Positions 1 through 64,000 of a DNA stretch of 64,000 nucleotides are shown here, piece by piece. Positions within the stretch are counted from its first letter, which is position 1. The number at the start of each line of letters is the position of its first letter. The notes under the pieces are model-generated. The model was not told where the DNA came from and ran no database searches. It saw only the letters and a program-made list of their open reading frames with translations. The stretch is from Candidatus Omnitrophota bacterium (GTDB taxonomy: Bacteria; Omnitrophota; Gorgyraeia; 2-01-FULL-45-10), in the NCBI GenBank assembly GCA_041650935.1, contig JBAZKH010000005.1, positions 65,574 to 129,573 on the forward strand, read 5' to 3'. The position numbers and the translations under genes were made by a program.

Positions 1-1316
1 TCTCTGTAAGAATCGAGCTTTGCTATACCGTCGTCCAGTTTAAAGCTCAAGCCATAGATAGGAGCTTTTTTATTTATGAAGTCTGTGAATCTTTTTACAC
101 TAAAATTAGCTTTATTAGCTACATAGTAATCGAAATCTTCCTTGATTAAGGCTATATTGAACATGCCCTTAATAAGCGACAGGTCTTTGTCTAAAGAATA
201 GATGGTTTTTTGGTCATCCGTTTTGGCAAGATTTTCTACGAGGGTTGTTTCGAGTTTCGCTATTTCCTTATACAGGACGAGCTTGTCTATAGCATCATAT
301 TTTTTTACATATTCGGAGTATTTTACAAGGTTAGGCAGTTTGCTAAAATCTACTCCCGTAAAGCGTGCCTTCTTAAGCAGATAACTGTAAAATTCTTCAT
401 TTGTAATATCGCCCTGCTTGAACTGCACGCTCTTTACGACAAGCTCTTCCAAATCTTTCGTAGAGAGCTTTTGGTTAAGCTTATCGATGAGAATGCTGCG
501 TTCAGTGTCGGCATTTTTGAAATTTATGGATTTTTCATCATTTAGGATAGTAAGGAGGCTGGATAGGTTCGGGTAGGTATTAATGTCGACTTTTTGTAAC
601 TCCGCTTTCTCTTTCAAGAATGCGATATAGGCCTTAAAATCTATCTTGCTGTCTTTATACGCCTTTATCTTTTCGTCAACTTCTTTGAGTTCTGGGGAAT
701 ACGCTTTTAGCTTAAGGTTCGTTATCGCTAGAGATAGTGTATTGAGATATTTATCGACTTCCTCCTTATATATAAGAGAGGATCGATAGGCGTTTAAGTT
801 CTCCCCATAGAGTTTTTCATCTTCTATGCCGAAAAGTTTTACTTTATCCGGGTTATTTATAGCAAAGAATTCAGGTCCGGATATCCGCCCTTCCTTTACG
901 AAATAGTCGGAAACCTTTTTTCTTAATTCGGGGTCTTTAATTTTAGTAAATATGGAAAGATCGTAATTACCCTTACCGCCTTCCAGTGATACTAAACCTA
1001 TATTATAGGTAGATACGAGATGTTTTATAATGGCTTCTGAGGCATGCTGGGCTGAATAATTACAATGGGCGTCCTGAATGTGGATGATAGTCTTGCCGTT
1101 AGAACCTTTGAACGTGTCTTTTATCTCACCGAAACGAAAAGGTATTGAAATGCCATTTATATCTAAAGGAGCGGTGCTTATATTGCCAGCTGATACCGCT
1201 GGATTTGTAGCGTTAGCGCCCCACGCAAGATCGTAAAACACCATGTTAGAGAAAAAAGCACATAGAGTAACAAAAGATATCAGCACACGATATAGTCTTT
1301 TCTCTTTTATATGCAT
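1..1316 (-). CDS. Hypothetical secreted protein. The N-terminus is in the window and the C-terminus runs off the window start. Signal-peptide-like N-terminus MHIKEKRLYRVLISFVTLCAFFSNMVFYDLAWGA.
   Basis: The reverse strand is open from an ATG at 1316-1314 to position 1 with no stop. It is AT-rich with coherent codon usage. The N-terminus is basic then hydrophobic and ends in a DLAWG motif shared with the 1641-aa protein. The ORF is absent from the track only because it lacks an in-window stop. Confidence 0.5.
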   Translation of the reverse strand, partial: MHIKEKRLYRVLISFVTLCAFFSNMVFYDLAWGANATNPAVSAGNISTAPLDINGISIPFRFGEIKDTFKGSNGKTIIHIQDAHCNYSAQHASEAIIKHLVSTYNIGLVSLEGGKGNYDLSIFTKIKDPELRKKVSDYFVKEGRISGPEFFAINNPDKVKLFGIEDEKLYGENLNAYRSSLIYKEEVDKYLNTLSLAITNLKLKAYSPELKEVDEKIKAYKDSKIDFKAYIAFLKEKAELQKVDINTYPNLSSLLTILNDEKSINFKNADTERSILIDKLNQKLSTKDLEELVVKSVQFKQGDITNEEFYSYLLKKARFTGVDFSKLPNLVKYSEYVKKYDAIDKLVLYKEIAKLETTLVENLAKTDDQKTIYSLDKDLSLIKGMFNIALIKEDFDYYVANKANFSVKRFTDFINKKAPIYGLSFKLDDGIAKLDSYR

Positions 1317-1575
1317 TTTTGTTTCCCCTTAAAATTTTTCATTGTCAGATATCGAGTTTGATGTATAAAAAAACCAAGCCGCCTTATCTTCTAGGCAGCT
1401 TGGCTATCTAGCGTAAAATACGTTCTCTAGACCGTCAGCTTTGCGCCCTCGCGTCTCCGCGAGTTTGCCTTTATTCTAGAATATTGTAATTTAAGCATAT
1501 CATACATTTATGTTAAGTCAAGAAAAAGTTACTGCCTTTTTTATCTCTAACATTGATTAGGCCAGTAAAAATAGA

Positions 1576-1669
1576 AAAGGCACTGGCTATATGCTAACCA
1601 ATGCCTCTTTTGACTTCTTACTAACCCTCTTACTTAGGTCTAACACCTCTATTTCGCACAACTCTTTGA
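1576..1669. repeat. Direct-repeat copy 1, about 95 bp, about 90% identical to 9866-9962. It includes a terminator-like hairpin.
   Basis: Manual alignment of atatgctaaccaatgcctcttttgacttcttactaaccctcttacttaggtctaacacctctatttcgcacaactctttga against the copy at 9882-9962. Confidence 0.7.
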
Positions 1670-1696
1670 GAACACTATCCTTAAAATAGTGTGAGT

Positions 1697-1721
1697 TTCG
1701 AATGGTGGTGAGGGTTTATTG
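1697..1721 (-). pseudogene. Degenerate 3'-end fragment of tRNA-Tyr (acceptor, T-arm remnant, CCA).
   Basis: tggtggtgagggtttattgcgaacc resembles the 3' end of the intact tRNA-Tyr at 9995-10020 (tggtggtgagggatggattcgaacc). Confidence 0.5.
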
Positions 1722-1816
1722 CGAACCAAACTCAATAATATTTTACCTTAACTCCATCAGTATAATATCTATTTCATCTATTGTAACATATTCAACTATT
1801 GGATATGTCCGATTTT

Positions 1817-2113
1817 TTAGGGATGCGGCGTAATTGCAAAAACAACGATTTCGCCCCTGGCTTTTCCATAATAAAAGAAGATGCGAAATGCTGCCGGAGT
1901 ATTCTGCTCGGCATACGCTTCAAAGACCTTTTCTCCGTTTAGACCACACAAAGAAGTATATGGATGCGTTTGTAATCCTGGATGCCGCGGATTGTCCGCT
2001 AGGAGTTTTAATGCTTTGGAAGCCGCCTTGAAACGTTTCTCTAAATGGGCGGAGCGTTTCAACTCTTTTAAGTTTTCTCTTGCTTCAGGAGTAAAACTAA
2101 GGAAGAAACTCAT
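1817..2113 (-). CDS. Putative type II toxin, RelE/ParE-like, 98 aa.
   Basis: Small basic protein. It overlaps the upstream AbrB-type antitoxin gene by 4 bp (ATGA), a typical TA operon arrangement. The motifs FTPEARENLKEL and RIFFYYG..GEIVVFAITPH are reminiscent of the ParE/RelE fold. Confidence 0.4.
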   Translation of the reverse strand: MSFFLSFTPEARENLKELKRSAHLEKRFKAASKALKLLADNPRHPGLQTHPYTSLCGLNGEKVFEAYAEQNTPAAFRIFFYYGKARGEIVVFAITPHP

Positions 2114-2451
2114 AAATCGTTTAAGAAACTTTCCAGATCATCGGCCTTTTCTATCTTGCCTTCTGCCGCCTCTTTTAACCCCCGTCGTATCTTGCCGATA
2201 ACTTCCGAGTTACGATATATCCACGCCTCGTTACTGGGAACCGATACGGCGGGCCGGAGTAATATATCCCCTTCTTTGCCGACAAATACCTGGTAAGAAT
2301 CAATCTTCATCTTACTCATTAAGAGTTTTTGCAACCTTCCCCCCAGCGTTATACGGTGCTTGGAATCGAGTGGCCGGGTATCTACGGGTATAAACACCTC
2401 CCGGATCTCAAAGGTTTGCTTTTTCTTTTGCGCGGCTTTTAATGTCTTCAT
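2110..2451 (-). CDS. AbrB/MazE (SpoVT-AbrB) family antitoxin-like protein, 113 aa.
   Basis: Swapped-hairpin AbrB-like motif DSKHRITLGGRLQKL...VFVGKEGDILLRP. It lies first in a two-gene operon with a small toxin-like ORF. Confidence 0.55.
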   Translation of the reverse strand: MKTLKAAQKKKQTFEIREVFIPVDTRPLDSKHRITLGGRLQKLLMSKMKIDSYQVFVGKEGDILLRPAVSVPSNEAWIYRNSEVIGKIRRGLKEAAEGKIEKADDLESFLNDL

Positions 2452-2559
2452 TATAATCCCTCTCTTTCTAGTAAAAGTATATCATACAGTGGGAATATTG
2501 TCAAGTGGGAAAGTGGGATTTTCTGGGCATAAACCACACATAGGCAAACACGAGTGGTT

Positions 2560-2592
2560 TATGGTGGTGAGAGATGGATTCCTCTTCAGCCG
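2560..2592 (-). pseudogene. Decayed tRNA 3'-end remnant.
   Basis: tggtggtgagagatggattcctcttcagccgcc matches the tRNA-Tyr 3' end with indels. Confidence 0.3.
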
Positions 2593-2751
2593 CCAGAGGC
2601 AGATCCAGAACTAGCCGAATCCACTATACAACAATTGCCCTACTTCGCTCTTCACCGCTCAGGTAGTGGTTGAGCTTCGTAGGGGCATTCTGCCTACATG
2701 TACAATTTCTGCGAAGCCCTACCTCAGCCTTACTCTGAAGGGCGCAGCAGA

Positions 2752-2776
2752 ATGGTGGTGAGGGTTCGAACCGAAC
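2752..2776 (-). pseudogene. tRNA 3'-end remnant (T-loop, acceptor, CCA).
   Basis: tggtggtgagggttcgaaccgaac has reverse complement GGTTCGAACCCTCACCACCA. Confidence 0.45.
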
Positions 2777-2863
2777 TTAACTCCTGCATATTTTACCATA
2801 ATTCCGACGATACACTAGCCATAAATTCAATGACTGAAAATGTGCGACAGTAGTAATAGCGAA

Positions 2864-4270
2864 TTAACCGTGGATCTCCCAATGCCCGCCTTTATCGGGA
2901 CCAATACGTTTAATAATGCCTTTTTCCTTTAGTTTTGACAAATGCTTTTCGATAGCTCTACTGGTTACGCCTAATAGCTGGGCAATCTGTTGCGCTGAGA
3001 TAGCGGGGTTTTCTTTAATTGCCGCAATAATCTTCTCCGAACTTTTCTCCGAACTTTTCTCCGAACTTATTTGAATTTGCTTATCCGGTTTGGGATTATG
3101 AAAAACTGTCACAAAACTGCCGCCAGCCTCTTCATAAGTTGGTTCGGGTAATCCCCACTCTTTGCACCACCGAATGATTTTACTTGTTCCTGAACCCACA
3201 TCCTCGGCGAATTTAATCCAGAAAAAGGCTTTGGCAATCAGAGGATTACGTGGAATCGAATCGTGCTTTCCTTTTAATTTTTCTATGGTAAGCGGCGGAG
3301 GTAAAAGTCCGGGATTCCAAACTTCCAGTCGATCGTCAAAAATCCTTACTTGGACTTTACCTGAACTGGCATAGTCTCGATGAGCCAAAGCGTTTGCCAG
3401 AGCTTCTCTTATGGCATCCTGTGGATAAAGCCATTTTTCCTGACGTTGGAGCTTCCCTGATTCTATCCATGCTTTCATTGGGATATGATCGTAGATAAAG
3501 CTTTCCGCTTTCTCAAGAAGCGTAATCGCGTCTCCGCCGATTGTTTTGAAATCAAGCATCGGTTTGGTTTCATCTACACCTTTGAACCGAATAGCTTTTA
3601 ATTCGGCTTGCAAAAAGAAGGATTGCGTGTCTTTTCCAAATAATAGAATGGCCGCATTGGTCAGCTTGCCGTTTTTTATTAACTTTAGCTTTCTCAAAAT
3701 ATCCGGCACCGGCGTCTCACGATCTATATTCAACCCTCTTTGTTCTTTGGCTTTTTTAACAAAGGTCAAAAGCTTTTCGTTACTGATATCTGTAATTTTT
3801 GCTTCCTTACAGATTTGTTCATCGAAATACAACCTGCCCTTATGCTTCTCAAGGATCAAACGCTCGTACTCATCCTTAGACATCTTAACCGTAGAGCGCC
3901 CCACGCGCTTATATGGCCGCCCAAAGGCAAGCACCAAATGATCGTGGGATTCTTTGACCTCGATAACGATCACGTCTTTATTGTCAATTTTCTTTACAAT
4001 TACATTGGGATGAAGCTTAGGGTCAGTATGCTGGGCTATTTGATTGACCAACTTCTCAATCGTACCTTTACCGATCTGAACACTATAAATCGTGCCTTCA
4101 GGGGAAACACCTATAAATAGCTGACCGCCTTCCGTATTCGCAAAAGCGGCTGCCGTCTCGATTATCTCATCGATCTCGGCTAAAGATTGTTTCCACTCAA
4201 TGATGGTGGATTCACCCATACCGATTATCTTTTTAATCTTCATACTCTTCTCCGAAGCAGAATATAGCAT
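2864..4270 (-). CDS. COG2865-type putative transcriptional regulator (Schlafen/AlbA_2 domain, HATPase_c_4 and C-terminal wHTH; RecG C-terminal-like).
   Basis: N-terminal AlbA_2-like stretch ESTIIEWKQSL. The conserved AIREALANALAHRDY motif and a C-terminal HTH (ISAQQIAQLLGVTSRAIEKHLSKLKEKGII) are also present. Confidence 0.8.
   Translation of the reverse strand: MLYSASEKSMKIKKIIGMGESTIIEWKQSLAEIDEIIETAAAFANTEGGQLFIGVSPEGTIYSVQIGKGTIEKLVNQIAQHTDPKLHPNVIVKKIDNKDVIVIEVKESHDHLVLAFGRPYKRVGRSTVKMSKDEYERLILEKHKGRLYFDEQICKEAKITDISNEKLLTFVKKAKEQRGLNIDRETPVPDILRKLKLIKNGKLTNAAILLFGKDTQSFFLQAELKAIRFKGVDETKPMLDFKTIGGDAITLLEKAESFIYDHIPMKAWIESGKLQRQEKWLYPQDAIREALANALAHRDYASSGKVQVRIFDDRLEVWNPGLLPPPLTIEKLKGKHDSIPRNPLIAKAFFWIKFAEDVGSGTSKIIRWCKEWGLPEPTYEEAGGSFVTVFHNPKPDKQIQISSEKSSEKSSEKIIAAIKENPAISAQQIAQLLGVTSRAIEKHLSKLKEKGIIKRIGPDKGGHWEIHG
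3040..3075. repeat. Three tandem copies of a 12-bp unit (cttttctccgaa) encoding SEKSSEKSSEK.
   Basis: Seen directly in the sequence, inside the COG2865 gene just before its HTH domain. Confidence 0.8.
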
Positions 4271-4315
4271 GAGAGCAGGAAAAATGGAAGGTAAAAGTTG
4301 AGGACATACTGAAAA

Positions 4316-7300
4316 TTACGCGGCGGTTTTGATATACTTTCGTATGATATGATTCACTTCCATGACATGGGCATAATCGACCTGTCTAATCGGCGGTAGG
4401 ATAAAGGCTATCGTCATTACGAATTCACCGATATCGGCTATACGCAGTTCTTCATCGGTTAATTTCCTATTCGCCAAGGATTCAAAAGCACTCCGCAAGC
4501 TTGCAATGCTATTTGTATGAAGTGCCCTCATTGCTCGCATTATGCCTTCGACCTGAACGGGTTCTTTGCACCGCTCAAAAGCCATGGCCTTTATGTCTGC
4601 TCCTAACTCTTTTGCCAGGTTGCTACCAAGTATCGCCCTGACTTCATCTGTACTTGGACAGGCAACACCGAATTCGAATTTATAATTTTTAAAATCGTTG
4701 CCATACTCGGCACGATAATAATCTAGCGTCTTCTGCATCTTAATACGTACCTTGTCCACAAAATTGCCCGGGCCATCCCCTGCTAAACGAACTATCTTCT
4801 CGCTATAGTCTCTACGCCTCATGTCAAATTCGACATTTGTCAGGATTGGCCTTTGCGCTTCTGGTATTATAGAATCTGTAATAATATCGCAACGTATCGT
4901 GTTATTAGCAATGACAGGGGTATTTTGAAGATTCTCGGCATGAATCTTGTCCGCATCGGCCTTATCCAAATCGGAATCGGCTTCTTCTTGCGGTGATAAA
5001 GTCCTGGCGGCGAGCTTTTCCCGCAATTTCGCTATGCCTTCGCCTTGTGTGCTTTGACGAACAGGGGCTACATCGGCCTGTCCCGTTTGCTGCCGGGTCG
5101 AAGATGTGGCTTCACTTTTTGCCGGCGTACCGCTACTGGATAAGACTTCGCTTAAACCCAAGGGTTGGTCGGATATGGTTATGGTTTTAGACAGCACACT
5201 ATTCGAGTCACGCAACTTCTGTGCTAATTGCCGTAATGCCCGAGAAGATTCTTCTGGTTGAGGTATGGCTGCGCGTAATTCGAGGCGGTGGGCATAGGCC
5301 TCTCTTCTTTCCACAGAGCATTGTCTTAACTCATCATCTAAATAGCGTAAAAACCATTTATCATCTTTTGGCTGATAGATCGCTATGTCAGACCTGCGAG
5401 ATAATATTTCCAGTGCACGCCAAAATATAATCATATCTTTATTCCATTCGGGAAAATATTGATAGAGGTCCTCACAACCCTTTGTAGGAGAAAGAAAGGA
5501 TTCTCTTAAGTCGCGAACTGGTCTTTTATTTATACTGGTTATATCATGCATATATACATCTGCAAGTCGCAAAACTTCTTCTTCTGGCAAAGCATATACC
5601 TCGTCTATTTCCTCGGTTGATATACAATCTTCGCCGGACAGAAATTTCCTTAACCAAACCAAGTAATCTTGAAGTTCTTGGGGTTCCCATAAAAATCCTT
5701 CATAGTAACATTTCACCCATGACGCATTTAATATAGCTTCTGTTATCTTTTTGCGCTTTGCGGTCTCGTCCCTATTTGCCGCTGCGCCACCGGATGCGGA
5801 CGCAACCGCATTAAACTCTTTTAGTGCCTCGCCGCTCATTGCTTCGGTAACGGCACGGCAGATCTCGGCATGGTACGGCATTGCGGTAAGACTTGCTATA
5901 AATTCTTTAAGAGTATATACGCTGGCTTCTATGCTTCCTCTTGCCAATCCTGCGATACGAACTATTTCTGCCCGTTGTTCATCTTTTTCGAGTTTCGAGG
6001 CTTCCCGAATCAGATTCTGAATAATATCTATTGGATATCCGCCACCTAAATCTTTTGGCAACGGCTTTAGTTCTTTGCCTTCCGCAACTAACAAAACCGG
6101 AGCGGATTCAATCGTCCTTATGATATTATTGACATACATCTCTAGCCCCGTCAAAGATACTCCTTTTACCTGTCCTCTTCTTATCGCATAACCATAATTA
6201 GCCGCTATATGTGGAAACAAATTCATAAATTCGTAATCACATGAACCGACGGAGGTAACTCTTGACAGATTATTTTTTTCTAATGTGCCACTATAAGGCT
6301 TCGCTGTAAAGAAACAATAATAGGCGGGTTGCCCGAAACCAACATTTTGTAGCAATAAATCGATAGCGTATCTTTTAGTACCGGTTCCGATGTAATCGTC
6401 CACAACGATGAATTTCTTCGATTTAATCTCATTGAAAGTTCGATTGTCAAGGCCCATAACCTGCCGTAGTTTTTCATTTTGAGCTGATGCAGTCAAGCCT
6501 CCTCCTAGCAATGCTCTCTTGTCATCGTGATTAACAAGATAGATTAGCGGCATATTTTTGTTGCCATAAAGATGTTTCCATGCTGTTTCCAAAAGCATCG
6601 TTGGAAGCACTGCGCTGTCGCCAAAGAGTAAAATTGTACCGAACCCATTATCGTGAATCATTCTCGCAATTTCAATCGACACCGTAGCTATAGTTTCCGC
6701 CTCCCGCATGTCTTTGGTGATATTTTGCTGGACAAGCGGAGTGCCGGACTTACAGCGATTTATGTTAAAATCCCTGCTTTCCCAGTGGCCTGCTGTCCAG
6801 AAAAATGTGAAAACATTGACATCTTTCGGTAGGACGGCTTCATGGCGACCTGCTGTATTCTCGATTAACGGAATCATTCGACAATTATTCCAATGACCAA
6901 AATCGTCTTTTATACCTGCCCATACAAATCCCGGCGCCCCTTTAGATGGCTCTCCTACGGTCACCCGCACTCTATCTTCGGGGCCTATATCTAATACCTT
7001 CCCGCTTTCGAATGTCCAGACAACATCTTTTCCTTCGAGTTGAGGTTGGCTCTCCAATGGAGTACCTTTAAATTCAGGATGCTCGCGAAGCTTACCGGTT
7101 AAAAAGACTAAGTCGTTCAATAATATCGATGTACCACCATGCTTAGTATTAAAGATACGCTGCTCCTTTGATGGTTTGCTATAAAACCCTTCTGTCATAT
7201 TACCGGACATCATTAGCCCTATCTCACTGTTTGCAAGATCCCGTCCAGCATTTACCGCTATAGGTATGCCAGGCATTCCTATAACATTACCGTCATTAAG

Positions 7301-9241
7301 TCGTTCATCATATCTGTCACCATAGAATGCGACTAAGGAGACCTTTGAATTTAAATGCTCAGCCAACCACACTAACGCACTGCCTTTTGTTCCGTAATTA
7401 TCTTCATGTATCAGTCTGTAACCCCGGGTATCTTCATATTCATAAATGCGTTTCTCTTTGAAGAATTTATCCCGAGCAGCTAATATCAAATAGATATGGC
7501 TCAGCAAATATGATTTATGCAGTTTGTGAAGTTTATTGGCAAGATGATCGAGCGCCCTCCAGTAAAATGTCTCTTTTGTCGCGAGAGTATCGAAAGCAAT
7601 ATAACCGCCTTCTTCAAGATAAGCTATGATAGCGTTTACAATAGGCTCGTTTTCTTTATCACTCATTAAGCTTGTAATAGATATCGTCGTCTCATCCATA
7701 TCGAGTCCTAACAGCGGGGCACGCTTATCACGGCTTAGAATATGGTTGAGTCTCTCTTCAAGTACCTTTATCCTATCATCTTTAGTAGCGCCGCTGGATG
7801 CGGATGAACGAGTCGCTTGCTGCGCATTTAATTCGGCATAGCTTATAGGAGGTTTCGGAATAGGCAATGGATTTTCATCCGATGGCGTATCTTCAGGCTG
7901 GTCAGGCTTATAATTGTGCCGTCCAGACGGTGGCTCAGCACCGGGTAGTTTCGGACCGGGTAAACGTTTTGCGTGGGCTTCACCTCTCGCCATTACGCCT
8001 GGATTTTGCGATGCGACTGGGGCGGAGCTATTAGCTCCGGTAAATAATTCTCCATTCTCTGCTGTAGCGAGAAGTTTTTCATATCGATCTATTATTGGCT
8101 TAAATGTTACACCTTTATATCTATGTTTTATCTGTTCAAAATCCGCGCCTCTTCTGGATGCGATAATATCTTCCAAGCAACCTAAGTCTCTGGCAAATTT
8201 CAATTCTTCTTCGATTATTTCTAGGCACGCATGATGAAAGACATATTCAAATTTCAAATCACATATTTCATTGTCATAACATAACAATTCCAAAAATTCA
8301 TGCAATACACCGCAAATCATTTGCCTATTCCCTGTACGTTCTCTCAATAGAGTAAACGCAAGTGGTGAATATATAATATATACACCGGGTCCCCATATCC
8401 CTAACTTTTTTAAATCGTCTCTCGTTTGGCCATCAGAGATCCATTCATCGTATACTTTGCGCGGGATGTTAATTACTCCGTCTCCGATATTAAAATATTT
8501 ATTTGCGATACCTAATAGCTCATAGTCCGGAATTAAAACCGTGCCTTCCACTTTTAGTTCACTGGCCATATCTTCTAAAAATTCTATCGGGTCGCTAAGA
8601 TATATCGATTTTTTTGCATTCATTAATTTGTGATATGTGTTCCAAACAAGATCGCGGACTTTGGAAAACTTTTCCTTATAATCTTCCTCTGTTTGTGTTT
8701 TGTCAGGATTAACAAACCACACCCCTTCAAGTCCGGGGCACGAGAGATGGGCTATGTCTGCATCCGTTTTGATCTCAAAATTTCTTAGCTCTTCCAGATC
8801 CTGTGGAGTAAAATCAGCATAATCTCTGAGAAGTAACGCTTTTACCTGTTTGCCTTCCTTCTTAAAATTAAATGTGGCGATTGCCCATTTTTTCCCACTA
8901 GTTAAGCTACCTTTTTCAATACTTGCACCTATCTCAACTTCGCCAGCAGGAAAACATGTCTTATTCAATCTTGCAATTTGACCTTCTCTCACGTCTCCAG
9001 CTATGAATAGATTGCGCAATTCAACCGCCGCATAAGACGCAGTAAAGCCTGTACGGAAATCCATGCCCCACTTATCGAAGAATGGCTTGGATCTTAATTG
9101 TGCCGCAAGGGTAGTAGTGTTAGAAGAAGTGTAGCCGGAGGAAGGTTGTGCCCACGCAAGATCATTGACCAGAAATGTACACACTATGGCTATCGTTATA
9201 GCTTTAAATAATATGCTATATCTATTTTTATATACAAACAT
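4316..9241 (-). CDS. Giant (1641 aa) secreted multidomain protein with a HAD-like phosphatase module and a type I phosphoribosyltransferase-like module.
   Basis: N-terminal signal peptide. A Pro-rich linker precedes the HAD motif I LGLDMDETTI and motif IV-like FYGDRYDERLNDGNV. The PRPP-binding-loop-like FIVVDDYIGTGTKRY is present. It is a long uninterrupted ORF in AT-rich DNA. Confidence 0.8.
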   Translation of the reverse strand: MFVYKNRYSILFKAITIAIVCTFLVNDLAWAQPSSGYTSSNTTTLAAQLRSKPFFDKWGMDFRTGFTASYAAVELRNLFIAGDVREGQIARLNKTCFPAGEVEIGASIEKGSLTSGKKWAIATFNFKKEGKQVKALLLRDYADFTPQDLEELRNFEIKTDADIAHLSCPGLEGVWFVNPDKTQTEEDYKEKFSKVRDLVWNTYHKLMNAKKSIYLSDPIEFLEDMASELKVEGTVLIPDYELLGIANKYFNIGDGVINIPRKVYDEWISDGQTRDDLKKLGIWGPGVYIIYSPLAFTLLRERTGNRQMICGVLHEFLELLCYDNEICDLKFEYVFHHACLEIIEEELKFARDLGCLEDIIASRRGADFEQIKHRYKGVTFKPIIDRYEKLLATAENGELFTGANSSAPVASQNPGVMARGEAHAKRLPGPKLPGAEPPSGRHNYKPDQPEDTPSDENPLPIPKPPISYAELNAQQATRSSASSGATKDDRIKVLEERLNHILSRDKRAPLLGLDMDETTISITSLMSDKENEPIVNAIIAYLEEGGYIAFDTLATKETFYWRALDHLANKLHKLHKSYLLSHIYLILAARDKFFKEKRIYEYEDTRGYRLIHEDNYGTKGSALVWLAEHLNSKVSLVAFYGDRYDERLNDGNVIGMPGIPIAVNAGRDLANSEIGLMMSGNMTEGFYSKPSKEQRIFNTKHGGTSILLNDLVFLTGKLREHPEFKGTPLESQPQLEGKDVVWTFESGKVLDIGPEDRVRVTVGEPSKGAPGFVWAGIKDDFGHWNNCRMIPLIENTAGRHEAVLPKDVNVFTFFWTAGHWESRDFNINRCKSGTPLVQQNITKDMREAETIATVSIEIARMIHDNGFGTILLFGDSAVLPTMLLETAWKHLYGNKNMPLIYLVNHDDKRALLGGGLTASAQNEKLRQVMGLDNRTFNEIKSKKFIVVDDYIGTGTKRYAIDLLLQNVGFGQPAYYCFFTAKPYSGTLEKNNLSRVTSVGSCDYEFMNLFPHIAANYGYAIRRGQVKGVSLTGLEMYVNNIIRTIESAPVLLVAEGKELKPLPKDLGGGYPIDIIQNLIREASKLEKDEQRAEIVRIAGLARGSIEASVYTLKEFIASLTAMPYHAEICRAVTEAMSGEALKEFNAVASASGGAAANRDETAKRKKITEAILNASWVKCYYEGFLWEPQELQDYLVWLRKFLSGEDCISTEEIDEVYALPEEEVLRLADVYMHDITSINKRPVRDLRESFLSPTKGCEDLYQYFPEWNKDMIIFWRALEILSRRSDIAIYQPKDDKWFLRYLDDELRQCSVERREAYAHRLELRAAIPQPEESSRALRQLAQKLRDSNSVLSKTITISDQPLGLSEVLSSSGTPAKSEATSSTRQQTGQADVAPVRQSTQGEGIAKLREKLAARTLSPQEEADSDLDKADADKIHAENLQNTPVIANNTIRCDIITDSIIPEAQRPILTNVEFDMRRRDYSEKIVRLAGDGPGNFVDKVRIKMQKTLDYYRAEYGNDFKNYKFEFGVACPSTDEVRAILGSNLAKELGADIKAMAFERCKEPVQVEGIMRAMRALHTNSIASLRSAFESLANRKLTDEELRIADIGEFVMTIAFILPPIRQVDYAHVMEVNHIIRKYIKTAA

Positions 9242-9337
9242 GGTAGAAAATTATACCATGAAATATGTTAAGTCAATAGAAAGATATCTACATTTTTGAA
9301 TTCCTAATGCTTTTGAATTATTCACTTCATCAGTGCA

Positions 9338-9775
9338 CTATTTATATAGCGCTTCATAGATAAGCGCGTCATTTTCGTGGGCGGCTTCCACTTGATCAAG
9401 GCTTTGCTCTTGTCTTTCCCTGGCAAGTTCCTTCTTTAGATAATCAATAATGAATCCGTCTATTCTTTTCCATACATAAGAGCTAAAACGGACGGGCTTG
9501 GGGTTACCATGCTTGTCTTTATATCGGAGGTTATAGGTTTGAATCTTATCGTACAAGATAAATACCATCTGAGAGAGAATGTCTTCGCTGAAACGATCAC
9601 GATAAATCGGGAATATTATCTTGTGAATTCGAAAAAGGACAAATCCTATATGCCGCAGGATAAGCTCATTGGCCTTGCCTTTATCACCCTTTTTTGCCTG
9701 GGCAATGAGGCGTCTTTCTTCCTCAAGAGAAAGCTTTTGATATTTAGGGATAGCCGTACGATAGGTTTCGAACAT
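9338..9775 (-). CDS. Sigma-70 region-2-only protein (sigma-factor-like, lacking regions 3 and 4).
   Basis: LSLEEERRLIAQAKKGDKGKANELILRHIGFVLFRIHK matches sigma-70 regions 1.2/2.1-2.2. FSSYVWKRIDGFIIDYLKK matches region 2.4. The protein is only 145 aa. It lies immediately upstream of the giant gene on the same strand. Confidence 0.55.
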   Translation of the reverse strand: MFETYRTAIPKYQKLSLEEERRLIAQAKKGDKGKANELILRHIGFVLFRIHKIIFPIYRDRFSEDILSQMVFILYDKIQTYNLRYKDKHGNPKPVRFSSYVWKRIDGFIIDYLKKELARERQEQSLDQVEAAHENDALIYEALYK

Positions 9776-9857
9776 GGCGGTATATTATACAGGCCAAATA
9801 CTCGAAACCAAATTAAAAATAATGAGATTCTTTGCTTGAAGACGGGCAATAAATTTT

Positions 9858-9903
9858 GGCGGCAAAAAAGAGGCATCGGTTATATGCTAACCAATGCCTC
9901 TTT
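9858..9903 (-). terminator. Rho-independent terminator-like hairpin plus T-run, downstream of tRNA-Tyr.
   Basis: On the minus strand, aaaagaggcattggttagcatataaccgatgcctctttt is followed by ttttttgcc. The stem is about 14 bp with one mismatch. Confidence 0.5.
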
Positions 9904-9962
9904 TGACTTCTTAGCAACCCTCTTACTTAGGTCTAAAACCACTATTTCGCACAAGTCTTTGA
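9866..9962. repeat. Direct-repeat copy 2 (partner of 1576-1669).
   Basis: Manual alignment. It lies immediately 3' of tRNA-Tyr. Confidence 0.7.
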
Positions 9963-9994
9963 TGTCACAATAATTAAAAATACTTGAGTAAAGT

Positions 9995-10080
9995 TGGTGG
10001 TGAGGGATGGATTCGAACCATCGAAGGCTTGCGCCGCCAGATTTACAGTCTGGTCCATTTGGCCGCTATGGTACCTCACC
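9995..10080 (-). tRNA. tRNA-Tyr (anticodon GTA), type II with a long variable arm.
   Basis: Reverse complement is GGTGAGGTACCATAGCGGCCAAATGGACCAGACTGTAAATCTGGCGGCGCAAGCCTTCGATGGTTCGAATCCATCCCTCACCACCA. Acceptor stem is GGTGAGG/CCTCACC. The anticodon loop is CTGTAAA. The T-loop is GGTTCGAATCC and CCA is encoded. Confidence 0.9.
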
Positions 10081-10202
10081 ATATTGTTGACTAAAACGGA
10101 GTTAGAATTTCAAATAACAAATTCCAAATGTCAAAAATTCAAACATGGAACTTATCCTACGAAGCCCTACAGTTATCTAAGCGCCTTAAGGGCAAAGTAG
10201 GA

Positions 10203-10252
10203 TGGAGCTAGCAGAGGGGATCGAACCCCCGACCTATGGTTTACAAAACCCC
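10203..10252 (-). pseudogene. 3' half of a split tRNA-Thr(TGT): anticodon loop and 3' stem, variable loop, T-arm, acceptor 3' strand and CCA.
   Basis: Reverse complement is GGGGTTTTGTAAACCATAGGTCGGGGGTTCGATCCCCTCTGCTAGCTCCA. No matching 5' acceptor or D-arm is adjacent. The matching 5' half lies at 11758-11795. Confidence 0.55.
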
Positions 10253-10360
10253 TGCTCCGCTAACCGTATTTGCAATTTTCTCGTCGGAAGACTGAAAACT
10301 ACCTACAACCCACCTCCGTTTGTGGCGCTAATCTGAAAAATATCATTACTTTAAGTAACC

Positions 10361-10705
10361 CTATGCAAATTGAACGCGCCTTTTGGGATGAATCAAGCGC
10401 TCAAGCCTGTGCCTAATAGTACTGTTAAGAGGAATGGCTTGCATTTTAACCGTATAGCCGATAAAAAGCAATACCTTTTCGAGGGTAGAAATACTGCTGA
10501 ATTCACCGTTTTCAATCTTCGAAATATGCTGCTGGGTTACCCCCACCTTATCGGCTAACTGTTTCTGGCTGAGTTTATTTTTAACCCGATATTCGATAAT
10601 CCGTTTTACGATCTTGAGTTTTTGTTCCTCAAGCTCATAAAGCTCCTTAAAATAAGGGTCTTTCAACTTTTCTTTTAAGTGCTCATCTACTTTTTGTAGT
10701 TTCAT
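10361..10705 (-). CDS. higA: XRE-family HTH antitoxin (HigA-like).
   Basis: HTH motif LSQKQLADKVGVTQQHISKIENGE. It lies directly downstream of a HigB/Gp49-like toxin gene. Confidence 0.7.
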   Translation of the reverse strand: MKLQKVDEHLKEKLKDPYFKELYELEEQKLKIVKRIIEYRVKNKLSQKQLADKVGVTQQHISKIENGEFSSISTLEKVLLFIGYTVKMQAIPLNSTIRHRLERLIHPKRRVQFA

Positions 10706-10719
10706 ATTAATCGTCTCCC

Positions 10720-11085
10720 TTATTGTCTACTTAAAAAATCGTTCCTTCTTTCGATGGCTATAATTATCTCATTTTTAGGAGTTTTCCGCGCCTTTTTTAT
10801 AAAGCCATTGGTAAATACTGCTTTATCTTCATGATAAAAGAAATACAAAACCCTGACCGCTCCTTCATGTCCTTTGAATCTCAACTCAAAGATGCTATCC
10901 CCAATATATTTGGCATGAGGAAATGGCAATCTATGACCAAATTCCTCCAATAATTCCTTAACAAAGAAAAACTTTCTTTGTGATTTAAAATCCAATGAAT
11001 CAACAAATTCTTTTACAGGCGATTTGCCTGATTCTGTAAGGTAATAATAAGTCGCTATTTTAGCCACTAACTCCGTACCCCTCAA
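10720..11085 (-). CDS. higB: RelE/ParE-superfamily toxin, HigB/Gp49-like (PF05973-type).
   Basis: IFELRFKGHEGAVRVLYFFYHEDKAVFTNGFIKKARKTPKNEIIIAIERR is typical of Gp49-like HigB toxins. Toxin-first order with an XRE antitoxin following. Confidence 0.7.
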   Translation of the reverse strand: MRGTELVAKIATYYYLTESGKSPVKEFVDSLDFKSQRKFFFVKELLEEFGHRLPFPHAKYIGDSIFELRFKGHEGAVRVLYFFYHEDKAVFTNGFIKKARKTPKNEIIIAIERRNDFLSRQ

Positions 11086-11146
11086 TATAAAGTATACAAC
11101 TAAATAGTTGTATTGTCAAGACTTATTAGCTTCAAGTACTAGCTGG

Positions 11147-11431
11147 TTAAAGTTGAAGCGTTTTTAAACTTTGTTCGATTAGATCTAAGTTTTTCATATA
11201 ATTGACATCATGTGCAATAAAATATGAAACTTCATAATATGTTGTATCAATTTTTAACAGAATGCACCTACTTTGATATTCCTGCTTTTCCCCTTTATGG
11301 ATAAAACTCATTTCATAAGCAGGATTTCCATTAAATGTAATTTTTCTTTCATGTAAAAGCTGTCCTTTTATGCCGCCGCCTTTTGTAGGTCCAAAATGAA
11401 AAATGCTGACGCAAAAAAATTGTAAATACAA
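11147..11431 (-). CDS. Hypothetical small protein (94 aa).
   Basis: ORF only. AT-rich and lies within the insert. Confidence 0.25.
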   Translation of the reverse strand: MYLQFFCVSIFHFGPTKGGGIKGQLLHERKITFNGNPAYEMSFIHKGEKQEYQSRCILLKIDTTYYEVSYFIAHDVNYMKNLDLIEQSLKTLQL

Positions 11432-11490
11432 TCATGCCTTTCCTTTTCATAATTCTTCTTTTCAGGCGCTCCTCTATATTCAGATTAACT

Positions 11491-11507
11491 AGAGCTGGGG
11501 AGAGGAC
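11491..11507 (-). repeat. 17-nt partial duplicate of the tRNA-Thr 3' end (gagctggggagaggact).
   Basis: Identical to 11529-11545 inside the intact tRNA-Thr and lies 21 nt away from it. Confidence 0.5.
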
Positions 11508-11525
11508 TCGGCCGACTTAAATAAT

Positions 11526-11601
11526 TGGAGCTGGGGAGAGGACTTGAACCTCCAACAGCGTGCTTACAAAGCACGAACTCTACCAGTTGAGTTACCCCAG
11601 C
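11526..11601 (-). tRNA. tRNA-Thr (anticodon TGT), intact.
   Basis: Reverse complement is GCTGGGGTAACTCAACTGGTAGAGTTCGTGCTTTGTAAGCACGCTGTTGGAGGTTCAAGTCCTCTCCCCAGCTCCA. Acceptor stem is GCTGGGG/CCCCAGC. Anticodon stem is CGTGC/GCACG with loop TTTGTAA. Confidence 0.85.
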
Positions 11602-11757
11602 CTAAATTTGTAGCGCTATTTGCTAACAAATAACCCTAAACGCTACCAAATCCGCTAAAAATCAAATTAAAAAAAATTGTCTTAACTTATTGCTACTATT
11701 CGTATTACGTTGACTTTAAATGGGTTACGAAACTACTCAAAAACTACCATAGCATTC

Positions 11758-11795
11758 TTACAAAACCATTGCTCTACCAGCTGAGCTATGCTAGC
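11758..11795 (-). pseudogene. 5' half of the split tRNA-Thr(TGT): acceptor 5' strand, D-arm, anticodon 5' stem and loop.
   Basis: Reverse complement is GCTAGCATAGCTCAGCTGGTAGAGCAATGGTTTTGTAA. GCTAGCA pairs 7/7 with TGCTAGC at 10206-10212. ATGGT pairs 5/5 with ACCAT at 10236-10240. Confidence 0.55.
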
Positions 11796-11858
11796 GCCAA
11801 CATTGTTGCGCATGTCTGGTGTCCCGAGACGCTATCTTCCAACTCCCGCGCCAAGAGA

Positions 11859-12722
11859 CTACCCTAATCTCTTTAACACTTCCGGCAGCTTATCTAAAAG
11901 ATCCGTTGCGATAAGACCCAGCGACCCCTTATCTCTTACTGCCAGGTCCCCCGCCAGGCCGTGAAAGTATGTACCGAGCGCCGCCGCGTCAAAAGGCTCC
12001 ACGCCCTGCGCGACAAATGCGGCTATAATACCTGTGAGCAGATCGCCGACGCCGCCGGACGCCATCCCGGGATTACCGGTCCTGTTTATATAAAATTCAC
12101 CGCGCGGCCCGGCAACAACGGTATTATGTCCTTTCAAAACCAGGACGATATTATACTCACGCGCCGTTTCAAGCGCAACATCTTTTCGGAACCTCTCTAT
12201 CTTCGCTATGCTCTCCCCCGTCAGTCTTGCCAATTCTCCCGGATGAGGAGTGAGCACAAGCGGTCCCCTGGCTTTTTTAAGTTCTCCGGCATAGCCGTCG
12301 AAAGCATTTATCCCGTCGGCGTCGAGGACTATAGGCCTATCCAATTTTGCAACAAGTTTCCTGACTAGCCGCGCCGTTTGGTTATTCCGCGAAAGCCCCG
12401 GGCCGATCGCAAAAGAATTACACCTGCCGGCAAAACGCAAAAGGCCGCCTTCGGCATCTATCCCCAGCGAACGCTCTTTCGTCTCAGGGCAGGACTTCAC
12501 CATGACCTCGGTAAGTTTTGCCGCCATTATGCAATGGAGGCTCTCGGGCACCGCCAGCGTCACGAGTCCGCCGCCTGACCTCACTGCCGCCTGACTCGAT
12601 AAGTACGCCGCGCCCGTATAACCGGCGGACCCGGCAACAACCAGGACGTGCCCAAAATCCGCTTTACTGGAATCAAGCGGCCTAATCGGAAATTTCTTTA
12701 TAAGCTTACCTATCGATATCAT
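11859..12722 (-). CDS. nnrD: ADP-dependent (S)-NAD(P)H-hydrate dehydratase (YjeF C-terminal domain).
   Basis: Carbohydrate-kinase-like YjeF_C fold. Motifs include GPGLS, VLDADGIN and GNPGMASGGVGDLLTG. Confidence 0.8.
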   Translation of the reverse strand: MISIGKLIKKFPIRPLDSSKADFGHVLVVAGSAGYTGAAYLSSQAAVRSGGGLVTLAVPESLHCIMAAKLTEVMVKSCPETKERSLGIDAEGGLLRFAGRCNSFAIGPGLSRNNQTARLVRKLVAKLDRPIVLDADGINAFDGYAGELKKARGPLVLTPHPGELARLTGESIAKIERFRKDVALETAREYNIVLVLKGHNTVVAGPRGEFYINRTGNPGMASGGVGDLLTGIIAAFVAQGVEPFDAAALGTYFHGLAGDLAVRDKGSLGLIATDLLDKLPEVLKRLG

Positions 12723-13105
12723 GCGGCATCTTTTAAAAGTATGACGTTTGCGATTGCGTAATTCCTGGAATGGGAGATGCTAAGCATCACATTGCCGATT
12801 CTCTTCTTATTCTTGAGTTTAAGCGCATCTTTATAAAATCTTATCGTCGGCTTACCCTCGCCGTCATTCATTACCTCTATCTCGGTCCACTTGATGGGAA
12901 ATTTCCGCGGCTCGCCGAACGCCTTGACGATAGCCTCTTTCGCCGCAAACCGCGCCGCAAAATGCTGACACGAAAATCTCTTAGAGTTCGAATATTTTAT
13001 CTCCCTGCAGGTGAATATCTTCTTTAAGAATGAGTCGCCCCATTTGTCTATCGCGTCCTTCATCCTGTAGACTTCTACTATGTCCACGCCGCTTCCAAAG
13101 ATCAT
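12719..13105 (-). CDS. acpS: Holo-[acyl-carrier-protein] synthase.
   Basis: MIFGSGVDIVEV N-terminus and 128 aa length are typical of AcpS. Confidence 0.8.
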   Translation of the reverse strand: MIFGSGVDIVEVYRMKDAIDKWGDSFLKKIFTCREIKYSNSKRFSCQHFAARFAAKEAIVKAFGEPRKFPIKWTEIEVMNDGEGKPTIRFYKDALKLKNKKRIGNVMLSISHSRNYAIANVILLKDAA

Positions 13106-13815
13106 GCAACCAGCTCCAGCATCTCATCCACCGCCGCAGAAAGTCCCACGAAGACAGCGCTGGAAATTATAGCGTGCCCTATATTGAGTTCGTTCATGCC
13201 GCTTATCCGCGCGATATCATACACATTTTCGTAATTTAGCCCGTGGCCGGCATTCACCTCAAGCCCCAGCGACAGGGCATGTTCCACGGCCCTCTCCAAC
13301 ACGGCAAGTTCCCTTCTTCTGGCAGCCGCGGTCCCGGCATTCGCGTACTCTCCGGTATGGAGCTCTATTATCCCTGCGCCGCACCTGTGAGAAGCATCTA
13401 TCTGTGCGATAGATGGATTTATGAAGAAACTCGCGGCTATCCCGGCCGCTTTTAACTTTGCCGTTACGGAACTTATCCTCTTCAAATTGGCCTTAACGTC
13501 CAGGCCGCCCTCCGTAGTGACCTCCTGCCTCCTCTCCGGCACAAGCGTAGCCTGGTCAGGCTTTATCCTGCATGCGATCTTTACTATTTCGGGCGATATG
13601 GACATCTCAAGGTTCAGGCGCGTCGTCACGACCTTACGCAGGCGCATCACGTCGTCATCTTTTATATGGCGCCTGTCTTCGCGCAAGTGGCAGACTATCG
13701 AATCGCATCCTGCCTTTTCGCACACAAGCGCGGCCTCTACGGGATCCGGTATACAGGTCTTTCGCGCTTCCCGTAAAGTGGCAACGTGGTCTATATTAAC
13801 GCCTAACTTTGGCAT
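13102..13815 (-). CDS. pdxJ: Pyridoxine 5'-phosphate synthase.
   Basis: LGVNIDHVATLR... and HAIISSAVFVGL are PdxJ signatures. Confidence 0.85.
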   Translation of the reverse strand: MPKLGVNIDHVATLREARKTCIPDPVEAALVCEKAGCDSIVCHLREDRRHIKDDDVMRLRKVVTTRLNLEMSISPEIVKIACRIKPDQATLVPERRQEVTTEGGLDVKANLKRISSVTAKLKAAGIAASFFINPSIAQIDASHRCGAGIIELHTGEYANAGTAAARRRELAVLERAVEHALSLGLEVNAGHGLNYENVYDIARISGMNELNIGHAIISSAVFVGLSAAVDEMLELVA

Positions 13816-13819
13816 ATCT

Positions 13820-14263
13820 TTAAGGGTTTAATTTTTCTACGGGTGCGGTGACCTGCACAAGGGTCTCTTCCATATAGACACCCGGCATTATAGGGGTCAG
13901 GGCTACGGATTTCGTAAAAGGTTTGGCGGCCCCGGACACATCTACCGGCATCGTATAAACATACCTGGCCTTACTCAACAATTCTTTAGTCCCTACCACT
14001 ATGCAGTATTCGGGGACCACTACGGCCTTCCTGGGATCGACGCTAAATCCGGACCACGGCCTGCCGATGAATATCGGCCTTATTGCAAGTTTCTTTGCGA
14101 CGAGGCCTTCCTGCGGAAGCATCCTGCTCAGGAACTGCCGTTCTTCTTCGTTACCCTTATTCAATTCGTTCACGATGTAGAACCATAACGCCAGCGCCAG
14201 GACAAGCGCCGTAATCTTCAGGCCTATATGTTTTGTAAAAACTTTCCTTATAAACTCCATCAT
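13820..14263 (-). CDS. cdaR: YbbR-domain protein, putative CdaA regulator.
   Basis: N-terminal TM plus YbbR-like domain. It lies directly downstream of cdaA. Confidence 0.55.
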   Translation of the reverse strand: MMEFIRKVFTKHIGLKITALVLALALWFYIVNELNKGNEEERQFLSRMLPQEGLVAKKLAIRPIFIGRPWSGFSVDPRKAVVVPEYCIVVGTKELLSKARYVYTMPVDVSGAAKPFTKSVALTPIMPGVYMEETLVQVTAPVEKLNP

Positions 14264-14265
14264 GA

Positions 14266-15051
14266 TCAGTCTCTCTTAGAGTCGATATCCACGATCTGAA
14301 TGCGCGAATGTTTTTTTGATGGCCTGTGGAAAATATTCTTCAGCATCTTATTCAGGCTCTCTTCGTCCAACTCACATTTCAGTTTGCCGTCGCTCGCGAC
14401 GGATATGTAACCCGTCTCTTCACTTACGACAACGCAGACGGCATCCGTCTCCTCGCTGATGCCGACGGCCGCCCTGTGGCGCATACCCATGTATTTTGGC
14501 AGATCCTTCTCTTCCTGGGGCAGAGGCAGAACACAGGCCGCCGCGGTAAGCCTTCCGCGTCCTATTATAACGGCTCCATCGTGAAGAGGCGACTGCGGCA
14601 GGAAAATGGAATTGAGGAGAAAAGCGCTTAAGTCGGCGTCGACAATGGTTCCTGTTTCTATATAGCTCTTGAGCCCCGTCTCCCTCTCGATAACTATTAA
14701 TGCGCCTATGCGTTTCTTTGCCAGATTCACCGCCGCGCGCGTTATCTCATCGATTGCCTCGATATTTTCGCCATGCTTGCCGAACCGCCCCAGCTGCGCG
14801 AGACCACGCCGTAATTCCGGCTGGAATATTATGAGCAGGGCGATAACCGATATTGGAAACAGCCTCGTAATCGCCCAATTTATAGCATCGAGGCCAAGCT
14901 GCTGGGTGCCGATAAAGATGATCGCGATAATGACCAACCCTTTCAACAGCTGTTCAGAACGGGTTCCTTTGACAAACAGGAGCATCATGTATATGACGTA
15001 CCAGAATATCAGTATCTCAAGCGCTATCTTCCAGTAATGGACTGCAGCCAT
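14266..15051 (-). CDS. cdaA: Diadenylate cyclase CdaA (DisA_N domain, N-terminal TM helices).
   Basis: DAC-domain motifs LHDGAVII and RHRAAVGISEETDAVCVVVSEETG. Confidence 0.85.
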   Translation of the reverse strand: MAAVHYWKIALEILIFWYVIYMMLLFVKGTRSEQLLKGLVIIAIIFIGTQQLGLDAINWAITRLFPISVIALLIIFQPELRRGLAQLGRFGKHGENIEAIDEITRAAVNLAKKRIGALIVIERETGLKSYIETGTIVDADLSAFLLNSIFLPQSPLHDGAVIIGRGRLTAAACVLPLPQEEKDLPKYMGMRHRAAVGISEETDAVCVVVSEETGYISVASDGKLKCELDEESLNKMLKNIFHRPSKKHSRIQIVDIDSKRD

Positions 15052-15888
15052 CTATCCCGCCTTAAGTATTCTGTTGGTTATTGCAGCGGCCTGCACGGCC
15101 GCCCTGACATCGTGAACCCTTAGGATGCCGGCTCCGTTTACGACAGCCACGACACATGCGGCGGTCGTTCCCGCAAGCCTTTCGGCCGTATCGGGGAGAT
15201 TCAATATCCTGCCGATAAATGTTTTGCGCGAAACCCCAACACAGATCGGCCTTCCAAAACCCTTAAACTCTTCCAGTCTTTTCAATATCTCAAGATTATG
15301 TTCTACCGTCTTGCCAAACCCTATCCCCGGGTCGATAATTATATCCGCCTCTTTGACCCCGGCGGCCCGCGCGCGCTTTATCGACTCTTTAAGCGATGTT
15401 TTGATCTCCGGAATAAGATTGCGATAACGCGGCGACTTCTGCATTCCGGCAGGCGTACCTTTTATATGCATAACGATCACCATGGCGCCGTAGCGGGCCG
15501 CAACTTCCGCCATGGCCGGATCATATTTCAATCCGGATATATCGTTAATGATTCTTGCGCCCGCCCTGATCGCGGCCTCGGCAACTTTTGCCTTCCGCGT
15601 ATCGATCGATACCGGTATCCTTTGCCGTGCCGTTATGGCCGCGACGACCGGTATAACGCGGCCCAATTCCTCTTCCTCGCTGACGGGACTCGCCCCCGGC
15701 CGCGTGGATTCGCCGCCTACATCGATGATATCGGCTCCTGCGGAGGCCATCTCGGCGGCGCGCGCAAGCGCGGCGCGCTTATCGCAATACTTCCCACCGT
15801 CGGAAAACGAATCCGGGGTCACATTCAGGACCCCCATGATACAGGTCCTGCCGGTATTAAGCTTCCTTCTTATCGGCATCGAATCCAA
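15052..15888 (-). CDS. folP: Dihydropteroate synthase.
   Basis: Motifs GVLNVTPDSFSDGG and DIIDVGGESTRPG. Confidence 0.9.
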   Translation of the reverse strand: MDSMPIRRKLNTGRTCIMGVLNVTPDSFSDGGKYCDKRAALARAAEMASAGADIIDVGGESTRPGASPVSEEEELGRVIPVVAAITARQRIPVSIDTRKAKVAEAAIRAGARIINDISGLKYDPAMAEVAARYGAMVIVMHIKGTPAGMQKSPRYRNLIPEIKTSLKESIKRARAAGVKEADIIIDPGIGFGKTVEHNLEILKRLEEFKGFGRPICVGVSRKTFIGRILNLPDTAERLAGTTAACVVAVVNGAGILRVHDVRAAVQAAAITNRILKAG

Positions 15889-17731
15889 GGAGCGCCTTTA
15901 TCTCTTCGACTTCCATGATCTCTTTTTCCAAAAGCCGTTCCGATAACACTTTTAATCTATCCTGGTGCTTTGCGAGTTCGCTTCTGGCACGTTCATAACA
16001 ATCGTCGACTATCTTGCGCACTTCCTGGTCAATGAGGAGTGCCGTCTGGTCGCTGTAGTTGCGTTCTTCGATTATGTCCCTGCCCAGGAATATCTGCTCT
16101 TCTTTATGGCCGAACGTGAGGTGGCCCAGTTTTTCGCTCATACCGAACCTTGTGACCATCTTCCGCGCCAGGCCCGTCGCGACTTCGAGATCATTCTGCG
16201 CGCCGGTCGAAACCTCGTGGAAGACCAGTTCCTCGCTTGCCCTGCCTCCGAGAAGGCCGGCGATCCTGCCCATAAGGTCCGTCTTGGAAACTATATATCT
16301 ATCCTCGATAGGAAGACGGATAGTATACCCGAGCGCCATACCGCGCGGCAGTATCGAGACTTTGTGTAGCGGATCCGCCCCGGGGATAAGAAGCGCCAGG
16401 AGCGCGTGCCCCGACTCGTGGTACGAGATTATCTCTTTCTCTTTTTTCGATATGACCTTCGACCTTCGTTCCGGCCCGGCCATTACCCTCTCCATAGCTT
16501 CCTGCATCTCTCCCATCGTCACGGTCTCTTTATTGCGCCTCGCGGCAAGAAGAGCCGCTTCATTAACCAGATTTGCCAGGTCCGCGCCGGAGAAACCGGG
16601 CGTCTGCCTGGCTATAGTCTTTAAATTTGCCGCGGGGTCGAGTTTCACATTCTTAGCGTGAACTTTTATAATCGCCTCACGGCCCATAATGTCCGGCATA
16701 TCGATAACTATCTGCCGGTCAAACCTGCCCGGCCGCAGGAGCGCCGGATCGAGCACGTCGGGACGGTTCGTCGCCGCTATGAGTATGACCCCTTCCTGCG
16801 TATTGAACCCGTCCATCTCCACCAGGAGCGCATTCAGCGTCTGTTCGCGCTCATCGTGCCCCCCGCCGATACCCGCGAACCGCTGGCGGCCGACCGCGTC
16901 TATTTCATCGATGAATATAATGGCGCCGCGGCCGCTCGTCTTGGCCGAGCGCTTGGCCTGGTCGAAAAGGTCGCGCACCCGCGACGCACCGACGCCGACA
17001 AACATCTCGACGAAGTCAGAGCCGGATATCGAAAGGAACGGCACGTTCGCCTCGCCGGCAACGGCCTTCGCAAGAAGCGTCTTGCCCGTGCCCGGGTGGC
17101 CCATGAGAAGCACGCCTTTAGGGATCTTTCCCCCGAGGCGCTGGAACCTGCGCGGGTCCTTTAAAAATTCTATGACTTCTTTAAGCTCCTCCTTGGCTTC
17201 GTCCACGCCGGCAACATCAGAAAATGTCACTTTGAGGTTCTGGTCGGAGGCAAGCGTTGCGCGCGACTTCCCGAAAGACCATATTTTGCCGCCGCCGGCT
17301 CCCCCGGGAGCCCTGTAGGCAAATAACCACAGGAAGAGAATAAAGAGCACCATAGGGCCGAGCGAATAAAACAGGTTAACCCATAATGTCTTGGGGGGCC
17401 TTATGTCGAAGGGTTTGACGTTCTCTCTCAAGAGCCTTATAAGGTCCTGGTCGCCCTCCGGTATGTTGACCGTAAATTTTTCGCCGCCGGCCAATTCGCC
17501 TTTAATGATATTATCGGTCTTAGCGGCCGATTTTATCTTATGCGTCGAGAGGTTCTCTTTTGCTATCTCGAAGAATTGTGAGTAGGCCATCTCCTGGGCG
17601 GGCTTCTCGATACCCTGGTTGAGCGTATTGAATAGATAGAGCATACCTAGTATGACAAAAAGCCATATGAAGAAGTTGCCTGTTCCCTTCTGCGGCTTCA
17701 TTACTTTTTTCCTGCCGGTTTTCTTTTCCAT
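15857..17731 (-). CDS. ftsH: ATP-dependent zinc metalloprotease FtsH.
   Basis: Walker A GHPGTGKT, an AAA domain and the zinc motif HESGHAL. Confidence 0.9.
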
Positions 17732-17781
17732 TACCGCTTACACTCCTTTGTCGTTAGAGGGATATCTTATCAAAATATAAT

Positions 17782-18828
17782 TTAGATGGCAAGGGTATTC
17801 CCGGTCCGGCGGCAAAAGACCAGGCAGGATGCCGTCCGGCTGACTCTGATATCTCCCGGGAGGTCGACGGCATTACCCTTCCTGCCGTATCTTATCAACG
17901 ACTCCACTTCTTTCCAATGCCTGAAAGAAAGCTTCTTCACCTCGCCGCCGCACCGGCCGAGGGAATCCCGTAATATCTCCTTCTGCAAAGCCTTCGGCTG
18001 AACCACGACGTCTTTTAGCTTTACCTCTACACCCGTTTCTTTCCGCCGCGCTATACCGCGAACACGCCGCTTCTCCTCCGATATGAATTCGAAGTCTTCT
18101 CTTAAATGCTCCGCGAGATTAAAAAGCCCTCTTTTAAGTTTCGGATTATACCTTTCCAGGAACGGCAGGATGCGGTTACGCACTATGTTGCGGAAATATA
18201 TAGGTTCACTGTTTGTGCTATCTATCCTGTAGCGAATGCCGTACCCGTCGAGATACCGGACGATCTCGCTCTTTTCGATCTCGATAAGCGGCCTTATGAT
18301 CCTGAAAGGTCCCTCCGCCCTGACGGGCGCGATACCGACGATACCTTTCAGGGACGCTCCTTTAATGAACCGCATCAGCACGGTCTCGGCCTGATCGTCG
18401 AGAGTGTGCCCGGTAGCGATAACGCCGGCACGCGCTTTTTTGGCCGAATCGGCAAAAAAACGATACCTCACCTGCCTGGCAAGCTCTTCCGTAGAGAGGC
18501 CCTTTACTTTTTTGGATGAAAGAAGAACCTTGCGCTGAATCAACTTAAGTCCCAACTTCGACGCATACTCTTTTACAAAACGCGAATCGGCCCGGGATTC
18601 TTTCCCGCGCAGGCCATGGTCTAGATTACCGACCACGATATCCTTCATGCCCAGCTTCCGCTTCAAACCTGCCAGGAGATGCAGAAGAAATACGGAGTCC
18701 GGCCCGCCGGAAACCGCGGCCAGGATAACGTCACCGGACTTAATCATTTCATAGTTACGGATGGTCTTCAGGGTCTTCTCGAATAAATCCTGCGGCGCTT
18801 TTTTTGGGCGGGGATCCTTAATAGCCAA
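17782..18828 (-). CDS. tilS: tRNA(Ile)-lysidine synthase.
   Basis: PP-loop motif SGGPDS near the N-terminus in a TilS-like context. Confidence 0.75.
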   Translation of the reverse strand: MAIKDPRPKKAPQDLFEKTLKTIRNYEMIKSGDVILAAVSGGPDSVFLLHLLAGLKRKLGMKDIVVGNLDHGLRGKESRADSRFVKEYASKLGLKLIQRKVLLSSKKVKGLSTEELARQVRYRFFADSAKKARAGVIATGHTLDDQAETVLMRFIKGASLKGIVGIAPVRAEGPFRIIRPLIEIEKSEIVRYLDGYGIRYRIDSTNSEPIYFRNIVRNRILPFLERYNPKLKRGLFNLAEHLREDFEFISEEKRRVRGIARRKETGVEVKLKDVVVQPKALQKEILRDSLGRCGGEVKKLSFRHWKEVESLIRYGRKGNAVDLPGDIRVSRTASCLVFCRRTGNTLAI

Positions 18829-19264
18829 GCAGTCCTCGTGCTTTAATTTTCTCCTCGTCTCCTTTTGTGGGAGTCCAGCGCTGGGCGCCTCCCATAGCGA
18901 CCGTTTTGGGCTTCGGCGGTTTGCCTATCTCCGCCCTGGCTTCTTCTTCGGCACGTTTTGCTGCGGCCCTTGTCTCTTCTCTTGCAGAAGCCCTGTTGGC
19001 GCGCGCCGCCGTAATAGCCTTATCGGTCTCTTTACGCTTTTCCTGCTCTTTCTTGGCGCGCTCCTCTATCCGGCCGATGTCAGGAATCGCATTCTCTGGT
19101 ATGGCAGGCGCGCTCGAGGGCGCCTCCACGATAGGCTCCGCAGGCACCGGCTGGACGGGGACAGGCACACTCTCTTTCATCAGCTCATTAAAGAAGAGAA
19201 AGGCCACCGTCAGGACTATAAGAATAATAACCACCGAACTAATAATAATGTTCTTACCTTTCAT
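18818..19264 (-). CDS. Hypothetical membrane-anchored Lys/Ala/Glu-rich protein.
   Basis: N-terminal TM followed by a low-complexity charged region. Co-oriented with its neighbours. Confidence 0.4.
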   Translation of the reverse strand: MKGKNIIISSVVIILIVLTVAFLFFNELMKESVPVPVQPVPAEPIVEAPSSAPAIPENAIPDIGRIEERAKKEQEKRKETDKAITAARANRASAREETRAAAKRAEEEARAEIGKPPKPKTVAMGGAQRWTPTKGDEEKIKARGLLGY

Positions 19265-19281
19265 CGCTTAAACATCCCCTA

Positions 19282-20586
19282 TCATAACTCCGACCATGTA
19301 ACTTTCCGGTAGAGTGTTCGGCCGTTCGCATCTTTAGCGACAGGAAAACAGACCGGCGCGGCGCTATACAACCTCTCATCGAATTCATAGTCCTTTGTAT
19401 ACCCGGTCTCCCTGTCGCCTGAACTGGAATTGAATGTCCCCACCGCGCCTCTATTGGACTGCGTTATCCCGCCGTACAGCGTCAATGTGCCTTTGAGCAG
19501 GTTATAATAAGTGAAATCGTCTATCTTGAAGGAATTATCTATCGCTACGATATACGCGTCGATCTCCAGGTTTTGCGTAGGCACAGTCGAGCTTATATAA
19601 ACATTGCTCTTAGCCACCAGCCCCAGCATGTCGGTCGACGAAGTATCCGTCCGCGGATCCGAGTTGTAGATAATATTACCTACGATATTGATATCGCTAT
19701 TGCACCCAAGCGTCACGGAACCTTTCAACGTACCGGAGACATCTACGCTCCCGCTGGAAACATAGATAAGGCCGTTTGCCGGTAAAGGAATATTCGGTAT
19801 AATAGCGCCATATTTGGCATAATTATAGACATTCATGGTGCCGTCCGACAGGAAAGTAACCTTGGTATAGCCGGAATAGGAATACGCCGATTGCACCGTA
19901 GTGGATATAGGGGTCAACATATTTGCGCTTGAAGGCATCTGTATACCGAGAGCACCGAGGGTAAGCGAATCCCTGAACTCGGGATTGTCGTCCGGCGCGC
20001 CGCCATGGTAATAGTTAATAGACGAATTGACGCTGGATACAGGGCCTTCGAATATCGGATCGCCGAAAATATTGAGCTGGTCATTCGTATGAAGCGGGCC
20101 TGTCAGAGTATCGCCCGTCACAAACCAGACAGGCTTTTTCCACCACCAGAACATAGAACTCTCGTTATTGGTCAAGTAGGCGAAGCTCGAGTACGACCTT
20201 TGCATAATGGTAATAGCGACCGTTCTCGAGATATTCTTATACTTCCCGGTAGTTTCTATGCGATAGGTTTCGAGAGTTCCTCCCGCAACCGGGGTCGTCG
20301 TGGTGATATAAGTACCCGAGTCGGTTCCGGATAATGTAAAACCGGCCTCCGGGAGTGTCCCGGTAATAACCGGATTCTCCGCGCGAAGGTCCATAAATCT
20401 TTTGGCGAGCCCGGCTTCGGCTATGTAATAGGCACGCATACCTCTTGTAATGGTATTGGCCGCCGCAAGATCATTATATGAGATAAGAAATAGCGCGGCC
20501 AGGCTCAATATCACAAGGGCGATGATGACCAGCGCAAATACGAGTATAAAGCCTTTCTGTTTACGCATAACCCCTATCGCTTTCAC
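19282..20586 (-). CDS. Large minor pseudopilin-like protein (GspK/PilX-like).
   Basis: Pseudopilin-like N-terminus RKQKGFILVFALVIIALV lacking Glu+5. The 434-aa size follows two prepilin-type genes. Confidence 0.45.
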   Translation of the reverse strand: MKAIGVMRKQKGFILVFALVIIALVILSLAALFLISYNDLAAANTITRGMRAYYIAEAGLAKRFMDLRAENPVITGTLPEAGFTLSGTDSGTYITTTTPVAGGTLETYRIETTGKYKNISRTVAITIMQRSYSSFAYLTNNESSMFWWWKKPVWFVTGDTLTGPLHTNDQLNIFGDPIFEGPVSSVNSSINYYHGGAPDDNPEFRDSLTLGALGIQMPSSANMLTPISTTVQSAYSYSGYTKVTFLSDGTMNVYNYAKYGAIIPNIPLPANGLIYVSSGSVDVSGTLKGSVTLGCNSDINIVGNIIYNSDPRTDTSSTDMLGLVAKSNVYISSTVPTQNLEIDAYIVAIDNSFKIDDFTYYNLLKGTLTLYGGITQSNRGAVGTFNSSSGDRETGYTKDYEFDERLYSAAPVCFPVAKDANGRTLYRKVTWSEL

Positions 20587-21128
20587 AGATTCCTTAAATT
20601 TATATACGTTGCAAGGGACCCTACAGAAGTCTTCCCGGAGACGTTTTTGGTAACGGCAAGATATATGGCTACCGTCTGGTTATCCAGGTATCCTGCCGGC
20701 TGCCAGAAACATAATGTTATGGCAGAGTTTGCCGGCGTGGTATATATTGTCTGCACATTGGGATTCTGCGTCGGGCTCTCATAAACTATACCTCCCGATG
20801 CAAGATAATATCTGCGCGTCTGACCGTCTGTGCCTACAAACTCCAGCCGCGTAATAGTCGCTATCGGCGCGGTAAAAGATACTGCCGATCGCTCACCATA
20901 ACGCACACCGCCCTCCTTCATCCCCTTTATCATCTTATCCATGACAAGGTTGACATCTCTCTGCAGCTGCTGTCCGTCCATACATGAAGCATAAAAAGTC
21001 TTCGCCATGACAAATACGCCGATAGCCGACATGAAGAATATGACTATTATCATCGACGAAACCAGTATCTCTGTAAGGGTATGCGCTCTTTTATCCAGCA
21101 TAATCATCCTAATTAGCCTGCGAGTCAC
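20583..21128 (-). CDS. Type IV pilin-like / pseudopilin (GspJ-like).
   Basis: N-terminal AHTLTEILVSSMIIVIFF prepilin-type methylation motif. Confidence 0.5.
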   Translation of the reverse strand: MTRRLIRMIMLDKRAHTLTEILVSSMIIVIFFMSAIGVFVMAKTFYASCMDGQQLQRDVNLVMDKMIKGMKEGGVRYGERSAVSFTAPIATITRLEFVGTDGQTRRYYLASGGIVYESPTQNPNVQTIYTTPANSAITLCFWQPAGYLDNQTVAIYLAVTKNVSGKTSVGSLATYINLRNL

Positions 21129-21576
21129 GCGCTATATAAGTAGCCGCATATTCACCAACCGTCTTCGACCTGCCGAAGAAAGACTCTCTCCATGTCACCT
21201 GGGCCAGCACCTTCTTATAATAAGTATCTGGCGTCGTTACCGTTACGATCAGCCTGGCGCCAAGCCGCGGATCGTCGGTAAAGTAGAGCGGCGTACCGTG
21301 TTCGTCGAGGCTCCATGCCTCGGACCGTCCCGGAGCTACGCCCGCGCCTTCCGGTTTCAGGGTTATATTGTAACTGCTAATACTACTAAAACTTTTTTTA
21401 CGGATATCTTCGATCGCCTTTTGGATCAGGTATTGCGCCTGCACTTTATGCTTTGCCAGTGAGCCGCTCGCGGCGCTTATGACCATTATATTGACCGCGG
21501 CAAGCCAGACTACCGCCAATAGACAGATCGATATAACGACTTCAGTTATGGTAAAGCCTCTTTTAGATGTTGGCAT
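21109..21576 (-). CDS. Prepilin-type N-terminal cleavage/methylation domain protein (GspI/H-like).
   Basis: KRGFTITEVVISICLL is a canonical GFTxxE prepilin motif. Confidence 0.6.
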   Translation of the reverse strand: MPTSKRGFTITEVVISICLLAVVWLAAVNIMVISAASGSLAKHKVQAQYLIQKAIEDIRKKSFSSISSYNITLKPEGAGVAPGRSEAWSLDEHGTPLYFTDDPRLGARLIVTVTTPDTYYKKVLAQVTWRESFFGRSKTVGEYAATYIARDSQAN

Positions 21577-23248
21577 GGCTCCTCGATCCGCCTATCTCTA
21601 TCTCTTCGTCAATTTCGAAGTTCTTCTGAAAATCAGGATCTCCCGTAAGCTCCGGCGCCTTGAACTGGCCGTCATGCGCGCCCTGCTCTATCCTCTTCTT
21701 GCGGTAACGCTCGAAAGAACCTTCCTTGACGACCTTTAAAGCCGGGGCGGACAGAATCCCCTCATTCCTGAGATCATTATACTCCCGGTTCTCGAGACGC
21801 AGGCCTTCTTCTATGGCCGCGAGCAGTGATCTCCTCTGTTCAAATGTCGTCTTCGTATCGAATTCTACCAGAAAAACATACCTGCCGGGCGTAGCCGGCT
21901 CTATCGTGGCTGAAAAAAACTTTAACAGGAGACTGCCCTTCTCTACCGCCCGCAGGACAGCCGCGTTCACCTGGGCCTCATAAACCTTTTCCCCGGTAAG
22001 CGATACCGCATTTTTGCCCTTCTGGACAAACTCTATTACCGGTGTCTTGTTGAAAAAACCATCCACCGTAATTATATCATCGATATTATAGCGATACAAG
22101 CCTCCCGGCGTTGTCACTATCAGAAAATAGTCTTTGCCGGTCTCAAGCTCATCGCAAAGCAGGAAGCGCGGATCCTCCCGCCCTATATCCTCTTTCGGGA
22201 TAAATTCATAGAAATTAGTATCTATCGCCAGGACACCCTCTGCGCCTTTGTCGCTTAACGGGATTGAACTGCGCGCCTCGGTCGAGAGACACCCGAAGTC
22301 CCTTACCGGGACATCCCCGAAATACTGCGGAAGTTCCTTAAGATACAACTTCACCGTTCCACCCTTCCAGCATTCGATTAGGGCCAGGCCCGGCCAAAAG
22401 TCCTTCGGTAACAAGGCTTTCTTCTCCCCGAGTATGCGCCTTAACGCTTTTGCCCGGGCCGCGTTCGGCTTGAGATGCCTCACCAGAAGACCCCGGACGG
22501 AATCCGGTATATTAAAACCCGCGTTTAGCGTTCCTTTTTCTATATCGTCGATTATAAGATCCTGCCACTGAGCTATCTTCTGGCACAACAGGACTATCGC
22601 GCTGGGATTGAGCGCGGCCAGAGTAGATATATTCGCCTCCATGCCCAGGCGTAATATGCAGTAGTATCGCGCGGCATAATCCGGGATAGTAAATACTTCG
22701 TAAGGGATAGCATACATCTGCCTCACGAAAAAAGGCAGGTTCTTATAAGCGTGCCCGCTCTCTGCTCCGTAGGAGACGCCTGATTCCGTAACGCCCTCAG
22801 TATCCGGGCTTATCATCGCAAGCACTTTTCCCCGCAAAATTTCCGGGTGGTCTGTCAGGATGTAGTATGACCAGAGTGCCAGCAGATCGGCTTTCTTCTG
22901 ACGGGAATAAGCGGTAACGGGGATATATTTAGGTTTGTCGGTAGTACCGCTGGTAACGCCGAAAAATGCGGTCTTGTCGACGGTAAGGATATTCTCTTCG
23001 CCTCTCATCATTCTATCGACATACGGGCGTATCCGTTCGCAGTCGATCAGCGGGACCTGCCGCTGATAATCCGCAACCGTGGTTATGCCGGCAAAATTAT
23101 GTTCTTTGCCGTATGCGGTATCCTTATTGCGCCGCAGATATTCCAGCAGAACTCTCCGCTGGATTGCGATGGGATCCTTTGTAGCATCTTCGAACGCCCG
23201 CGCTCTCGGTTCCAGCAATTTTACGGCAATCCGCGCTATCAGTGACAT
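21563..23248 (-). CDS. GH3 family (auxin-responsive-promoter-like) acyl-adenylate-forming protein.
   Basis: FFGVTSGTTDKPKYIP adenylation motif. The length and overall pattern match the bacterial GH3 family. Confidence 0.6.
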   Translation of the reverse strand: MSLIARIAVKLLEPRARAFEDATKDPIAIQRRVLLEYLRRNKDTAYGKEHNFAGITTVADYQRQVPLIDCERIRPYVDRMMRGEENILTVDKTAFFGVTSGTTDKPKYIPVTAYSRQKKADLLALWSYYILTDHPEILRGKVLAMISPDTEGVTESGVSYGAESGHAYKNLPFFVRQMYAIPYEVFTIPDYAARYYCILRLGMEANISTLAALNPSAIVLLCQKIAQWQDLIIDDIEKGTLNAGFNIPDSVRGLLVRHLKPNAARAKALRRILGEKKALLPKDFWPGLALIECWKGGTVKLYLKELPQYFGDVPVRDFGCLSTEARSSIPLSDKGAEGVLAIDTNFYEFIPKEDIGREDPRFLLCDELETGKDYFLIVTTPGGLYRYNIDDIITVDGFFNKTPVIEFVQKGKNAVSLTGEKVYEAQVNAAVLRAVEKGSLLLKFFSATIEPATPGRYVFLVEFDTKTTFEQRRSLLAAIEEGLRLENREYNDLRNEGILSAPALKVVKEGSFERYRKKRIEQGAHDGQFKAPELTGDPDFQKNFEIDEEIEIGGSRSHANI

Positions 23249-23271
23249 AGTATACCTTTAAAAAAGCAGAA

Positions 23272-23348
23272 TGGTAGCGGGGATAGGATTTGAACCTATG
23301 ACACGCCGGGTATGAGCCGACTGCTCTGCCAGACTGAGCTACCCCGCC
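23272..23348 (-). tRNA. tRNA-Met (anticodon CAT); elongator, initiator or Ile2 identity unresolved.
   Basis: Reverse complement is GGCGGGGTAGCTCAGTCTGGCAGAGCAGTCGGCTCATACCCGGCGTGTCATAGGTTCAAATCCTATCCCCGCTACCA. Confidence 0.85.
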
Positions 23349-23450
23349 GAATAACATCTATGAATTACATCAACTTTTGCGTATTATATCACAGCTGTTT
23401 CTTTTGTAAAAGTTAAAATAGAGAGTTTGCACCTGGCGCGATCTTCACTT

Positions 23451-24248
23451 TCATTTTGCGACACCCTCGTGCATACTACCGGTCCTGTATCCTGCCAGAT
23501 CCAGCGTAATATATACAAAGCCGAGTTTGCGCAATTTTTTGGCTATCATCCACCTCGCCTTAACTGCTTTAAGTATATCTTTCCCGGAAAGTTCCAGCCG
23601 CGCGATGTTGCCGTGAACCCTCACCCTTACCTGCTTGAAGCCGAGCTTACGCAAGCACCCTTCCGCGCTATCGATTCGCCGCAGATCCTCCCGCGATATG
23701 GCGCTGTTAAACGGGATCCGTGAGGCAAGACATGCGAAACTCGGTTTATCCCACGTCGGAAGACCTAGACGTTTCGAAAACCTTCTTATATCCGGCTTTG
23801 TCATCTTTGCTTCGAGGAGCGGGCTCTTTACGCCGAGCTCGCGCGCAGCCTTGCGGCCGTAGCGTATATCCTTTAAATCATCGTAATTCGTCCCGTCTAG
23901 CAGATACCTGAACCCAGCTTTGCGTCTTATACCGTCCAGCTTCTTAAAGAGCTCTTTCTTGCAGTAATAGCACCTATTGACGGGATTCGTCCTGAAATTC
24001 TCCAGTTCAAACTCATCCGTATGTATAATCTCCTGCCTGGCGCCTATCTTCTTTGCGGTCTTAACGGCTTCCTTGTATTCCGCTTCCGGATATGTCTCGG
24101 ACCGGGCGGTTACGGCAATGACATTACCGCGCCCCAGCACATCAAGCGCCGCTTTCAGGAGGAACGTGCTGTCAAGCCCGCCGGAGTACGCCACCACTAC
24201 GCTCTCAAGTTCTTTCAAAACAGCCCTTAATCTCTCAATCTTACCCAT
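23451..24248 (-). CDS. PP-loop superfamily ATP pyrophosphatase (TIGR00268 / LarE-like).
   Basis: The motifs VVVAYSGGLDST and CYYCKKELF are typical of this family. Confidence 0.65.
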   Translation of the reverse strand: MGKIERLRAVLKELESVVVAYSGGLDSTFLLKAALDVLGRGNVIAVTARSETYPEAEYKEAVKTAKKIGARQEIIHTDEFELENFRTNPVNRCYYCKKELFKKLDGIRRKAGFRYLLDGTNYDDLKDIRYGRKAARELGVKSPLLEAKMTKPDIRRFSKRLGLPTWDKPSFACLASRIPFNSAISREDLRRIDSAEGCLRKLGFKQVRVRVHGNIARLELSGKDILKAVKARWMIAKKLRKLGFVYITLDLAGYRTGSMHEGVAK

Positions 24249-24294
24249 CCCATCTCCCCAGCAAAATTTTTCGATTCCTTAGCGGAACGAAAAA

Positions 24295-25389
24295 TTATTG
24301 TGCCCCGCTGATCCATCCCCCGCCCACAACCGTATCGCGATCGTAAAATACGACCGCCTGTCCCGGCGTCGGAGCGGCCTGAGGCTTCTCGAAATCAACC
24401 CTTACGGAATCTTTCCCTGCCGGCGTAACCACGGAGCGCGCCTTCCTGTGATTATACCGTATGCGCGCCGTAACCTTCATCGGCCGCACTATCCCGTCAA
24501 CGGCTATCCAGTTCATCCTTTCGGCGACAAGGCTTTTTTTGAGCGTCTCCGCCCTGGGCCCAGCGACAATACGATTTTCCTTAACGTCTATCGCGGTAAC
24601 ATAAAGCGGCTCCTTATACGCGATCCCCAAGCCGCGGCGCTGTCCGATGGTATAGAAAGGTATCCCTTTGTGCCGTCCCAAAACCCTTCCGCTGCTATCG
24701 ACTATATCACCCGGGACTATCTCGAGGCCGGTCCGCTTCCTTATATATTCGGCGTAATCGAGGTCCTGGATAAAGCATATATCCTGGCTGGAAACGGTGT
24801 CAAACGTCCTCAATTTCATCCTCCGCGCCAACCGCCTCGCCTTATCCTTGGTAATATCGCCTAAAGGAAACAGGGCGCTCTTCAGCTGTTCCTGCGACAG
24901 GTTGAACAAAAAATACGACTGATCCTTATTCCTGTCACGCCCCTCCTTCAACAGGTATCTGCCCCTCCGCTTATCATAAACGCATTTGGCATAATGGCCG
25001 GTCGCGACGGCTGAGGCGCCCAGGGACCTCGCCTTTTCAAGGAGCATTCCGAATTTTATCCGTGCGTTGCATACAATGCACGGGTTCGGCGTAAGGCCTT
25101 TCAGATATTCCGCGCAGAAATAATCTATAACCTCTCTCTTAAACTCCGCGCTGTAATCGACGACATAATATGGTATGCCCAATTCTCCGGCAACCGCCCT
25201 CGCGCGCGTCACGGCCTCGAGACTGCAGCACGACTTCTCGCGGCTCGAGCCGCACTCTTCCTTCGGCCACATCCTGAATGTAACACCGACGACGTCGAAA
25301 CCCGCCTTTTTTAGAAGCGCCGCGGCAACGGACGAATCTACGCCCCCGCTCATCGCGGCAACGACACGCTCACTTTTTCGCTTTGCCAT
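24295..25389 (-). CDS. mnmA: tRNA-specific 2-thiouridylase.
   Basis: Motif AAMSGGVDSSVAAALL and overall MnmA architecture. Confidence 0.85.
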   Translation of the reverse strand: MAKRKSERVVAAMSGGVDSSVAAALLKKAGFDVVGVTFRMWPKEECGSSREKSCCSLEAVTRARAVAGELGIPYYVVDYSAEFKREVIDYFCAEYLKGLTPNPCIVCNARIKFGMLLEKARSLGASAVATGHYAKCVYDKRRGRYLLKEGRDRNKDQSYFLFNLSQEQLKSALFPLGDITKDKARRLARRMKLRTFDTVSSQDICFIQDLDYAEYIRKRTGLEIVPGDIVDSSGRVLGRHKGIPFYTIGQRRGLGIAYKEPLYVTAIDVKENRIVAGPRAETLKKSLVAERMNWIAVDGIVRPMKVTARIRYNHRKARSVVTPAGKDSVRVDFEKPQAAPTPGQAVVFYDRDTVVGGGWISGAQ

Positions 25390-26410
25390 ACTGTTCCTTG
25401 AACCCGCCGGACATGCCGACTTTCAGCGAACCGTTCTCCTGCCTTATGACAAGCGTATCCAGCGCAAGCGAATCTGCAACCGTAAGCGCATCCGCCCCAG
25501 ACACACAGAGCGCCGTCGCGAATGCGTCCGCCGCTACCGGATCATCCGAAACTACCGTAACGCTGACGACGCCGTTATCGACGGGCCACCCGGTCCTCGG
25601 ATCGATTATATGAGAATATTTCTTGCCGCCCAGCATGAAAAATTTCTCGTAATCTCCGGAGGTATCTATTGCCTGATTCTTTAACCGGAGCGCGGCAAAG
25701 AGTTTCTTGTCATCCCGCGGATGCTGAATGCCTACCTTCCACATTTCGTTCTCCGACCTCATACCCAGACAATAGATGTCCCCGCCCGACCCTGCGAGCG
25801 CGGCTTTTATGCCGTTTGCCTTCAGCACCGCCACCGCCCTTCCGGTCGCATATCCCTTCGCGATACCGCCAAGGTCGAGGGCCATACCGTCTACTTCAAA
25901 TGTAATGGTGCTGTTATCTTTATCCAGCAGAAGGTGCCGGAAGCCTACCTTTTTCAGGGCAAGTTCTATACTCGCCCGGGACGGCAGTTTCTCCATTTTA
26001 CCGGCCTCGCCCCAGAGATCGACAAGCGGCTTAACCGTTATATCGAATGCGCCGTTAGTCTTCATGGAGCAGTCGATCGAACGCTCAATGAGACCGAATA
26101 CCTCACCGGAGACCTTTACCGCCTCACCGGCCTTACGGGCGTTTATCCGCGACACTTCGCTCTCTTTACTGTAAACGCTCAAAAGCGCTTCCAGCCGGGA
26201 GATCTCTTCAAACGCCTTATCCATCGCTTGACGGGCGGAGAGCTCATCCTGGGCTCCGGAAACAGGAATCTGTATACGCACTTCCGTTCCCATCATAAGA
26301 CGCGTATCTTCGATGAGGCGCGCGGCGCCGCCGGCGAACAGGGCCGAATCCCCGCTTATTACAAGAAGGACCGCGGCCAGAAAAAACACGGTTATAGTTT
26401 TTGGGGTCAT
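25370..26410 (-). CDS. apbE: FAD:protein FMN transferase (ApbE family), with signal peptide.
   Basis: ApbE motifs DLGGIAKGYA and GDYEKFF. Confidence 0.8.
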   Translation of the reverse strand: MTPKTITVFFLAAVLLVISGDSALFAGGAARLIEDTRLMMGTEVRIQIPVSGAQDELSARQAMDKAFEEISRLEALLSVYSKESEVSRINARKAGEAVKVSGEVFGLIERSIDCSMKTNGAFDITVKPLVDLWGEAGKMEKLPSRASIELALKKVGFRHLLLDKDNSTITFEVDGMALDLGGIAKGYATGRAVAVLKANGIKAALAGSGGDIYCLGMRSENEMWKVGIQHPRDDKKLFAALRLKNQAIDTSGDYEKFFMLGGKKYSHIIDPRTGWPVDNGVVSVTVVSDDPVAADAFATALCVSGADALTVADSLALDTLVIRQENGSLKVGMSGGFKEQYGKAKK

Positions 26411-27501
26411 TTCAGGTTGGCGAGGACCTTATCGATATCTACATATTTTTCGACCATATCCACTATGATCTTGATCTTATCCGTATCCTGCGGCTTCAGT
26501 TTCACTACCATCGAATTTACGCGGGCGGCTATTTTATACGTGTCCTCTTTAGTTATCAATACCGCTATTCCCGACTTTTCCAGGGATTCCATACTCTTTT
26601 TTTCGGGCATGATACCGCCGCTCAAGATCACACCCGAGACCTTACAGCCTTTCTTTACCTTGCCAGAATTTACCTTGCAAATTACCTCGATCATATCATC
26701 CCTATCGCCGGGTATTATCATAAGGAGATTATTCTGTAAGAATTCCAGGGCATCCTTCACGTTCATCGCCCCGATCAGGACATTCTCCACCGGCGCGTCC
26801 ATGCTCTCGCCCTTAAAGAGCATATTTACCTTCAGCTCTTCCTGTATTTCGCGCATCGTAGGTATGTCCAGGATCTTCCGGTACGGGAGAACGCCGAATA
26901 CGTCCAGCGACTTTTGGGTCAGCCCGGCCCTGACTATACGGGAAATTTTATCGTACTTCTCAGGCAGGACCTTGTTGACTATAACCCCCGCGAGATGGAC
27001 CCCCTCCCTGTCGAGCAGAGCTTTGTTCAGCATTACCTCATCTATCGGTTTGCCCACACCGCCCGATGATATGAGTATCACGTTAGCGTCCAGGATCATC
27101 GCGACCGTCGCGTTAGAAAGATTAAAGACGCTCCCCACGCCCGCATGCCCCGTCCCTTCGATTATGACAAGGTCGTTCTCCTGCGCGATTTTATCGTAGG
27201 CATCCTTGATTATCCCGGCATAATCTTCATCGGCGCCCTTTTCTATAAAACGCTCGGTGAACCCTTTCTCGATCGCAACCGGCGACATATCTTTAATGTT
27301 ACATTTTATTCCGAAAACTTCTTCTATGAGGACCGAGTCCTCATCGACTTTATAGCCCTGCTCCATAAGATAACGCTGACCTATCGGCTTGATAAAGCCT
27401 ATGCGTTCAAAATGTTTCTTGAACGCAGCTATAAGCCCGAGCGAAACGGTCGTCTTGCCGTCATTCTGCTGTGTCGCAGCTATAAAAATTTTCTTTGCCA
27501 T
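26407..27501 (-). CDS. Stand-alone phosphotransacetylase N-terminal-like protein (BioD/CobQ-like P-loop plus DRTGG domain).
   Basis: IFIAATQQNDGKTTVSLGL P-loop and DRTGG-like central region. Confidence 0.6.
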   Translation of the reverse strand: MAKKIFIAATQQNDGKTTVSLGLIAAFKKHFERIGFIKPIGQRYLMEQGYKVDEDSVLIEEVFGIKCNIKDMSPVAIEKGFTERFIEKGADEDYAGIIKDAYDKIAQENDLVIIEGTGHAGVGSVFNLSNATVAMILDANVILISSGGVGKPIDEVMLNKALLDREGVHLAGVIVNKVLPEKYDKISRIVRAGLTQKSLDVFGVLPYRKILDIPTMREIQEELKVNMLFKGESMDAPVENVLIGAMNVKDALEFLQNNLLMIIPGDRDDMIEVICKVNSGKVKKGCKVSGVILSGGIMPEKKSMESLEKSGIAVLITKEDTYKIAARVNSMVVKLKPQDTDKIKIIVDMVEKYVDIDKVLANLK

Positions 27502-27503
27502 AT

Positions 27504-28319
27504 TTATATTAGTTTGCCTTCGCGGAAAGCGCGGATGTACCCGGCACAGTACTCGTCCTTATTGAGAAGCGCTCCGGAGGAGCACAGGGCCGAAATTATA
27601 TGCTTATCGAGCGGGTCGAGGATCGCCGCATCCAGTCCGGCTTGCATTGCCATTACGAGGAATACCGCGTTAATGAGCCTGCGGTTTGGCAGGCCATAAG
27701 ATACATTCGACAACCCGCAGACAGTCTTTGCTCCTCCTAAATCCTTTATGAGCGGGATCGATCTCAGGAACTCCAGCGCCTGGTCCGGTTCCGTCGCGAT
27801 CGGTCTTATCAGCGGATCGAAGTAGAGATTGGAGACATCGAAGCCCGCGGATTTTACGCGCTCATATATCCGCCTGGCCGCCTCGAACCTGCCGCCTGCG
27901 GTATTGGGCATACCTTTTTCATCCATGGTAAGTGCTATCAATTTCGCATTATGCTTAATTGCCAGGGGAAGTATCGATCCTATCCTGGCCTCATCGCCGC
28001 TTATAGAATTTATCATCAGGCCGCCTTTCGAGCGATATGCCTTCAGGGCCGCCTCGATCGCAAGGTAGTTCGGGCTGTCTATGCAGATATTCGCATCGCT
28101 CACCTCGCTCTGTATTACACTTAAGACCCAATCCATATCCTGCAGTTCGCTGCCGGAAGTAACCGCGCAGTTTACATCGATATACTCCGCTCCGGAGGCG
28201 GCCTGGGAACGCGCCATCTCCGCCACCATTGAAGCGTTCCTCGCCCCGATGGCCTCTTTCACTTTTTGCCTTGTCGAATTTATCCTCTCGCCCACTATAA
28301 GCATAAATTTACTCCGCAT
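27504..28319 (-). CDS. Pterin-binding methyltransferase, AcsE-like paralog (methyl-THF:corrinoid protein).
   Basis: MLIVGERINSTRQKV matches the AcsE/MtrH N-terminus. Confidence 0.65.
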   Translation of the reverse strand: MRSKFMLIVGERINSTRQKVKEAIGARNASMVAEMARSQAASGAEYIDVNCAVTSGSELQDMDWVLSVIQSEVSDANICIDSPNYLAIEAALKAYRSKGGLMINSISGDEARIGSILPLAIKHNAKLIALTMDEKGMPNTAGGRFEAARRIYERVKSAGFDVSNLYFDPLIRPIATEPDQALEFLRSIPLIKDLGGAKTVCGLSNVSYGLPNRRLINAVFLVMAMQAGLDAAILDPLDKHIISALCSSGALLNKDEYCAGYIRAFREGKLI

Positions 28320-28383
28320 TCACCTGATCGCCTAATCGCCAGCGTCAGCCTCACTCAAAATCGCCTAACCGCCAAACTCCACC

Positions 28384-29313
28384 TCACTCATTTTCCCCGT
28401 AGCTTGCCTCTATCGTCTTGACTAGATTCGTCAAAACCTCGTTCACCGGCGTCTGTATCCCGAGCGCCTTACCCTGCCTGACGATGGCGCCGTTAATAAA
28501 ATCTATCTCGGTCCGCCGCTTATTTTTCACATCCTGCAGCATACTGCAAATATTGGCTGATGTGGCCTTGCATACGGACTCTACTTTCTGTATCGGGTCA
28601 TCGTAGGCGAGTTTGATCCGTTTGCGCTTAACGATCCGTGCCGCCTCCTGGACCGCGGCGCGTAAAAGAGCTCGCGCCTCCTCATGCCCTATCAATTCTC
28701 CGTTATTCAGACGCGTGATCGCCGCCAGCGCATTCATCCCCACGTTTATGATGAGTTTGCCCCATATCACGGAATCGATATCCTTCGAAACCTTCGTCTC
28801 GAAACCGGCCTTTGTAAGAATATTCTGCAAGTCCCTCAGCGCCGCGGATAACCTGCCGTCCGACTTACCTATGATCGTCTCACCCTTACCGGCGTGCCTG
28901 ACATGACCGGCGCCGAGCAGTGTCGAACCGTGATTCGTGATCCCGGCTATGACTTTTTCGGGACCGAAATAGTCATTGAGGACCTGGACGTTGCCGATAC
29001 CGTTCTGGATAGTCGCGACGAAAGTATTTTCACCGACAATATCTTTTATATCCTTGCAGGCGTCTTCCGTCGAATAGCTTTTGACGCATATTATCGCGAA
29101 GTCGCAGACACCTATCTCTTTAGTATCCGTCGAGATATTTACCTTTACCTGATGAGCGACGCTTAAACCCTCTATCTTTATGCCTGCCTGCCTTATGCGC
29201 GCCGCGCGCTCCGGAGTATTATCGAATATCCAGATATCTTCCTTCGTCCGCGCCTTCAATAGCCCTGCCATTAGACAACCCACCGCTCCCGGTCCGACTA
29301 TGGCTATTTTCAT
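28384..29313 (-). CDS. panE: 2-dehydropantoate 2-reductase.
   Basis: MKIAIVGPGAVGCLMAGLL Rossmann N-terminus of ApbA/PanE type. Confidence 0.75.
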   Translation of the reverse strand: MKIAIVGPGAVGCLMAGLLKARTKEDIWIFDNTPERAARIRQAGIKIEGLSVAHQVKVNISTDTKEIGVCDFAIICVKSYSTEDACKDIKDIVGENTFVATIQNGIGNVQVLNDYFGPEKVIAGITNHGSTLLGAGHVRHAGKGETIIGKSDGRLSAALRDLQNILTKAGFETKVSKDIDSVIWGKLIINVGMNALAAITRLNNGELIGHEEARALLRAAVQEAARIVKRKRIKLAYDDPIQKVESVCKATSANICSMLQDVKNKRRTEIDFINGAIVRQGKALGIQTPVNEVLTNLVKTIEASYGENE

Positions 29314-29393
29314 AGCAACTCCCTCTATTTATACTCCGCGATCAGGTCTTTTCATCACATTCACCTAATCGCCTAATCGCTCATGTATATCTT

Positions 29394-30236
29394 TTACTTG
29401 AGTTTTATCTTCTTGATCTCTTCTTCTTTGATCGAGAACGCATGCTCGGGCGCAGGAAAGATACCTTTTTCGACCTCATCCTTATACTTCTTCAAACCCT
29501 CCAGTATCGGCTGAGAAAGCCTGACATATTGCTTGACGAATTTCGGAGTGAACCTGTCGAAGAGCCCCACCATGTCATTAAGGACGAGCACCTGGCCGTC
29601 GCAATATTTACCGGCGCCGATCCCTATGACAGGGATCTTGAGTTTTTCGGCAATGATCTGCGCCACAAGGTCGGGCACGCATTCCAGAACCAGGCCGAAA
29701 CAACCTGCCCGCTCAAGCTTCAGCGCCTGTTCTATAAGGCTTTTTGCGGTTTCGGCAGTCCGTGCCTGTATCTTGAAACCGCCCAGTTTGGAGACCGTCT
29801 GCGGCGTAAGGCCCAGATGACCTAGAACGGGGATACCCGCGTTGACGATGGCGATCGCGGCGTCTATAACTTCATCGCCGCCCTCGAGCTTTACCGCGTC
29901 GCAACCCGCTTCTTTCATAAATCTCATCGCGTTCCTGACCGCTTCCTCTTTCGTGACCTGATACGACCCGAACGGCATATCGCCGATCAGGAAAGCGTAC
30001 CGCGTACCGCGGCGCGCGGCGCGCGAATGGTGTATCATTTCGTCCATCGTCACGGGCACGGTCGAATCGTAGCCCAGGACGACCATTCCCAGCGAATCGC
30101 CGACGAGAATTATATCGATACCCGCCTCATCGACCAGATGCGCCATGGGATAGTCGTACGCGGTAAGCATCGTTATCTTTTTTCCCTGACGCTTCCGCTC
30201 CTGCAGGTCGGTAATCGTTACTTTCTTTCGGTCCAT
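29394..30236 (-). CDS. panB: 3-methyl-2-oxobutanoate hydroxymethyltransferase.
   Basis: ITMLTAYDYPMAHLVDEAGIDIILVGDSLGMVVLGYDST is a strong PanB signature. Confidence 0.9.
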   Translation of the reverse strand: MDRKKVTITDLQERKRQGKKITMLTAYDYPMAHLVDEAGIDIILVGDSLGMVVLGYDSTVPVTMDEMIHHSRAARRGTRYAFLIGDMPFGSYQVTKEEAVRNAMRFMKEAGCDAVKLEGGDEVIDAAIAIVNAGIPVLGHLGLTPQTVSKLGGFKIQARTAETAKSLIEQALKLERAGCFGLVLECVPDLVAQIIAEKLKIPVIGIGAGKYCDGQVLVLNDMVGLFDRFTPKFVKQYVRLSQPILEGLKKYKDEVEKGIFPAPEHAFSIKEEEIKKIKLK

Positions 30237-30830
30237 TTATCTACTCTCCTTCTTACGCGTATTGGTTCTTGTAGAAATTATTTTGCCGGATTTTATATCA
30301 AAAATTTTGGTCTGGCCCGTAACAAGCGCAACTTCGAGGGTTTGTGACGCGTCATCGAATGCTATGCGTTTATACCACTCGAAGAGACCGCCCGATTTCG
30401 TAAGCTTGGCCGGATTGGATGCAAGATCTTTTATGACATATTTTCTAACGGGGATGCCTTTCTCGTAAAACGCAAGGGCAAGCTGCCCCATATCGGGCTT
30501 GGCGTTCATCGCCGAGACACGGCTGCGGCCGATCCTGACCAGGTGGATCCCGTCCGACGCGATATGGACATCCCGGGAATACCAGTTGACCGTCCATAAA
30601 GATTTCCGCAAATTGCTCGTCTGGTACAGGCCGGAATTTTTATATCTTGTCTTAAGCATATCCACTTTGCCGCCCTTGTCCGGTGACTTCGTCAGCATCA
30701 CGAAGACATATTTACCGTTGGGAGAAAGCTGCTCGTAAGAGCGGGCATCATCCGCAAAGACCGCCGCGGCGCCGGCTGTGAATAAAATCAATATCAAAAC
30801 CCCTGTCATCGAAACGATTTTGCTCCGCAT
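30237..30830 (-). CDS. Hypothetical secreted protein (197 aa).
   Basis: Signal peptide MRSKIVSMTGVLILILFTAGAAAVFA. Located inside the Wood-Ljungdahl cluster. Confidence 0.4.
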   Translation of the reverse strand: MRSKIVSMTGVLILILFTAGAAAVFADDARSYEQLSPNGKYVFVMLTKSPDKGGKVDMLKTRYKNSGLYQTSNLRKSLWTVNWYSRDVHIASDGIHLVRIGRSRVSAMNAKPDMGQLALAFYEKGIPVRKYVIKDLASNPAKLTKSGGLFEWYKRIAFDDASQTLEVALVTGQTKIFDIKSGKIISTRTNTRKKESR

Positions 30831-30837
30831 CTCTCAT

Positions 30838-31626
30838 CTACCTCTTTCTATATGCTTCCAGGAATGAATCGCAATATATGTTCTTATTCGATATAAGATC
30901 GGCGGTTATCATGGCATCCATCAATTCTTTATCGAGCGGATCGAGGATCGCCGAGGTAAGGCCGCTTGCTATCGCCATCGCAAGGAACGTCCTGTTAATA
31001 AGCGGGCGGAACTTTGCCCCCTGGGAGATATTCGATAAGCCTATTGTCGTACCGGGAGCCGGGTGACAGAGAAGCCTGAAATCCCTTATCGATTCAAGGA
31101 CTTCGAGGCCTTGTGCCTGAGCGACGTTCACCGGCAGGACCACCGGGTCGAGAAAGAGATCCTCAGTATTTATACCAAACTCTATCGCCCTGGCCACTAT
31201 GGCCGCGGCAAGCTCGAGCCGTCTCTCTTTGCCGTTCGGAACGCCCGTCTTGTCCATTGCGAGACCTATCACCTGCGTATTGTATTTTTTGGCCAGCCCG
31301 AAGATTACCGCCATCCGCTCCTCATCCGCGCTGGTAGAATTTATTACGGCGCGTTTGGCCGCAAGCCGTAATCCTTCCTCGATAACATCAGCCCTGGTCG
31401 AATCGAGCACCAGCGGCACCCGGGCGACGCCCTGGATCGTTTCGACGAGCCATTTGATATCGTCTACAGGATCCTTCGAATACGGTCCCGTGCTGATATC
31501 GAGCATCGTCGCCCCGGCCCTTACCTGATCCTCCGCAAGATGCTGGATCACATCGGCTTCCCTGTTAGCTATGGCCTTTCCCACATCCTTATACATACCG
31601 TTTATGAGTTCGCCTATCACGATCAT
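30838..31626 (-). CDS. acsE: Methyltetrahydrofolate:corrinoid/iron-sulfur protein methyltransferase.
   Basis: MIVIGELINGMYKDVGKAI canonical AcsE N-terminus and 262 aa length. Confidence 0.8.
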   Translation of the reverse strand: MIVIGELINGMYKDVGKAIANREADVIQHLAEDQVRAGATMLDISTGPYSKDPVDDIKWLVETIQGVARVPLVLDSTRADVIEEGLRLAAKRAVINSTSADEERMAVIFGLAKKYNTQVIGLAMDKTGVPNGKERRLELAAAIVARAIEFGINTEDLFLDPVVLPVNVAQAQGLEVLESIRDFRLLCHPAPGTTIGLSNISQGAKFRPLINRTFLAMAIASGLTSAILDPLDKELMDAMITADLISNKNIYCDSFLEAYRKR

Positions 31627-32555
31627 TTCTTAGGTCCCCCGTTCATAGCCAATCCGATATATCTGCTGACCGCTTTTGCCGCCGCGGGATGACGCATCAC
31701 GAGGAGGTCGGCTCCCGCCAATAGCATCGAGACCGCCGTCGCTATCTCCCAGTTAATACCCTGGGTCCTGCCGGCATCTCTTGCCTCCTTCACGTTCCAT
31801 ACCTCGCTTCCAACAAATAGGACAAACGGCATCGCAAGCATCTTGTCCCCGATAAACGCAGCTAACCTGCCGCGCTCCATTATCGAATATACATACTCCA
31901 TGCCGTAACCGAGCGACGTCGTCGTAGGATGCATAACTATTCGCTGCGGGTTAAAGCCCATGTCGCTTATCAATATGTTCGTTTGTTTGGCGATATTTAT
32001 ATCGATAGGCGATTCCGCTATTATAGAATGGCCGTCCGCGAGTGCCGTGGCCGTAAGCGTCTTGTAATTATTCTGCGTCGCCGTACCGAGAAGGCAATTT
32101 TCACCCTTCAGCGCCTGGCTCACCTTCGGCAGGATGTCATTATCCCTATCATCATCCCCGCCGCCGACAATTATAAGAGGTAAGCCTGTTTCTTCGATGA
32201 TCGACTTCAGCATCGGGATGACCCGGTCCGCGCTCCGCGAACCCCAATCGGGGTGCGTCCCCTGCAGTCTCACGCACAAAATTTCAGCGCCGAAATCCTT
32301 CACGCACTTCACTGCCCATCTGACCGGGTCTTTAAGGGCGCTGCCGAACGGCACTTTAAGCGCTTCCGGCCATTCCACCGGCTCGCAATCCAATATTTCA
32401 AGCGCAACCACAGGAGCATTCGGCATAAGCCCCTCGTCTAACAGAAACGGCATGGCCGACTCTCCGCCTATCCTGACAACCCGCTTATTCGCGCGCCCTA
32501 TCTCTACCGTGTTTATCGGTCCTGCGCATTTCTCTTTGATTAATTCTATCGGCAT
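31623..32555 (-). CDS. acsD: Corrinoid iron-sulfur protein small subunit (CFeSP delta / CdhD-like).
   Basis: About 310 aa, a TIM-barrel-like protein in a syntenic position between cooC and acsE. Confidence 0.75.
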   Translation of the reverse strand: MPIELIKEKCAGPINTVEIGRANKRVVRIGGESAMPFLLDEGLMPNAPVVALEILDCEPVEWPEALKVPFGSALKDPVRWAVKCVKDFGAEILCVRLQGTHPDWGSRSADRVIPMLKSIIEETGLPLIIVGGGDDDRDNDILPKVSQALKGENCLLGTATQNNYKTLTATALADGHSIIAESPIDINIAKQTNILISDMGFNPQRIVMHPTTTSLGYGMEYVYSIMERGRLAAFIGDKMLAMPFVLFVGSEVWNVKEARDAGRTQGINWEIATAVSMLLAGADLLVMRHPAAAKAVSRYIGLAMNGGPKK

Positions 32556-32559
32556 CTTT

Positions 32560-33321
32560 CTATCCCATGATATTGTTATAGATCTCCGCTACCGCATCTT
32601 TTACAACAGCGCTCTTAAACTCGAATATGGGCCTATTCGAAACGCTCCACTCCACTATCTCCTCATCATAAGGGACGGTGCCGGCTACCGCAAGCCCGGA
32701 CTTCTCGATCTCTTTTGCAAGCGGCCGCAGTTCGCCCGAAACCTTGTTCACCACAAGATAGGCGCCGCCCATCTTAATGGCAAGCGACCTGGCAAGTTCA
32801 TATATGCGCCCGGCCGCGCGCACGCCGGAGACGGAATAATCGCTCACGATAACGAGTTTGCTCAGCTCGCCCGTCATCCTCCGCGATATATGCTCCATAC
32901 CGGCCGCATTATCTATGATGACAAAATCGTAGCCCCTCGCAATCTCACCTATGATACCGCGCAAAAGGTTATTTATATAGCAATAACATCCCGGCCCTTC
33001 GGGCCGGCCCATCACGAGAAGGTCGAAACCCTGCGCCTCGTTCACGGCCTCCTGGACGCGCATCTCTATAAACCTGTCTTTGGTGACGCCTGCCGGTATC
33101 CCAGCCAGGTTCCGCGATACCTCGTCGCAAATACCGACTATCGTCTCCGGCTCTTTTACGCCTAGATAGTCCGCGAAACACGAATTCGGATCGGCATCTA
33201 TCGCCAGTATCGAACCGAGCTTATTATCTATTATATACGCGACAAGCAGCGCCGCCAGCGACGTCTTGCCTGTGCCGCCCTTGCCGTTCACCGCTATCGT
33301 ATTACCGATGGAAACCTCCAT
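32560..33321 (-). CDS. cooC: CODH nickel-insertion accessory ATPase (MinD/ParA-like).
   Basis: Deviant Walker A NGKGGTGKTSLAA. Confidence 0.8.
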   Translation of the reverse strand: MEVSIGNTIAVNGKGGTGKTSLAALLVAYIIDNKLGSILAIDADPNSCFADYLGVKEPETIVGICDEVSRNLAGIPAGVTKDRFIEMRVQEAVNEAQGFDLLVMGRPEGPGCYCYINNLLRGIIGEIARGYDFVIIDNAAGMEHISRRMTGELSKLVIVSDYSVSGVRAAGRIYELARSLAIKMGGAYLVVNKVSGELRPLAKEIEKSGLAVAGTVPYDEEIVEWSVSNRPIFEFKSAVVKDAVAEIYNNIMG

Positions 33322-35162
33322 AGATCCGTATGCGGGAAAAAGAGAGATGCCACGTATTCATTCATATATGCCGGCTCCGCGCTTAAATCGATATAAGTAA
33401 TATTTTTGGCTATCGCCTCCGTCCGCTGAAATGCCTCTTTCGACAGAAGCGCCATCCTGGCGCCAGCTAAAGACGAGTTGCCGATGAATTCATAAATACT
33501 TCTATCGATATCCGGCAGCAGGCCTATAGCAATGGAATTTTCGATATTCAGATAATTACCGAACCCGCCGGCTACATATATCCGTTTAAGTTCCGTTATG
33601 TCTTTCCCAACCTTCGCCAGAAGCGATATTATAGCGCTGTATATAGCGCCTTTCGAGCGCTTGAGATTTTCGATATCGTCCTCATTTATAACTATATCTT
33701 TGGATGCGGCGGAGCCGGACCCGAAAGCGATAACGAATTCGGTCACTGCCTCACCGCGCCTTACTCTCCGCGATTTAATATTGTCGTTAATTTTCCCGGA
33801 TTTGTCTATTATGCCGCGTTCCAGCATCCGACAGAGCAGGTCTATATATCCCGACCCGCATATCCCGAGAGGTTTAGCACCGCCTATCACATCGCAGCTG
33901 ACATCAAATTTTCCGTCTATATCGACCTTCTGTATCGCACCCTTCACCGCCTTCATCCCGCAGCTCAAGCCGCTGCCTTCGAAGGCGGGTCCGGCGCTGG
34001 CGGCCGCGCCTATCATCCATTCTTTATTACCGAGGACAAGTTCGCCGTTGGTACCTATATCGACGAGCATCGATAGCCCGTCATTATCGGAGATACCGCA
34101 GGCAAGTATCCCGGAGACTATATCACCGCCTACATAGGTGCTTACACCTGGCAGGAACCAGACAAGCCCTCTGGGGTTCAGGTCTATGCCGATCTCCGAG
34201 GAATGGATGGCCGAAAAAACCGATGTCGTCGGTATGTGCGGCGGCCGCCTGATAGACGATGGGTCTATTTTAAGCAAAAGATGCATCATCGTCATGTTGC
34301 CGGCGCACATTATAGCGTATATATCGCCAAGGCTCACCTTGCACGACGCGGTCAGATCCCCGATTATTTCGTTAATATTCGCAACGACCGCCTTATGCGA
34401 TTTGTCAAGACCCTCCGGGACCGAGGCAAATATTATCCGCGCGATAATGTCACTGCCGTATACGGCCTGTTTATTGAAGGCGATCCTCGTACCCAGTATC
34501 TCACGGGTATTAAGATCGACCAACTGTCCGACTACAGTCGTCGTGCCGATATCGAACGCAAATCCGTAATTCTGCGCAGTCGTATCCCCCGGCTCAAAGG
34601 CTATTACCTCATAACCGCCCTCTTTGTAGCCGAACGTAACCGTAACCTCAAAATCACTCTCCCGCAGCGTTTCGCTCAAGAATTTGACGCTTGCCAGCCT
34701 TGTAGAGACATGGAGAATATCGATCGTCCGGGCCAGTTCCCTGTAAACGCGGTCAAGGTCGTTTGCGTTGTCATAGGCTGTAGGCTGCGGCAGTTTAAGA
34801 TACTTCTTGCCTACGACAGGAAAATGCGGATACGCAGCCTCCCTCTTCAGGAGAACACCCTTCGTAAACTCTTCGGCCGCCGGGGAACCCTTCTCATGTA
34901 TCTCCAGCGACTCTGCAGGGATCGCAACTTCCACGTCTTGTTCTACTATAGTATCGCAAGCGAGGACTTTTTTACCATTGATCACTACGCCGCACTTGCC
35001 GCATAAACCTTCCCCGCCGCATGAAGCGTTGAGAACGATCCCCGCTTTAATGGCGGCTGTCAAAAGATCCGTACCTTTAACGACGGCTATCTCCTTGACA
35101 TCCGGTTTTTTAAAAACCGAGATACTGCTCTCTATCTTAAATTTGACGTTTAATTCTTTCAC
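33294..35162 (-). CDS. Reductive activator of corrinoid protein, RACo (N-terminal 2Fe-2S ferredoxin plus ASKHA domain).
   Basis: Cys cluster CGGEGLCGKCGV...C. About 620 aa in acsC/cooC context. Confidence 0.75.
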   Translation of the reverse strand: MKELNVKFKIESSISVFKKPDVKEIAVVKGTDLLTAAIKAGIVLNASCGGEGLCGKCGVVINGKKVLACDTIVEQDVEVAIPAESLEIHEKGSPAAEEFTKGVLLKREAAYPHFPVVGKKYLKLPQPTAYDNANDLDRVYRELARTIDILHVSTRLASVKFLSETLRESDFEVTVTFGYKEGGYEVIAFEPGDTTAQNYGFAFDIGTTTVVGQLVDLNTREILGTRIAFNKQAVYGSDIIARIIFASVPEGLDKSHKAVVANINEIIGDLTASCKVSLGDIYAIMCAGNMTMMHLLLKIDPSSIRRPPHIPTTSVFSAIHSSEIGIDLNPRGLVWFLPGVSTYVGGDIVSGILACGISDNDGLSMLVDIGTNGELVLGNKEWMIGAAASAGPAFEGSGLSCGMKAVKGAIQKVDIDGKFDVSCDVIGGAKPLGICGSGYIDLLCRMLERGIIDKSGKINDNIKSRRVRRGEAVTEFVIAFGSGSAASKDIVINEDDIENLKRSKGAIYSAIISLLAKVGKDITELKRIYVAGGFGNYLNIENSIAIGLLPDIDRSIYEFIGNSSLAGARMALLSKEAFQRTEAIAKNITYIDLSAEPAYMNEYVASLFFPHTDLWRFPSVIR

Positions 35163-36497
35163 TTATTTCCAGTTCCTCAAGTAAGCCGGTATGCCCGATG
35201 CTTCCCTTGGGCCCACCGAAACCCGCCACCCGGAGACCTCCTCGAGCTTACCGCTCAAAATCGAAACATACCCGGGGATAATCACTTTCTTATGGAAGAC
35301 TATATCCTCAACGCCAAGCTTCTTAAGTGTACCGGCGATAGTCTCGGCGGTAAATTTTTCCGCGGCCCATGCGGTAAGGACCGACATGCCCTCTGAATCA
35401 CAGGCTATTATATAGCTCGGGACCTTGCTCGACTCTACCTCACCGGCTACCGTAAAATATGTTATCGAGAAATTTGTGGTAACGATAACGGGTGACTCTT
35501 TAGTAACTTTACCTATTTCGTAAATCCGCGGCTCGACCTGTACGGGTTTCTGCGGGTCCTGATATACATCCTGCCTCGCCACAAGAAGCGGAAAGAGAAA
35601 CTCCTTATTCCTATTATTCATTATTACCAGGCCCGCATATTTCATGACATATGATACCGCCTCCGCAAGCTCGAGAACGGGTTCGGTTTGAGTCGCAAAA
35701 ACAAGAAACGGGTAGCCTAACGCCCTGAGATCCTTCTTCAATGCCAGGCGTCTGGCGTACGCAAAGCCCTGCATCCTCTCCGGCAGGCTTTTGTCTTTTA
35801 AGTTCAAAACTATCTCTTCGACACCCAGTTTCTTTATTTTATCCGTTATGCCGGCGGCTTCTTCAAGGCTCGATACGGTAACAGCGATGGGTATATTACT
35901 TTCTTTGGCTATCCGCGCGAATTCCGCCGCCTCGGCCGCCGCATCGCATACCAGGAGCGGCCGCCTATCTTTGACAACCTTAGCCGCCTCGGCCGCCGCA
36001 CAGGCATCCCGGCTCTCGATAGCCACGCATAGATCGGTACCGGCGGCTACCTTTTTTACAACGTCGATAAACCTATCCTTGCTGCCGGAGGAATTTCTCA
36101 CGCAGACAAGGTTCGCCGAAAGCATCTGGCCGACCCTTTCGAACCGAACGGCATTTATTTCGGAGACCGCCTTCTCGATTTCGACGGCGGCAGATGTGTC
36201 CTCTATAAGAAAACCTATTGCAGCCGGATGGTGGAACTTCTGCTCGTGACGATACATAACCATCTCGTTGCCTATCTCTATTTTTTTATCGCCCGTGCCT
36301 ATCGTAACCAGTTTGATGGGCGGCTGCGAGGCGCTCTCGAGCGCTGAGCGCGCCTGTGCCGTTATCTTCGGGCATTTATCCAGAGAAATCTTCTTCTGGG
36401 CAAGCGCCATAGCAAATGCCAGGCATGTCGCAAAACCACATTCCCTGCAGTTTGTCTTCGGTAGAAGTTTATAAATATCCAACCCTGTCAAAGCCAT
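35163..36497 (-). CDS. acsC: Corrinoid iron-sulfur protein large subunit (CFeSP gamma / CdhE-like).
   Basis: N-terminal 4Fe-4S motif TNCRECGFATCLAFAMALA and 444 aa length. Confidence 0.85.
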   Translation of the reverse strand: MALTGLDIYKLLPKTNCRECGFATCLAFAMALAQKKISLDKCPKITAQARSALESASQPPIKLVTIGTGDKKIEIGNEMVMYRHEQKFHHPAAIGFLIEDTSAAVEIEKAVSEINAVRFERVGQMLSANLVCVRNSSGSKDRFIDVVKKVAAGTDLCVAIESRDACAAAEAAKVVKDRRPLLVCDAAAEAAEFARIAKESNIPIAVTVSSLEEAAGITDKIKKLGVEEIVLNLKDKSLPERMQGFAYARRLALKKDLRALGYPFLVFATQTEPVLELAEAVSYVMKYAGLVIMNNRNKEFLFPLLVARQDVYQDPQKPVQVEPRIYEIGKVTKESPVIVTTNFSITYFTVAGEVESSKVPSYIIACDSEGMSVLTAWAAEKFTAETIAGTLKKLGVEDIVFHKKVIIPGYVSILSGKLEEVSGWRVSVGPREASGIPAYLRNWK

Positions 36498-36507
36498 ATC
36501 TTCCTTA

Positions 36508-37518
36508 TTAGCGCACCTTGCTCATCACAGCCCGGTATTTACGATCTTTGCCGTCATCAAGCGGCGAGGCCGAAAACGCCTCATAACCAATTTCAGCGCT
36601 ACACCTTGTTATTCCGGGGGTGACTTTTTCGATGTTCGCGGTTATGGCATCCGCCTCTGACTGGATGGCGAGACCGCTGTTTAAATTATACTTTGTGACG
36701 TAAATAATTACGGGCATAAGCTTATCGCTCTTATCAAGCTTGGTATCAAAGCCATATATCATCGGCGTATTCTTCACCCACACCGCCTTCATCGGAAACT
36801 TATATTTTTTTGCAGCCTCCGCCGCGCTCCGCTTGAAAAAATCAAGCATCTCGGCTTCCCGCTCATATTGGACAAAGGGGACCGGGCGGATAAATGCATT
36901 TGCGAATTGTATCCAAAGCATTGCCGGCACCTCCCATCCGTTCTTATACATCTTCTGCGCCTCGTCATACCACTGGACTACGGTCTTCCCGCCTACCCGA
37001 TATAAACCGTAGTTAAAACCATATAACTGCCATTCGTCATTCAGTTTGATATATATAAACGCTATCATAATATCCCTCGATCTCCCGTTCGAAGTCAAGA
37101 GAGATACGAATAACGGCCCGTTTCCACCTTCCACGTTTATCAGGAATTTATTCGTCATGTCTCCGGGTACCGGCAGAGCAACCGCGCCACGCTCTTTTAC
37201 GTCTATGAAATATTCATGCAGAGTGGTAAAGACAGCGCCCCTGGCAAGCTCACCCAGCTTCTTATAGGAACTGTTGACATCTGCTTCGATGCTCCCGCCG
37301 GCCCTGCCTTCCGCAACAAACATATTGATCATTACATCAGGCTTATTATCCATTATGCTCATGAAGAGCCGGTTGTTCACAGCGTGTATAGTGTGACGTG
37401 TCGCCTCGGGGATCTCGTCGTCAATCTGTGTAGTAATATTGGCGGCGCAGGCATTATGCGCAAGCGCAATCATTGCGGCTGCCAGGACTACTATCTTCAG
37501 CTTTTGCATATCGCACAC
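36508..37518 (-). CDS. Hypothetical secreted protein (336 aa) embedded between acsC and acsB.
   Basis: Signal peptide MQKLKIVVLAAAMIALAHNACA. No recognisable catalytic motif. Confidence 0.45.
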   Translation of the reverse strand: MCDMQKLKIVVLAAAMIALAHNACAANITTQIDDEIPEATRHTIHAVNNRLFMSIMDNKPDVMINMFVAEGRAGGSIEADVNSSYKKLGELARGAVFTTLHEYFIDVKERGAVALPVPGDMTNKFLINVEGGNGPLFVSLLTSNGRSRDIMIAFIYIKLNDEWQLYGFNYGLYRVGGKTVVQWYDEAQKMYKNGWEVPAMLWIQFANAFIRPVPFVQYEREAEMLDFFKRSAAEAAKKYKFPMKAVWVKNTPMIYGFDTKLDKSDKLMPVIIYVTKYNLNSGLAIQSEADAITANIEKVTPGITRCSAEIGYEAFSASPLDDGKDRKYRAVMSKVR

Positions 37519-37519
37519 C

Positions 37520-39724
37520 CTACATTAAAGGCGGAAGTGAAAACACCGGATGTCCGGCTTTCTGCAGATACTCAACCAGCGCCGCAGCGTCCGTCGCCAC
37601 CGTTTCATCCGCTATCTTTTCGAAGAGTTCCGGCATGCCCAGCTCTTTAGACCGCGCCTTAAGCTTGTCCGCCAGCGCCTCTTTAAGTTCCCGCGGCATC
37701 CAGACCACTCTCTTCAATCCATCTTCCGCCGAAATGAATTTTTTACTCACTATATAGAGCCTGCCCACCCCCAGAAAACCCGGCGTCTGGTTACCGCCGC
37801 CGACAGAGCTCGCCAGGGTCGTGAACTTCATGCCTGCCGGCGTCTCGCCCGAATATTCCCGGTTCACTACCATAACACCATTCGCCTCGGGGACTATTGC
37901 CACTATGCATTCAAAACATCCGCACGAAGTCATAGGCGACTCCATAAGCGAATACGCGCTCATCCGCTCGATCTTGTGGTGCGAATTGTTATAGACAAAT
38001 TCATTTACACCCGCCCACAGCCCTTTGTTCTGGTCGATGACAGCGCCTTTCTTTATCGGCTGGTTGCCGCCTGTCGGCGTAATCTCATGCGCCGCCCTGG
38101 CATCCAGCCATGAATAGGCGCCGCAGAGGCCTAGCCTTTCGGGGCTCACGACACAGACGTGGTCGGGCGCAAAACTCTGACAAAGCGTACAACTGTAGAA
38201 CGTATCGACACTTTCGTCGGTCATGCCGGCCAGGCGCTCGTCCCTCGAGATAAAGACTTTCCTAACCTCGGGCAGCAGGACCTTTATCTCCTTCTCGTTA
38301 GTATAGATAGTCACCTGAACCTTGTCGACTATCGCGCCGTATTCATCTTTTAATTTTGCGGTCAATATTTCGCCAAAATGCCGTATCTTGAACCCGGCCT
38401 TTTTAGCGTCCTTCGATATGCGGATCCAGTTCATATCGCGCTGGCCCATATGGAATATGCCCATCGCATAATTCAGGTATTTATGTATCTGCCGCTCAAG
38501 TATCGGCTCGAAGTCGACCGCCATCCGTCTGCCGGCAACGTCGACTACTATCGCCAAAGGCTGGCCGGAACCTTCCGCCATCGCGTCCACCTCCGGCCCG
38601 ATAACTATAATCTTGCCGTCCGCGATCTCCGCCATCTTCTTCATGCGTAAGTATTCGAAAGCTGTCGAATATTTGCCGCCGAATTGAACGGCCATATTCT
38701 CTTTCCTTACACGTTCGCCCTCGAACGCGGCCGAGAACGGCACAGGGACCGGGATCTGGGCAACTTTTATCTTTATACCGCGCGTCTCGATCGCCCGCTC
38801 GGCTATCTTCGTATGGTCGGGTTCTCTGACAAGACACTCTTCATGGGCGCAAACGCCGAGTACGCGGATCTCCGGCAGGTCCAGGTCGGTGATGATCGGA
38901 ACGCCGGCGGCAAGCGCACCCGCGCCGGTAGCGGCCTTTACCTCATCGACTCCGCCCAGAAGCAGAACGAACGCCGGCACTCTCTGCCTGATATAATCGA
39001 CACATGCTTTCGCATTGCCCGCTTTTATGCCTCCGAAGGTAAGCGCGGCCCGTATCGCGAAATTTAGAACATAGACAGCCGATATCGTATCGCGGCCGAA
39101 CGGCACCACATAACTATCGAGCCCCATAGCAAGCCCGCCTGCTTTCAATTGTTCAACAATGCTGACGTTGTCCACGTTTCCGCCCAAAAGCGTCAGAATG
39201 TTCCTCTTCTGCAGGTCCCTTACAATATTTACAGCCGTCTTGGCATCCGGGGCCCTGCCCAGGATCACGGCAATCCCGGAAATCCTGCCGTCAACAAGCT
39301 GGACACCAAGCGACCTTAAGATGGTGTCGGATAAAAATCCCGGGCAATCTGCCTGCGGTTCCTCTCCGTAAATATATTTAAGCGCGCATATAAGTTCTTC
39401 CGAAAGTATCGTTGCTACCCCGGCATTGAGCGAATCCCTCAGGAAAACGTCCCACTTATCTTCTACCGGCACATCCTTTATTACCAGCGTCTTAGCCGTG
39501 GCAAGCAGCTTCTCGGCATCGGCGACCGTCCTTACCTCGGAACCGAGTAAGCCGTTCGCTAAAGGAAGATAGAACGCCGTCTCCGGGAACGCGACTTTCC
39601 AGCCCGAGCCCTTTTCTTTCTTAGCCTTAGCCAATAAGAGATCGGCCTCTGCAAGCACCTTTTTGGCGCCCGTAATCATAAGACCCGCAACCATCTTTAT
39701 CGTAATATCCGCTGTCTTAGCCAT
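37520..39724 (-). CDS. acsB: Acetyl-CoA synthase (ACS, A-cluster subunit of CODH/ACS).
   Basis: A-cluster motif region CGCFECIV. The N-terminal homology (VAFPETAFYLPL) supports the ATG at 39724. The track ORF extends to a TTG at 39778. Confidence 0.85.
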   Translation of the reverse strand: MAKTADITIKMVAGLMITGAKKVLAEADLLLAKAKKEKGSGWKVAFPETAFYLPLANGLLGSEVRTVADAEKLLATAKTLVIKDVPVEDKWDVFLRDSLNAGVATILSEELICALKYIYGEEPQADCPGFLSDTILRSLGVQLVDGRISGIAVILGRAPDAKTAVNIVRDLQKRNILTLLGGNVDNVSIVEQLKAGGLAMGLDSYVVPFGRDTISAVYVLNFAIRAALTFGGIKAGNAKACVDYIRQRVPAFVLLLGGVDEVKAATGAGALAAGVPIITDLDLPEIRVLGVCAHEECLVREPDHTKIAERAIETRGIKIKVAQIPVPVPFSAAFEGERVRKENMAVQFGGKYSTAFEYLRMKKMAEIADGKIIVIGPEVDAMAEGSGQPLAIVVDVAGRRMAVDFEPILERQIHKYLNYAMGIFHMGQRDMNWIRISKDAKKAGFKIRHFGEILTAKLKDEYGAIVDKVQVTIYTNEKEIKVLLPEVRKVFISRDERLAGMTDESVDTFYSCTLCQSFAPDHVCVVSPERLGLCGAYSWLDARAAHEITPTGGNQPIKKGAVIDQNKGLWAGVNEFVYNNSHHKIERMSAYSLMESPMTSCGCFECIVAIVPEANGVMVVNREYSGETPAGMKFTTLASSVGGGNQTPGFLGVGRLYIVSKKFISAEDGLKRVVWMPRELKEALADKLKARSKELGMPELFEKIADETVATDAAALVEYLQKAGHPVFSLPPLM

Positions 39725-39767
39725 CAATTTTCCCCTTCTCGCTCTACCTACTCTTCCCCGCTTGCTC

Positions 39768-39812
39768 TTTCCCAGCAAGATTCCTGAGATAGCACATGAT
39801 CTTGCCGGGAAA
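39768..39812. repeat. 45-bp palindromic element, copy A (13-bp arms tttcccagcaaga / tcttgccgggaaa, 19-nt spacer).
   Basis: Seen in the sequence. It matches the reverse complement of the element at 41606-41650. Confidence 0.75.
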
Positions 39813-39840
39813 GATTCCTGCGCTCTCCACTATCCACTAT

Positions 39841-40707
39841 TCATAGCCCCGCCGCATCCAGCACTAAAGGCACTTTCTTATCCCAGCCTATCGGCATTAT
39901 ATGTATGCCCTGGCAAAGCGGCTTCAACTCTTTGATTAGCCGCGCCGCTATCTCTATCGATTTCTCCGTTTTATCTCCGGCCGCATCCATCTCCCGCATG
40001 AGATCGTCCGGCACCAGGACTCCGGCAACATTCTTATTCATATACTTTGCCATACCGGCAGATTTCAATAGAACGATCCCGGCCAGCACCGGCGCTTTTA
40101 TATGTTTGATACCGGCGAGAAACTTCTTAAACAACCCGACATCGTAGACCGCCTGCGTCTGGAAGAACTGCGCGCCAGACGCTACCTTCTTCTCCATCTT
40201 TATTATCTCCGGCTCCAGCGGATCCGCGCCGGGATTTACCACGGCTCCGATGCAAAATTTCGGCGCTCCTTTCAGCGCATTGCCCTTCATATCTTTACCG
40301 CCGGCGAGTAATTTAGCGACTCGTATCAGCTGGACGCTATCCAGGTCGAATACGGGTTTTGCTTCAGGGTGATCGCCCAACGAAGGATAATCTCCCGTAA
40401 GGAGCAGGACGTTCTCGATACCGAGAAGGCTCGCCGAAAGAAGATCCGATTGCAGGGCAAGCCGGTTCCTGTCGCGGCAGGTCATCTGGAATATCGGCTC
40501 GATCCCCCCGGCCTTAAGAAGACTCGAAACCGCAAGCGAACCGGCCCGCAGGACCGAGCTCTGCAGGTCCGTAACGTTTATCGCGTCGACACGCGAACGT
40601 ATCAGCTCCGCATCGAGCAGGGTCTCTTTCAGGTCGACCCCTTTCGGTGGGCCTATTTCGCTCGTTACCACGAACTTGCCCTGTTTTAACTTCTCGCAAA
40701 AAGTCAT
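39841..40707 (-). CDS. metF: Methylenetetrahydrofolate reductase.
   Basis: MetF-like TIM barrel. Syntenic with folD and acsB. Confidence 0.8.
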   Translation of the reverse strand: MTFCEKLKQGKFVVTSEIGPPKGVDLKETLLDAELIRSRVDAINVTDLQSSVLRAGSLAVSSLLKAGGIEPIFQMTCRDRNRLALQSDLLSASLLGIENVLLLTGDYPSLGDHPEAKPVFDLDSVQLIRVAKLLAGGKDMKGNALKGAPKFCIGAVVNPGADPLEPEIIKMEKKVASGAQFFQTQAVYDVGLFKKFLAGIKHIKAPVLAGIVLLKSAGMAKYMNKNVAGVLVPDDLMREMDAAGDKTEKSIEIAARLIKELKPLCQGIHIMPIGWDKKVPLVLDAAGL

Positions 40708-41564
40708 CCCATCTGCTCCTTAAATAACTCTACGGTATTCCTCATGAGCAACGTCGTCGTAATCGGCCCAACGCCGCCCGGCACAGGCGTAAGGTAAGCT
40801 GCCTTCCGGGACGCGCCATCGTATTCGACATCGCCGAGAATTTTATCCCCAGCACGGTTTATTCCGACATCTATTACTATCGCGCCCGGTTTTATCCAAT
40901 CGCCTTTGATCAATCCGGCTTTGCCGACAGCGACAATCAGGATCTCCGCCCGCCTTACATGCTCCGGCAGGGCGCCGCGCTCACCCGTAGCAATATGACA
41001 AACTGTGGTCGTCGCGAACTTATTCAATAGCATGAGAGAAAGCGGCCGCCCGACTATCTCCGAATGCCCTACTATGACCGCCTCTTTCCCGTACAGATCG
41101 GCCTTGACCGATCCCAGGAGTTCCATTACCGCCATGGCGGTGCATGGCCCGATCCTGCATTGCCCCAGCAATATATTTCCAAGGTTCCGGGGATGCATAC
41201 CTTCGGCGTCTTTTTCGGGCGCGATCGTCGCTACCAGTCTCCTGGCAGTTATCCCTTCCGGAACGGGCAGCTGCAGGATAATCGCCGTAACACTCTTATC
41301 GGCGTTTAAACCTCTTACGAGACCCTCAGCCTCTATCTGTGTTATCGAATCAGGAGCGGTCTTAAGCTCGTATTCTATGCCGAGCGATTCCGCAGCCTTC
41401 CGCTGCGCTTTCACATACACCGCGGACGATGCGTTTTCGCCGATCTGGAGCGCCAATAGTTTGGGCGCGCGGCCGTATCTGGCCTTCATTTTTTCAACCT
41501 CGGCCCTGATCTTAGACTTTATCTCTTCCGCTATCGGTTTACCCTCTAATAACGTCGCGGCCAT
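40704..41564 (-). CDS. folD: Bifunctional methylene-THF dehydrogenase / methenyl-THF cyclohydrolase.
   Basis: Standard FolD motifs including GRSxxxGxP-like and PGGVGP. Confidence 0.9.
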   Translation of the reverse strand: MAATLLEGKPIAEEIKSKIRAEVEKMKARYGRAPKLLALQIGENASSAVYVKAQRKAAESLGIEYELKTAPDSITQIEAEGLVRGLNADKSVTAIILQLPVPEGITARRLVATIAPEKDAEGMHPRNLGNILLGQCRIGPCTAMAVMELLGSVKADLYGKEAVIVGHSEIVGRPLSLMLLNKFATTTVCHIATGERGALPEHVRRAEILIVAVGKAGLIKGDWIKPGAIVIDVGINRAGDKILGDVEYDGASRKAAYLTPVPGGVGPITTTLLMRNTVELFKEQMG

Positions 41565-41605
41565 CTCGCGCTCCTTTTCACTCGCTGCACACTGCTAGTG
41601 AGTTC

Positions 41606-41650
41606 TTTCCCGGCAAGATCATGTGACGCATTAGGAATCTTGCCGGGAAA
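41606..41650. repeat. 45-bp palindromic element, copy B (arms tttcccggcaaga / tcttgccgggaaa).
   Basis: Perfect 13-bp inverted arms. The spacer ends are conserved with copy A. Confidence 0.75.
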
Positions 41651-41658
41651 AATTTCGG

Positions 41659-42267
41659 TCACCGCTCTATAACTTCCTCGCAGATCTCCAATATCTCTTC
41701 CTTTAGCCCGGGCATCGATTCTTCGATCGGCAATATAATCTTATGAACCTCACCCACAAAATCGATATCACTTATATATTTCAGATTTACGTAAACATTG
41801 AACTTGGCTGAAAAGAAAGCACCCTCCAGCAAAATTGCCGCTATGGCCGTATCGGTGATGAGGTTCTTATTGCCAATCACGGCCAGCTCCTTGCACAGCG
41901 CCAGGGCCGCGCCCGTTATTCTGCATACTTCGAACGGCGGCTCCATCGCCGCCTTAAAGAGGCGGTCCAGTTTCGCCGGATCTTTGCCGAAATTCTTCAG
42001 ACCTGCCGATAATTTCTCATAAGCCTCGGCGTCTTTATCGACAAGCCCCTGAAGCTGAAGGCGATATTCTTCCGATTTTTTTAAAATATTTTTGACTTTA
42101 TCTTCCGCCGCCTTATATTTTGGATTACCGATAGTGTAATTCGCGACCATCGACACCAATCCGGCGCCTATCGCCGCGGATAGGGCCGCGGCGCTGCCTC
42201 CGCCCGGCGCGCACTTCTTTGCGGCAAGGTCGTTTAAATAATCATGCATCGGCCTGTCGTTATACAT
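41659..42267 (-). CDS. fchA: Methenyltetrahydrofolate cyclohydrolase (cyclodeaminase/cyclohydrolase family).
   Basis: CAPGGGSAAALSAAIGAGLVSMV is the family signature. Confidence 0.8.
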   Translation of the reverse strand: MYNDRPMHDYLNDLAAKKCAPGGGSAAALSAAIGAGLVSMVANYTIGNPKYKAAEDKVKNILKKSEEYRLQLQGLVDKDAEAYEKLSAGLKNFGKDPAKLDRLFKAAMEPPFEVCRITGAALALCKELAVIGNKNLITDTAIAAILLEGAFFSAKFNVYVNLKYISDIDFVGEVHKIILPIEESMPGLKEEILEICEEVIER

Positions 42268-43951
42268 ACTTCACCCTCCCCTTTGCATCGATATCGATAT
42301 GCTCGCCCACAGGATGAGAAGGCAAACTCGGCATCGTAAGTATCCGTCCGCAAAGCGCGTATAAGAACCCGGCCCCTATCGACGGTCTTACATCTCTGAC
42401 CGGAAGTACAAAATCTCTTGGACTGCCTTTAATCTTAGGATCGTGCGAAAGCGAAAGATGCGTCTTAGCCATACAGACCGGGAGGTTCGAAAAACCCATC
42501 TTCTTATAGATCTTTATATTTTCCTCCGCGCGCTTTTCGAAATGAACGCCCTTCGCGCCATAAACTTTTACGGCAATCGTCTCTATCTTCCTCTCGATCG
42601 GCATATCCAGCGGATACAGGTAATTGAACCTGCCGCCCGCTTCACATGCGTCCGCGGCGGCACGGGCCAGCTCCAGGCCGCCCCGGGAGCCGTACCGGTA
42701 GACGTCGCTTGTAACACAGCTAAACGCGCCGACCTCAAGAGCTTTGCGTCTGACCAGGTCTATCTCCCTGGCGGTATCCGTTGCGAACCTGTTTATTGCA
42801 ACGATGCACGGGATACCATACAACCGCACATTTTCGATCTGCTTCTCCAGGTTCACACACCCCGCATCCAACAGGTCGAGATTCTCCAGGGAAAGTTCCC
42901 TGCCAAGAGGCTTTCCCACAACCATCTTGAGAACCCCCGAGTGAATCTTAAGCGCTCTTACCGACGCGACGAGAACCGCGGCGGCGGGCTTAAGAGAACC
43001 GGCCCTGCATTTTATGTTAACGAACTTCTCAAGACCGCAATCGGCGCCGAAGCCGGCTTCCGTAACAACATAATCGGCCAGCCCCAGCGCGATCCTGTCG
43101 GCCAGTATCGAACTGTTACCGTGGGTTATGTTCGCGAATGGGCCCGTGTGAATAAAGGCCGGGGTATTTTCGATCGTCTGGACCAGGTTAGGATTTACCG
43201 CATCCGTCAGGATAGCGGCCATAGAACCCGCAACCTTTATGTCGTCGCAGGTAACCGGTTTTGCGCTCCGCGTCAAAGCAAGCACTATCCTGCCGAGCCG
43301 TTTGCGCATATCGGGTATCGATTCCGAAAGAGCAAGTATGGCCATAACCTCGCTGGCCGCGGTAATATCAAAACCCGTGCTGCGCTCAACGCCGGACTCT
43401 CCGCCGCCAAGCCCGATCTTTACGGACCGCAGGGCCCGGTCATTTACATCCATCACACGGCGCCAGTATATCCGCTCCGGATCTATGCCGAGCGCGTTCC
43501 CCCTATAGAGATGGTTGTCGAGAAAAGACGCGGCGAGGTTATGCGCCTGCGTAACCGCATGAATGTCGCCTGTGAGATGGAGGTTTATATCGTCTTCTGG
43601 CGCGACCCGGGAATACCCTCCGCCCACTCCGCCGCCTTTCACACCGAAGAAAGGCCCCATCGACGGCTGCCTGAGACACGCACAGGAGCGCCGCCCCATC
43701 CTGTTGAGAGCCATCGACAGCCCAACGGTAGTAACGGTCTTGCCCTCGCCAAGATGCGTCGGGGTGATCCCGGTAACGACGATATATTTAGATCTCTTCC
43801 TTTGGCGCAGGTTCTTTAAGATATCTATGGCGATCTTTGCTTTATGTTCACCATAGAATTCGATATATTTATTTGGTATGCCTAATGTTGCGGCAATCGC
43901 TGAAATAGGCTTTAGTTTTGCTTCCGCGGCTATCTGGACGTCGCTCTTCAT
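42260..43951 (-). CDS. fhs: Formate--tetrahydrofolate ligase.
   Basis: 563 aa. The N-terminus MKSDVQIAAEAKLKPI and the P-loop region match Fhs. Confidence 0.9.
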   Translation of the reverse strand: MKSDVQIAAEAKLKPISAIAATLGIPNKYIEFYGEHKAKIAIDILKNLRQRKRSKYIVVTGITPTHLGEGKTVTTVGLSMALNRMGRRSCACLRQPSMGPFFGVKGGGVGGGYSRVAPEDDINLHLTGDIHAVTQAHNLAASFLDNHLYRGNALGIDPERIYWRRVMDVNDRALRSVKIGLGGGESGVERSTGFDITAASEVMAILALSESIPDMRKRLGRIVLALTRSAKPVTCDDIKVAGSMAAILTDAVNPNLVQTIENTPAFIHTGPFANITHGNSSILADRIALGLADYVVTEAGFGADCGLEKFVNIKCRAGSLKPAAAVLVASVRALKIHSGVLKMVVGKPLGRELSLENLDLLDAGCVNLEKQIENVRLYGIPCIVAINRFATDTAREIDLVRRKALEVGAFSCVTSDVYRYGSRGGLELARAAADACEAGGRFNYLYPLDMPIERKIETIAVKVYGAKGVHFEKRAEENIKIYKKMGFSNLPVCMAKTHLSLSHDPKIKGSPRDFVLPVRDVRPSIGAGFLYALCGRILTMPSLPSHPVGEHIDIDAKGRVKYV

Positions 43952-44036
43952 TATCGATATTATATCCAGTAATATTATAAGAAGTAATTAAGGATAATAT
44001 CTTAGTATAAAAGGCGTGGAAATGGAAGGGAAAAGT

Positions 44037-44414
44037 TCAGTCCGAGAGCTTCTTCATCTGGATATCGACCTTGGTCGGGATGAGCTTGAACTGCGAGCCG
44101 GTAAGGTTGTCGACAGCCAGCCCGGCAAGCCCAAAAAGTACGGCGTTGCCGGCTATGGCCCCGCTCACGACATGCAGCAGCTTAACGGTCTCGTCCTTAT
44201 ATCCTTCTTTCGTAAAACAAAGGGTATAATCACGGTTTCGTTTCAAGTGCAATTTTACCGGCGTAATATATTTTTCGCCGCCGTCGACAGTAACCGTCGC
44301 GCCGCCGGGATCGGACGATACCGGCACCTTCTGGTACCATCCCGTTATGAGAGTAGCGCATCCCGAGACCGGCACGCACAAAACGACTATTAAGAAGAAG
44401 AGCACAAACCGCAT
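44037..44414 (-). CDS. PEGA-domain lipoprotein.
   Basis: Lipobox-like VSGC followed by the PEGA-like stretch SSDPGGATVTVDGGEKYITP. Confidence 0.5.
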   Translation of the reverse strand: MRFVLFFLIVVLCVPVSGCATLITGWYQKVPVSSDPGGATVTVDGGEKYITPVKLHLKRNRDYTLCFTKEGYKDETVKLLHVVSGAIAGNAVLFGLAGLAVDNLTGSQFKLIPTKVDIQMKKLSD

Positions 44415-44419
44415 ACAGA

Positions 44420-44965
44420 CTATCTCTTTCTGCTATACCGGCCCATAATCTGGCCATCGGCCAAAATGTGGCCGGCCATGGCCCCTTCCAGGTCCTTCTT
44501 CGTCGCTCCCGGGGCAAGTGAAATCATCGTATCCAGCGCATAGACCTTGAAATAGTATCTGTGCACACCGCTCGGCGGGCACGGGCCGCCGTATCCGATC
44601 TGCCGGGAATCGTTTACCCCCTGGACCGAACCGTCTGCCAATACCTCTTCGCCAGGCACATTTTCGACCAGCCCCTTCGACTGAGGAGGCATGTTAAAGA
44701 TGACCCAGTGCACCCATGTTCCGCGCGGCGCATCCGGGTCGTCGCATATAAGCGCCACGCTCCGCGTCCCGGGCGGAATGTCCGACCACGCAAGAGGCGG
44801 CGATACGTCTTTACCGTCACAGGTATACTTACCCGGTATCGCCTCCTCATCCTTGAAAGCGCTGCTAGTAACAGATAGCTTCACAGGTCCTTCTCCTTTC
44901 GAATACACGGCACCATGGACAAAGAATACAGTTACCGCTATAATAACAAGGCCGGCGATCCTCAT
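44420..44965 (-). CDS. YbhB/YbcL-family PEBP (Raf-kinase-inhibitor-like) protein, secreted.
   Basis: The motifs DPDAP and HRYYFKVYALD are PEBP signatures. Confidence 0.8.
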   Translation of the reverse strand: MRIAGLVIIAVTVFFVHGAVYSKGEGPVKLSVTSSAFKDEEAIPGKYTCDGKDVSPPLAWSDIPPGTRSVALICDDPDAPRGTWVHWVIFNMPPQSKGLVENVPGEEVLADGSVQGVNDSRQIGYGGPCPPSGVHRYYFKVYALDTMISLAPGATKKDLEGAMAGHILADGQIMGRYSRKR

Positions 44966-45735
44966 TTTGCGATCTCCAGTTTATATAGATCGCTGTACGT
45001 ACCCGTCAGCCATAAATATTTACCGTCCCAAACTATACCCGTAGTCTTCGACACGGGCGAGCGGAACGCTCCGACGATCTCCCATCTCTTCACGTCCACT
45101 TTATATACAAGCTGTTCATACCAGCTCGTTATCCATAGGTTCGCGCCGTCCCATGCTATATGCGCCGGCTCCTGGATATCCTGTATCGATATCCTGTTAG
45201 AGTAGTTCAAGTTGCCGTCGAACTCCAGCAGTTCGAACCTGGTCCCCAGCCCCCTCTTCCATATGATCACAAATAGACGCTCGCCGTCCCATAAGATACC
45301 CGCCGGATGAGATCCGGGAAAAGATACCCATAGTTCCTTTTCAAGTTTATTATCCTCAAGCCGCGCAAGATAGAGTTTCTGCTGGTCCCAATCCGTGGTA
45401 AAAAAAAGGTCACCGGTTTTTTTTACGACGGCCTCGGTGAAATCCGCCACGGGCTCTATGTCGGAAACGAGACGGCCGGAATCCATATCGATCACCCAGA
45501 TATTACCGCTCTTTCCGTTACTGATCCATATACAGCCGCCGTTCAAAGAAAGCCCCTCGTGCCACCCCTTAGGCAGTGTTATCGTCCCGACAACTTTTAC
45601 CGGGATGGTTTCATATCTTTGAGATTTTTTCAGGTTTATGGGGCGGTCCTGGAACGAAATAGCCTGCCCTGCGTTTAGAAGAAGCAGGCCAAGCAAGACA
45701 ATGATAAAGCTATTCTTCGGCAATTTTTTGGACAT
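44962..45735 (-). CDS. Secreted beta-propeller protein, glutamine cyclotransferase-like.
   Basis: Repeated WDGxxLW(V/I) blades. About 257 aa with a signal peptide. Confidence 0.4.
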   Translation of the reverse strand: MSKKLPKNSFIIVLLGLLLLNAGQAISFQDRPINLKKSQRYETIPVKVVGTITLPKGWHEGLSLNGGCIWISNGKSGNIWVIDMDSGRLVSDIEPVADFTEAVVKKTGDLFFTTDWDQQKLYLARLEDNKLEKELWVSFPGSHPAGILWDGERLFVIIWKRGLGTRFELLEFDGNLNYSNRISIQDIQEPAHIAWDGANLWITSWYEQLVYKVDVKRWEIVGAFRSPVSKTTGIVWDGKYLWLTGTYSDLYKLEIAK

Positions 45736-46084
45736 CTTTGTCGGGGCTTTTTTCCGGGAGGATTAATTTCGATTTCAGATACCGAATTTGTTCGGCAAGT
45801 TCCTTATTCTCATTTTCAAGCTTCTTCAGCCGGCCATATACATCCTCGAATTTCCGCGCGGCGTATTCCTCGGGACCCTCCGCGACGTATGTCGTTTCGT
45901 TACGGCGGTGCATCCTCCCGCCCTCCGGAATCAGCAGGGTAACGTCATTATTTATCTTCCTGGTCTCCATGCCGGGCTGGTTCATTTCGTCATCGCCCTG
46001 CGGAAAATTATTACTTTGCGCGATAAGCGGCGCCGAACTAAATATGGCGAGGACCGTAATATAGAGAATGCAATTCTTTTCCAT
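45710..46084 (-). CDS. Hypothetical small secreted coiled-coil protein. The start was moved to the internal Met of the 139-aa track ORF.
   Basis: MEKNCILYITVLAIFSSAPLIAQS signal peptide. The C-terminus reads LENENKELAEQIRYLKSKL. Confidence 0.35.
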   Translation of the reverse strand: MEKNCILYITVLAIFSSAPLIAQSNNFPQGDDEMNQPGMETRKINNDVTLLIPEGGRMHRRNETTYVAEGPEEYAARKFEDVYGRLKKLENENKELAEQIRYLKSKLILPEKSPDKDVQKIAEE

Positions 46085-47009
46085 ATCTCTCCAGGATATA
46101 ATGACAGAAGAAACAATTATCGCTCGCACGCCCGGGAAATTTCACGCCATCCCTGACGAGCCTCTTACGAAGACCGCTTAATCCTGAGTTAAATATAGCA
46201 CAAACGATCCTGTTTTGGCGAATATTTTTCCTGATGCGCGAAAGAGAATCCTTATTTATGTTGCCTACGCTAAGTAGAGGCGACTCGGACGCATAACCGC
46301 AGCATGGTTTTACCTCTCCCGACGGTTCTACGAAGAAGACGTTACCGGGTCCCTCGCAGTAATCTTCCTTAAACCACTTCCCATCCCACGGCGCCTTAAG
46401 CCCCCCGGCTCTACCGGCTGCCGAAAGGCCGATCTTCGCTATCTTTATGAAGAGCGCGTCCGATCCGATATGCTGACGGTAAGTCCCGAAATCCTCAAGC
46501 CGCGCGCCAAGAAGACGCGCCAATCTCGATAACTTCCTCCGTGTCGGCACCTCTTTGCCCGTCACATAAATTATCGATATAAGATCGGGCCTTCTCCATA
46601 CCTCCTGGGCCGTCTTTATAAAGCGGGCCAGTTTATCAACATGCTGTTTATGATAAGCATCTACGCTTATAGATATGGCACCGTCGTATCCGGCCTTGAA
46701 TAGCCTATGCAGTGTATCTTCCAGGTCGCGGTCGTTCTTGTACCACACTCCATTTGTGACTATCCGCGTAAAGAAGAAACCCTCCTTAACGGCAAATTTA
46801 ACTACCGAATACAAAAAATTCCGAGCTAAGAACGGCTCACCACCCGTGAACCCGACCCTATCTATGCCGCCCTTCCTGCATCCTGAAAGGAAGGCTTTTG
46901 CGGAGGCCGCAGACAGGATCGCATGCGTCTTTCTGATACTGCAATGGGGGCAGGACAGATTACAATCCGTAGTGGGAGAAAACAGTATTTCTTCGGGATA
47001 AAATGGCAT
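46038..47009 (-). CDS. Radical SAM protein with a SPASM/twitch-like C-terminal Cys-rich domain.
   Basis: CNLSCPHC (CxxxCxxC) is at the N-terminus. The C-terminal cysteines lie at CEGPGNVFFVEPSGEVKPCCGY and CFFCHY. Confidence 0.7.
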   Translation of the reverse strand: MPFYPEEILFSPTTDCNLSCPHCSIRKTHAILSAASAKAFLSGCRKGGIDRVGFTGGEPFLARNFLYSVVKFAVKEGFFFTRIVTNGVWYKNDRDLEDTLHRLFKAGYDGAISISVDAYHKQHVDKLARFIKTAQEVWRRPDLISIIYVTGKEVPTRRKLSRLARLLGARLEDFGTYRQHIGSDALFIKIAKIGLSAAGRAGGLKAPWDGKWFKEDYCEGPGNVFFVEPSGEVKPCCGYASESPLLSVGNINKDSLSRIRKNIRQNRIVCAIFNSGLSGLRKRLVRDGVKFPGRASDNCFFCHYILERYGKELHSLYYGPRHI

Positions 47010-47012
47010 GCT

Positions 47013-49097
47013 TTATTTTAACATATCATTAATCTTGGCGGTATAATTTTGGAGCATATTCTTCATATCCGCTTCCAGCTTCTTTCTGCTGGGCTCGAGA
47101 TAAACTTTGCGGTATTTGGCTTCCTGCTGAAGGATGTAGTCTTCCCCGAAGGCCCTGTCTTTCTGCCTCTTTATCTTCTCAAGTATCTTATCGAGCTCCG
47201 AAGGAGAAAGTTTTTCCAGTTCGTCCTTCGATATATTACCGCTCAATATATTTTTAAGCTGCAATGCCGCCATATTCTTCGACAGGTCTTTAATCACATT
47301 TTCATAGTACGGCTGGGAAGCTTTCTCGTATTCCAGGAGTATTTTCCTGTTCGCGAAGTCAAGCTCGGAGAAGATAGCTTTTATATTGGCCGTGTCGCCT
47401 TTCTGCAGAAGGTCCGGCAGGGCCTGGGCTAACAGTATATTCGCTACAGCGTTTAAAAAATCATCTTCTATCTTCGTTAGTTCCGGGTTTATATTGCCGC
47501 CCTCCTGTATCTTGGCCGTATTGTTGAGGAGAGCTCTAACGGCATCAAGTACCATCTTTTGATCCTCTGTGGGATTTTTCAGGATAACGGCAAAGCGCAT
47601 GGCTATCTGCATGTCGGCAGCGCTCATGCCCTTGACAGGAACGGCGAAGGCCGATTCTTTGAGCCGGTCCCCGGCCATAACCAGTTGAGGGGTTGCCATA
47701 CCCGCCAGGTCCCGGGCAAGAGAAGTTTTGCCGTTAAGCATATCCTTAAGGATCGAACCGCTATTTGCGGCATCAAAACGGCCGTCGGTGTTATTGGAAG
47801 TCAACATATTCGAATAATCAAACTTGCGTTCGCCAAGGTTATTATAGAATAGCGGGCTTGTAACGGGAGACAGGCCGACAATGGGAGAATACGTATTCAG
47901 CGCCTTCGCGTTAGGCGCCCATACGGAGTCGTCCATGGAAGCATATGCGCCGCGAGCAACGTCTGTGGGAGCCAACAGCATCTGGCCGCCATCATAATAA
48001 TCTATGGTCTTAGTTGAAACGTCGGCAACATATATGCCGACGCCGGCTTTAAACCAGCGCAGCGGACCACTCTCACCGCTTGGTTGATCTGTCGCATAAT
48101 CGCTCGAAGATGTGACAATCACGTTACCGGAAGTATCGAATAGCCGTATGCTCTCATAATAAAAGTTATTGTTTATGGATGATGTCACATATGTTGTAAG
48201 GTCCGATGGCTGTACTCCCACAGCTGTCTCACCCACAACATTTATCCCATACGTAGTATGAAAGTTGTTATTCATGGCGGTAATGGATGAATACTCCGCC
48301 CATATGCCCGAAGCGCCTTCATCACCGTTAAAGGTGCAATTTAATACGGTAATACCGGAACTATGTTCTGCCATGAAACCATTAGCGCTGCCTGAGTTTA
48401 TCATGAATCCGCTGACATATGTCGATCCATTAACTCCGGCAGCGGTAAAACTGCCGTTAATTACGGTAGGCGTACCGGCAAAATCCCTCTCCCCTGTTTC
48501 GCCATATCCGCCGTACAGGCTTATCCCGCCCCTGACGGTTATATTCTCGGTATATGTTCCTGCCCTTACTATGATCCTATTCCCCGAACCGGCTTTGTCC
48601 ATAGCCTGCGCTATGGTCAGGCCGCCTTCGAATCCGGCATAAACATATCGTATGCCGTTTATAATTTCGGCTATTAAATGCCCCGCGGAATTTTTTTCCT
48701 GGTTGGTACCGCTGCCTATCTTAATGTTACCTATATCCGCACCGATCGATACGCGGTTTGCGGCTATTCGAGTATTCTTGGCACTGCCCTGTTTCTTCTG
48801 TAACGTAACCGTGGTCCGATCCTTCTGCTCCCCCGCGGCCGTAATTGTGTTGTGTACCTTGCCCTGGATATACGCCACGACGTTATCTAAGAGCGACTTC
48901 TTGGCAGACTGCTGGGCCTTGATAGCCTCAGCTTGATATTTCGCGGCATTGATATAACCGGGAGAAAACATGCTGGATGTGTTACTTCTATAGCGGCTAT
49001 TGTCATCCGCGGCAGTAGAGATACCGATCCACACAAACGACACGATTATCGCTATCGGCAACATCACCAGCATCATCCTCAATATTTTTGCATTCAT
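47013..49097 (-). CDS. Secreted right-handed beta-helix (pectin-lyase-fold-like) protein, paralog 1.
   Basis: Signal peptide. The central region has Asn/Gly/Ser-rich beta-helix repeats. The C-terminal ~230 aa are conserved with the neighbour. Confidence 0.6.
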   Translation of the reverse strand: MNAKILRMMLVMLPIAIIVSFVWIGISTAADDNSRYRSNTSSMFSPGYINAAKYQAEAIKAQQSAKKSLLDNVVAYIQGKVHNTITAAGEQKDRTTVTLQKKQGSAKNTRIAANRVSIGADIGNIKIGSGTNQEKNSAGHLIAEIINGIRYVYAGFEGGLTIAQAMDKAGSGNRIIVRAGTYTENITVRGGISLYGGYGETGERDFAGTPTVINGSFTAAGVNGSTYVSGFMINSGSANGFMAEHSSGITVLNCTFNGDEGASGIWAEYSSITAMNNNFHTTYGINVVGETAVGVQPSDLTTYVTSSINNNFYYESIRLFDTSGNVIVTSSSDYATDQPSGESGPLRWFKAGVGIYVADVSTKTIDYYDGGQMLLAPTDVARGAYASMDDSVWAPNAKALNTYSPIVGLSPVTSPLFYNNLGERKFDYSNMLTSNNTDGRFDAANSGSILKDMLNGKTSLARDLAGMATPQLVMAGDRLKESAFAVPVKGMSAADMQIAMRFAVILKNPTEDQKMVLDAVRALLNNTAKIQEGGNINPELTKIEDDFLNAVANILLAQALPDLLQKGDTANIKAIFSELDFANRKILLEYEKASQPYYENVIKDLSKNMAALQLKNILSGNISKDELEKLSPSELDKILEKIKRQKDRAFGEDYILQQEAKYRKVYLEPSRKKLEADMKNMLQNYTAKINDMLK

Positions 49098-49108
49098 GGC
49101 TGCGCCTG

Positions 49109-51190
49109 TTATTTTTCGGTAGTTTTTAACGCATTATTAATCTTCCCCGTAAAGTCTTTCAACATGTTTTTCATATCCGCTTCCAGTTTCTTCCTGCTGG
49201 GTTCGAGATAGGCATTACGGTATTTGGCTTCCTGCTGCAGTATATACTCCTCCTCAAAAGCTTTATCTTTTTGCATCTTTATCTTCTCCAATATCTTATC
49301 CAGCTCCGAAGGAGGCAGTCTCTCGAGTTGTTCCCTTGACATTTCGCCGCTCAATATATTTTTAAGCTGGAGTAACGCCATATTCTTGGATAGATCTTTT
49401 ATGACGTTGTCATAATACGGCTTTGCCGCCGTATTGTACTCCAGGAGTACCTTCTTATTTACCGATTCAAGCTCGGAAAATATGCTCTTTATGTTGGCAA
49501 TGTCGCCCCGCTTAAGAAGGTCGGGCATGGCCTGGGTCAGGAGGGCAAGCGCGACCGCCTGCAGTAACTCATCCGAAGCTTTCTTTATCTCGGCCGATTT
49601 CGCGTCTTCGCTCAGTTTGTCCGCCTCTTTCATAATAAGCTCTATCGCGTTCAATATGGCCCTCTGGTCTTCACTGGGATTTTTTATTATATTCGCCAGT
49701 ATCGAGGCTATATTCATATCCATGAGATCTATGCCGTTTAACTGGATTGCCAGGGCATCCCGGTTTTGGGCATTACTCATTATCCTGGCCAAAAGCGCAG
49801 GATCTACCGGCATAGACCCTCCGTCGAAAAGAGCATCCTTATTACCGAGCAGGCCTTTAAAAATATCTCCCAGCTTACCGGTCTTGTATTCATCCGCAAG
49901 ATACGGACCTATACCGGAGAGATTTTTATTGAAGTCGGTCGCATACAACCAATCATCCATCATAAAGGGTTTATTATCGATATTAAGTATGTTAACGGTC
50001 TGCGTCGAACGGGCCTTCGCATATGAGGCGCTTGAGTTATCATCGAGAAGAATATTTTGACCTGCGCCGGATATGATATTATTATTCAGTAAAAAGGTTG
50101 AATCATCACCCGATATTCCTTTGCCCTTAGCCCCGCCGGGAATAACTATAAACCCCGGCCCAGCCGTACCTACTCCACCCGATAAACCTTTGATCTCGTT
50201 ACTATCGGCGGTTACGCTGGAATTTATTGCCCTTATACCGTAAAACAGGCCGTTTAATTGGGTCCTTGATATGGAAACGGTAGAATTAGATACGTATAAC
50301 CCCTGCTGTATAAGAGAAGTGGAGCAATTGTCGATAGTTACGGAGTTGGAATTCCTCACGGCGATCCCTGCCACATACCCGCCGCCCCACGTCTTCAACT
50401 CGCTTAAGAACTTCTCGAAAATCAGCATCCCGCCAGGCGGCTGTATGACGTTGAACCCGCCTATTTCCACCGTATGCGAGGCGTCGTTCACGCCGTCTAC
50501 CACTATAGTCCCCACTACGTTCGACCGGCCGGACCTGTCGCCGTTATCATCGTAGCCGCCATATACGCTTATCGCTTTCGTTATGACAAAATTTTTGTAA
50601 CCGCCGGCGCTGTTCGACGCCGCGCCGCTCCTTGCTATAACGACATCTCCTGCCATCGCCCTGTCTACCGCCGCCTGTATAGTGTCAACGGTATCACCGG
50701 TAAATCCCGCATAGTGATAGCGAACTCCGTTAATTATTTCGGACATCATCGCCTTTCCGCTGTCCGATACCAAAGCACCATTTGCGTCACGCTGATCGGT
50801 GCCCGTCCCCCTAGCCACATGGGACGGCGAATGGCCAATGATGCTAGCCGCCCTTGCCGAAGCCGTCTTGTTGGAACTGCTCTGTTTCTGCTGCAATTTA
50901 GGGGCGTTTGCGGCCTTCTCCTGCGCCGCCTGGTCTACCTTATTAGATGTTTTACCCAATACGAATTCGGCAACATCGTCGAGGAATGACCTCTTGGGCG
51001 TCTGCTGTCTTATGATGGCCTCCGCCTGGTACTTGGCAGCGTTTAGATACCCGGGAGCAAATACAGAAGAAGAGTTGCTGTGATAACGATTATTGTCGTC
51101 CGCATATGCGAAAGGCACACAGACAAGCAGAGCACTACTGCTTATCAACATTATCAAAATATAATATTTAATATTTTTAAACGTGCACAT
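49109..51190 (-). CDS. Secreted right-handed beta-helix protein, paralog 2.
   Basis: Central beta-helix repeats include VRNSNSVTIDNCS..VSNSTVSISRT.. The N-terminal ~60 aa and C-terminal ~230 aa are highly similar to paralog 1. Confidence 0.6.
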   Translation of the reverse strand: MCTFKNIKYYILIMLISSSALLVCVPFAYADDNNRYHSNSSSVFAPGYLNAAKYQAEAIIRQQTPKRSFLDDVAEFVLGKTSNKVDQAAQEKAANAPKLQQKQSSSNKTASARAASIIGHSPSHVARGTGTDQRDANGALVSDSGKAMMSEIINGVRYHYAGFTGDTVDTIQAAVDRAMAGDVVIARSGAASNSAGGYKNFVITKAISVYGGYDDNGDRSGRSNVVGTIVVDGVNDASHTVEIGGFNVIQPPGGMLIFEKFLSELKTWGGGYVAGIAVRNSNSVTIDNCSTSLIQQGLYVSNSTVSISRTQLNGLFYGIRAINSSVTADSNEIKGLSGGVGTAGPGFIVIPGGAKGKGISGDDSTFLLNNNIISGAGQNILLDDNSSASYAKARSTQTVNILNIDNKPFMMDDWLYATDFNKNLSGIGPYLADEYKTGKLGDIFKGLLGNKDALFDGGSMPVDPALLARIMSNAQNRDALAIQLNGIDLMDMNIASILANIIKNPSEDQRAILNAIELIMKEADKLSEDAKSAEIKKASDELLQAVALALLTQAMPDLLKRGDIANIKSIFSELESVNKKVLLEYNTAAKPYYDNVIKDLSKNMALLQLKNILSGEMSREQLERLPPSELDKILEKIKMQKDKAFEEEYILQQEAKYRNAYLEPSRKKLEADMKNMLKDFTGKINNALKTTEK

Positions 51191-51355
51191 AACTCCTCCA
51201 TGATTTACATAAGTTAAGCATAAATGTCATAAATAACCACCACAAATCAGCCTTACGCCGCTTTGCTATCTATATTATATCTTTCTATTCTCCTAATAAG
51301 AAGTATACACTATTTTCAGGTCATTGGGATGGAAAATGCAATAACTTTTTGATTT

Positions 51356-52309
51356 CTAACCTTGCGGGGTAAGCGGTGCGGCAGGCTGAATTGTCAAGGC
51401 CTGTATATCTGTATGGGTACCGATGTTTTTAACTTCCAGCTTCGGGTCGATCTTCTTCAATAGCCCCTTTAAAACCTGGCCGGGTCCTATCTCTATAAAT
51501 GATTTTATTCCGCTTGCGGCAACAAGTCTTATCGACTCTTCCCATAGCGTCTTTGTATTCACCTGGGAAACCAGGTTCTCTTTTATAATTTGTGCGTCGC
51601 TCTGTATTTTGGCATCTACGTTGCTGACGAATGAAATGGCTGGGGCGGATATCTGTATCTTATCTATATACTCTTTCAGCTTATCTCTGGCCGGCGTCAT
51701 AAGCGAGGAATGAAACGGTCCGCTGACATCGAGTGTCAGGATCCTCTTCGCGCCCTTTTCTTTCGCCAGGCTGGCGAAGAGCTCGATATTCGTGGTCTTG
51801 CCGGAAACCACTACCTGCCCCGGACAATTAAGATTAGCAACCTCACATCCTATCCCCTTGCATAAAACTTCTATCGAACTCAGGTCCATGCCGATAACGC
51901 ATGCCATCTTTCCCGGATTTTTATTCGACGCCTCCTCCATAAGCTCTCCGCGCCGCTTGACAAGGATGAGCGCGTCATCAAATGATATACTGCCCGCCGC
52001 CGTCAGGGCTGAATACTCGCCTAGGCTCAAGCCAAGGCTGAATTTTGGGACGATCTGCCCGTAAAAAGAAGATGATTGAAATGCTTTCAGCGCGGCAATG
52101 CTGGTAGTAAGTATTGCTGGTTGGCTATAGCGGGTGGTTGAAAGTTCTTCCTTCGGCCCTTCGAAACATAATTTCTTTACGTCAAACTTCAAAATATCGT
52201 TGGCTTTGTCAAAGATTTCTTTGGCGGTGGGGTAATTTTCATACAGATCTTTACCCATCCCTACAAATTGCGCTCCCTGCCCAGGAAATATTAGCGCTGC
52301 GTCTGTCAT
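51356..52309 (-). CDS. fabD: Malonyl CoA-ACP transacylase.
   Basis: Motifs GQGAQ and GLSLGEYSAL. Confidence 0.9.
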   Translation of the reverse strand: MTDAALIFPGQGAQFVGMGKDLYENYPTAKEIFDKANDILKFDVKKLCFEGPKEELSTTRYSQPAILTTSIAALKAFQSSSFYGQIVPKFSLGLSLGEYSALTAAGSISFDDALILVKRRGELMEEASNKNPGKMACVIGMDLSSIEVLCKGIGCEVANLNCPGQVVVSGKTTNIELFASLAKEKGAKRILTLDVSGPFHSSLMTPARDKLKEYIDKIQISAPAISFVSNVDAKIQSDAQIIKENLVSQVNTKTLWEESIRLVAASGIKSFIEIGPGQVLKGLLKKIDPKLEVKNIGTHTDIQALTIQPAAPLTPQG

Positions 52310-52394
52310 ATTATTTTGGATTCTTTAAAATTTGACATTGGGCTTTTGGATTTATTTTGTCATTCGGATTTTGACATTTGGATTTGATCATCAA

Positions 52395-53381
52395 CTACCA
52401 CTCGATAACAATAGCTCCCCACGTAAGGCCGCCGCCAAATGCATCGAGAAGCATCTTCTCACCTTTTTTGATCCTTCCCGCTTTCACCGCTTCTACCAAA
52501 GCTACGGCACTCGATGCAGCGGACATATTCCCATATTTTTCGATGTTCAAATATATCTTTTCTTTTGTAAGCCCCATCCTCTTGGCCACCGCATTTAAGA
52601 TACGTATATTGGCCTGATGCGGAATGACAAGGCTTATGTCATCGGCTGTCAGCCCCAGTGGTTTTGTTGCCTCAAGCGCCGCATCCGCCATAATCTTGAC
52701 GGCATGTTTGAATAGTTCTGCACCGTTCATCTTGATAAAATGAAGGTTCCCTTCGATACTCTTCTTCGTTGGAGGTATGCGGGAACCGCCTGCAGGAAGC
52801 TTTATAAGGTCTCCCTGTTTACCGTTTGCGCCGAGATAAACGGATAGTATCCCGCCTTTTTCCACAGGCCCGAGGACAGCCGCACCTGCGCCGTCGCCGA
52901 ACAGGACGCACGTGTTCCTGTCAGTCCAATCGGTTATAGCGGAAAGTTTTTCGGCGGCTATGACAAGGGCGTGTTTATACGCCCCTGACGCGATAAATTC
53001 TTTCGCGATCGCCAGGCCATAAATAAAACCGGAACAGGCAACACTTACATCGAACGCCGGCACCGTCCTGGCGCCTATCTTCTCCTGGACAAGACACGCG
53101 GTAGCGGGAAAGAACATGTCAGGCGTGATTGTCGCCACTATTATCAGGTCTATGTCCGCCGCGGTTAATTTCGCGTCGGCGAGCGCGCGCCTGGCCGCTT
53201 CAGCCGCCATGTCGCTCGTAGCCTCATCCTGGCGGGCGATCCGGCGCTCTTTTATGCCGGTGCGCGTGGTGATCCACTCATCCGTAGTGTCGACCATCTT
53301 TTCCAGGTCTTTATTTGTCAGGATCTTTTCCGGAAGGTATGCCCCCAAGCCTATGATACCAACCTTTTTCTCCGTGCACAT
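52395..53381 (-). CDS. fabH: 3-oxoacyl-ACP synthase III.
   Basis: Standard FabH motifs including ACSGF and HQAN. Confidence 0.9.
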   Translation of the reverse strand: MCTEKKVGIIGLGAYLPEKILTNKDLEKMVDTTDEWITTRTGIKERRIARQDEATSDMAAEAARRALADAKLTAADIDLIIVATITPDMFFPATACLVQEKIGARTVPAFDVSVACSGFIYGLAIAKEFIASGAYKHALVIAAEKLSAITDWTDRNTCVLFGDGAGAAVLGPVEKGGILSVYLGANGKQGDLIKLPAGGSRIPPTKKSIEGNLHFIKMNGAELFKHAVKIMADAALEATKPLGLTADDISLVIPHQANIRILNAVAKRMGLTKEKIYLNIEKYGNMSAASSAVALVEAVKAGRIKKGEKMLLDAFGGGLTWGAIVIEW

Positions 53382-53382
53382 T

Positions 53383-54372
53383 TTAGTAGCTCTCCAACTC
53401 TTCGACTATATGCTTATTGACATCCTGCGTTATGAATTCACCCGCAACTCTTATAGCGTTCTTTATCGCCTTTGGCGTAGAAGACCCGTGGCTTATTATG
53501 CACCGGCCATCGACACCCAGAAGCGGCGCGCCACCGTATTCGTCATAGTCCATCTTCTTCTTCAACCCTTTGAATGCGGAGCTCGCCAGGGCCGCGCCCA
53601 GAGTAGCTATGATGCTCGCCTTTATCTCCTGTTTCAGGGCCTTGAAGATCGTATCGACGATACTCTCCGAAACCTTCAGGATCACATTTCCGACGAACCC
53701 GTCGCATAAGATAATATCCACCGTACCGGCATAGACATCGCGGCCTTCTATATTCCCTATAAAGTTGAGCTTCGACTCGCTTAAGAGCGCATGCGTCTCT
53801 TTCACAAACTCCGTTCCCTTCGTCTCTTCTTCGCCAACATTGAGCAGGCCTACTGACGGATTGGATTTGTGCAGTATATATCGCGAATACGCATCCGCCA
53901 TGATAGCATACTGAAATAAATGAATAGGTTTAGGGTCTATGTTCGCTCCCACATCTATAATGACAGAGACGCCTCCGAGGGTCGGTAACGCTATAGCAAT
54001 GCCGGGCCTTTCGACGCCCGGGAGAAGTCTAAGGGAAAGCGTTGATGCGCAGACCACGGCACCTGTATTGCCGGCGCTGACGAAAGCATCCGCTTCATTC
54101 CTCTTTAGAAGCTCTAACCCAAGGACTATCGATGAATGGCGTTTGCGCCTTACGGAAAGCGCCGCAGGCTCGTGCATCTCTATCCTCTCGGGCGCATGCA
54201 TCACTTTTATCTTATCGGAATATCCGGAGTATTTTTTTAGCTCTGAGCCCACAAGCGTTTCGTCGCCTACGAGTATCAGATCATAGTCATGCTCTTTTAC
54301 AGCCTGTACAGCGCCTTCTACTTCTATCGCCGGCGCGCCGTCACTGCCCATTGCGTCGATCACTATCTTCAT
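53383..54372 (-). CDS. plsX: Phosphate acyltransferase.
   Basis: PlsX motifs. Conserved context plsX-fabH-fabD following rpmF. Confidence 0.9.
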   Translation of the reverse strand: MKIVIDAMGSDGAPAIEVEGAVQAVKEHDYDLILVGDETLVGSELKKYSGYSDKIKVMHAPERIEMHEPAALSVRRKRHSSIVLGLELLKRNEADAFVSAGNTGAVVCASTLSLRLLPGVERPGIAIALPTLGGVSVIIDVGANIDPKPIHLFQYAIMADAYSRYILHKSNPSVGLLNVGEEETKGTEFVKETHALLSESKLNFIGNIEGRDVYAGTVDIILCDGFVGNVILKVSESIVDTIFKALKQEIKASIIATLGAALASSAFKGLKKKMDYDEYGGAPLLGVDGRCIISHGSSTPKAIKNAIRVAGEFITQDVNKHIVEELESY

Positions 54373-54450
54373 TCAGTATTGTCTCCCGATTCATGAATCG
54401 TTATTCGTGAAGCGCTTCACGCTTCACGAGATACGCTTCACAAGCATATT

Positions 54451-54651
54451 TCACTTTTTCTTCTCTTCTTTTGTTTCGATCACAATCACGGGCTTGCCGT
54501 TGTAGTAACCGCAGAACGGGCAGACCCTGTGCGGCAATCTCATAGACTTACACTGCGGACAGACCGAAAGATTGGCGCCATAGAGCTTGCTATTGGCGCC
54601 GCGCCTCTTATCTCGTCGTGCCTTCGAATGTTTACGTTTTGGTAGTGCCAT
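54451..54651 (-). CDS. rpmF: 50S ribosomal protein L32.
   Basis: MALPKRKHSKARRDKRR plus the CPQC...CPFCG zinc ribbon. Confidence 0.9.
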   Translation of the reverse strand: MALPKRKHSKARRDKRRGANSKLYGANLSVCPQCKSMRLPHRVCPFCGYYNGKPVIVIETKEEKKK

Positions 54652-54727
54652 TATGCCTCCGATTTGTTATTATCTAAGTCTGACAAATCGTCCCGAGCTG
54701 CCACTGTCTAACTCCGGCAGCGAGGGA

Positions 54728-55924
54728 CTACCTCTTCTTAATTATATTATATGTATCACGCGCTATCAACAACTCTTCGTTCGTCGGAATGGTAAGAAAT
54801 TTTGTTTTTCTCGAAACAACTCCCTTAAGTTCTGCGGCGACGCGCCGCACAATCCAGGGATTATTCTCCCCTATGCCGGCGGTAAATATTACGGCATCGA
54901 GCCCGCCCATGGCTGCCTGATACGCACCGATATACTTCTTGATCCTGTAAACATATATCTCTATCGCGGCGCGGCACCTTCCCGCCTTTTTCCCATTACC
55001 TTTTGCGCCTTTCAATATATCCCGCATGTCGTTACTGATACCGGAGATACCGAAAAGTCCGCTTTGCTTGTTCAAAACATCATTTACTTCGGCGATCGTA
55101 AGTCCTTCCTTCTCCAGAATATAGAGGACCGCGGCAGGATCCAGGTCGCCGGAACGCGTCCCCATCAAAAGCCCTTCAAGGGGTGTAAAACCCATTGACG
55201 TATCCACGGACCTGCCTCCGGAAACCGCTGTTATACTGCAACCGTTACCGAGATGGCAGGTTACCAGCTTAAGGCTTGCCGGCGGACGCCGCAACACCCT
55301 GGCGGCCTCTTCCGAAACGAACCTGTGGCTAGTCCCGTGGAAACCGTATCGCCTGATGCCGTATCGGATATAGTATCCAAACGGCAGTCCGTATAGGAAC
55401 GCCTCCTGCGGCATCGTTTGATGAAACGACGTATCAAAGACCGCTACCTGCGGGATACCCGCCAAAATTTTCGAGCAGGCTCTTATTCCCGAAAGTGACG
55501 GCGGATTGTGGAGAGGCGCAAGTTCGCTATATTTCTCTATCGACCTTATGACCTTTTTCGTTATGAGGGTCGATTCCTTAAACTCTTCGCCGCCATGCAC
55601 CACCCTGTGACCGATACCGTCGATCTCACTTTTGGAAGCAATAGCACCGTGCCGGCTGTCGGTAAGTATGTCAACGATAATTTCGATTGCGGTGTGATGA
55701 TCTTTACAACGGACCTTCTTCAGGCCGGCATCTTTACCGTCGAGTTGGTAATGCAGTGTTGAACCCGGCTGCCCTATACGTTCAACCACGCCCTTTGCCA
55801 ATGGTTCGGCATCACTCACCATTGGCGCTGAACGCAGCCGAAACGCCGAAGACCGGTCTTTCCTTACATCAAACAACTGATACTTGGCGGACGAACTACC
55901 GCAATTTATAACTAAAATCAGCAT
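54728..55924 (-). CDS. ackA: Acetate kinase.
   Basis: ILVINCGSSSAKYQLF N-terminus and 398 aa length. Confidence 0.9.
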   Translation of the reverse strand: MLILVINCGSSSAKYQLFDVRKDRSSAFRLRSAPMVSDAEPLAKGVVERIGQPGSTLHYQLDGKDAGLKKVRCKDHHTAIEIIVDILTDSRHGAIASKSEIDGIGHRVVHGGEEFKESTLITKKVIRSIEKYSELAPLHNPPSLSGIRACSKILAGIPQVAVFDTSFHQTMPQEAFLYGLPFGYYIRYGIRRYGFHGTSHRFVSEEAARVLRRPPASLKLVTCHLGNGCSITAVSGGRSVDTSMGFTPLEGLLMGTRSGDLDPAAVLYILEKEGLTIAEVNDVLNKQSGLFGISGISNDMRDILKGAKGNGKKAGRCRAAIEIYVYRIKKYIGAYQAAMGGLDAVIFTAGIGENNPWIVRRVAAELKGVVSRKTKFLTIPTNEELLIARDTYNIIKKR

Positions 55925-55937
55925 TATACCTTTATTT

Positions 55938-56921
55938 TCAGGCCCGCAGCGCTGTTATTGCGGCGGCGTCGACTATATCTTCGGCATCGCAACCGCGAGA
56001 CAGATCGCTTGCGGGTTTGGTAAATCCCAAAAGAAGCGGACCAACGGCCCGCGCATTGGACAATCGCTGGGTTATCTTGTATGAGATATTGCCCGAGTTC
56101 AGGTCCGGGAATATCAGCACATTGGCCTTCCCTGCCACCTCGCTGCCGGGGCACTTTATTGCGGCAACTTCCGGGACGATCGCGCTGTCGACCTGGAATT
56201 CGCCGTCGATCAATAAACCCGGAGACGCCTCCCTGGCGCGCTCCACAGCCTCTCTCATCTTGTCAACGAGCGGCCCTGCGGCGCTTCCCTTGCTGGAATA
56301 ACTTAAGAAAGCCACGACGGGAGTCTTGCCGGTCAATTTCTTAAATAGATCCGCCGACGATCTGGCGATCCCGGAGAGCTGTCTTGCGTTAGGTTCGGGA
56401 TTCACGCCGCAATCCGCAAATAGAAACGCTCCTTTTTCACCATACGGAGAATTCGGCACAACCATAAGAAACGCGCCGGAGACCACCCCTATATTCCTGT
56501 CGATCTTCAGGCAGCGCAGCGCCACTCTTACCGTATCCGCCGTAGTATGATTAGCGCCGGCAACGAACCCTGCTGCCGCGCCGGAGCGGACGAGCATTGC
56601 GCCGAAAGTAAGATAATCTTTTTTAACCGTTTCCAGGGCCTCTTCCGGCGTTGTTCCCTTAAGCTTTCTCAATTCGTAGTATTCTGCGCCCAGGCGCTCC
56701 GTATCTTTGTAAGTTTCGGGATCTATCAACCGAAGGTCCTTTAAGTTCTTAGCCTTTATGCTCTTTCTTACTTCTTCTTTTCCGACGAGAATTATCTTCG
56801 CAATACCGTTATCGAGTATATAATCCAGCGCATCCAGCGTTCTCTTATCATCACTCTCGGGAAGGACCACCGTCTGCCCCGAAGAGCCCGCCTTACTTCT
56901 TATGTCTTCTATAAGCCCCAT
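55938..56921 (-). CDS. pta: Phosphate acetyltransferase (catalytic domain only, short form).
   Basis: PTA_PTB fold of about 327 aa. Adjacent to ackA. Confidence 0.85.
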   Translation of the reverse strand: MGLIEDIRSKAGSSGQTVVLPESDDKRTLDALDYILDNGIAKIILVGKEEVRKSIKAKNLKDLRLIDPETYKDTERLGAEYYELRKLKGTTPEEALETVKKDYLTFGAMLVRSGAAAGFVAGANHTTADTVRVALRCLKIDRNIGVVSGAFLMVVPNSPYGEKGAFLFADCGVNPEPNARQLSGIARSSADLFKKLTGKTPVVAFLSYSSKGSAAGPLVDKMREAVERAREASPGLLIDGEFQVDSAIVPEVAAIKCPGSEVAGKANVLIFPDLNSGNISYKITQRLSNARAVGPLLLGFTKPASDLSRGCDAEDIVDAAAITALRA

Positions 56922-56923
56922 CG

Positions 56924-57415
56924 TTATCTCCGCCTTAGTTTTTTTCTTAATGCGATCACCGTCTTAGCCGGTATAAAGTTACTTACATCAGCTCCAAGCG
57001 CGGCAGCCTCTTTTATAAGCTTGCTGGAGACATATGAATAATCCTCATGCGGCATCATGAATATCGTCTCTATATCGCTGGACAGCTTCCTGTTTGTCAA
57101 CGCCATCTGAAACTCGTATTCGAAATCCGACAGCATCCTCAGGCCCCGGATCATCACCCGCGAGCCCTTATCCCTAACGTAATCTACGACGAGCCCGCTG
57201 AAGCTATCGACCTCGACATTCTTCATGCCGGCTACGGCATCCTCCAGCATCGATACGCGTTCGGCAACGCTAAAGAGGACCCCTTTAGGCTTATTATGCG
57301 CCACAGAGACTATCACCTTATCGAAAATATTCGAAGCTCTCTCTATAAGGTCTATGTGGCCGTAGGTAACCGGATCGAATGTGCCGGGGTATATCGCTAT
57401 TTTCGGAGAGTTCAT
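56924..57415 (-). CDS. coaD: Phosphopantetheine adenylyltransferase.
   Basis: Motif IAIYPGTFDPVTYGHIDLI. Confidence 0.9.
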   Translation of the reverse strand: MNSPKIAIYPGTFDPVTYGHIDLIERASNIFDKVIVSVAHNKPKGVLFSVAERVSMLEDAVAGMKNVEVDSFSGLVVDYVRDKGSRVMIRGLRMLSDFEYEFQMALTNRKLSSDIETIFMMPHEDYSYVSSKLIKEAAALGADVSNFIPAKTVIALRKKLRRR

Positions 57416-57477
57416 GCGCCCTTAAATTCAAAACTCAAAGCCTCAGGTAACCTTCTCGACTTTGAGCTCAGGTTGTG

Positions 57478-58050
57478 CTAACCGTATTTTTTAAATATCG
57501 TTATTATAGTATCCCCATACTTACGTTCCTTATCGGGGAATAGGCCGTTTAACTCCACTTCAAGGCTATCTGCCCTGGAATGCTCCACAACGACCAAAGC
57601 TATGGGCGACAATATATCATAATAATCCAAATATTGCAAGCATTTTTTCGCCATATCCTTATGATAGGGCGGATCGATAAATATAAGATCGAATTTTTCG
57701 CCATTCTGGTCGAGCCGGTCAAATACCATATAAGCGCTCGACCGCATGACCGCATATTTTGATTCCGGGATACTTAACGACCCCAGGTTCTTATCGATGG
57801 TGGCAAGACAGCGCGAGTTATTCTCAACAAAAGTTACGTGACTGGCACCCCTGGATACAGCCTCCAACCCATAAGCGCCGCTCCCGGCAAATAGGTCCAA
57901 CACCCTTTTACCGTTAACATCCGCAAGGATATTAAAGACGGCTTCCCGCACCCTGTCCTGGGTAGGCCGTATTTCGGTGCCTTTAGGCATCTCTATCAAC
58001 CGTGACCTATATTCCCCGCCTATTATTCTCATACCATCTCCATTACCCAC
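57478..58050 (-). CDS. rsmD: 16S rRNA (guanine966-N2)-methyltransferase.
   Basis: Motifs RIIGGEYRSRLIE and DPPY. Confidence 0.85.
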   Translation of the reverse strand: MGNGDGMRIIGGEYRSRLIEMPKGTEIRPTQDRVREAVFNILADVNGKRVLDLFAGSGAYGLEAVSRGASHVTFVENNSRCLATIDKNLGSLSIPESKYAVMRSSAYMVFDRLDQNGEKFDLIFIDPPYHKDMAKKCLQYLDYYDILSPIALVVVEHSRADSLEVELNGLFPDKERKYGDTIITIFKKYG

Positions 58051-58065
58051 AGGAAAGCTTCCGAT

Positions 58066-60192
58066 TCATGCCACACCGTCCAATCCCATATTGCGGCTGA
58101 ATCTGTCCGCAAGCGTCTCTTTAAGCAGTCTATGATGTTCTTCCGAAAGCCCCGGATCCCTCGCAACAAGATTAAACGCCTCGAGCCTAGCGCGCTCCAT
58201 TATATCAAAATCTTTCAATATATTGCCGAATTTTATCTCGGGAAGCCCGTGCTGTTTCGTACCGAAAAATTCTCCGGGACCGCGGATATCCAGGTCCGCT
58301 TCCGCAATCCGGAAACCATCCAGGGTACTCTCTATCGCGGCTATCCTCTTCACCGCTTCCGGCGTCCCGGGATCCGCCAATAGTATACAGAAAGATTCAT
58401 GCTCGCCGCGGCCCACACGCCCTCTCAGCTGGTGAAGCTGCGACAGGCCGAACCTCTCGGCATTCTCGACCACCATAACGGTGGCGTTGGAGACATCTAT
58501 ACCCACTTCGATAACCACCGTCGATACAAGTATATCTATCTTTCTATTTTTGAAATCTTCCATCACCCGCTCTTTTTCCGCTGAAGGCATCCTTCCATGC
58601 AGCATCCCGATCTTGTAATCCGTAAAAATCCCGGATTTCAAGTCGTTAAATATTTCTTCGGCAGCGCCGGTTTTTGATTTTGGATTTGTGAATTGGCCCT
58701 TGTTTCGTATTTCGGATTTAGTATTTCGAATTTGACCGTCGATTAAAGGGCATACTACATACGCCTGATAGCCTTTTTGGAGTTCTTCTTTGACAAAATC
58801 ATAAGCCTCGCCACGCTTGCTTTGCTCGACCCAGTATGTTTCGATCGGCTTGCGGCCCTTCGGCAATTCCCTGATCACCGACATATCGAGATCGCCATAA
58901 ACCGTAAGCGCAAGTGTCCTGGGTATGGGCGTGGCCGTCATCACAAGGATGTGCGGATTATACCCTTTATCTTTCAAAACAGCTCTCTGCGTCACTCCGA
59001 ATTTGTGCTGTTCGTCTATTACAGCCAGGCCCATCTTTTTGAACTGGACCGACTCCTGGATAACAGAGTGCGTCCCGACGACGATATCGACATTGCCGAG
59101 CCTTATCTCGTCGGCCACCCGGGCCTTAGCATCCACCTTCATGCCGCCGATCAAAAGCGATATATTAACGCCCAGCGGCATCAGAAGCTCGCTCAAACCT
59201 ATAAAGTGCTGCCTTGCGAGAACTTCGGTCGGCGCCATAATTACGCCCTGGAAGCCGTTTTGCACAGTCAGGATGAGGGCATAAGCCGCAACTATCGTCT
59301 TTCCGCTGCCCACATCCCCTTCGAGGAGCCGGTTCATCGGCCTTGTTAGCGACATGTCGCGCGCTATGTCGGCCATCGCCTTCTTTTGGCCCTGCGTAAG
59401 TTCGAACGGCATACTCTTCAAGAACGAATCGACGAGCGCGCCGGAAACCCTGTGCCCAAGGCCGCGCTCATCCGTCTTCCGTTCGCGCTTTTTAACCGCC
59501 AGAGCAAGCTGCAGCATGAAGAACTCTTCGAATACGATCCGCCTGTATGCCTTCTCGAGGTTCTCAAATGTTACCGGGAAATGGATATTGCGCACCGCGA
59601 ATTTAACATCGACCAATTTTTCTCTGGCCAGTATATAAGTAGGCAGCCGCTCGGCCAAAAATTTGCCGTATTTTGCAACGGCCGTATCCGCGAGGGCGCG
59701 CAAATATCTCTGGGTCAGGCCGCCAGAGGCAGGATATATAGGGACGATCCTGCCTATGTGGAGCGAGTCGATGTCTTCCGCCTCCACTATCTCGTATTCC
59801 GGCTGGATCACCTGAAGATGATCGCGCACCTCGATTTTGCCGTACAGGATCACCCTTTGCCCTTTTTTGAAATAATCCTTAAGGTACGGTTGGTTAAACC
59901 ATGTTGCCCGGACAGATCCGGTCCCGTCCGTTACGGTAATCTGGAAAAAGGGCATACCCGATTTCGCGATACGGCTGGTGCAGTTAACAATCTCGCCTTC
60001 GACGGTCCGGTGTTCTCCCGGCTTTAAATCTTTTATAGCGGTAAGGTTCGACCTATCCTCATACCGCATAGGCAGATAGTATAGAAGATCTTCCGCCGTC
60101 TCGATACCGATCTTTGCGAGCAGCGCCCCTTTCTTCGGCCCCACCCCTTTGAAATATCTCACCGGTGTTTTTAACATATTACTGTCTCTCAT
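58066..60192 (-). CDS. recG: ATP-dependent DNA helicase RecG.
   Basis: Wedge domain plus SF2 helicase motifs (GDVGSGKT, DEQHKFG). 708 aa. Confidence 0.9.
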   Translation of the reverse strand: MRDSNMLKTPVRYFKGVGPKKGALLAKIGIETAEDLLYYLPMRYEDRSNLTAIKDLKPGEHRTVEGEIVNCTSRIAKSGMPFFQITVTDGTGSVRATWFNQPYLKDYFKKGQRVILYGKIEVRDHLQVIQPEYEIVEAEDIDSLHIGRIVPIYPASGGLTQRYLRALADTAVAKYGKFLAERLPTYILAREKLVDVKFAVRNIHFPVTFENLEKAYRRIVFEEFFMLQLALAVKKRERKTDERGLGHRVSGALVDSFLKSMPFELTQGQKKAMADIARDMSLTRPMNRLLEGDVGSGKTIVAAYALILTVQNGFQGVIMAPTEVLARQHFIGLSELLMPLGVNISLLIGGMKVDAKARVADEIRLGNVDIVVGTHSVIQESVQFKKMGLAVIDEQHKFGVTQRAVLKDKGYNPHILVMTATPIPRTLALTVYGDLDMSVIRELPKGRKPIETYWVEQSKRGEAYDFVKEELQKGYQAYVVCPLIDGQIRNTKSEIRNKGQFTNPKSKTGAAEEIFNDLKSGIFTDYKIGMLHGRMPSAEKERVMEDFKNRKIDILVSTVVIEVGIDVSNATVMVVENAERFGLSQLHQLRGRVGRGEHESFCILLADPGTPEAVKRIAAIESTLDGFRIAEADLDIRGPGEFFGTKQHGLPEIKFGNILKDFDIMERARLEAFNLVARDPGLSEEHHRLLKETLADRFSRNMGLDGVA

Positions 60193-60206
60193 AGCTATCC
60201 TTTCAA

Positions 60207-60461
60207 AACCTAAAACTCGTTATGTTCGCGCAACCACCTAAAAAGGCGGCAAGAAAAATGTTTCCCTGGTCTTCTCTAACTATAGCCAGGGCCGGTTTTT
60301 TGTTCGTCGAAAAACGGGAGCCTGCGGAACTCGGCCGCATGGAAGCGGCCTCAAACATCCTCGGCTCTTTTGATATGAAAAAAATTCTTATATATAAACC
60401 GTTTTTCTTCTCACAAAAAACCTAACATTTTTATTGCGCGAACATAACTAGAGTTTTAGGT
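60207..60461. repeat. About 255-bp element bounded by 27-28-bp terminal inverted repeats (candidate MITE or operator pair).
   Basis: aacctaaaactcgttatgttcgcgcaa at 60207-60233 matches the reverse complement of 60434-60461 with one 2-nt indel. Confidence 0.55.
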
Positions 60462-60601
60462 CTTAACCTGATAAATCTAACCAGGTCAGAAAAATTCTCT
60501 CACTCTATCCGGGAGAGATCGTGCTTCTCTCCCCGCTTCCCCCGGTAATTTTTTTCGACAAGTCAGGTAATGTGATGCGGCACCGTGGTGAGCAGGGCGT
60601 T

Positions 60602-60666
60602 AAAAGTTCGAGGCAGCGTATGAGAACTTTTACGGAGCGCAATTTTCACATAGCTGAAAATTGCGC
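60602..60666 (+). promoter_or_regulatory. Two consecutive perfect hairpins (8-bp and 10-bp stems) in the region upstream of rpmB.
   Basis: aaaagttc...gaactttt at 60602-60631 and gcgcaatttt...aaaattgcgc at 60637-60666. Confidence 0.35.
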
Positions 60667-60826
60667 GGCCTGAACGAACCACGTTGGCACAGCACATTTG
60701 ACTGTTACAGCGAAAAATTTTGCTTGCATCACTTCGCGACCTATGTTACTATAACACACTCAATGCTTCGGCTCTGCCCAGGTTTGATACTGAACAAACC
60801 GAAGCATCAAAATGGAGCAAGCAAAT

Positions 60827-61057
60827 ATGTCTAAAATATGCGTCATCTGCGGTAAAAAACCGGTCGCCGGCAGAACTATCGTCCGCCGCGGTCTTGCCAA
60901 GAAAAAAGGCGGCGTCGGCCAGAAGATAACCGGCATCAACCCGCGCAGATTTTTACCTAACCTGAAGACCGTCAGAGCAATCGTAGACGGCACCCCCAAG
61001 AGGATACGCGTCTGCGTAAAATGCCTCAAGGCCGGAAAGGTCGTAAAGGCGCTTTAA
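60827..61057 (+). CDS. rpmB: 50S ribosomal protein L28.
   Basis: MSKICVICGKKPVAG...RRFLPNL is the L28 signature. The start is chosen at MSKIC rather than the upstream MEQAN. Confidence 0.85.
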   Translation: MSKICVICGKKPVAGRTIVRRGLAKKKGGVGQKITGINPRRFLPNLKTVRAIVDGTPKRIRVCVKCLKAGKVVKAL

Positions 61058-61077
61058 CCCGTCCGCATGTACCGGCA

Positions 61078-61446
61078 TCACGGCACGATAAATTTCTTCA
61101 AGGTCGCCTCGAGATCCGCTATCTTCACCGGTTTCGATAAATAAGCATCGGCACCAAGATTTTCCGCATCCCGCGCGTACTCCCTGTCTGTTTTAGCGGT
61201 AATTATGATAACGGGGATCGCCGCCGTGTATGGATCCTTCTTCAGTTCCGCGAGTACTGTAAATCCGTTCATCTCAGCCATAACGAGGTCGAGCAATACA
61301 ACGTCCGGGCTGTCCTTCTTTGCCGCCTCGAGCCCTGCTTTACCCTCGTATGCGCAAATGATACGATACCCGCCCGCCTCAAGTCTCATCCTTAAAGTAG
61401 CCGCAAAATCGACTTCGTCGTCAATAATCAGTATTGTCTTTGCCAT
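61078..61446 (-). CDS. Single-domain response regulator (CheY-like receiver).
   Basis: ILIIDDEVD... with the phospho-acceptor D in VVLLDLVM and a K in LSKP. Confidence 0.8.
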   Translation of the reverse strand: MAKTILIIDDEVDFAATLRMRLEAGGYRIICAYEGKAGLEAAKKDSPDVVLLDLVMAEMNGFTVLAELKKDPYTAAIPVIIITAKTDREYARDAENLGADAYLSKPVKIADLEATLKKFIVP

Positions 61447-61483
61447 AATCCCGCCATGCGTCCTAATATATCACATTATCGTC

Positions 61484-63727
61484 TTAAGCACGCGTAAAAT
61501 AGAGCGCCGCAAGAAGAATAAAATTTAAGGCCGCCGCGGCCCAGCACGATTCGGGTATGCCAAGAACGGGAATCAGAAAAACTCCGGTAACGAGAGCGCC
61601 CAGGCACGAGCCGATCAAATCGACCCCGTACGTCATTCCCGCAACGGCACCTATATCCCGCCCGCCCGCGGCGCATATCTTATTCGCGAGCGGAAATTGG
61701 AACCCGCCTATAAACCCCGCCAATAAAGGCAGAAGGTTAAATACCACATTCTGACCAAACCATGAAACCGCGCCCAAACCTGAAGCGCCAAGCGGTCCAA
61801 ATATTACCGGAAGCGCCAGAGGATAAACGACGAAGAGAAGCTGTGTCCTTAAGAAGGCGCTGCGACAATCCCCGAGCCGCGGGATAAGTTTTACGGCAGA
61901 CCAGCCGCCCGCGACAAGTCCAAGCATAAATAGAGCCAGGATCATGCTCAACTTGTAAAACAGGTAACCATAAAGTATCTGAAACGTGAGGAGCAATATC
62001 ATCTGGACGGCCATACTGCCGAAACCTGCCCCGGCCAAAGATATCATAGCCATCTTTTTAAAAGCATCCTTACGAGAATATAAAAAGACTAAGACCAGAG
62101 TCATAATGCCGTAAAGCGCGAATAGTATCTTGCGGAGCGCGCCTCTACTCACAGCGGCGAAAATTTTTGTGCATAGCGACTCTCTGAACCTCGATGTCCA
62201 AAAAGCTATATTGTAAAAATAAGATACCGGGTAAAGGTCGCGGTTGACCTGCGTTCCGGGCACAGGCGTCACTACCCTATTGATCTCCGCTATATTCTGC
62301 GCGGATAGACGCGCCGAAAGATAGTATTCCCTTACATATTCGAGCCCGACACCCCGCACGCGCGCCCTATCCATCAGTACGGCATAATCGTATGTCAGCA
62401 AGCCCGCTTCATCCGTTGCCAGAAAATGCGCCGTCTCGCCGGGGATGACAAGAACATCCCTGAAGCTGCATTTTAAGGTGGCATATATGGAACGTAAAAA
62501 AGCCGCCAGTTCCTTATTTATGAAATTTTCGGAAGAGGTAACCCCGAAAGATATCAGGCCGCCGGGCCGCAAGACTCTCTTTGCCTCCTCAAAAAATTCA
62601 CGGGTATAGAACCTGTTCAGTTGCGCGGTGTACGGATCACCGACATTTATTATAATGCAATCGTATTTTCCGGCAGTGGTCTTTACGAAGAATCTGCCGT
62701 CTGTATTTTTGACGGCGGTACGCCTGTCATGAAGCGGTAAAGAGTACTCCCCGGGAAGATGTTTCTCGACCATTAGCACGATCAGTGGATCGAGCTCGAC
62801 ATAATCGACCCTGGCGCCCGGGTGCTTAAGGGCCTCCGCGACCAGCCCGCCGGCGCCGCCGCCGATCAAAAGAATCTCTCTTGGGTCAGGGTGCTCGAGA
62901 AGCGCAAAGTGGACCGACTCTTCGGCCCTTTGCCTGTCCGGCAGGGCGTATAAGAAGAGCCCGTTATCGAAAAACGCGAACTGGCCCGGGCGCTTAGTCA
63001 GGACGATATTACCGTAAATGGAATTCTTCGATGCGGTAAGCTCATAAGGCGCCCACTCTTTGGCTAGAGAATACACCTCGAGCCTCTCCCATCCGTTAAA
63101 CGCAAAGATCGCAAGGGATACGGCAAGCAGGACGACTGCCAGCGCCGATGAAATCTTTTTAAGTCCGCCCGCTCCGGAAAAATGCAGCAGGATTGCGGCG
63201 GCGGCAAAATTCATAACGGCCAGGACAGCCATTATATGTATAGAGTTGAATAGTTTTATCAGGATACACCCGGCTATACCCCCGCCGATCGCCGCTCCTA
63301 TCCCTTCAAGGACATAGACCTTGCCGGCGGACTTGTAGATACGCGAGCCTAGCGAAAAAAGAAAACCCAGGACAGCGCAAAACGGGACCAGGACCGCCAG
63401 AGTGGCTACAATCATGGGAAATACCGGTATTATCTCGCCCGGAGCGATATGGAGAGAACCCCTTAAGGCGCGGATAATGCATATAATAACCGGCAGCGCC
63501 GCGCCAACCGCTAACTGCAGCAAACCGAAGACTGCGACCCTTTCCTTTATCGTGTCGGCAAACCTTCCGAGGAAGAGGCTTCCTGCGGCGCCGCCGAAGA
63601 GCCAGGATGCCAGGATAAAGCTTATAGAAAGCTCACTGCCGTAAAAGATGATAAGCAGTTCACGCATGAATATTATCTGCGCGGCCATCGCGGTAACGCC
63701 GATACAGATTATCGAAATGACTGCCAT
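61484..63727 (-). CDS. Membrane-embedded spermidine-synthase-like protein (multi-TM N-terminal domain fused to an aminopropyltransferase/SAM-MTase fold).
   Basis: More than 8 predicted TM helices precede the SpeE-like motif ILLIGGGAGGLVAEALKHP. Confidence 0.6.
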   Translation of the reverse strand: MAVISIICIGVTAMAAQIIFMRELLIIFYGSELSISFILASWLFGGAAGSLFLGRFADTIKERVAVFGLLQLAVGAALPVIICIIRALRGSLHIAPGEIIPVFPMIVATLAVLVPFCAVLGFLFSLGSRIYKSAGKVYVLEGIGAAIGGGIAGCILIKLFNSIHIMAVLAVMNFAAAAILLHFSGAGGLKKISSALAVVLLAVSLAIFAFNGWERLEVYSLAKEWAPYELTASKNSIYGNIVLTKRPGQFAFFDNGLFLYALPDRQRAEESVHFALLEHPDPREILLIGGGAGGLVAEALKHPGARVDYVELDPLIVLMVEKHLPGEYSLPLHDRRTAVKNTDGRFFVKTTAGKYDCIIINVGDPYTAQLNRFYTREFFEEAKRVLRPGGLISFGVTSSENFINKELAAFLRSIYATLKCSFRDVLVIPGETAHFLATDEAGLLTYDYAVLMDRARVRGVGLEYVREYYLSARLSAQNIAEINRVVTPVPGTQVNRDLYPVSYFYNIAFWTSRFRESLCTKIFAAVSRGALRKILFALYGIMTLVLVFLYSRKDAFKKMAMISLAGAGFGSMAVQMILLLTFQILYGYLFYKLSMILALFMLGLVAGGWSAVKLIPRLGDCRSAFLRTQLLFVVYPLALPVIFGPLGASGLGAVSWFGQNVVFNLLPLLAGFIGGFQFPLANKICAAGGRDIGAVAGMTYGVDLIGSCLGALVTGVFLIPVLGIPESCWAAAALNFILLAALYFTRA

Positions 63728-63984
63728 GCTACCACCGATCCAAATAAGATAAGGAAGAGTGCGCAGGATACCCTGAAAACAAACCTGGCTTTTTCGGATT
63801 TAAGGAACCGGGCGGGCACAAGCCCTATTATGCCTGCCATTGCACCGGCTGTTATAAATCCCGAAAGAAAAGTACCCGCCCCAAATGAAACGGCATATAG
63901 CGCGCCCTGGAACGCGCCGCGCGATATAAGCGCTATCTCCGCCAACAGGGCCATAAGCGGCGCACACGGCGCGCCGCCTATCAA
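63709..63984 (-). CDS. Hypothetical membrane protein (start uncertain, near the window edge).
   Basis: Hydrophobic ORF co-oriented with the downstream gene. Confidence 0.25.
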   Translation of the reverse strand: MIGGAPCAPLMALLAEIALISRGAFQGALYAVSFGAGTFLSGFITAGAMAGIIGLVPARFLKSEKARFVFRVSCALFLILFGSVVAWQSFR

Positions 63985-64000
63985 AAAACCGAATACGATT

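Follow-up and report, generated by a model that had tools for sequence, protein, structure and literature searches.

A probable integrase-less islet that splits an Omnitrophota tRNA-Thr(UGU) gene and carries a cognate tRNA

The split tRNA-Thr gene and its insert

The window, which is the whole 64-kb stretch of DNA from a Candidatus Omnitrophota bacterium that was analysed here, contains a resident tRNA-Thr(UGU) gene in two halves, separated by an insert of 1,507 bp (Table 1). The orphan 5′ half (GCTAGCATAGCTCAGCTGGTAGAGCAATGGTTTTGTAA, 11795-11758 on the minus strand) is directly followed on its 3′ side by non-tRNA DNA. The 3′ half is pristine, starting with TTTGTAA at 10247 and ending with CCA at 10203 on the minus strand; the first-pass annotation had placed its start at 10252, where GGGGT (10252-10248) is found. 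When joined, the halves form 76 nt that are called as a canonical tRNA-Thr(tgt) by ARAGORN, and the contiguous gene exists in relatives, in agreement with the pairing of the two halves proposed earlier. This anatomy is far beyond chance. Neither half was called as a tRNA by ARAGORN together with its local sequence. In Rfam, no tRNA match was obtained at the left junction, and the 3′ half with its local upstream sequence scored 25.5 bits, below the gathering score of 29, with a tRNA-like fold that lacks a D-arm; as anticipated, no half folds into a complete tRNA with local sequence under the covariance model. The resident gene is thus most likely truly split and dead, with neither junction encoding a tRNA.

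Both junctions carry the core GGTTTTGTAA, which spans the final 3 nt of the 5′ strand of the anticodon stem and the 7-nt anticodon loop and is present exactly twice in the 64-kb window, at 11767-11758 and 10250-10241. The repeat reaches 17 nt if two mismatches are allowed (GAGCA[AT/GG]GGTTTTGTAA). The anticodon loop is one of the canonical crossover sublocations of tDNA islands, next to the T loop and the T/acceptor junction, according to rules from Williams 2002 (cited in PMC4383910). A Campbell topology is suggested by the presence of the core at both junctions only, the imperfect 17-nt repeat, the lack of terminal inverted repeats at the islet ends and the low GC content of the insert (30-40%, against 52-56% on the nnr side). 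From this junction anatomy alone, we infer site-specific recombination.

The insert carries a complete tRNA-Thr(UGU) gene, as had been annotated, with a clean full cloverleaf (G1-C72, C2-G71, anticodon UGU) that begins 156 nt downstream of the break in the resident gene. This cargo tRNA had been described as unrelated in sequence to the split gene, which does not hold, since 48 of 76 positions (63%) are identical to the split gene and 61 of 76 (80%) to the resident tRNA-Thr(UGU) of another Omnitrophota locus, L039. Its sequence type appears to be that of the resident tRNA-Thr of one or more other Omnitrophota lineages. No other tRNA-Thr was found by ARAGORN within the 64-kb window, and a promoter scan gave no convincing promoter for the cargo tRNA. 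Most likely, the cargo tRNA supplies decoding in place of the split gene, its expression and necessity being presumed; that it is the copy needed by the genome is judged from 64 kb, and a second tRNA-Thr(UGU) may lie elsewhere. A partial duplicate of its 3′ end was also reported earlier, and this duplicate is indeed present as a 23-nt direct repeat (21/23, 91%). This repeat looks like an att scar that was captured along with the cargo tRNA.

The small open reading frame noted in the insert, orf94, has no family match. From an ATG further upstream, a signal-peptide-like reading frame starts in another frame, so that orf94 is probably what a frameshift left behind. It is called as a gene in the Logan contig and not in the ENA contig. 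The HigB(Gp49)-HigA(XRE) pair is supported by Pfam matches to Gp49, HTH_3 and HTH_37. By sequence, higBA has the layout of a type II toxin-antitoxin system, with the toxin first, a gap of 14 nt, and a promoter and palindrome upstream. The cassette comprises about 765 bp, since in alignments with at least nine other higBA contexts the homology begins at 11119-11121 and breaks off at 10356-10368 in every case, and HigB homologues in other Omnitrophota are 88-90% identical. The motif GGTAGTTTT is present in the left arm (11748-11740) and in the right arm upstream of the relic described below (10303-10295). It was considered as an arm-type site, being found once near each islet end, but its window-wide count is at chance with one mismatch and it is therefore a hint only. 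The earlier statement that no integrase is present is corroborated by Pfam and gene tables, which revealed no recombinase in the islet, its neighbours, the tRNA-Tyr islands or 20 integrase-sized open reading frames of the 64-kb window.

Table 1. Features of the split tRNA-Thr locus (positions in the 64-kb window)
Feature	Position	Strand	Remarks
tRNA-Tyr(GUA), downstream partner of the ancestral Thr-Tyr pair	9995..10080	-	ARAGORN and Rfam
Right core copy and resident 3′ half with CCA, attR-type	10203..10250	-	core at 10250-10241
Right-arm end with apparent degenerate 5′-half relic	10248..10292	-	relic at ~10273-10248, D-arm destroyed
higA antitoxin, XRE-type HTH, 114 aa	10361..10705	-	Pfam HTH_3 E = 2e-13, HTH_37 E = 6e-9
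higB toxin, Gp49/RelE-ParE superfamily, 115 aa	10720..11067	-	Pfam PF05973, E = 3.3e-22
Start of higBA cassette, sigma-70-like promoter TTGACA-17-TATACT overlapping palindrome	11091..11121	-	promoter scan, 11/12 positions
orf94, 94 aa	11147..11431	-	no Pfam family match
23-nt direct repeat of cargo tRNA, T-loop to 3′ end	11486..11508	-	17 nt downstream of cargo tRNA
Complete cargo tRNA-Thr(UGU), CCA encoded	11526..11601	-	ARAGORN; Rfam 63.5 bits; same orientation as split gene
Islet left arm	11715..11757	-	conserved with L044 sister islet
Left core copy, attL-type junction	11758..11767	-	GGTTTTGTAA, 10 bp; breakpoint same in L044
Orphan 5′ half of resident tRNA-Thr(UGU)	11758..11795	-	acceptor 5′ strand, D-arm, anticodon 5′ stem, anticodon loop

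Uninterrupted genes and a sister islet in other Omnitrophota

The existence of an ancestral contiguous tRNA-Thr(UGU), which the first-pass annotation had predicted, has been confirmed by the intact gene in nine syntenic Omnitrophota loci, where the order cdaA-ybbR-pdxJ-acpS-nnr-tRNA-Thr is kept. The joined 76-mer of the window is 100% identical to the uninterrupted tRNA-Thr in L005, L009, L013, L022 and L044; the orphan 5′ half matches these genes at 38/38 positions, and the 3′ half likewise matches the intact genes of relatives at 38/38. The uninterrupted gene of other Omnitrophota lies at the same nnr-tRNA-Thr-tRNA-Tyr locus, and in L005, L013, L022 and L044 the tRNA-Thr and tRNA-Tyr genes are adjacent. 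In the window, the islet now parts tRNA-Tyr from the promoter side of tRNA-Thr. In a search for a same-species relative or empty site, the next Nnr shared only 75% identity, and neither a circular form nor an empty site of the same strain came to light.

A sister islet is present at the same nucleotide in L044. The Nnr of L044 is 74% identical to that of the window and ranks with the nearest non-self relatives (74-75%) found among 5.8 billion proteins. The order in L044 is nnr, an orphan 5′ half (37/38, with a mutation in the D-stem), the same core, a homologous left arm, a higB pseudogene and higA, a right arm, an intact tRNA-Thr and tRNA-Tyr. Here, a perfect 5′ half at the right end of the islet rebuilds tRNA-Thr, and the islet is without a tRNA gene of its own. 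The left arms of the two islets are identical at 31 of 36 positions (local score 23, against 8.2 ± 1.6 in shuffles, with 0/2000 as good), and the left sides including the 5′ half are 87% identical over 85 nt in BLAST. The left junction is homologous in three further assemblies (L044, L045 and L046). Compared with L044, the window islet is longer by about 600 bp in the stretch from the left arm to higBA. An intact tDNA at one end with a co-oriented 5′ fragment upstream, the combination by which Islander recognises an island, is found in L044 and not in the window.

The higBA genes and arms are 83-87% identical, compared with 72% (L044) and 66% (L039) for the flanking core genes. The islet is thus better conserved than the backbone, and this suggests that related islets have spread horizontally to one and the same site in diverged hosts. 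L039 also has an islet at the same tRNA gene, which is regenerated there by a 3′ half; the layout is tRNA-Thr, 130 nt and a 24-nt 3′ fragment, and higBA also follows. No significant similarity was found between the L039 and window arms (the right arm, and the sequence after the L039 3′ fragment), and membership of L039 in the att family of the window islet is therefore not claimed. Since L039 regenerates by the 3′ half and has dissimilar arms, the "family" would be a mosaic, and higBA may be a promiscuous cassette. No integrase was found in the islets of the window, L044 or L039 in gene tables, which were complemented by Pfam for the window islet.

A transposon or insertion sequence with a 10-bp target-site duplication, or illegitimate recombination mediated by microhomology, could likewise account for the short direct repeat that bounds the insert and for the lack of an integrase. 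Such an origin is very unlikely, given that neither terminal inverted repeats nor a transposase are present and that the same nucleotide breakpoint and left arm recur in a host with a backbone that is just 72% identical. In addition, the repeat in L044 comprises the whole 38-nt regenerating 5′ half, a hallmark of tDNA islands rather than transposition (PMC4383910).

The two halves are perfectly conserved and co-oriented, and in related genomes the anticodon loop of the neighbouring tRNA-Tyr is interrupted by a group I intron. This could indicate a functional split gene, with transcripts of the two halves that are united by cis- or trans-splicing or by removal of an intron, in the manner of archaeal split tRNAs or of group I introns in bacterial anticodon loops. 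This is hardly credible for the window, where no group I or II intron family match was found in 9000-13000 by Rfam, even at E <= 1, while in the positive control the tRNA-Tyr genes of L039 and L009 matched Intron_gpI with 91 and 89 bits, respectively. The 10-bp exon duplication is unlike an intron signature, and the flanks form a duplex of -14.8 kcal/mol that is no better than in shuffles (-14.6 ± 3.3, with 43% as good). Also, the insert contains protein genes and a cognate tRNA, and the orphan half of L044 is already mutated in the D-stem. Bacteria are not known to have the bulge-helix-bulge splicing endonuclease. In the archaeal split tRNAs of Nanoarchaeum, Caldivirga and Staphylothermus, for which mobile-element integration has been proposed as a cause (PMC3218864, PMC3293823), the 5′ and 3′ halves are likewise parted at the anticodon loop region. 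The window, however, is without splicing signals, complementary leaders or an archaeal endonuclease, and its halves are most likely dead.

An assembly chimera of two organisms, joined via a common tRNA sequence, was also considered, as the tRNA-Thr is 100% identical among several Omnitrophota species and de Bruijn forks close to the junctions terminate the Logan contigs L002 and L036. This explanation is extremely improbable. The contig is a MEGAHIT k141 contig, with k far longer than the 38-nt half, and the independent Logan contig L036 spans both junctions. Furthermore, an NCBI MAG encodes an identical Nnr and HigB with consecutive protein accessions, and the left junction has homologues in L044, L045 and L046.

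The right-end relic and the proposed course of integration

The right end of the islet was aligned in anchored form to the flank and perfect 5′ half of L044, which gave a score of 6.5 compared with -4.3 ± 2.9 in shuffles (p ~0.001). The similarity spans 45 nt, and two alternative alignments are possible. In the Rfam alignment at the right junction, GUUAGCG pairs with UGCUAGC at 7/7 positions and no D-arm is present. Compared with the intact 5′ half, the stretch lacks the D-arm and differs by small deletions and about 10 substitutions. The 5′ half of tRNA-Thr that the element once carried thus appears to survive in the window as a degenerate relic. This modifies the earlier description of the junctions: the shared core in the anticodon loop stands as a Campbell-type direct repeat, but the element cannot be said to have shared no more than a 10-bp core with its target from the outset, as the right junction retains the 5′-half relic and L044 still regenerates. 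The window islet is best read as a decayed regenerating "5′-fragment" island.

The changes are unevenly distributed, with about 15 in the 28 nt of the element-side 5′ part and 0 in the 66 nt of the host halves (Fisher p = 4e-10). This bears on the possibility that the decay took place in situ, in which an L044-like islet first rebuilt tRNA-Thr, the cargo tRNA entered it later, along with the scar and orf94, and the redundant rebuilt gene decayed in place. The regenerating state without a cargo tRNA is indeed found in L044, the additional ~600 bp of the window lie between the left arm and higBA, and the relic aligns to the 5′ half plus its upstream flank. Neutral decay, however, should strike all redundant pieces to a similar extent, and this order of events could be upheld only by assuming one patchy recombination or repair event limited to 28 nt; decay in place is therefore considered unlikely. 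The one-sided decay suggests instead that the relic was already degenerate before arrival, and the integration would be fairly recent because both host halves are free of mutations.

The reading that is preferred here, and is held to be probable, is that of a small integrase-less integrative islet in the anticodon loop of tRNA-Thr(UGU), with a decayed regenerating arm and a cargo tRNA that substitutes for the split gene. The islet family would belong to the minority "5′-fragment, anticodon-centred" type of tDNA island, in which a circular element carries a copy of the tRNA 5′ half at one side of its attP core. Integration would orphan the host 5′ half upstream, and the 5′ half of the element would rebuild the gene downstream with the host 3′ half, as in L044. 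In the lineage of the window islet, the element may first have captured a whole cellular tRNA-Thr gene, after which selection on the regenerating 5′ half would be relaxed and this half could decay to the ~10-bp core that the recombinase needs. The derivative would then have integrated fairly recently in the chromosomal tRNA-Thr(UGU) gene of a Candidatus Omnitrophota bacterium, with a recombinase that acted in trans or was lost. The higBA pair may help to keep the islet remnant. The type of recombinase and the order of these events are what we infer.

A further and more tentative suggestion, considered rather unlikely, is that the islet is a live, trans-mobilised "tRNA-replacing" satellite of Omnitrophota that gave up target regeneration. 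If so, its own tRNA-Thr(UGU) would allow entry into any tRNA-Thr(UGU) at the anticodon loop, which is conserved universally, whatever the acceptor and T-arm of the host gene. The resident gene would be killed and the host would depend on the tRNA of the element, which would protect the element against imprecise loss, in addition to addiction by higBA. L044, the window and L039 would then form a natural record of the transition from regenerating to tRNA-dependent islands, and the tRNA-dependent lifestyle would no longer be limited to phages but would include minimal non-viral elements of an uncultured phylum.

Related mobile elements and searches for further copies

Integration into tRNA genes, with the element rebuilding the gene, is textbook biology. 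Destruction of the tRNA gene with takeover by a cognate tRNA of the element has so far been shown just for some actinobacteriophages, experimentally in 2024 (PMC10865867). This tRNA-dependent lysogeny has been described in the phages Fionnbharth, LeBron and Gaia (Guerrero-Bustamante and Hatfull, mBio 2024, PMC10865867), and the Lactobacillus johnsonii prophage Lj965 is cited in the same work. Where the core is as short as ~10 bp, the tRNA is not rebuilt and the cognate phage tRNA is required, whereas close relatives with a long core (~45 bp) restore the host tRNA and are without a tRNA gene; the window and L044 differ in the same way. In the phages, attP and attB share ~8-17 bp in the tRNA gene; in the window, the exact match is 10 bp, or 17 with two mismatches. 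Also as in the phages, no functional tRNA is rebuilt in the window, with neither junction called, and a cognate tRNA is carried (11601-11526, 63.5 bits). The phages are temperate, have a tyrosine integrase and infect Actinobacteria, whereas the window element is 1.5 kb in size, without integrase, repressor or structural genes, in an Omnitrophota host. Regeneration in the window family is through the 5′ half, with the fragment upstream, and not through the 3′ half, and only the window has a recognisable relic of the lost regenerating half and a co-resident higBA. The cognate tRNA is required in the phages; a need for the cargo tRNA of the window islet is presumed.

The evolutionary origin of tRNA-dependent elements was left open in the 2024 work, and a route of regenerating-core decay was proposed in its discussion (PMC10865867). 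New here is the sister islet L044 that regenerates at the same nucleotide, where the window appears to keep the 5′ half of the same arm only as a relic. Together, these provide sequence evidence for a route in which a cognate tRNA is captured and the regenerating arm then decays. The locus would be an example of tRNA replacement outside phages and cultured phyla, in a minimal 1.5-kb form without a recombinase.

In the Islander catalogue (Hudson, Lau and Williams 2015, PMC4383910), a 5′ fragment is left by 159 of the 3,919 islands, and the crossover is centred on the anticodon in 2,083. As in these islands, the crossover in the window is on the anticodon loop, the tDNA and the displaced fragment mark the ends, and the 5′ fragment lies upstream; tandem arrays at hot-spot tDNAs are also found at the neighbouring tRNA-Tyr of the window. 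Unlike these islands, the islet fails to regenerate its target, has no integrase and, at 1.5 kb, is below the 2-kb minimum and would be filtered out. Such islets would thus escape island finders that demand an integrase, a length above 2 kb and an intact tDNA, and tRNA counts of MAGs can mask a sole isoacceptor copy on a mobile element.

The islet also resembles CIMEs, which are att-flanked elements without their own recombination module (ICEberg 2.0, PMC6323972; PMC5704250), in that it lies between attL- and attR-like sites, without integrase, in an accretion hot spot. In principle, a related integrase in trans could excise it, and precise excision would restore the host tRNA. No helper element for excision was found, and the contig forks at the junctions are ambiguous. 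CIMEs have mostly been described in Firmicutes beside ICEs. As in islands stabilised by toxin-antitoxin systems, such as the Shewanella composite island with HipAB (PMC8978831), a type II system (higBA) at a tRNA gene is the main intact cargo of the shrunken element, with a predicted stabilising role. Unlike in those islands, the toxin is already a pseudogene in L044.

Further copies were searched for in IMG/VR and the JGI metagenomes, in which neither the junction pattern GGTTTTGTAAGAATGCTATGGTAG (core and left arm) nor the cargo tRNA patterns gave a match; no relative of HigB was found in IMG/VR. The sole viral match to the 5′-half pattern (L049) turned out to be a normal tRNA array of a phage and was rejected. 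For the 145-aa neighbour, the window's own contig was the only match. In JGI, a copy of HigB is present on a contig of 1.2 kb.

Split tRNA-Thr gene and its uninterrupted relatives

The two halves of the resident tRNA-Thr(UGU) gene lie on either side of the 1,507-bp islet, and each junction has one copy of the core 10-mer GGTTTTGTAA, which is found nowhere else in the 64 kb. If two mismatches are allowed, the junction repeat is 17 nt long. The observation of a split gene in the first-pass annotation is confirmed, with one correction to the 3' half, which had been started 5 nt too far upstream at 10252; positions 10252-10248 read GGGGT, and the true start is 10247. ARAGORN calls three tRNAs in the window (Tyr, Thr(tgt) and Met), all on the minus strand. 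As had been predicted, neither half is called as a tRNA with its local sequence, and the joined halves are called as a canonical 76-nt tRNA-Thr(tgt). The 3' half with its local upstream sequence scores 25.5 bits in Rfam, below the gathering score of 29, and this sub-threshold match is a tRNA-like fold without a D-arm, in which all seven bases of the 5' strand GUUAGCG find partners in the acceptor 3' strand (7/7). The topology is of the Campbell type at the anticodon loop, and both junctions fail to encode a tRNA. Precise attL x attR excision would give back the host gene in the form of the join, and imprecise islet loss of any kind would delete both tRNA versions.

A search of 185,579 species genomes with the 24 nt at the end of the 5' half returned 32 loci. 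The contiguous tRNA-Thr that had been predicted exists in four Omnitrophota genomes (L005, L009, L013 and L022), where the uninterrupted gene equals the join over all 76 nt (76/76). In nine Omnitrophota loci, cdaA-ybbR-pdxJ-acpS-nnr (Nnr 61-73% identity) is directly followed by an intact tRNA-Thr(UGU), and in several of these tRNA-Tyr comes immediately after. The intact gene in these syntenic relatives indicates that the ancestral gene was contiguous and that the 1,507 bp between the core copies are an insertion, with a GC content of 30-40% versus 52-56% on the nnr side. Orphan tRNA-Thr(UGU) 5' halves that end at the same nucleotide (...GGTTTTGTAA) and continue into non-tRNA sequence were also found in a Verrucomicrobia MAG (L023, 2994-3045) and a Thermoleophilaceae MAG (L034, 80-111), and no tRNA is present within the 8 kb examined around the former. 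Given these two loci, anticodon-loop integration of the 5'-fragment type at tRNA-Thr(UGU) may be widespread.

The window forms part, in reverse complement, of the ENA contig ERZ27247363:k141_1980946 (112 kb), and in an Omnitrophota MAG at NCBI the identical Nnr and HigB have consecutive protein accessions (MFA5143851.1, MFA5143850.1) and lie on a contig of 157 kb. A separate Logan contig (L036; 1,567 nt, SRR8542065) equals window 11787-10221 and spans both junctions with flanks of exactly 30 nt; since it crosses both, an assembly artefact was rejected. The Logan k=31 contigs of this run break beside or inside the tRNA halves, at both ends of L036 and at the end of a further contig (L002, at window 11768). 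The flanks of k-1 at each junction indicate that the tRNA sequence is a branch point of the assembly graph, with alternative paths present in the sample. These could be empty sites of the same strain or other species with an identical tRNA. Other explanations of the locus were also rejected: a transposon, as no terminal inverted repeats were found at the islet ends; an intron, as a sensitive Rfam scan of the locus gave no intron match; and an archaeal-style split tRNA, as the flanks were no more complementary than shuffled sequences.

Features of the window and of related loci, with reconstructed sequences
Feature	Position	Strand	Basis or match
tRNA-Thr 5' half, GCTAGCATAGCTCAGCTGGTAGAGCAATGGTTTTGTAA	11795-11758	-	sequence read
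tRNA-Thr 3' half, TTTGTAAACCATAGGTCGGGGGTTCGATCCCCTCTGCTAGCTCCA	10247-10203	-	sequence read
Cargo tRNA-Thr(tgt)	11526-11601	-	ARAGORN
higBA cassette	10356-11121		
tRNA-Tyr	9995-10080	-	ARAGORN
tRNA-Met	23272-23348	-	ARAGORN
tRNA-Tyr 3'-end fragments, co-oriented, downstream of the gene	2753-2778, 2562-2581, 1703-1728		
112-nt copy of the sequence after intact tRNA-Tyr	1575-1686 (relevant stretches 1575-2822 and 9868-10020)		87%
1,641-aa ORF in the low-GC tRNA-Tyr island	4316-9241	-	no Pfam domain at E <= 0.01
Two overlapping small genes (113 aa and 98 aa) between two tRNA-Tyr fragments	1817-2451	-	no Pfam match
c-di-GMP-I riboswitch aptamer	1391-1479	-	56.3 bits (gathering score 35)
Intron_gpI in tRNA-Tyr of L039	L039 7219-7446		Rfam, 91.4 bits
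Intron_gpI in tRNA-Tyr of L009	L009 5276-5496		Rfam, 88.8 bits
Strain-specific empty site, ...CAACAATGTTGGC + intact 76-nt tRNA + TCCTACTTTGCC			reconstructed
Circular attP, ...GGAGCAGGGGTTTTGTAAGAATGCTATGG			reconstructed
Left-arm motif, TGGTARTTTTT(N5-7)TTTCGTAAYCCATTTAAA			

Sister islet and the relic 5' half

Among database proteins, the next relatives of Nnr share only 74-75% identity with it. One of these genomes, L044 (GCA_041643075.1, Nnr 74%), carries an islet at the same place, as do L045 and L046. In L044, the end of nnr is followed by an orphan 5' half (37/38), the same GGTTTTGTAA, a left arm, the higBA promoter, higB, higA, a right arm, tRNA-Thr and tRNA-Tyr. The left arm matches that of the window at 31/36 positions, with 0/2000 shuffles as good, and is 87% identical over 85 nt; the same breakpoint and arm are present in a second, diverged host. 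The tRNA-Thr downstream of the right arm is intact and identical to the join. This layout indicates that the element family of L044 and the window duplicates the 5' half, not the 3' half, and in L044 the tRNA is rebuilt at the downstream junction by an element-borne 5' half. In Islander, this 5'-fragment configuration is the minority (159 of 3,919 islands), and anticodon-centred sites number 2,083 (PMC4383910).

At the right junction of the window, the 45 nt upstream of the loop align to the flank plus 5' half of L044 with a score of 6.5, compared with -4.3 +/- 2.9 in a shuffle control (p about 0.001), indicating that the window keeps a degenerate relic of the element-borne 5' half. This relic, the same sequence that Rfam reads as a D-armless tRNA, has small deletions and about 10 substitutions, and its D-arm is destroyed. 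Relative to the conserved gene, no changes are seen in the host-derived pieces, which are the 28 nt of the orphan 5' half not included in the core and the 38 nt of the 3' half, and the element-side 5' half has about 15 changes in 28 nt (Fisher's exact test for one-sidedness, p = 4e-10). Neutral decay of the relic in place, after integration, would not be so one-sided (0/66 versus about 15/28 nt). The simplest reading of these sequences is that the element integrated recently, with a regenerating arm that had degenerated beforehand. As expected for horizontal spread, parts of the islet are 83-87% identical between hosts, and the flanking core genes only 72% (L044) or 66% (L039, another Omnitrophota lineage). 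The earlier interpretation, a decayed or non-autonomous insertion by site-specific recombination, is supported and refined by the L044 comparison and by the state of the relic on arrival.

Insert contents, cargo tRNA and proposed mechanism

The product of higB matches Pfam Gp49 (E = 3e-22), and that of higA matches HTH_3 and HTH_37. Their promoter is strong and sigma-70-like (TTGACA-17-TATACT) and lies over a palindrome. In L044 (9024-9634), higB has a 164-nt internal deletion and higA is intact; decay of the toxin ahead of the antitoxin is the usual order in toxin-antitoxin pairs. The 94-aa ORF of the islet has no family match and looks frameshifted. Recombinases were found neither in the islet nor in the gene tables of the flanking 20 kb; 20 ORFs of integrase size elsewhere in the window also include none and are housekeeping genes. 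The higBA region (about 765 bp) recurs with sharp boundaries and 79-85% identity on other Omnitrophota contigs. The homology starts at the -35 box and stops at the higA stop codon, or a few bases before or after it, in at least nine unrelated contexts (including L037, L043, L047, L048 and L051-L054), most of which are near a tRNA gene (Val-TAC, Val-GAC, Leu-TAA, Lys-TTT or Gly-TCC). The operon behaves like a discrete cassette.

The cargo tRNA-Thr(UGU) is complete (63.5 bits in Rfam), with G1-C72, C2-G71 and an encoded CCA, and a 23-nt repeat (91%) of its T-loop-to-3' end lies 17 nt beyond the gene. It is identical to the split gene at 48/76 positions and to the resident tRNA-Thr(UGU) of L039 at 61/76, with the latter differences mostly in the anticodon stem. 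At the same nnr locus, L039 carries tRNA-Thr, 130 nt, a 24-nt 3'-end fragment, an ORF, higBA (85% identical to that of the window) and a perfect 53-nt copy, which starts at the anticodon loop and continues 9 nt beyond the 3' end. This layout is that of a 3'-fragment island of the classical kind. L039 and the interior of the window islet have in common the order tRNA, short spacer, 3'-end scar, ORF and higBA, and we infer that the cargo gene was once a cellular tRNA-Thr and was captured with its att scar from an L039-like locus. No significant similarity was found between the arms of L039 and those of the window, and L039 is therefore regarded as a separate islet with the higBA cassette in common.

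In the proposed mechanism, a tyrosine-type integrase would have acted on the anticodon stem-loop, and a crossover at the anticodon fits the known sublocation rule (cited in PMC4383910). The integrase would have come in trans or been lost later. The cargo tRNA is probably expressed. As no good promoter of its own was found, transcription may start at the promoter of the native tRNA-Thr, 156 nt upstream, and read through. ACA decoding would now be carried by the cargo tRNA, and higBA may help to retain the remnant.

Known systems and the neighbouring tRNA-Tyr region

In tRNA-dependent lysogeny, phages have cores of 8-17 bp, the host tRNA is not rebuilt and a cognate phage tRNA is needed; in close relatives of these phages the core is about 45 bp long and a tRNA gene is absent (PMC10865867). 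The evolution of the dependent state was left open in that study, with one listed route being that the attP core comes under relaxed selection once a cognate tRNA has been gained. This system is the closest functional analogue of the window islet, which falls outside the family as defined, as it is no phage and lacks an integrase. Together, L044, where the arm is perfect and a tRNA is lacking, and the window, where the arm is a relic and a tRNA is present, form the pattern predicted by the relaxed-core route. The window islet also lacks two features that Islander requires, an intact tDNA and an integrase, and it resembles a CIME-like remnant; no helper element was found. The principle of an element tRNA replacing a destroyed host tRNA is already published for phages. 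New here are a non-viral, integrase-less case in an uncultured phylum and a sister element that documents the evolutionary route, likely of interest to specialists in mobile elements and tRNA biology.

The tRNA-Tyr(GUA) beside the islet is an integration hot spot too. Its 3'-end fragments and the 112-nt copy mark out an array of about 8 kb, made up of low-GC islets in tandem, which contains the 1,641-aa ORF, an AlbA_2/HATPase_c_4 regulator and the small gene pair, and no integrase. A 145-aa ORF, which is also without a family match, precedes the 1,641-aa ORF, and the layout of the small gene pair resembles that of a toxin-antitoxin pair. A group I intron is present in the anticodon loop of the tRNA-Tyr(GUA) next to tRNA-Thr in two related Omnitrophota genomes; the tRNA-Tyr genes of the window and of L044 have no intron. 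Just past the last tRNA-Tyr fragment lies the c-di-GMP-I aptamer, and downstream of it is a giant gene, which extends beyond the start of the window and encodes 2,434 aa as called on the parent contig.

Follow-up and report, generated by a model that had tools for sequence, protein, structure and literature searches.

Cytoplasmic radical SAM (rSAM) enzymes of the SPASM type are known to modify polypeptides that carry an export signal before their translocation, as in the case of anSME and QhpD/QhpC, and in the qhp system the small modified subunit is combined with a beta-propeller subunit. The closest described counterpart of the enzyme considered here is EpeE/YydG of Bacillus subtilis (TIGR04078; PDB 8ai1-8ai6), in which Cys223 acts as the H-atom donor (PMC5682303, PMC13012085). 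In our study, a window of 64,000 nt from a Candidatus Omnitrophota bacterium (GCA_041650935.1, contig JBAZKH010000005.1, 65,574-129,573 forward) has been analysed, in which an rSAM gene adjoins two tandem genes for secreted paralogs, A and B. A first-pass annotation had read this neighbourhood as a candidate system in which the enzyme could modify exported beta-helix proteins. Our analysis indicates that the rSAM enzyme is likely not a dedicated maturase of the paralogs, and the explanation that we favour, with somewhat more confidence than doubt, is that two unrelated units, the paralog pair and an envelope module, have been brought together.

The run consists of seven genes (paralog B, paralog A, rSAM, small protein, beta-propeller, PEBP and PEGA lipoprotein), all placed on the minus strand by the ORF list of the window (Table 1), and the gene anatomy described earlier, with tandem paralogs, an adjoining rSAM gene and a small protein overlapping it by 47 nt (ATG at 46084), was borne out. 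From paralog B onward the gaps within the run are 11, 3, -47, -26, -4 and 5 nt, and the spacer after fabD is the sole sizeable non-coding gap upstream of it.

Table 1. Features of the seven-gene run and its junctions, in window coordinates.
Feature	Position	Strand	Description
fabD-paralog B spacer	51191..51355	-	165 nt; GGAGGAG Shine-Dalgarno precedes paralog B
Paralog B	49109..51190	-	693 aa, Sec-type secreted; Omnitrophota family with conserved ends and variable centre
Paralog A	47013..49097	-	694 aa, same family as paralog B
Paralog A-rSAM junction	47010..47012	-	3 nt between paralog A stop and rSAM ATG; putative deletion scar
Radical SAM enzyme	46038..47009	-	323 aa, cytoplasmic; twitch/SPASM-type C-terminal domain; distant EpeE/YydG-like
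Small protein	45710..46084	-	124 aa, exported or membrane-anchored; signal peptide or TM segment and leucine-zipper coiled coil
Beta-propeller	44962..45735	-	257 aa, secreted; repeated WDGxxLW blades; faint glutaminyl-cyclase-like signal
PEBP/YbhB-family protein	44420..44965	-	181 aa, secreted; Pfam PBP and TIGR00481
PEGA-domain lipoprotein	44037..44414	-	125 aa; lipobox VSGC; last gene of the tightly packed run

The rSAM protein carries the motif CNLSCPHC at residues 16-23 and passes the Pfam gathering scores of both Radical_SAM (48.5 vs 29.5 bits) and SPASM (29.5 vs 21.5 bits), confirming the CxxxCxxC motif and the SPASM/twitch-like region that had been read from the sequence. In the HMM classification its best NCBIfam match was found to be TIGR04078 YydG (58.7 bits, E = 6.4e-16), which stays below the family cut-off of 300 and is full-length (rSAM residues 15-303 against profile positions 10-289 of 309), whereas no housekeeping family and no tRNA/rRNA modifier was matched among the curated families. 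YydG is also the best PDB sequence match (E = 3e-9). Comparison of the AF2 model (pLDDT 90) with EpeE by Foldseek gave a TM of 0.73-0.75 and E ~1e-14 (8ai1: TM 0.73/0.74, E = 9.7e-15), with a clear gap above the next-best families CteB, anSME and SkfB (TM ~0.55). Weak matches to the lipid rSAMs Tes/GDGT-MAS involve the generic core only. A prokaryotic viperin (PADLOC pVip, NF038283) was considered and rejected, its matches being restricted to the rSAM core at residues 13-139.

Eight cysteines (C16, C20, C23, C218, C236, C237, C299 and C302) do not vary among 28 Omnitrophota homologues, and the homologues read from Gemmatales, Elusimicrobia and Treponema have them as well. C16, C20 and C23 form the CX3CX2C motif of the radical SAM cluster, and C218, C236, C299 and C302 would provide, judged at the sequence level, an auxiliary [4Fe-4S] site whose CxxC aligns with the C-terminal CxxC region of EpeE. 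The C236-C237 pair aligns with EpeE chain residues 247-248, that is native C222-C223 (the chain numbering offset of 25 residues was verified against the D210A entry 8ai6), and Cys237 is by alignment the counterpart of EpeE Cys223. On the other hand, EpeE Asp210, the residue mutated in 8ai6, aligns with Val224 and is not conserved, the adjacent Asn223 being invariant. The Pfam score for SPASM (PF13186) is passed, but just five C-terminal cysteines are conserved in comparison to the full 7-Cys motif, and in the alignment these five suit one twitch-like cluster site better than the two clusters of a canonical SPASM domain. By HMM, PDB sequence and predicted fold, EpeE/YydG is thus the nearest relative of the enzyme, which falls in the SPASM/twitch branch that modifies peptides and proteins and is an uncharacterised, distant EpeE/YydG-like enzyme far under the family cut-off.

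In common with EpeE/YydG, the enzyme has a length of ~320 aa, the CX3CX2C motif near the N-terminus, a C-terminal twitch/SPASM-type domain with the pattern C...CC...CxxC, the aligned CC pair and the overall fold, whereas the identity is ~18% and the profile score and the replaced Asp210 set it apart. The locus also differs from the epe operon with its short precursor, membrane protease and ABC exporter, as neither an EpeX-like precursor nor EpeP/EpeAB genes are found, the neighbours are Sec-exported, and in the related loci fetched no Pfam family of peptidases or ABC transporters is listed beside the module. Further, some homologues are fused via a TM segment to periplasmic domains, and the family is found in Omnitrophota, Planctomycetota, Elusimicrobia and Treponema, whereas the comparison group of EpeE/YydG belongs to Firmicutes. 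With anSME and QhpD/QhpC the likeness is one of concept only, by analogy; anSME is a much poorer match by fold (TM ~0.53), a single auxiliary-cluster motif is present and the candidate substrates have almost no cysteine.

Paralogs A and B are related far above chance (BLASTP E = 8e-126, 38% identity overall). The earlier description of their ends as near-identical even at the nucleotide level holds for the paralogy but overstates the identity, as 47041-47300 and 49141-49400 are 81% identical over 237 nt with a longest exact common run of 23 nt. Among identical residues the third codon positions agree in just 45-70%, therefore the duplication is old and without recent gene conversion. The N-terminal match of ~76% extends over ~25-30 residues and follows divergent signal peptides. 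Of the shared C-terminal domain, which had been put at ~230 aa, ~150 aa are strongly conserved (63-80% identity) and the preceding 60-80 aa more weakly. Structure prediction, which had been proposed for this domain, gave an all-helical AlphaFold model (pLDDT 60-87; residues 495-694 are helical in paralog A) with no relative among PDB sequences, and neither paralog has a Pfam match even at E <= 10; these searches gave no known relative for the conserved N-terminal module or for the helical C-terminal domain of 220 aa.

The AlphaFold model of paralog A has a mean pLDDT of 50 and a confident short-strand, beta-rich architecture only at residues 125-260. Its Foldseek matches are weak (E 0.01-0.1), the most probable being enzymes with a beta-helix (pectin methylesterase and PL6 lyase among them) and phage tail-fibre/tailspike proteins, and confident Beta_helix/NosD domains occur in 6/61 members of the family and DUF1565 in 3/61. 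The label 'beta-helix' is hence only moderately supported for A and B: the weak fold matches and the six relatives speak for it, the missing Pfam match and the low pLDDT against. Family alignments revealed a conserved N-terminal module with invariant F44, P46, G47, Y48 and N50, a beta-helix-cap-like motif (consensus I..A...A..GD.V....G.Y...YGGY) and the helical C-terminal domain, for which 1.84 billion proteins yielded 185 cluster representatives and which lies at the C-terminal end of the protein in essentially all matches listed. The family resembles beta-helix proteins (PF13229, PF05048, PF07602) and phage tailspikes in the cap-like motif and in the Pfam matches of some members, and receptor-binding proteins in its conserved ends around an exchangeable centre, whereas A and B differ from beta-helix proteins in having no Pfam match of their own. 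The first unit would accordingly be described as a tandem pair from an Omnitrophota-restricted secreted family, each protein having a signal peptide, a conserved N-terminal module of ~40 aa, the cap motif, a variable centre and a helical C-terminal domain of ~220 aa. This family forms tandem arrays and swaps its centres (beta-helix, dockerin, repeats), behaving, as judged from sequence, like surface or adhesion proteins that diversify.

Paralog-family genes are found upstream of the module in six related lineages (the window, the P0004 locus, L006, L096, L098 and L005), so the neighbourhood is no one-off, and this stands against our favoured explanation. Their position just upstream of the rubrerythrin-rSAM operon is what would be expected if the enzyme were the maturase of the paralog family, acting in the cytoplasm on the N-terminal module or the C-terminal domain ahead of Sec export and reaching copies elsewhere in trans. 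The 3-nt gap and co-transcription in this genome and the protein/peptide-modifying branch of the enzyme agree with this, and the five invariant residues of the N-terminal module could be its recognition or target site. We nevertheless consider it highly improbable. A conserved promoter and rubrerythrin lie between the two in the relatives with a readable spacer, and the full-length enzyme occurs in other phyla, and in many Omnitrophota loci (L003, L008, L010, L014, L015 and L097), with no paralog-family gene seen nearby. Conversely, paralog arrays elsewhere sit behind a HAMP-GGDEF gene with no window rSAM-module gene in ~8-10 kb upstream and up to ~4 kb downstream, and the paralog loci L012, L013 and L094 have none in the flanking DNA examined, L013 having only an unrelated Radical_SAM_C-type gene ~3 kb upstream. 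A weakly supported NJ tree groups the paralog-bearing loci into a single sub-clade, as would fit an insertion inherited once and lost subsequently in some lineages. The dedicated partnership is therefore not upheld, whereas a functional link of the enzyme with the paralogs acting in trans may exist.

The search for a conserved Cys/Ser target in the paralogs and the small protein was also negative. The mature paralogs, the small protein and the propeller have one or no cysteine each, and no cysteine is invariant or nearly so in the paralog and small-protein alignments. The pattern [CS]x[PA]xR, searched in the paralogs, small protein, propeller, PEBP and PEGA, was found at a single position (343 of paralog A, in the variable centre) and nowhere in register with a conserved position in the paralogs, small protein or propeller. 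With almost no cysteine and no in-register pattern in the candidate substrates, the thioether or formylglycine-like change proposed earlier is unlikely.

In related loci the enzyme is the core of what would be a conserved envelope module, normally led by rubrerythrin with its own promoter. Downstream of the enzyme come a small coiled-coil protein, bitopic or secreted, then a beta-propeller and a PEBP, with a PEGA lipoprotein added in some cases. The order rubrerythrin-rSAM-small protein-propeller-PEBP recurs in L003, L005, L006, L008, L096, L098 and the P0004 locus; in L001, where the contig begins just upstream of rSAM, it is visible from rSAM onward. In the relatives, coupling to rSAM is tightest for the small protein, through 4-nt or 47-nt overlaps or in-frame fusion (P0009, P0020, P0026). 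With the fusions of rSAM to the propeller (P0113, P0024) and of the propeller to PEBP (L003, L005, L097, L098), three architectures are observed: rSAM-TM-small protein, rSAM-TM-propeller and propeller-PEBP. The small protein family has 29 members, all from Omnitrophota where a source is named, with the invariant core GME-RK...V..L-P-G-.M...N..T...E, coiled coils as the only matches in the PDB profile search and a predicted mature N-terminus of Gln or Glu in 8/10 sequences. For the propeller, the PDB profile search yielded weak propeller matches only, including the glutamine cyclotransferase 3nol (E = 0.023), and its homologues carry faint precomputed Glu_cyclase_2 matches. The window protein does not match PF05096, and all the homologue matches are below threshold, so membership in the plant/bacterial-type glutaminyl cyclases is unproven. 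The PEBP, which comes after the propeller in nearly all Omnitrophota loci examined, is a clear PEBP/YbhB member (Pfam PBP, PF01161, 149.3 vs 24 bits; TIGR00481 160.3 vs 57.75 bits); to our knowledge, no function has been described for bacterial periplasmic PEBPs in such a context. The PEGA domain scores 29.2 bits against a cut-off of 20.8 and has an orthologue in L098, 69% identical and in the same position.

In other phyla, the full-length enzyme is found in Gemmatales, Isosphaera, Elusimicrobia and Treponema, where flanks of up to 10 kb contain no paralog-family gene and no common neighbour (TamB, a BamB-like giant protein, PGK, thioredoxin, an NYN protein, DegP and a GT4 glycosyltransferase are among the genes seen). 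Such retention without a common neighbour could mean a stand-alone, housekeeping-type enzyme acting on a conserved protein or small molecule encoded elsewhere, with all neighbours as incidental passengers of a compact, highly syntenic genome. The Omnitrophota copy indeed lies in a long housekeeping synteny block (pta-ackA-rpmF-plsX-fabH-fabD ... gpsA-hom-thrC), and L014 retains rubrerythrin-rSAM only. We regard this as rather unlikely, since the fusion architectures tie the enzyme via a TM segment to periplasmic proteins in many independent sequences, the 4-nt and 47-nt overlaps keep the genes translationally coupled and no curated housekeeping family matches. The same block, which sets the module between plsX-fabH-fabD and gpsA, could point instead to modification of a membrane lipid or lipid-linked intermediate whose product is handled by PEBP and propeller in the periplasm; the membrane tether of the fused forms, the PEBP family being named for lipid binding and the core-only Tes/GDGT-MAS matches would fit. 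This is the least probable of the explanations considered, as those matches cover the generic core while full-length sequence and fold point to a peptide epimerase, the gene is not beside lipid genes in other phyla, and the window has no gpsA, the module being followed there by fhs.

The junction itself favours two units brought together. In the relatives, the interval between paralog and rSAM is taken up by a spacer of 81-89 nt, a rubrerythrin of 192 aa and a gap of 2-15 nt. The spacers of L006, L096 and L098 contain TTGAAA/TTGAAT/TTGCAA, a 17-nt gap, TATGAT/TATCAT/TATAAT and a strong Shine-Dalgarno sequence, and the shorter spacer of L005 keeps the -10 element and the Shine-Dalgarno. In the whole 64-kb window no rubrerythrin was found by tblastn, and the paralog A-rSAM junction lacks a Shine-Dalgarno as well as any terminator or promoter signal exceeding that expected from shuffled sequence. 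The rSAM gene is almost certainly co-transcribed with paralog A in this genome, as had been assumed. The tail of paralog A (KINDMLK before the stop) is 3-5 residues shorter than those of paralog B and the relatives. Since rubrerythrin and a promoter-like spacer separate the neighbours in the relatives, the abutment in the window looks like a deletion, which at roughly 0.7 kb would have taken out the rubrerythrin, its promoter-bearing spacer and the last codons of paralog A. The comparison with relatives, rather than reads, suggests this origin; a MAG assembly error at the junction may be the alternative source.

A specific substrate and chemistry can be put forward tentatively from sequence and models, although we hold the combination to be more doubtful than likely. 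The cytoplasmic enzyme would use SAM and two [4Fe-4S] clusters, abstracting a C-alpha hydrogen from a polypeptide, and Cys237 would quench the radical so that the residue is epimerised, probably at the inner membrane on a Sec substrate prior to export. The most likely substrate in this clade would be the invariant core of the co-translated small protein. That this protein could be the target, an alternative raised in the first-pass annotation, gains from its tight coupling to rSAM; as it is absent from the rSAM-propeller fusion lineages (L010, L015, L016), from L014 and from other phyla, it is the best local candidate and not a universal substrate. The size and distribution of its family, the fusion of an enzyme to its own substrate across a TM segment, which would be unusual, the replaced Asp210 and the low TIGR04078 score (58.7 against 300) weigh against our account. 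The modified small protein would then work with the periplasmic propeller and PEBP, and the loss of rubrerythrin and its promoter would mean that this envelope module is now read through from the paralog genes.

The radical SAM enzyme (rSAM) encoded beside the two tandem secreted paralogs A and B contains Pfam Radical_SAM and SPASM domains above gathering scores. The HMM classification proposed in the first-pass annotation has given the YydG peptide epimerase (TIGR04078) of Bacillus subtilis, also named EpeE, as the top NCBIfam model, aligned over the whole length at 58.7 bits against a cut-off of 300; the other NCBIfam matches (PqqE, MoaA, viperin, Tes and others) covered the N-terminal core only. 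YydG was also the top PDB sequence match (E = 3e-9). An AlphaFold model built from 28 homologues (pLDDT 90) matched the EpeE/YydG structures 8ai1-8ai6 best (TM 0.73-0.75, E about 1e-14), with CteB, BlsE, anSME and SkfB far behind (TM about 0.55). Eight cysteines (C16, C20, C23, C218, C236, C237, C299 and C302) are invariant. The pair C236-C237 aligns with YydG chain residues 247-248 and the chain offset is 25, as read from 8ai6, where D210A is found at chain position 235; hence, C237 is the counterpart of Cys223, the H-atom donor of EpeE (PMC5682303, PMC13012085). On the other hand, Asp210 of EpeE is not conserved, its counterpart being Val224, and the EpeX/EpeP/EpeAB context of EpeE is absent around rSAM. 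Judged from sequence and model, the enzyme resembles the peptide-modifying twitch/SPASM branch with EpeE as the closest member. It is EpeE-like, but only a distant relative and not a member of the EpeE/YydG family, since it falls below the family cut-off and lacks this context. Viperin, MoaA, PqqE, HxsC and Tes were ruled out as its identity because their matches are limited to the core, and the sole PADLOC matches (pVip) were likewise to the generic radical SAM core.

More than 120 homologues of rSAM were found in Omnitrophota at E < 1e-100. In these relatives a module of rubrerythrin, rSAM, small protein, propeller, PEBP and sometimes a PEGA gene lies between pta-ackA-rpmF-plsX-fabH-fabD and gpsA-hom-thrC. 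The rubrerythrin gene precedes or overlaps rSAM in 9 of 11 distinct Omnitrophota loci with a readable upstream region, ending 2-15 nt before it or overlapping it by up to 58 nt in gene calls; its product, with a rubredoxin-like C-terminal domain, could protect the Fe-S clusters of rSAM or give them electrons. The small protein gene overlaps rSAM by 4 or 47 nt or starts within 30 nt downstream, and its family has 29 members, all source-named ones being from Omnitrophota. Three related loci (L010, L015 and L016) are without it, and L014 holds rubrerythrin and rSAM only. Full-length homologues with 35-42% identity and all eight cysteines are present in Gemmatales, Isosphaera, Elusimicrobia and Treponema. 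A clustering of neighbouring genes for 32 homologues from outside Omnitrophota has shown no common partner; the neighbours include TamB, a BamB-like giant protein, PGK, thioredoxin, an NYN protein, DegP and a GT4 glycosyltransferase. That rSAM is a housekeeping enzyme with its substrate encoded elsewhere appears unlikely. Literature searches found no description matching the module. The Gemmatales homologues at L020, L022, L032 and L033 carry a Gly-rich C-terminal extension (GV.GGGG.VG.W...TGEL..LG, C-termini at about 10930-11070), which was not found in Omnitrophota.

Three types of gene fusion recur in independent sequences, namely rSAM~TM~small protein, rSAM~TM~propeller and propeller~PEBP. 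Every rSAM fusion has retained an AxA-type signal-peptidase-like motif beyond the hydrophobic segment, which places rSAM on the cytoplasmic side and the partner outside, so that a single polypeptide would span the membrane. In the window, the final 15 codons of rSAM (ERYGKELHSLYYGPRHI region, 46038-46084) are an alternative frame of the signal peptide of the small protein. The homologous proteins P0002 and P0016 have a tail of the same kind, and other relatives show a 4-nt overlap or an in-frame fusion; given these states, the split and fused forms seem to interconvert through frame changes. The enzyme is a distant EpeE-like protein in an unusual membrane-coupled context.

All the relevant genes of the window are on the minus strand, and re-reading of the ORFs has confirmed the coordinates, sizes, CxxxCxxC motif and 47-nt overlap recorded in the first-pass annotation. 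A promoter and terminator scan of 43800-52500 gave counts equal to the shuffled expectation, which speak neither for nor against signals inside the run. Downstream of the PEGA gene, fhs and a cyclodeaminase-like gene (41659-44036) stand where relatives have gpsA-hom-thrC; with this break in synteny, rearrangement has reached both flanks of the rSAM module. Elsewhere, positions 1-12000 have a GC content of 38-44% against about 51% in the rest of the window, and hold on the minus strand a Schlafen/AlbA_2, HATPase_c_4 and HTH protein (2864-4270) and a 1641-aa ORF without Pfam match (4316-9241); this region may be a mobile or defence island.

Features of the window and of related loci (L, loci with flanking DNA; P, homologous proteins)
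Feature	Location	Strand	Remark
fabD	window 52309-51356	-	then 165-nt spacer
Paralog B	window 51190-49109	-	693 aa; then 11-nt gap
Paralog A	window 49097-47013	-	694 aa; then 3-nt gap
rSAM	window 47009-46038	-	323 aa
Small protein	window, ATG 46084, stop 45710	-	124 aa; 47-nt overlap with rSAM
Propeller	window 45735-44962	-	257 aa; 26-nt overlap with small protein
PEBP	window 44965-44420	-	4-nt overlap with propeller; then 5-nt gap
PEGA lipoprotein	window 44414-44037	-	then 85-nt gap, fhs
Paralog family upstream of module	window		two copies
Paralog family upstream of module	P0004 locus		678 and 688 aa
Paralog family upstream of module	L006/L007		681 aa
Paralog family upstream of module	L096		719 aa
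Paralog family upstream of module	L098		471 aa and gene of about 1075 aa split by gap
Paralog family upstream of module	L005		C-terminus visible at contig end
Promoter-like spacer before rubrerythrin	L006:6238-6318; L096:8366-8447; L098:4728-4816; L005:155-216
Rubrerythrin with rubredoxin-like domain	L003:7377-7985; L006:6319-6897; L014:9423-10001; others
Paralog array directly behind HAMP-GGDEF gene	L012:6401-9970; L013:3743-7181
Paralog array	L094:151-11596		437-aa ORF of matching size, then four tandem copies (1161, 599, 720, 734 aa)
rSAM~TM~small protein fusion	P0009, P0020, P0026
rSAM~TM~propeller fusion	P0113, P0024 and P0050, P0055, P0110, P0116; L015, L016		four of 551-559 aa (P0050, P0055, P0110, P0116)
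Propeller~PEBP fusion	L003:9343-10593; L005:2128-3390; L097:10364-11590; L098:6717-7949

The close junction of paralog A with rSAM had looked like tight operonic coupling, but a deletion scar is its best explanation. Rubrerythrin, gpsA and hom were found nowhere in the 64-kb window. The tail of paralog A (KINDMLK before the stop) is 3-5 residues shorter than that of paralog B (KINNALKTTEK) and those of relatives (KINGMLKNTK, KINSALRLPDKK and INDALNTAEKK), and the rSAM start codon follows without a Shine-Dalgarno sequence. Owing to these three features, the simplest reading is that a deletion of about 0.7 kb created the abutment, and it would have taken the last codons of paralog A, the promoter spacer and rubrerythrin. 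In that case rSAM would rely for its expression on paralog A, by read-through and termination-reinitiation. Alternatively, the adjacency may be an assembly artefact.

In relatives with downstream sequence, the spacer 3' of the paralog gene is 81-89 nt, that of L005 being shorter. The spacers of L006, L096 and L098 carry sigma-70-like elements (TTGAAA/TTGAAT/TTGCAA, 17 nt, TATGAT/TATCAT/TATAAT) before rubrerythrin, and a strong AAGGGGAGGG Shine-Dalgarno sequence is present in these three loci and in L005, which has kept only the -10 element along with it. Because of this spacer and Shine-Dalgarno sequence, the module appears to form its own transcription unit in relatives. An independent promoter between the paralogs and rSAM, which the first-pass annotation had named as evidence against its proposal, is therefore apparently present in relatives, whereas the promoter-like element and the Shine-Dalgarno sequence of rubrerythrin are entirely absent from the window. 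Paralog-family genes lie upstream of the module in one sub-clade of loci, and the slot is empty or otherwise filled in L003, L008, L010/L011, L015 and L097. A rough NJ tree, of which only the topology is cited as the bootstrap values were unusable after re-rooting, groups the paralog-bearing loci weakly in a single clade, inside which L008 and L097 are nested as losses. Moreover, the paralog arrays of L012, L013 and L094 have none of the window's rSAM-module genes in the flanking DNA covered (about 8-10 kb upstream and up to about 4 kb downstream); the sole radical SAM-type gene of L013 is an unrelated one of Radical_SAM_C type, about 3 kb upstream. HAMP-GGDEF proteins are c-di-GMP synthases, and as two arrays lie behind such a gene, these surface proteins may be controlled in a c-di-GMP-linked way. 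Hence, rSAM belongs to a conserved module independent of the paralogs and is probably not a dedicated paralog maturase. The proposal that it matures the beta-helix surface proteins is weakened by the intervening promoter-like spacer and rubrerythrin in relatives and by the arrays found elsewhere without module genes nearby; maturation of the paralogs by rSAM acting in trans is very unlikely.

In mature form, the paralogs, small protein and propeller have at most one cysteine each. No conserved cysteine was found in the paralog and small-protein alignments, and anSME-type [CS]x[PA]xR motifs at conserved positions are lacking in the paralogs, small protein and propeller. The thioether or formylglycine-like chemistry suggested at first is unlikely for these reasons. 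In the small protein, a leucine-zipper coiled coil comes after an invariant core (G38, M39, E40, K43, L51, P53, M58, N62, T65 and E69). At the predicted mature N-terminus, 6 of 10 members have Gln and 2 of 10 have Glu. The propeller gene that follows (44962-45735) shows faint glutaminyl-cyclase-like matches. The propeller may be linked to the small protein through pyroglutamate capping of the latter.

It is tentatively proposed that rSAM would work at the membrane, taking a backbone hydrogen from an exported polypeptide, and that Cys237 would re-donate hydrogen, leaving the residue epimerised. The small protein would be the local substrate, and in the periplasm the propeller and PEBP would act on the product or together with it. 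This specific mechanism is a doubtful though possible one. The plsX-fabHD and gpsA flanks together with PEBP suggest a lipid-modifying enzyme instead, which is highly improbable. On a wider scale, rSAM may define a large family, spread over several phyla, of protein C-alpha epimerases (or enzymes of a related backbone-radical type) which are associated with the membrane and modify Sec-exported envelope proteins before translocation, with the enzyme, a cleavable signal/TM segment and a periplasmic partner or substrate possible as one polypeptide in Omnitrophota; this generalisation is speculative and, as it stands, unlikely.

The paralogs themselves belong to a family that expands in tandem, its ends being conserved and its centres variable. 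Paralogs A and B share 38% identity (E = 8e-126), so their homology is clear, but the near-identity at the nucleotide level claimed earlier was overstated: the identity of the example stretch is 81% across 237 nt and the longest exact common run is 23 nt. Third codon positions of identical residues match in only 45-70%, which indicates an old duplication and rules out recent gene conversion. The alignment shows a signal peptide, a conserved N-terminal module reading SSVFSPGYINAAKYQAEAI, a motif as is usual in beta-helix caps (I..A...A..GD.V....G.Y ... YGGY.E.G.RD), a variable centre and, at the C-terminus, a conserved domain of about 220 aa. When 1.84 billion proteins were searched exhaustively, 185 cluster representatives of this last domain were obtained, located at the C-terminal end in essentially all listed matches, in proteins mostly of 600-1080 aa. 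The full-length query against a word-indexed database gave only 5 relatives, and a metagenome scan with the C-terminal domain, for which the back-translated patterns were too degenerate, gave only two loci including L094. Neither paralog matched Pfam even at E <= 10, searches of the paralogs, small protein and propeller against Pfam (E <= 10), PHROGs and PADLOC gave nothing useful, and no relative of the C-terminal domain was found among solved structures. Among 61 members scanned, a confident Beta_helix/NosD centre was present in 6, DUF1565 in 3 and dockerin in 2. The copy beside the module at L098:30-1445 carries a Dockerin_1 domain, and P0122 and the split L098 gene have long 'NGN..FW' repeats as centre. 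The members thus swap centres of these kinds.

With an alignment of 7 sequences, AlphaFold gave a model of paralog A that was poor overall (pLDDT 50), with residues 125-260 confidently beta-rich and 495-694 helical, and the fold search is only suggestive for this reason. The weak Foldseek matches include low-probability helical proteins, the most probable being pectin methylesterases, a PL6 lyase and phage tail-fibre/tailspike proteins. The beta-helix label is plausible from these matches and from the domains of relatives, but it is unproven with no Pfam match and such a model. The family is a previously undescribed scaffold with an exchangeable centre, and the two ends, neither with a Pfam domain, define two undescribed conserved domains.

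The bacteria that carry the paralog family are ultra-small and possibly host-dependent, and it probably contributes to their surface diversity. If rSAM is truly EpeE-like in action on exported proteins, the range of epimerisation would widen from small antimicrobial peptides of Firmicutes to envelope biology, and this would be the first installation of D-residues in exported proteins of diderm bacteria. In the one-polypeptide form, a radical enzyme of the cytoplasm would be coupled to the periplasm in a new manner, and the rSAM~TM~periplasmic-domain fusions offer a direct handle on the envelope-epimerase idea. Its reach would cover Omnitrophota, Planctomycetes, Elusimicrobia and spirochaetes, phyla with poorly understood cell surfaces.
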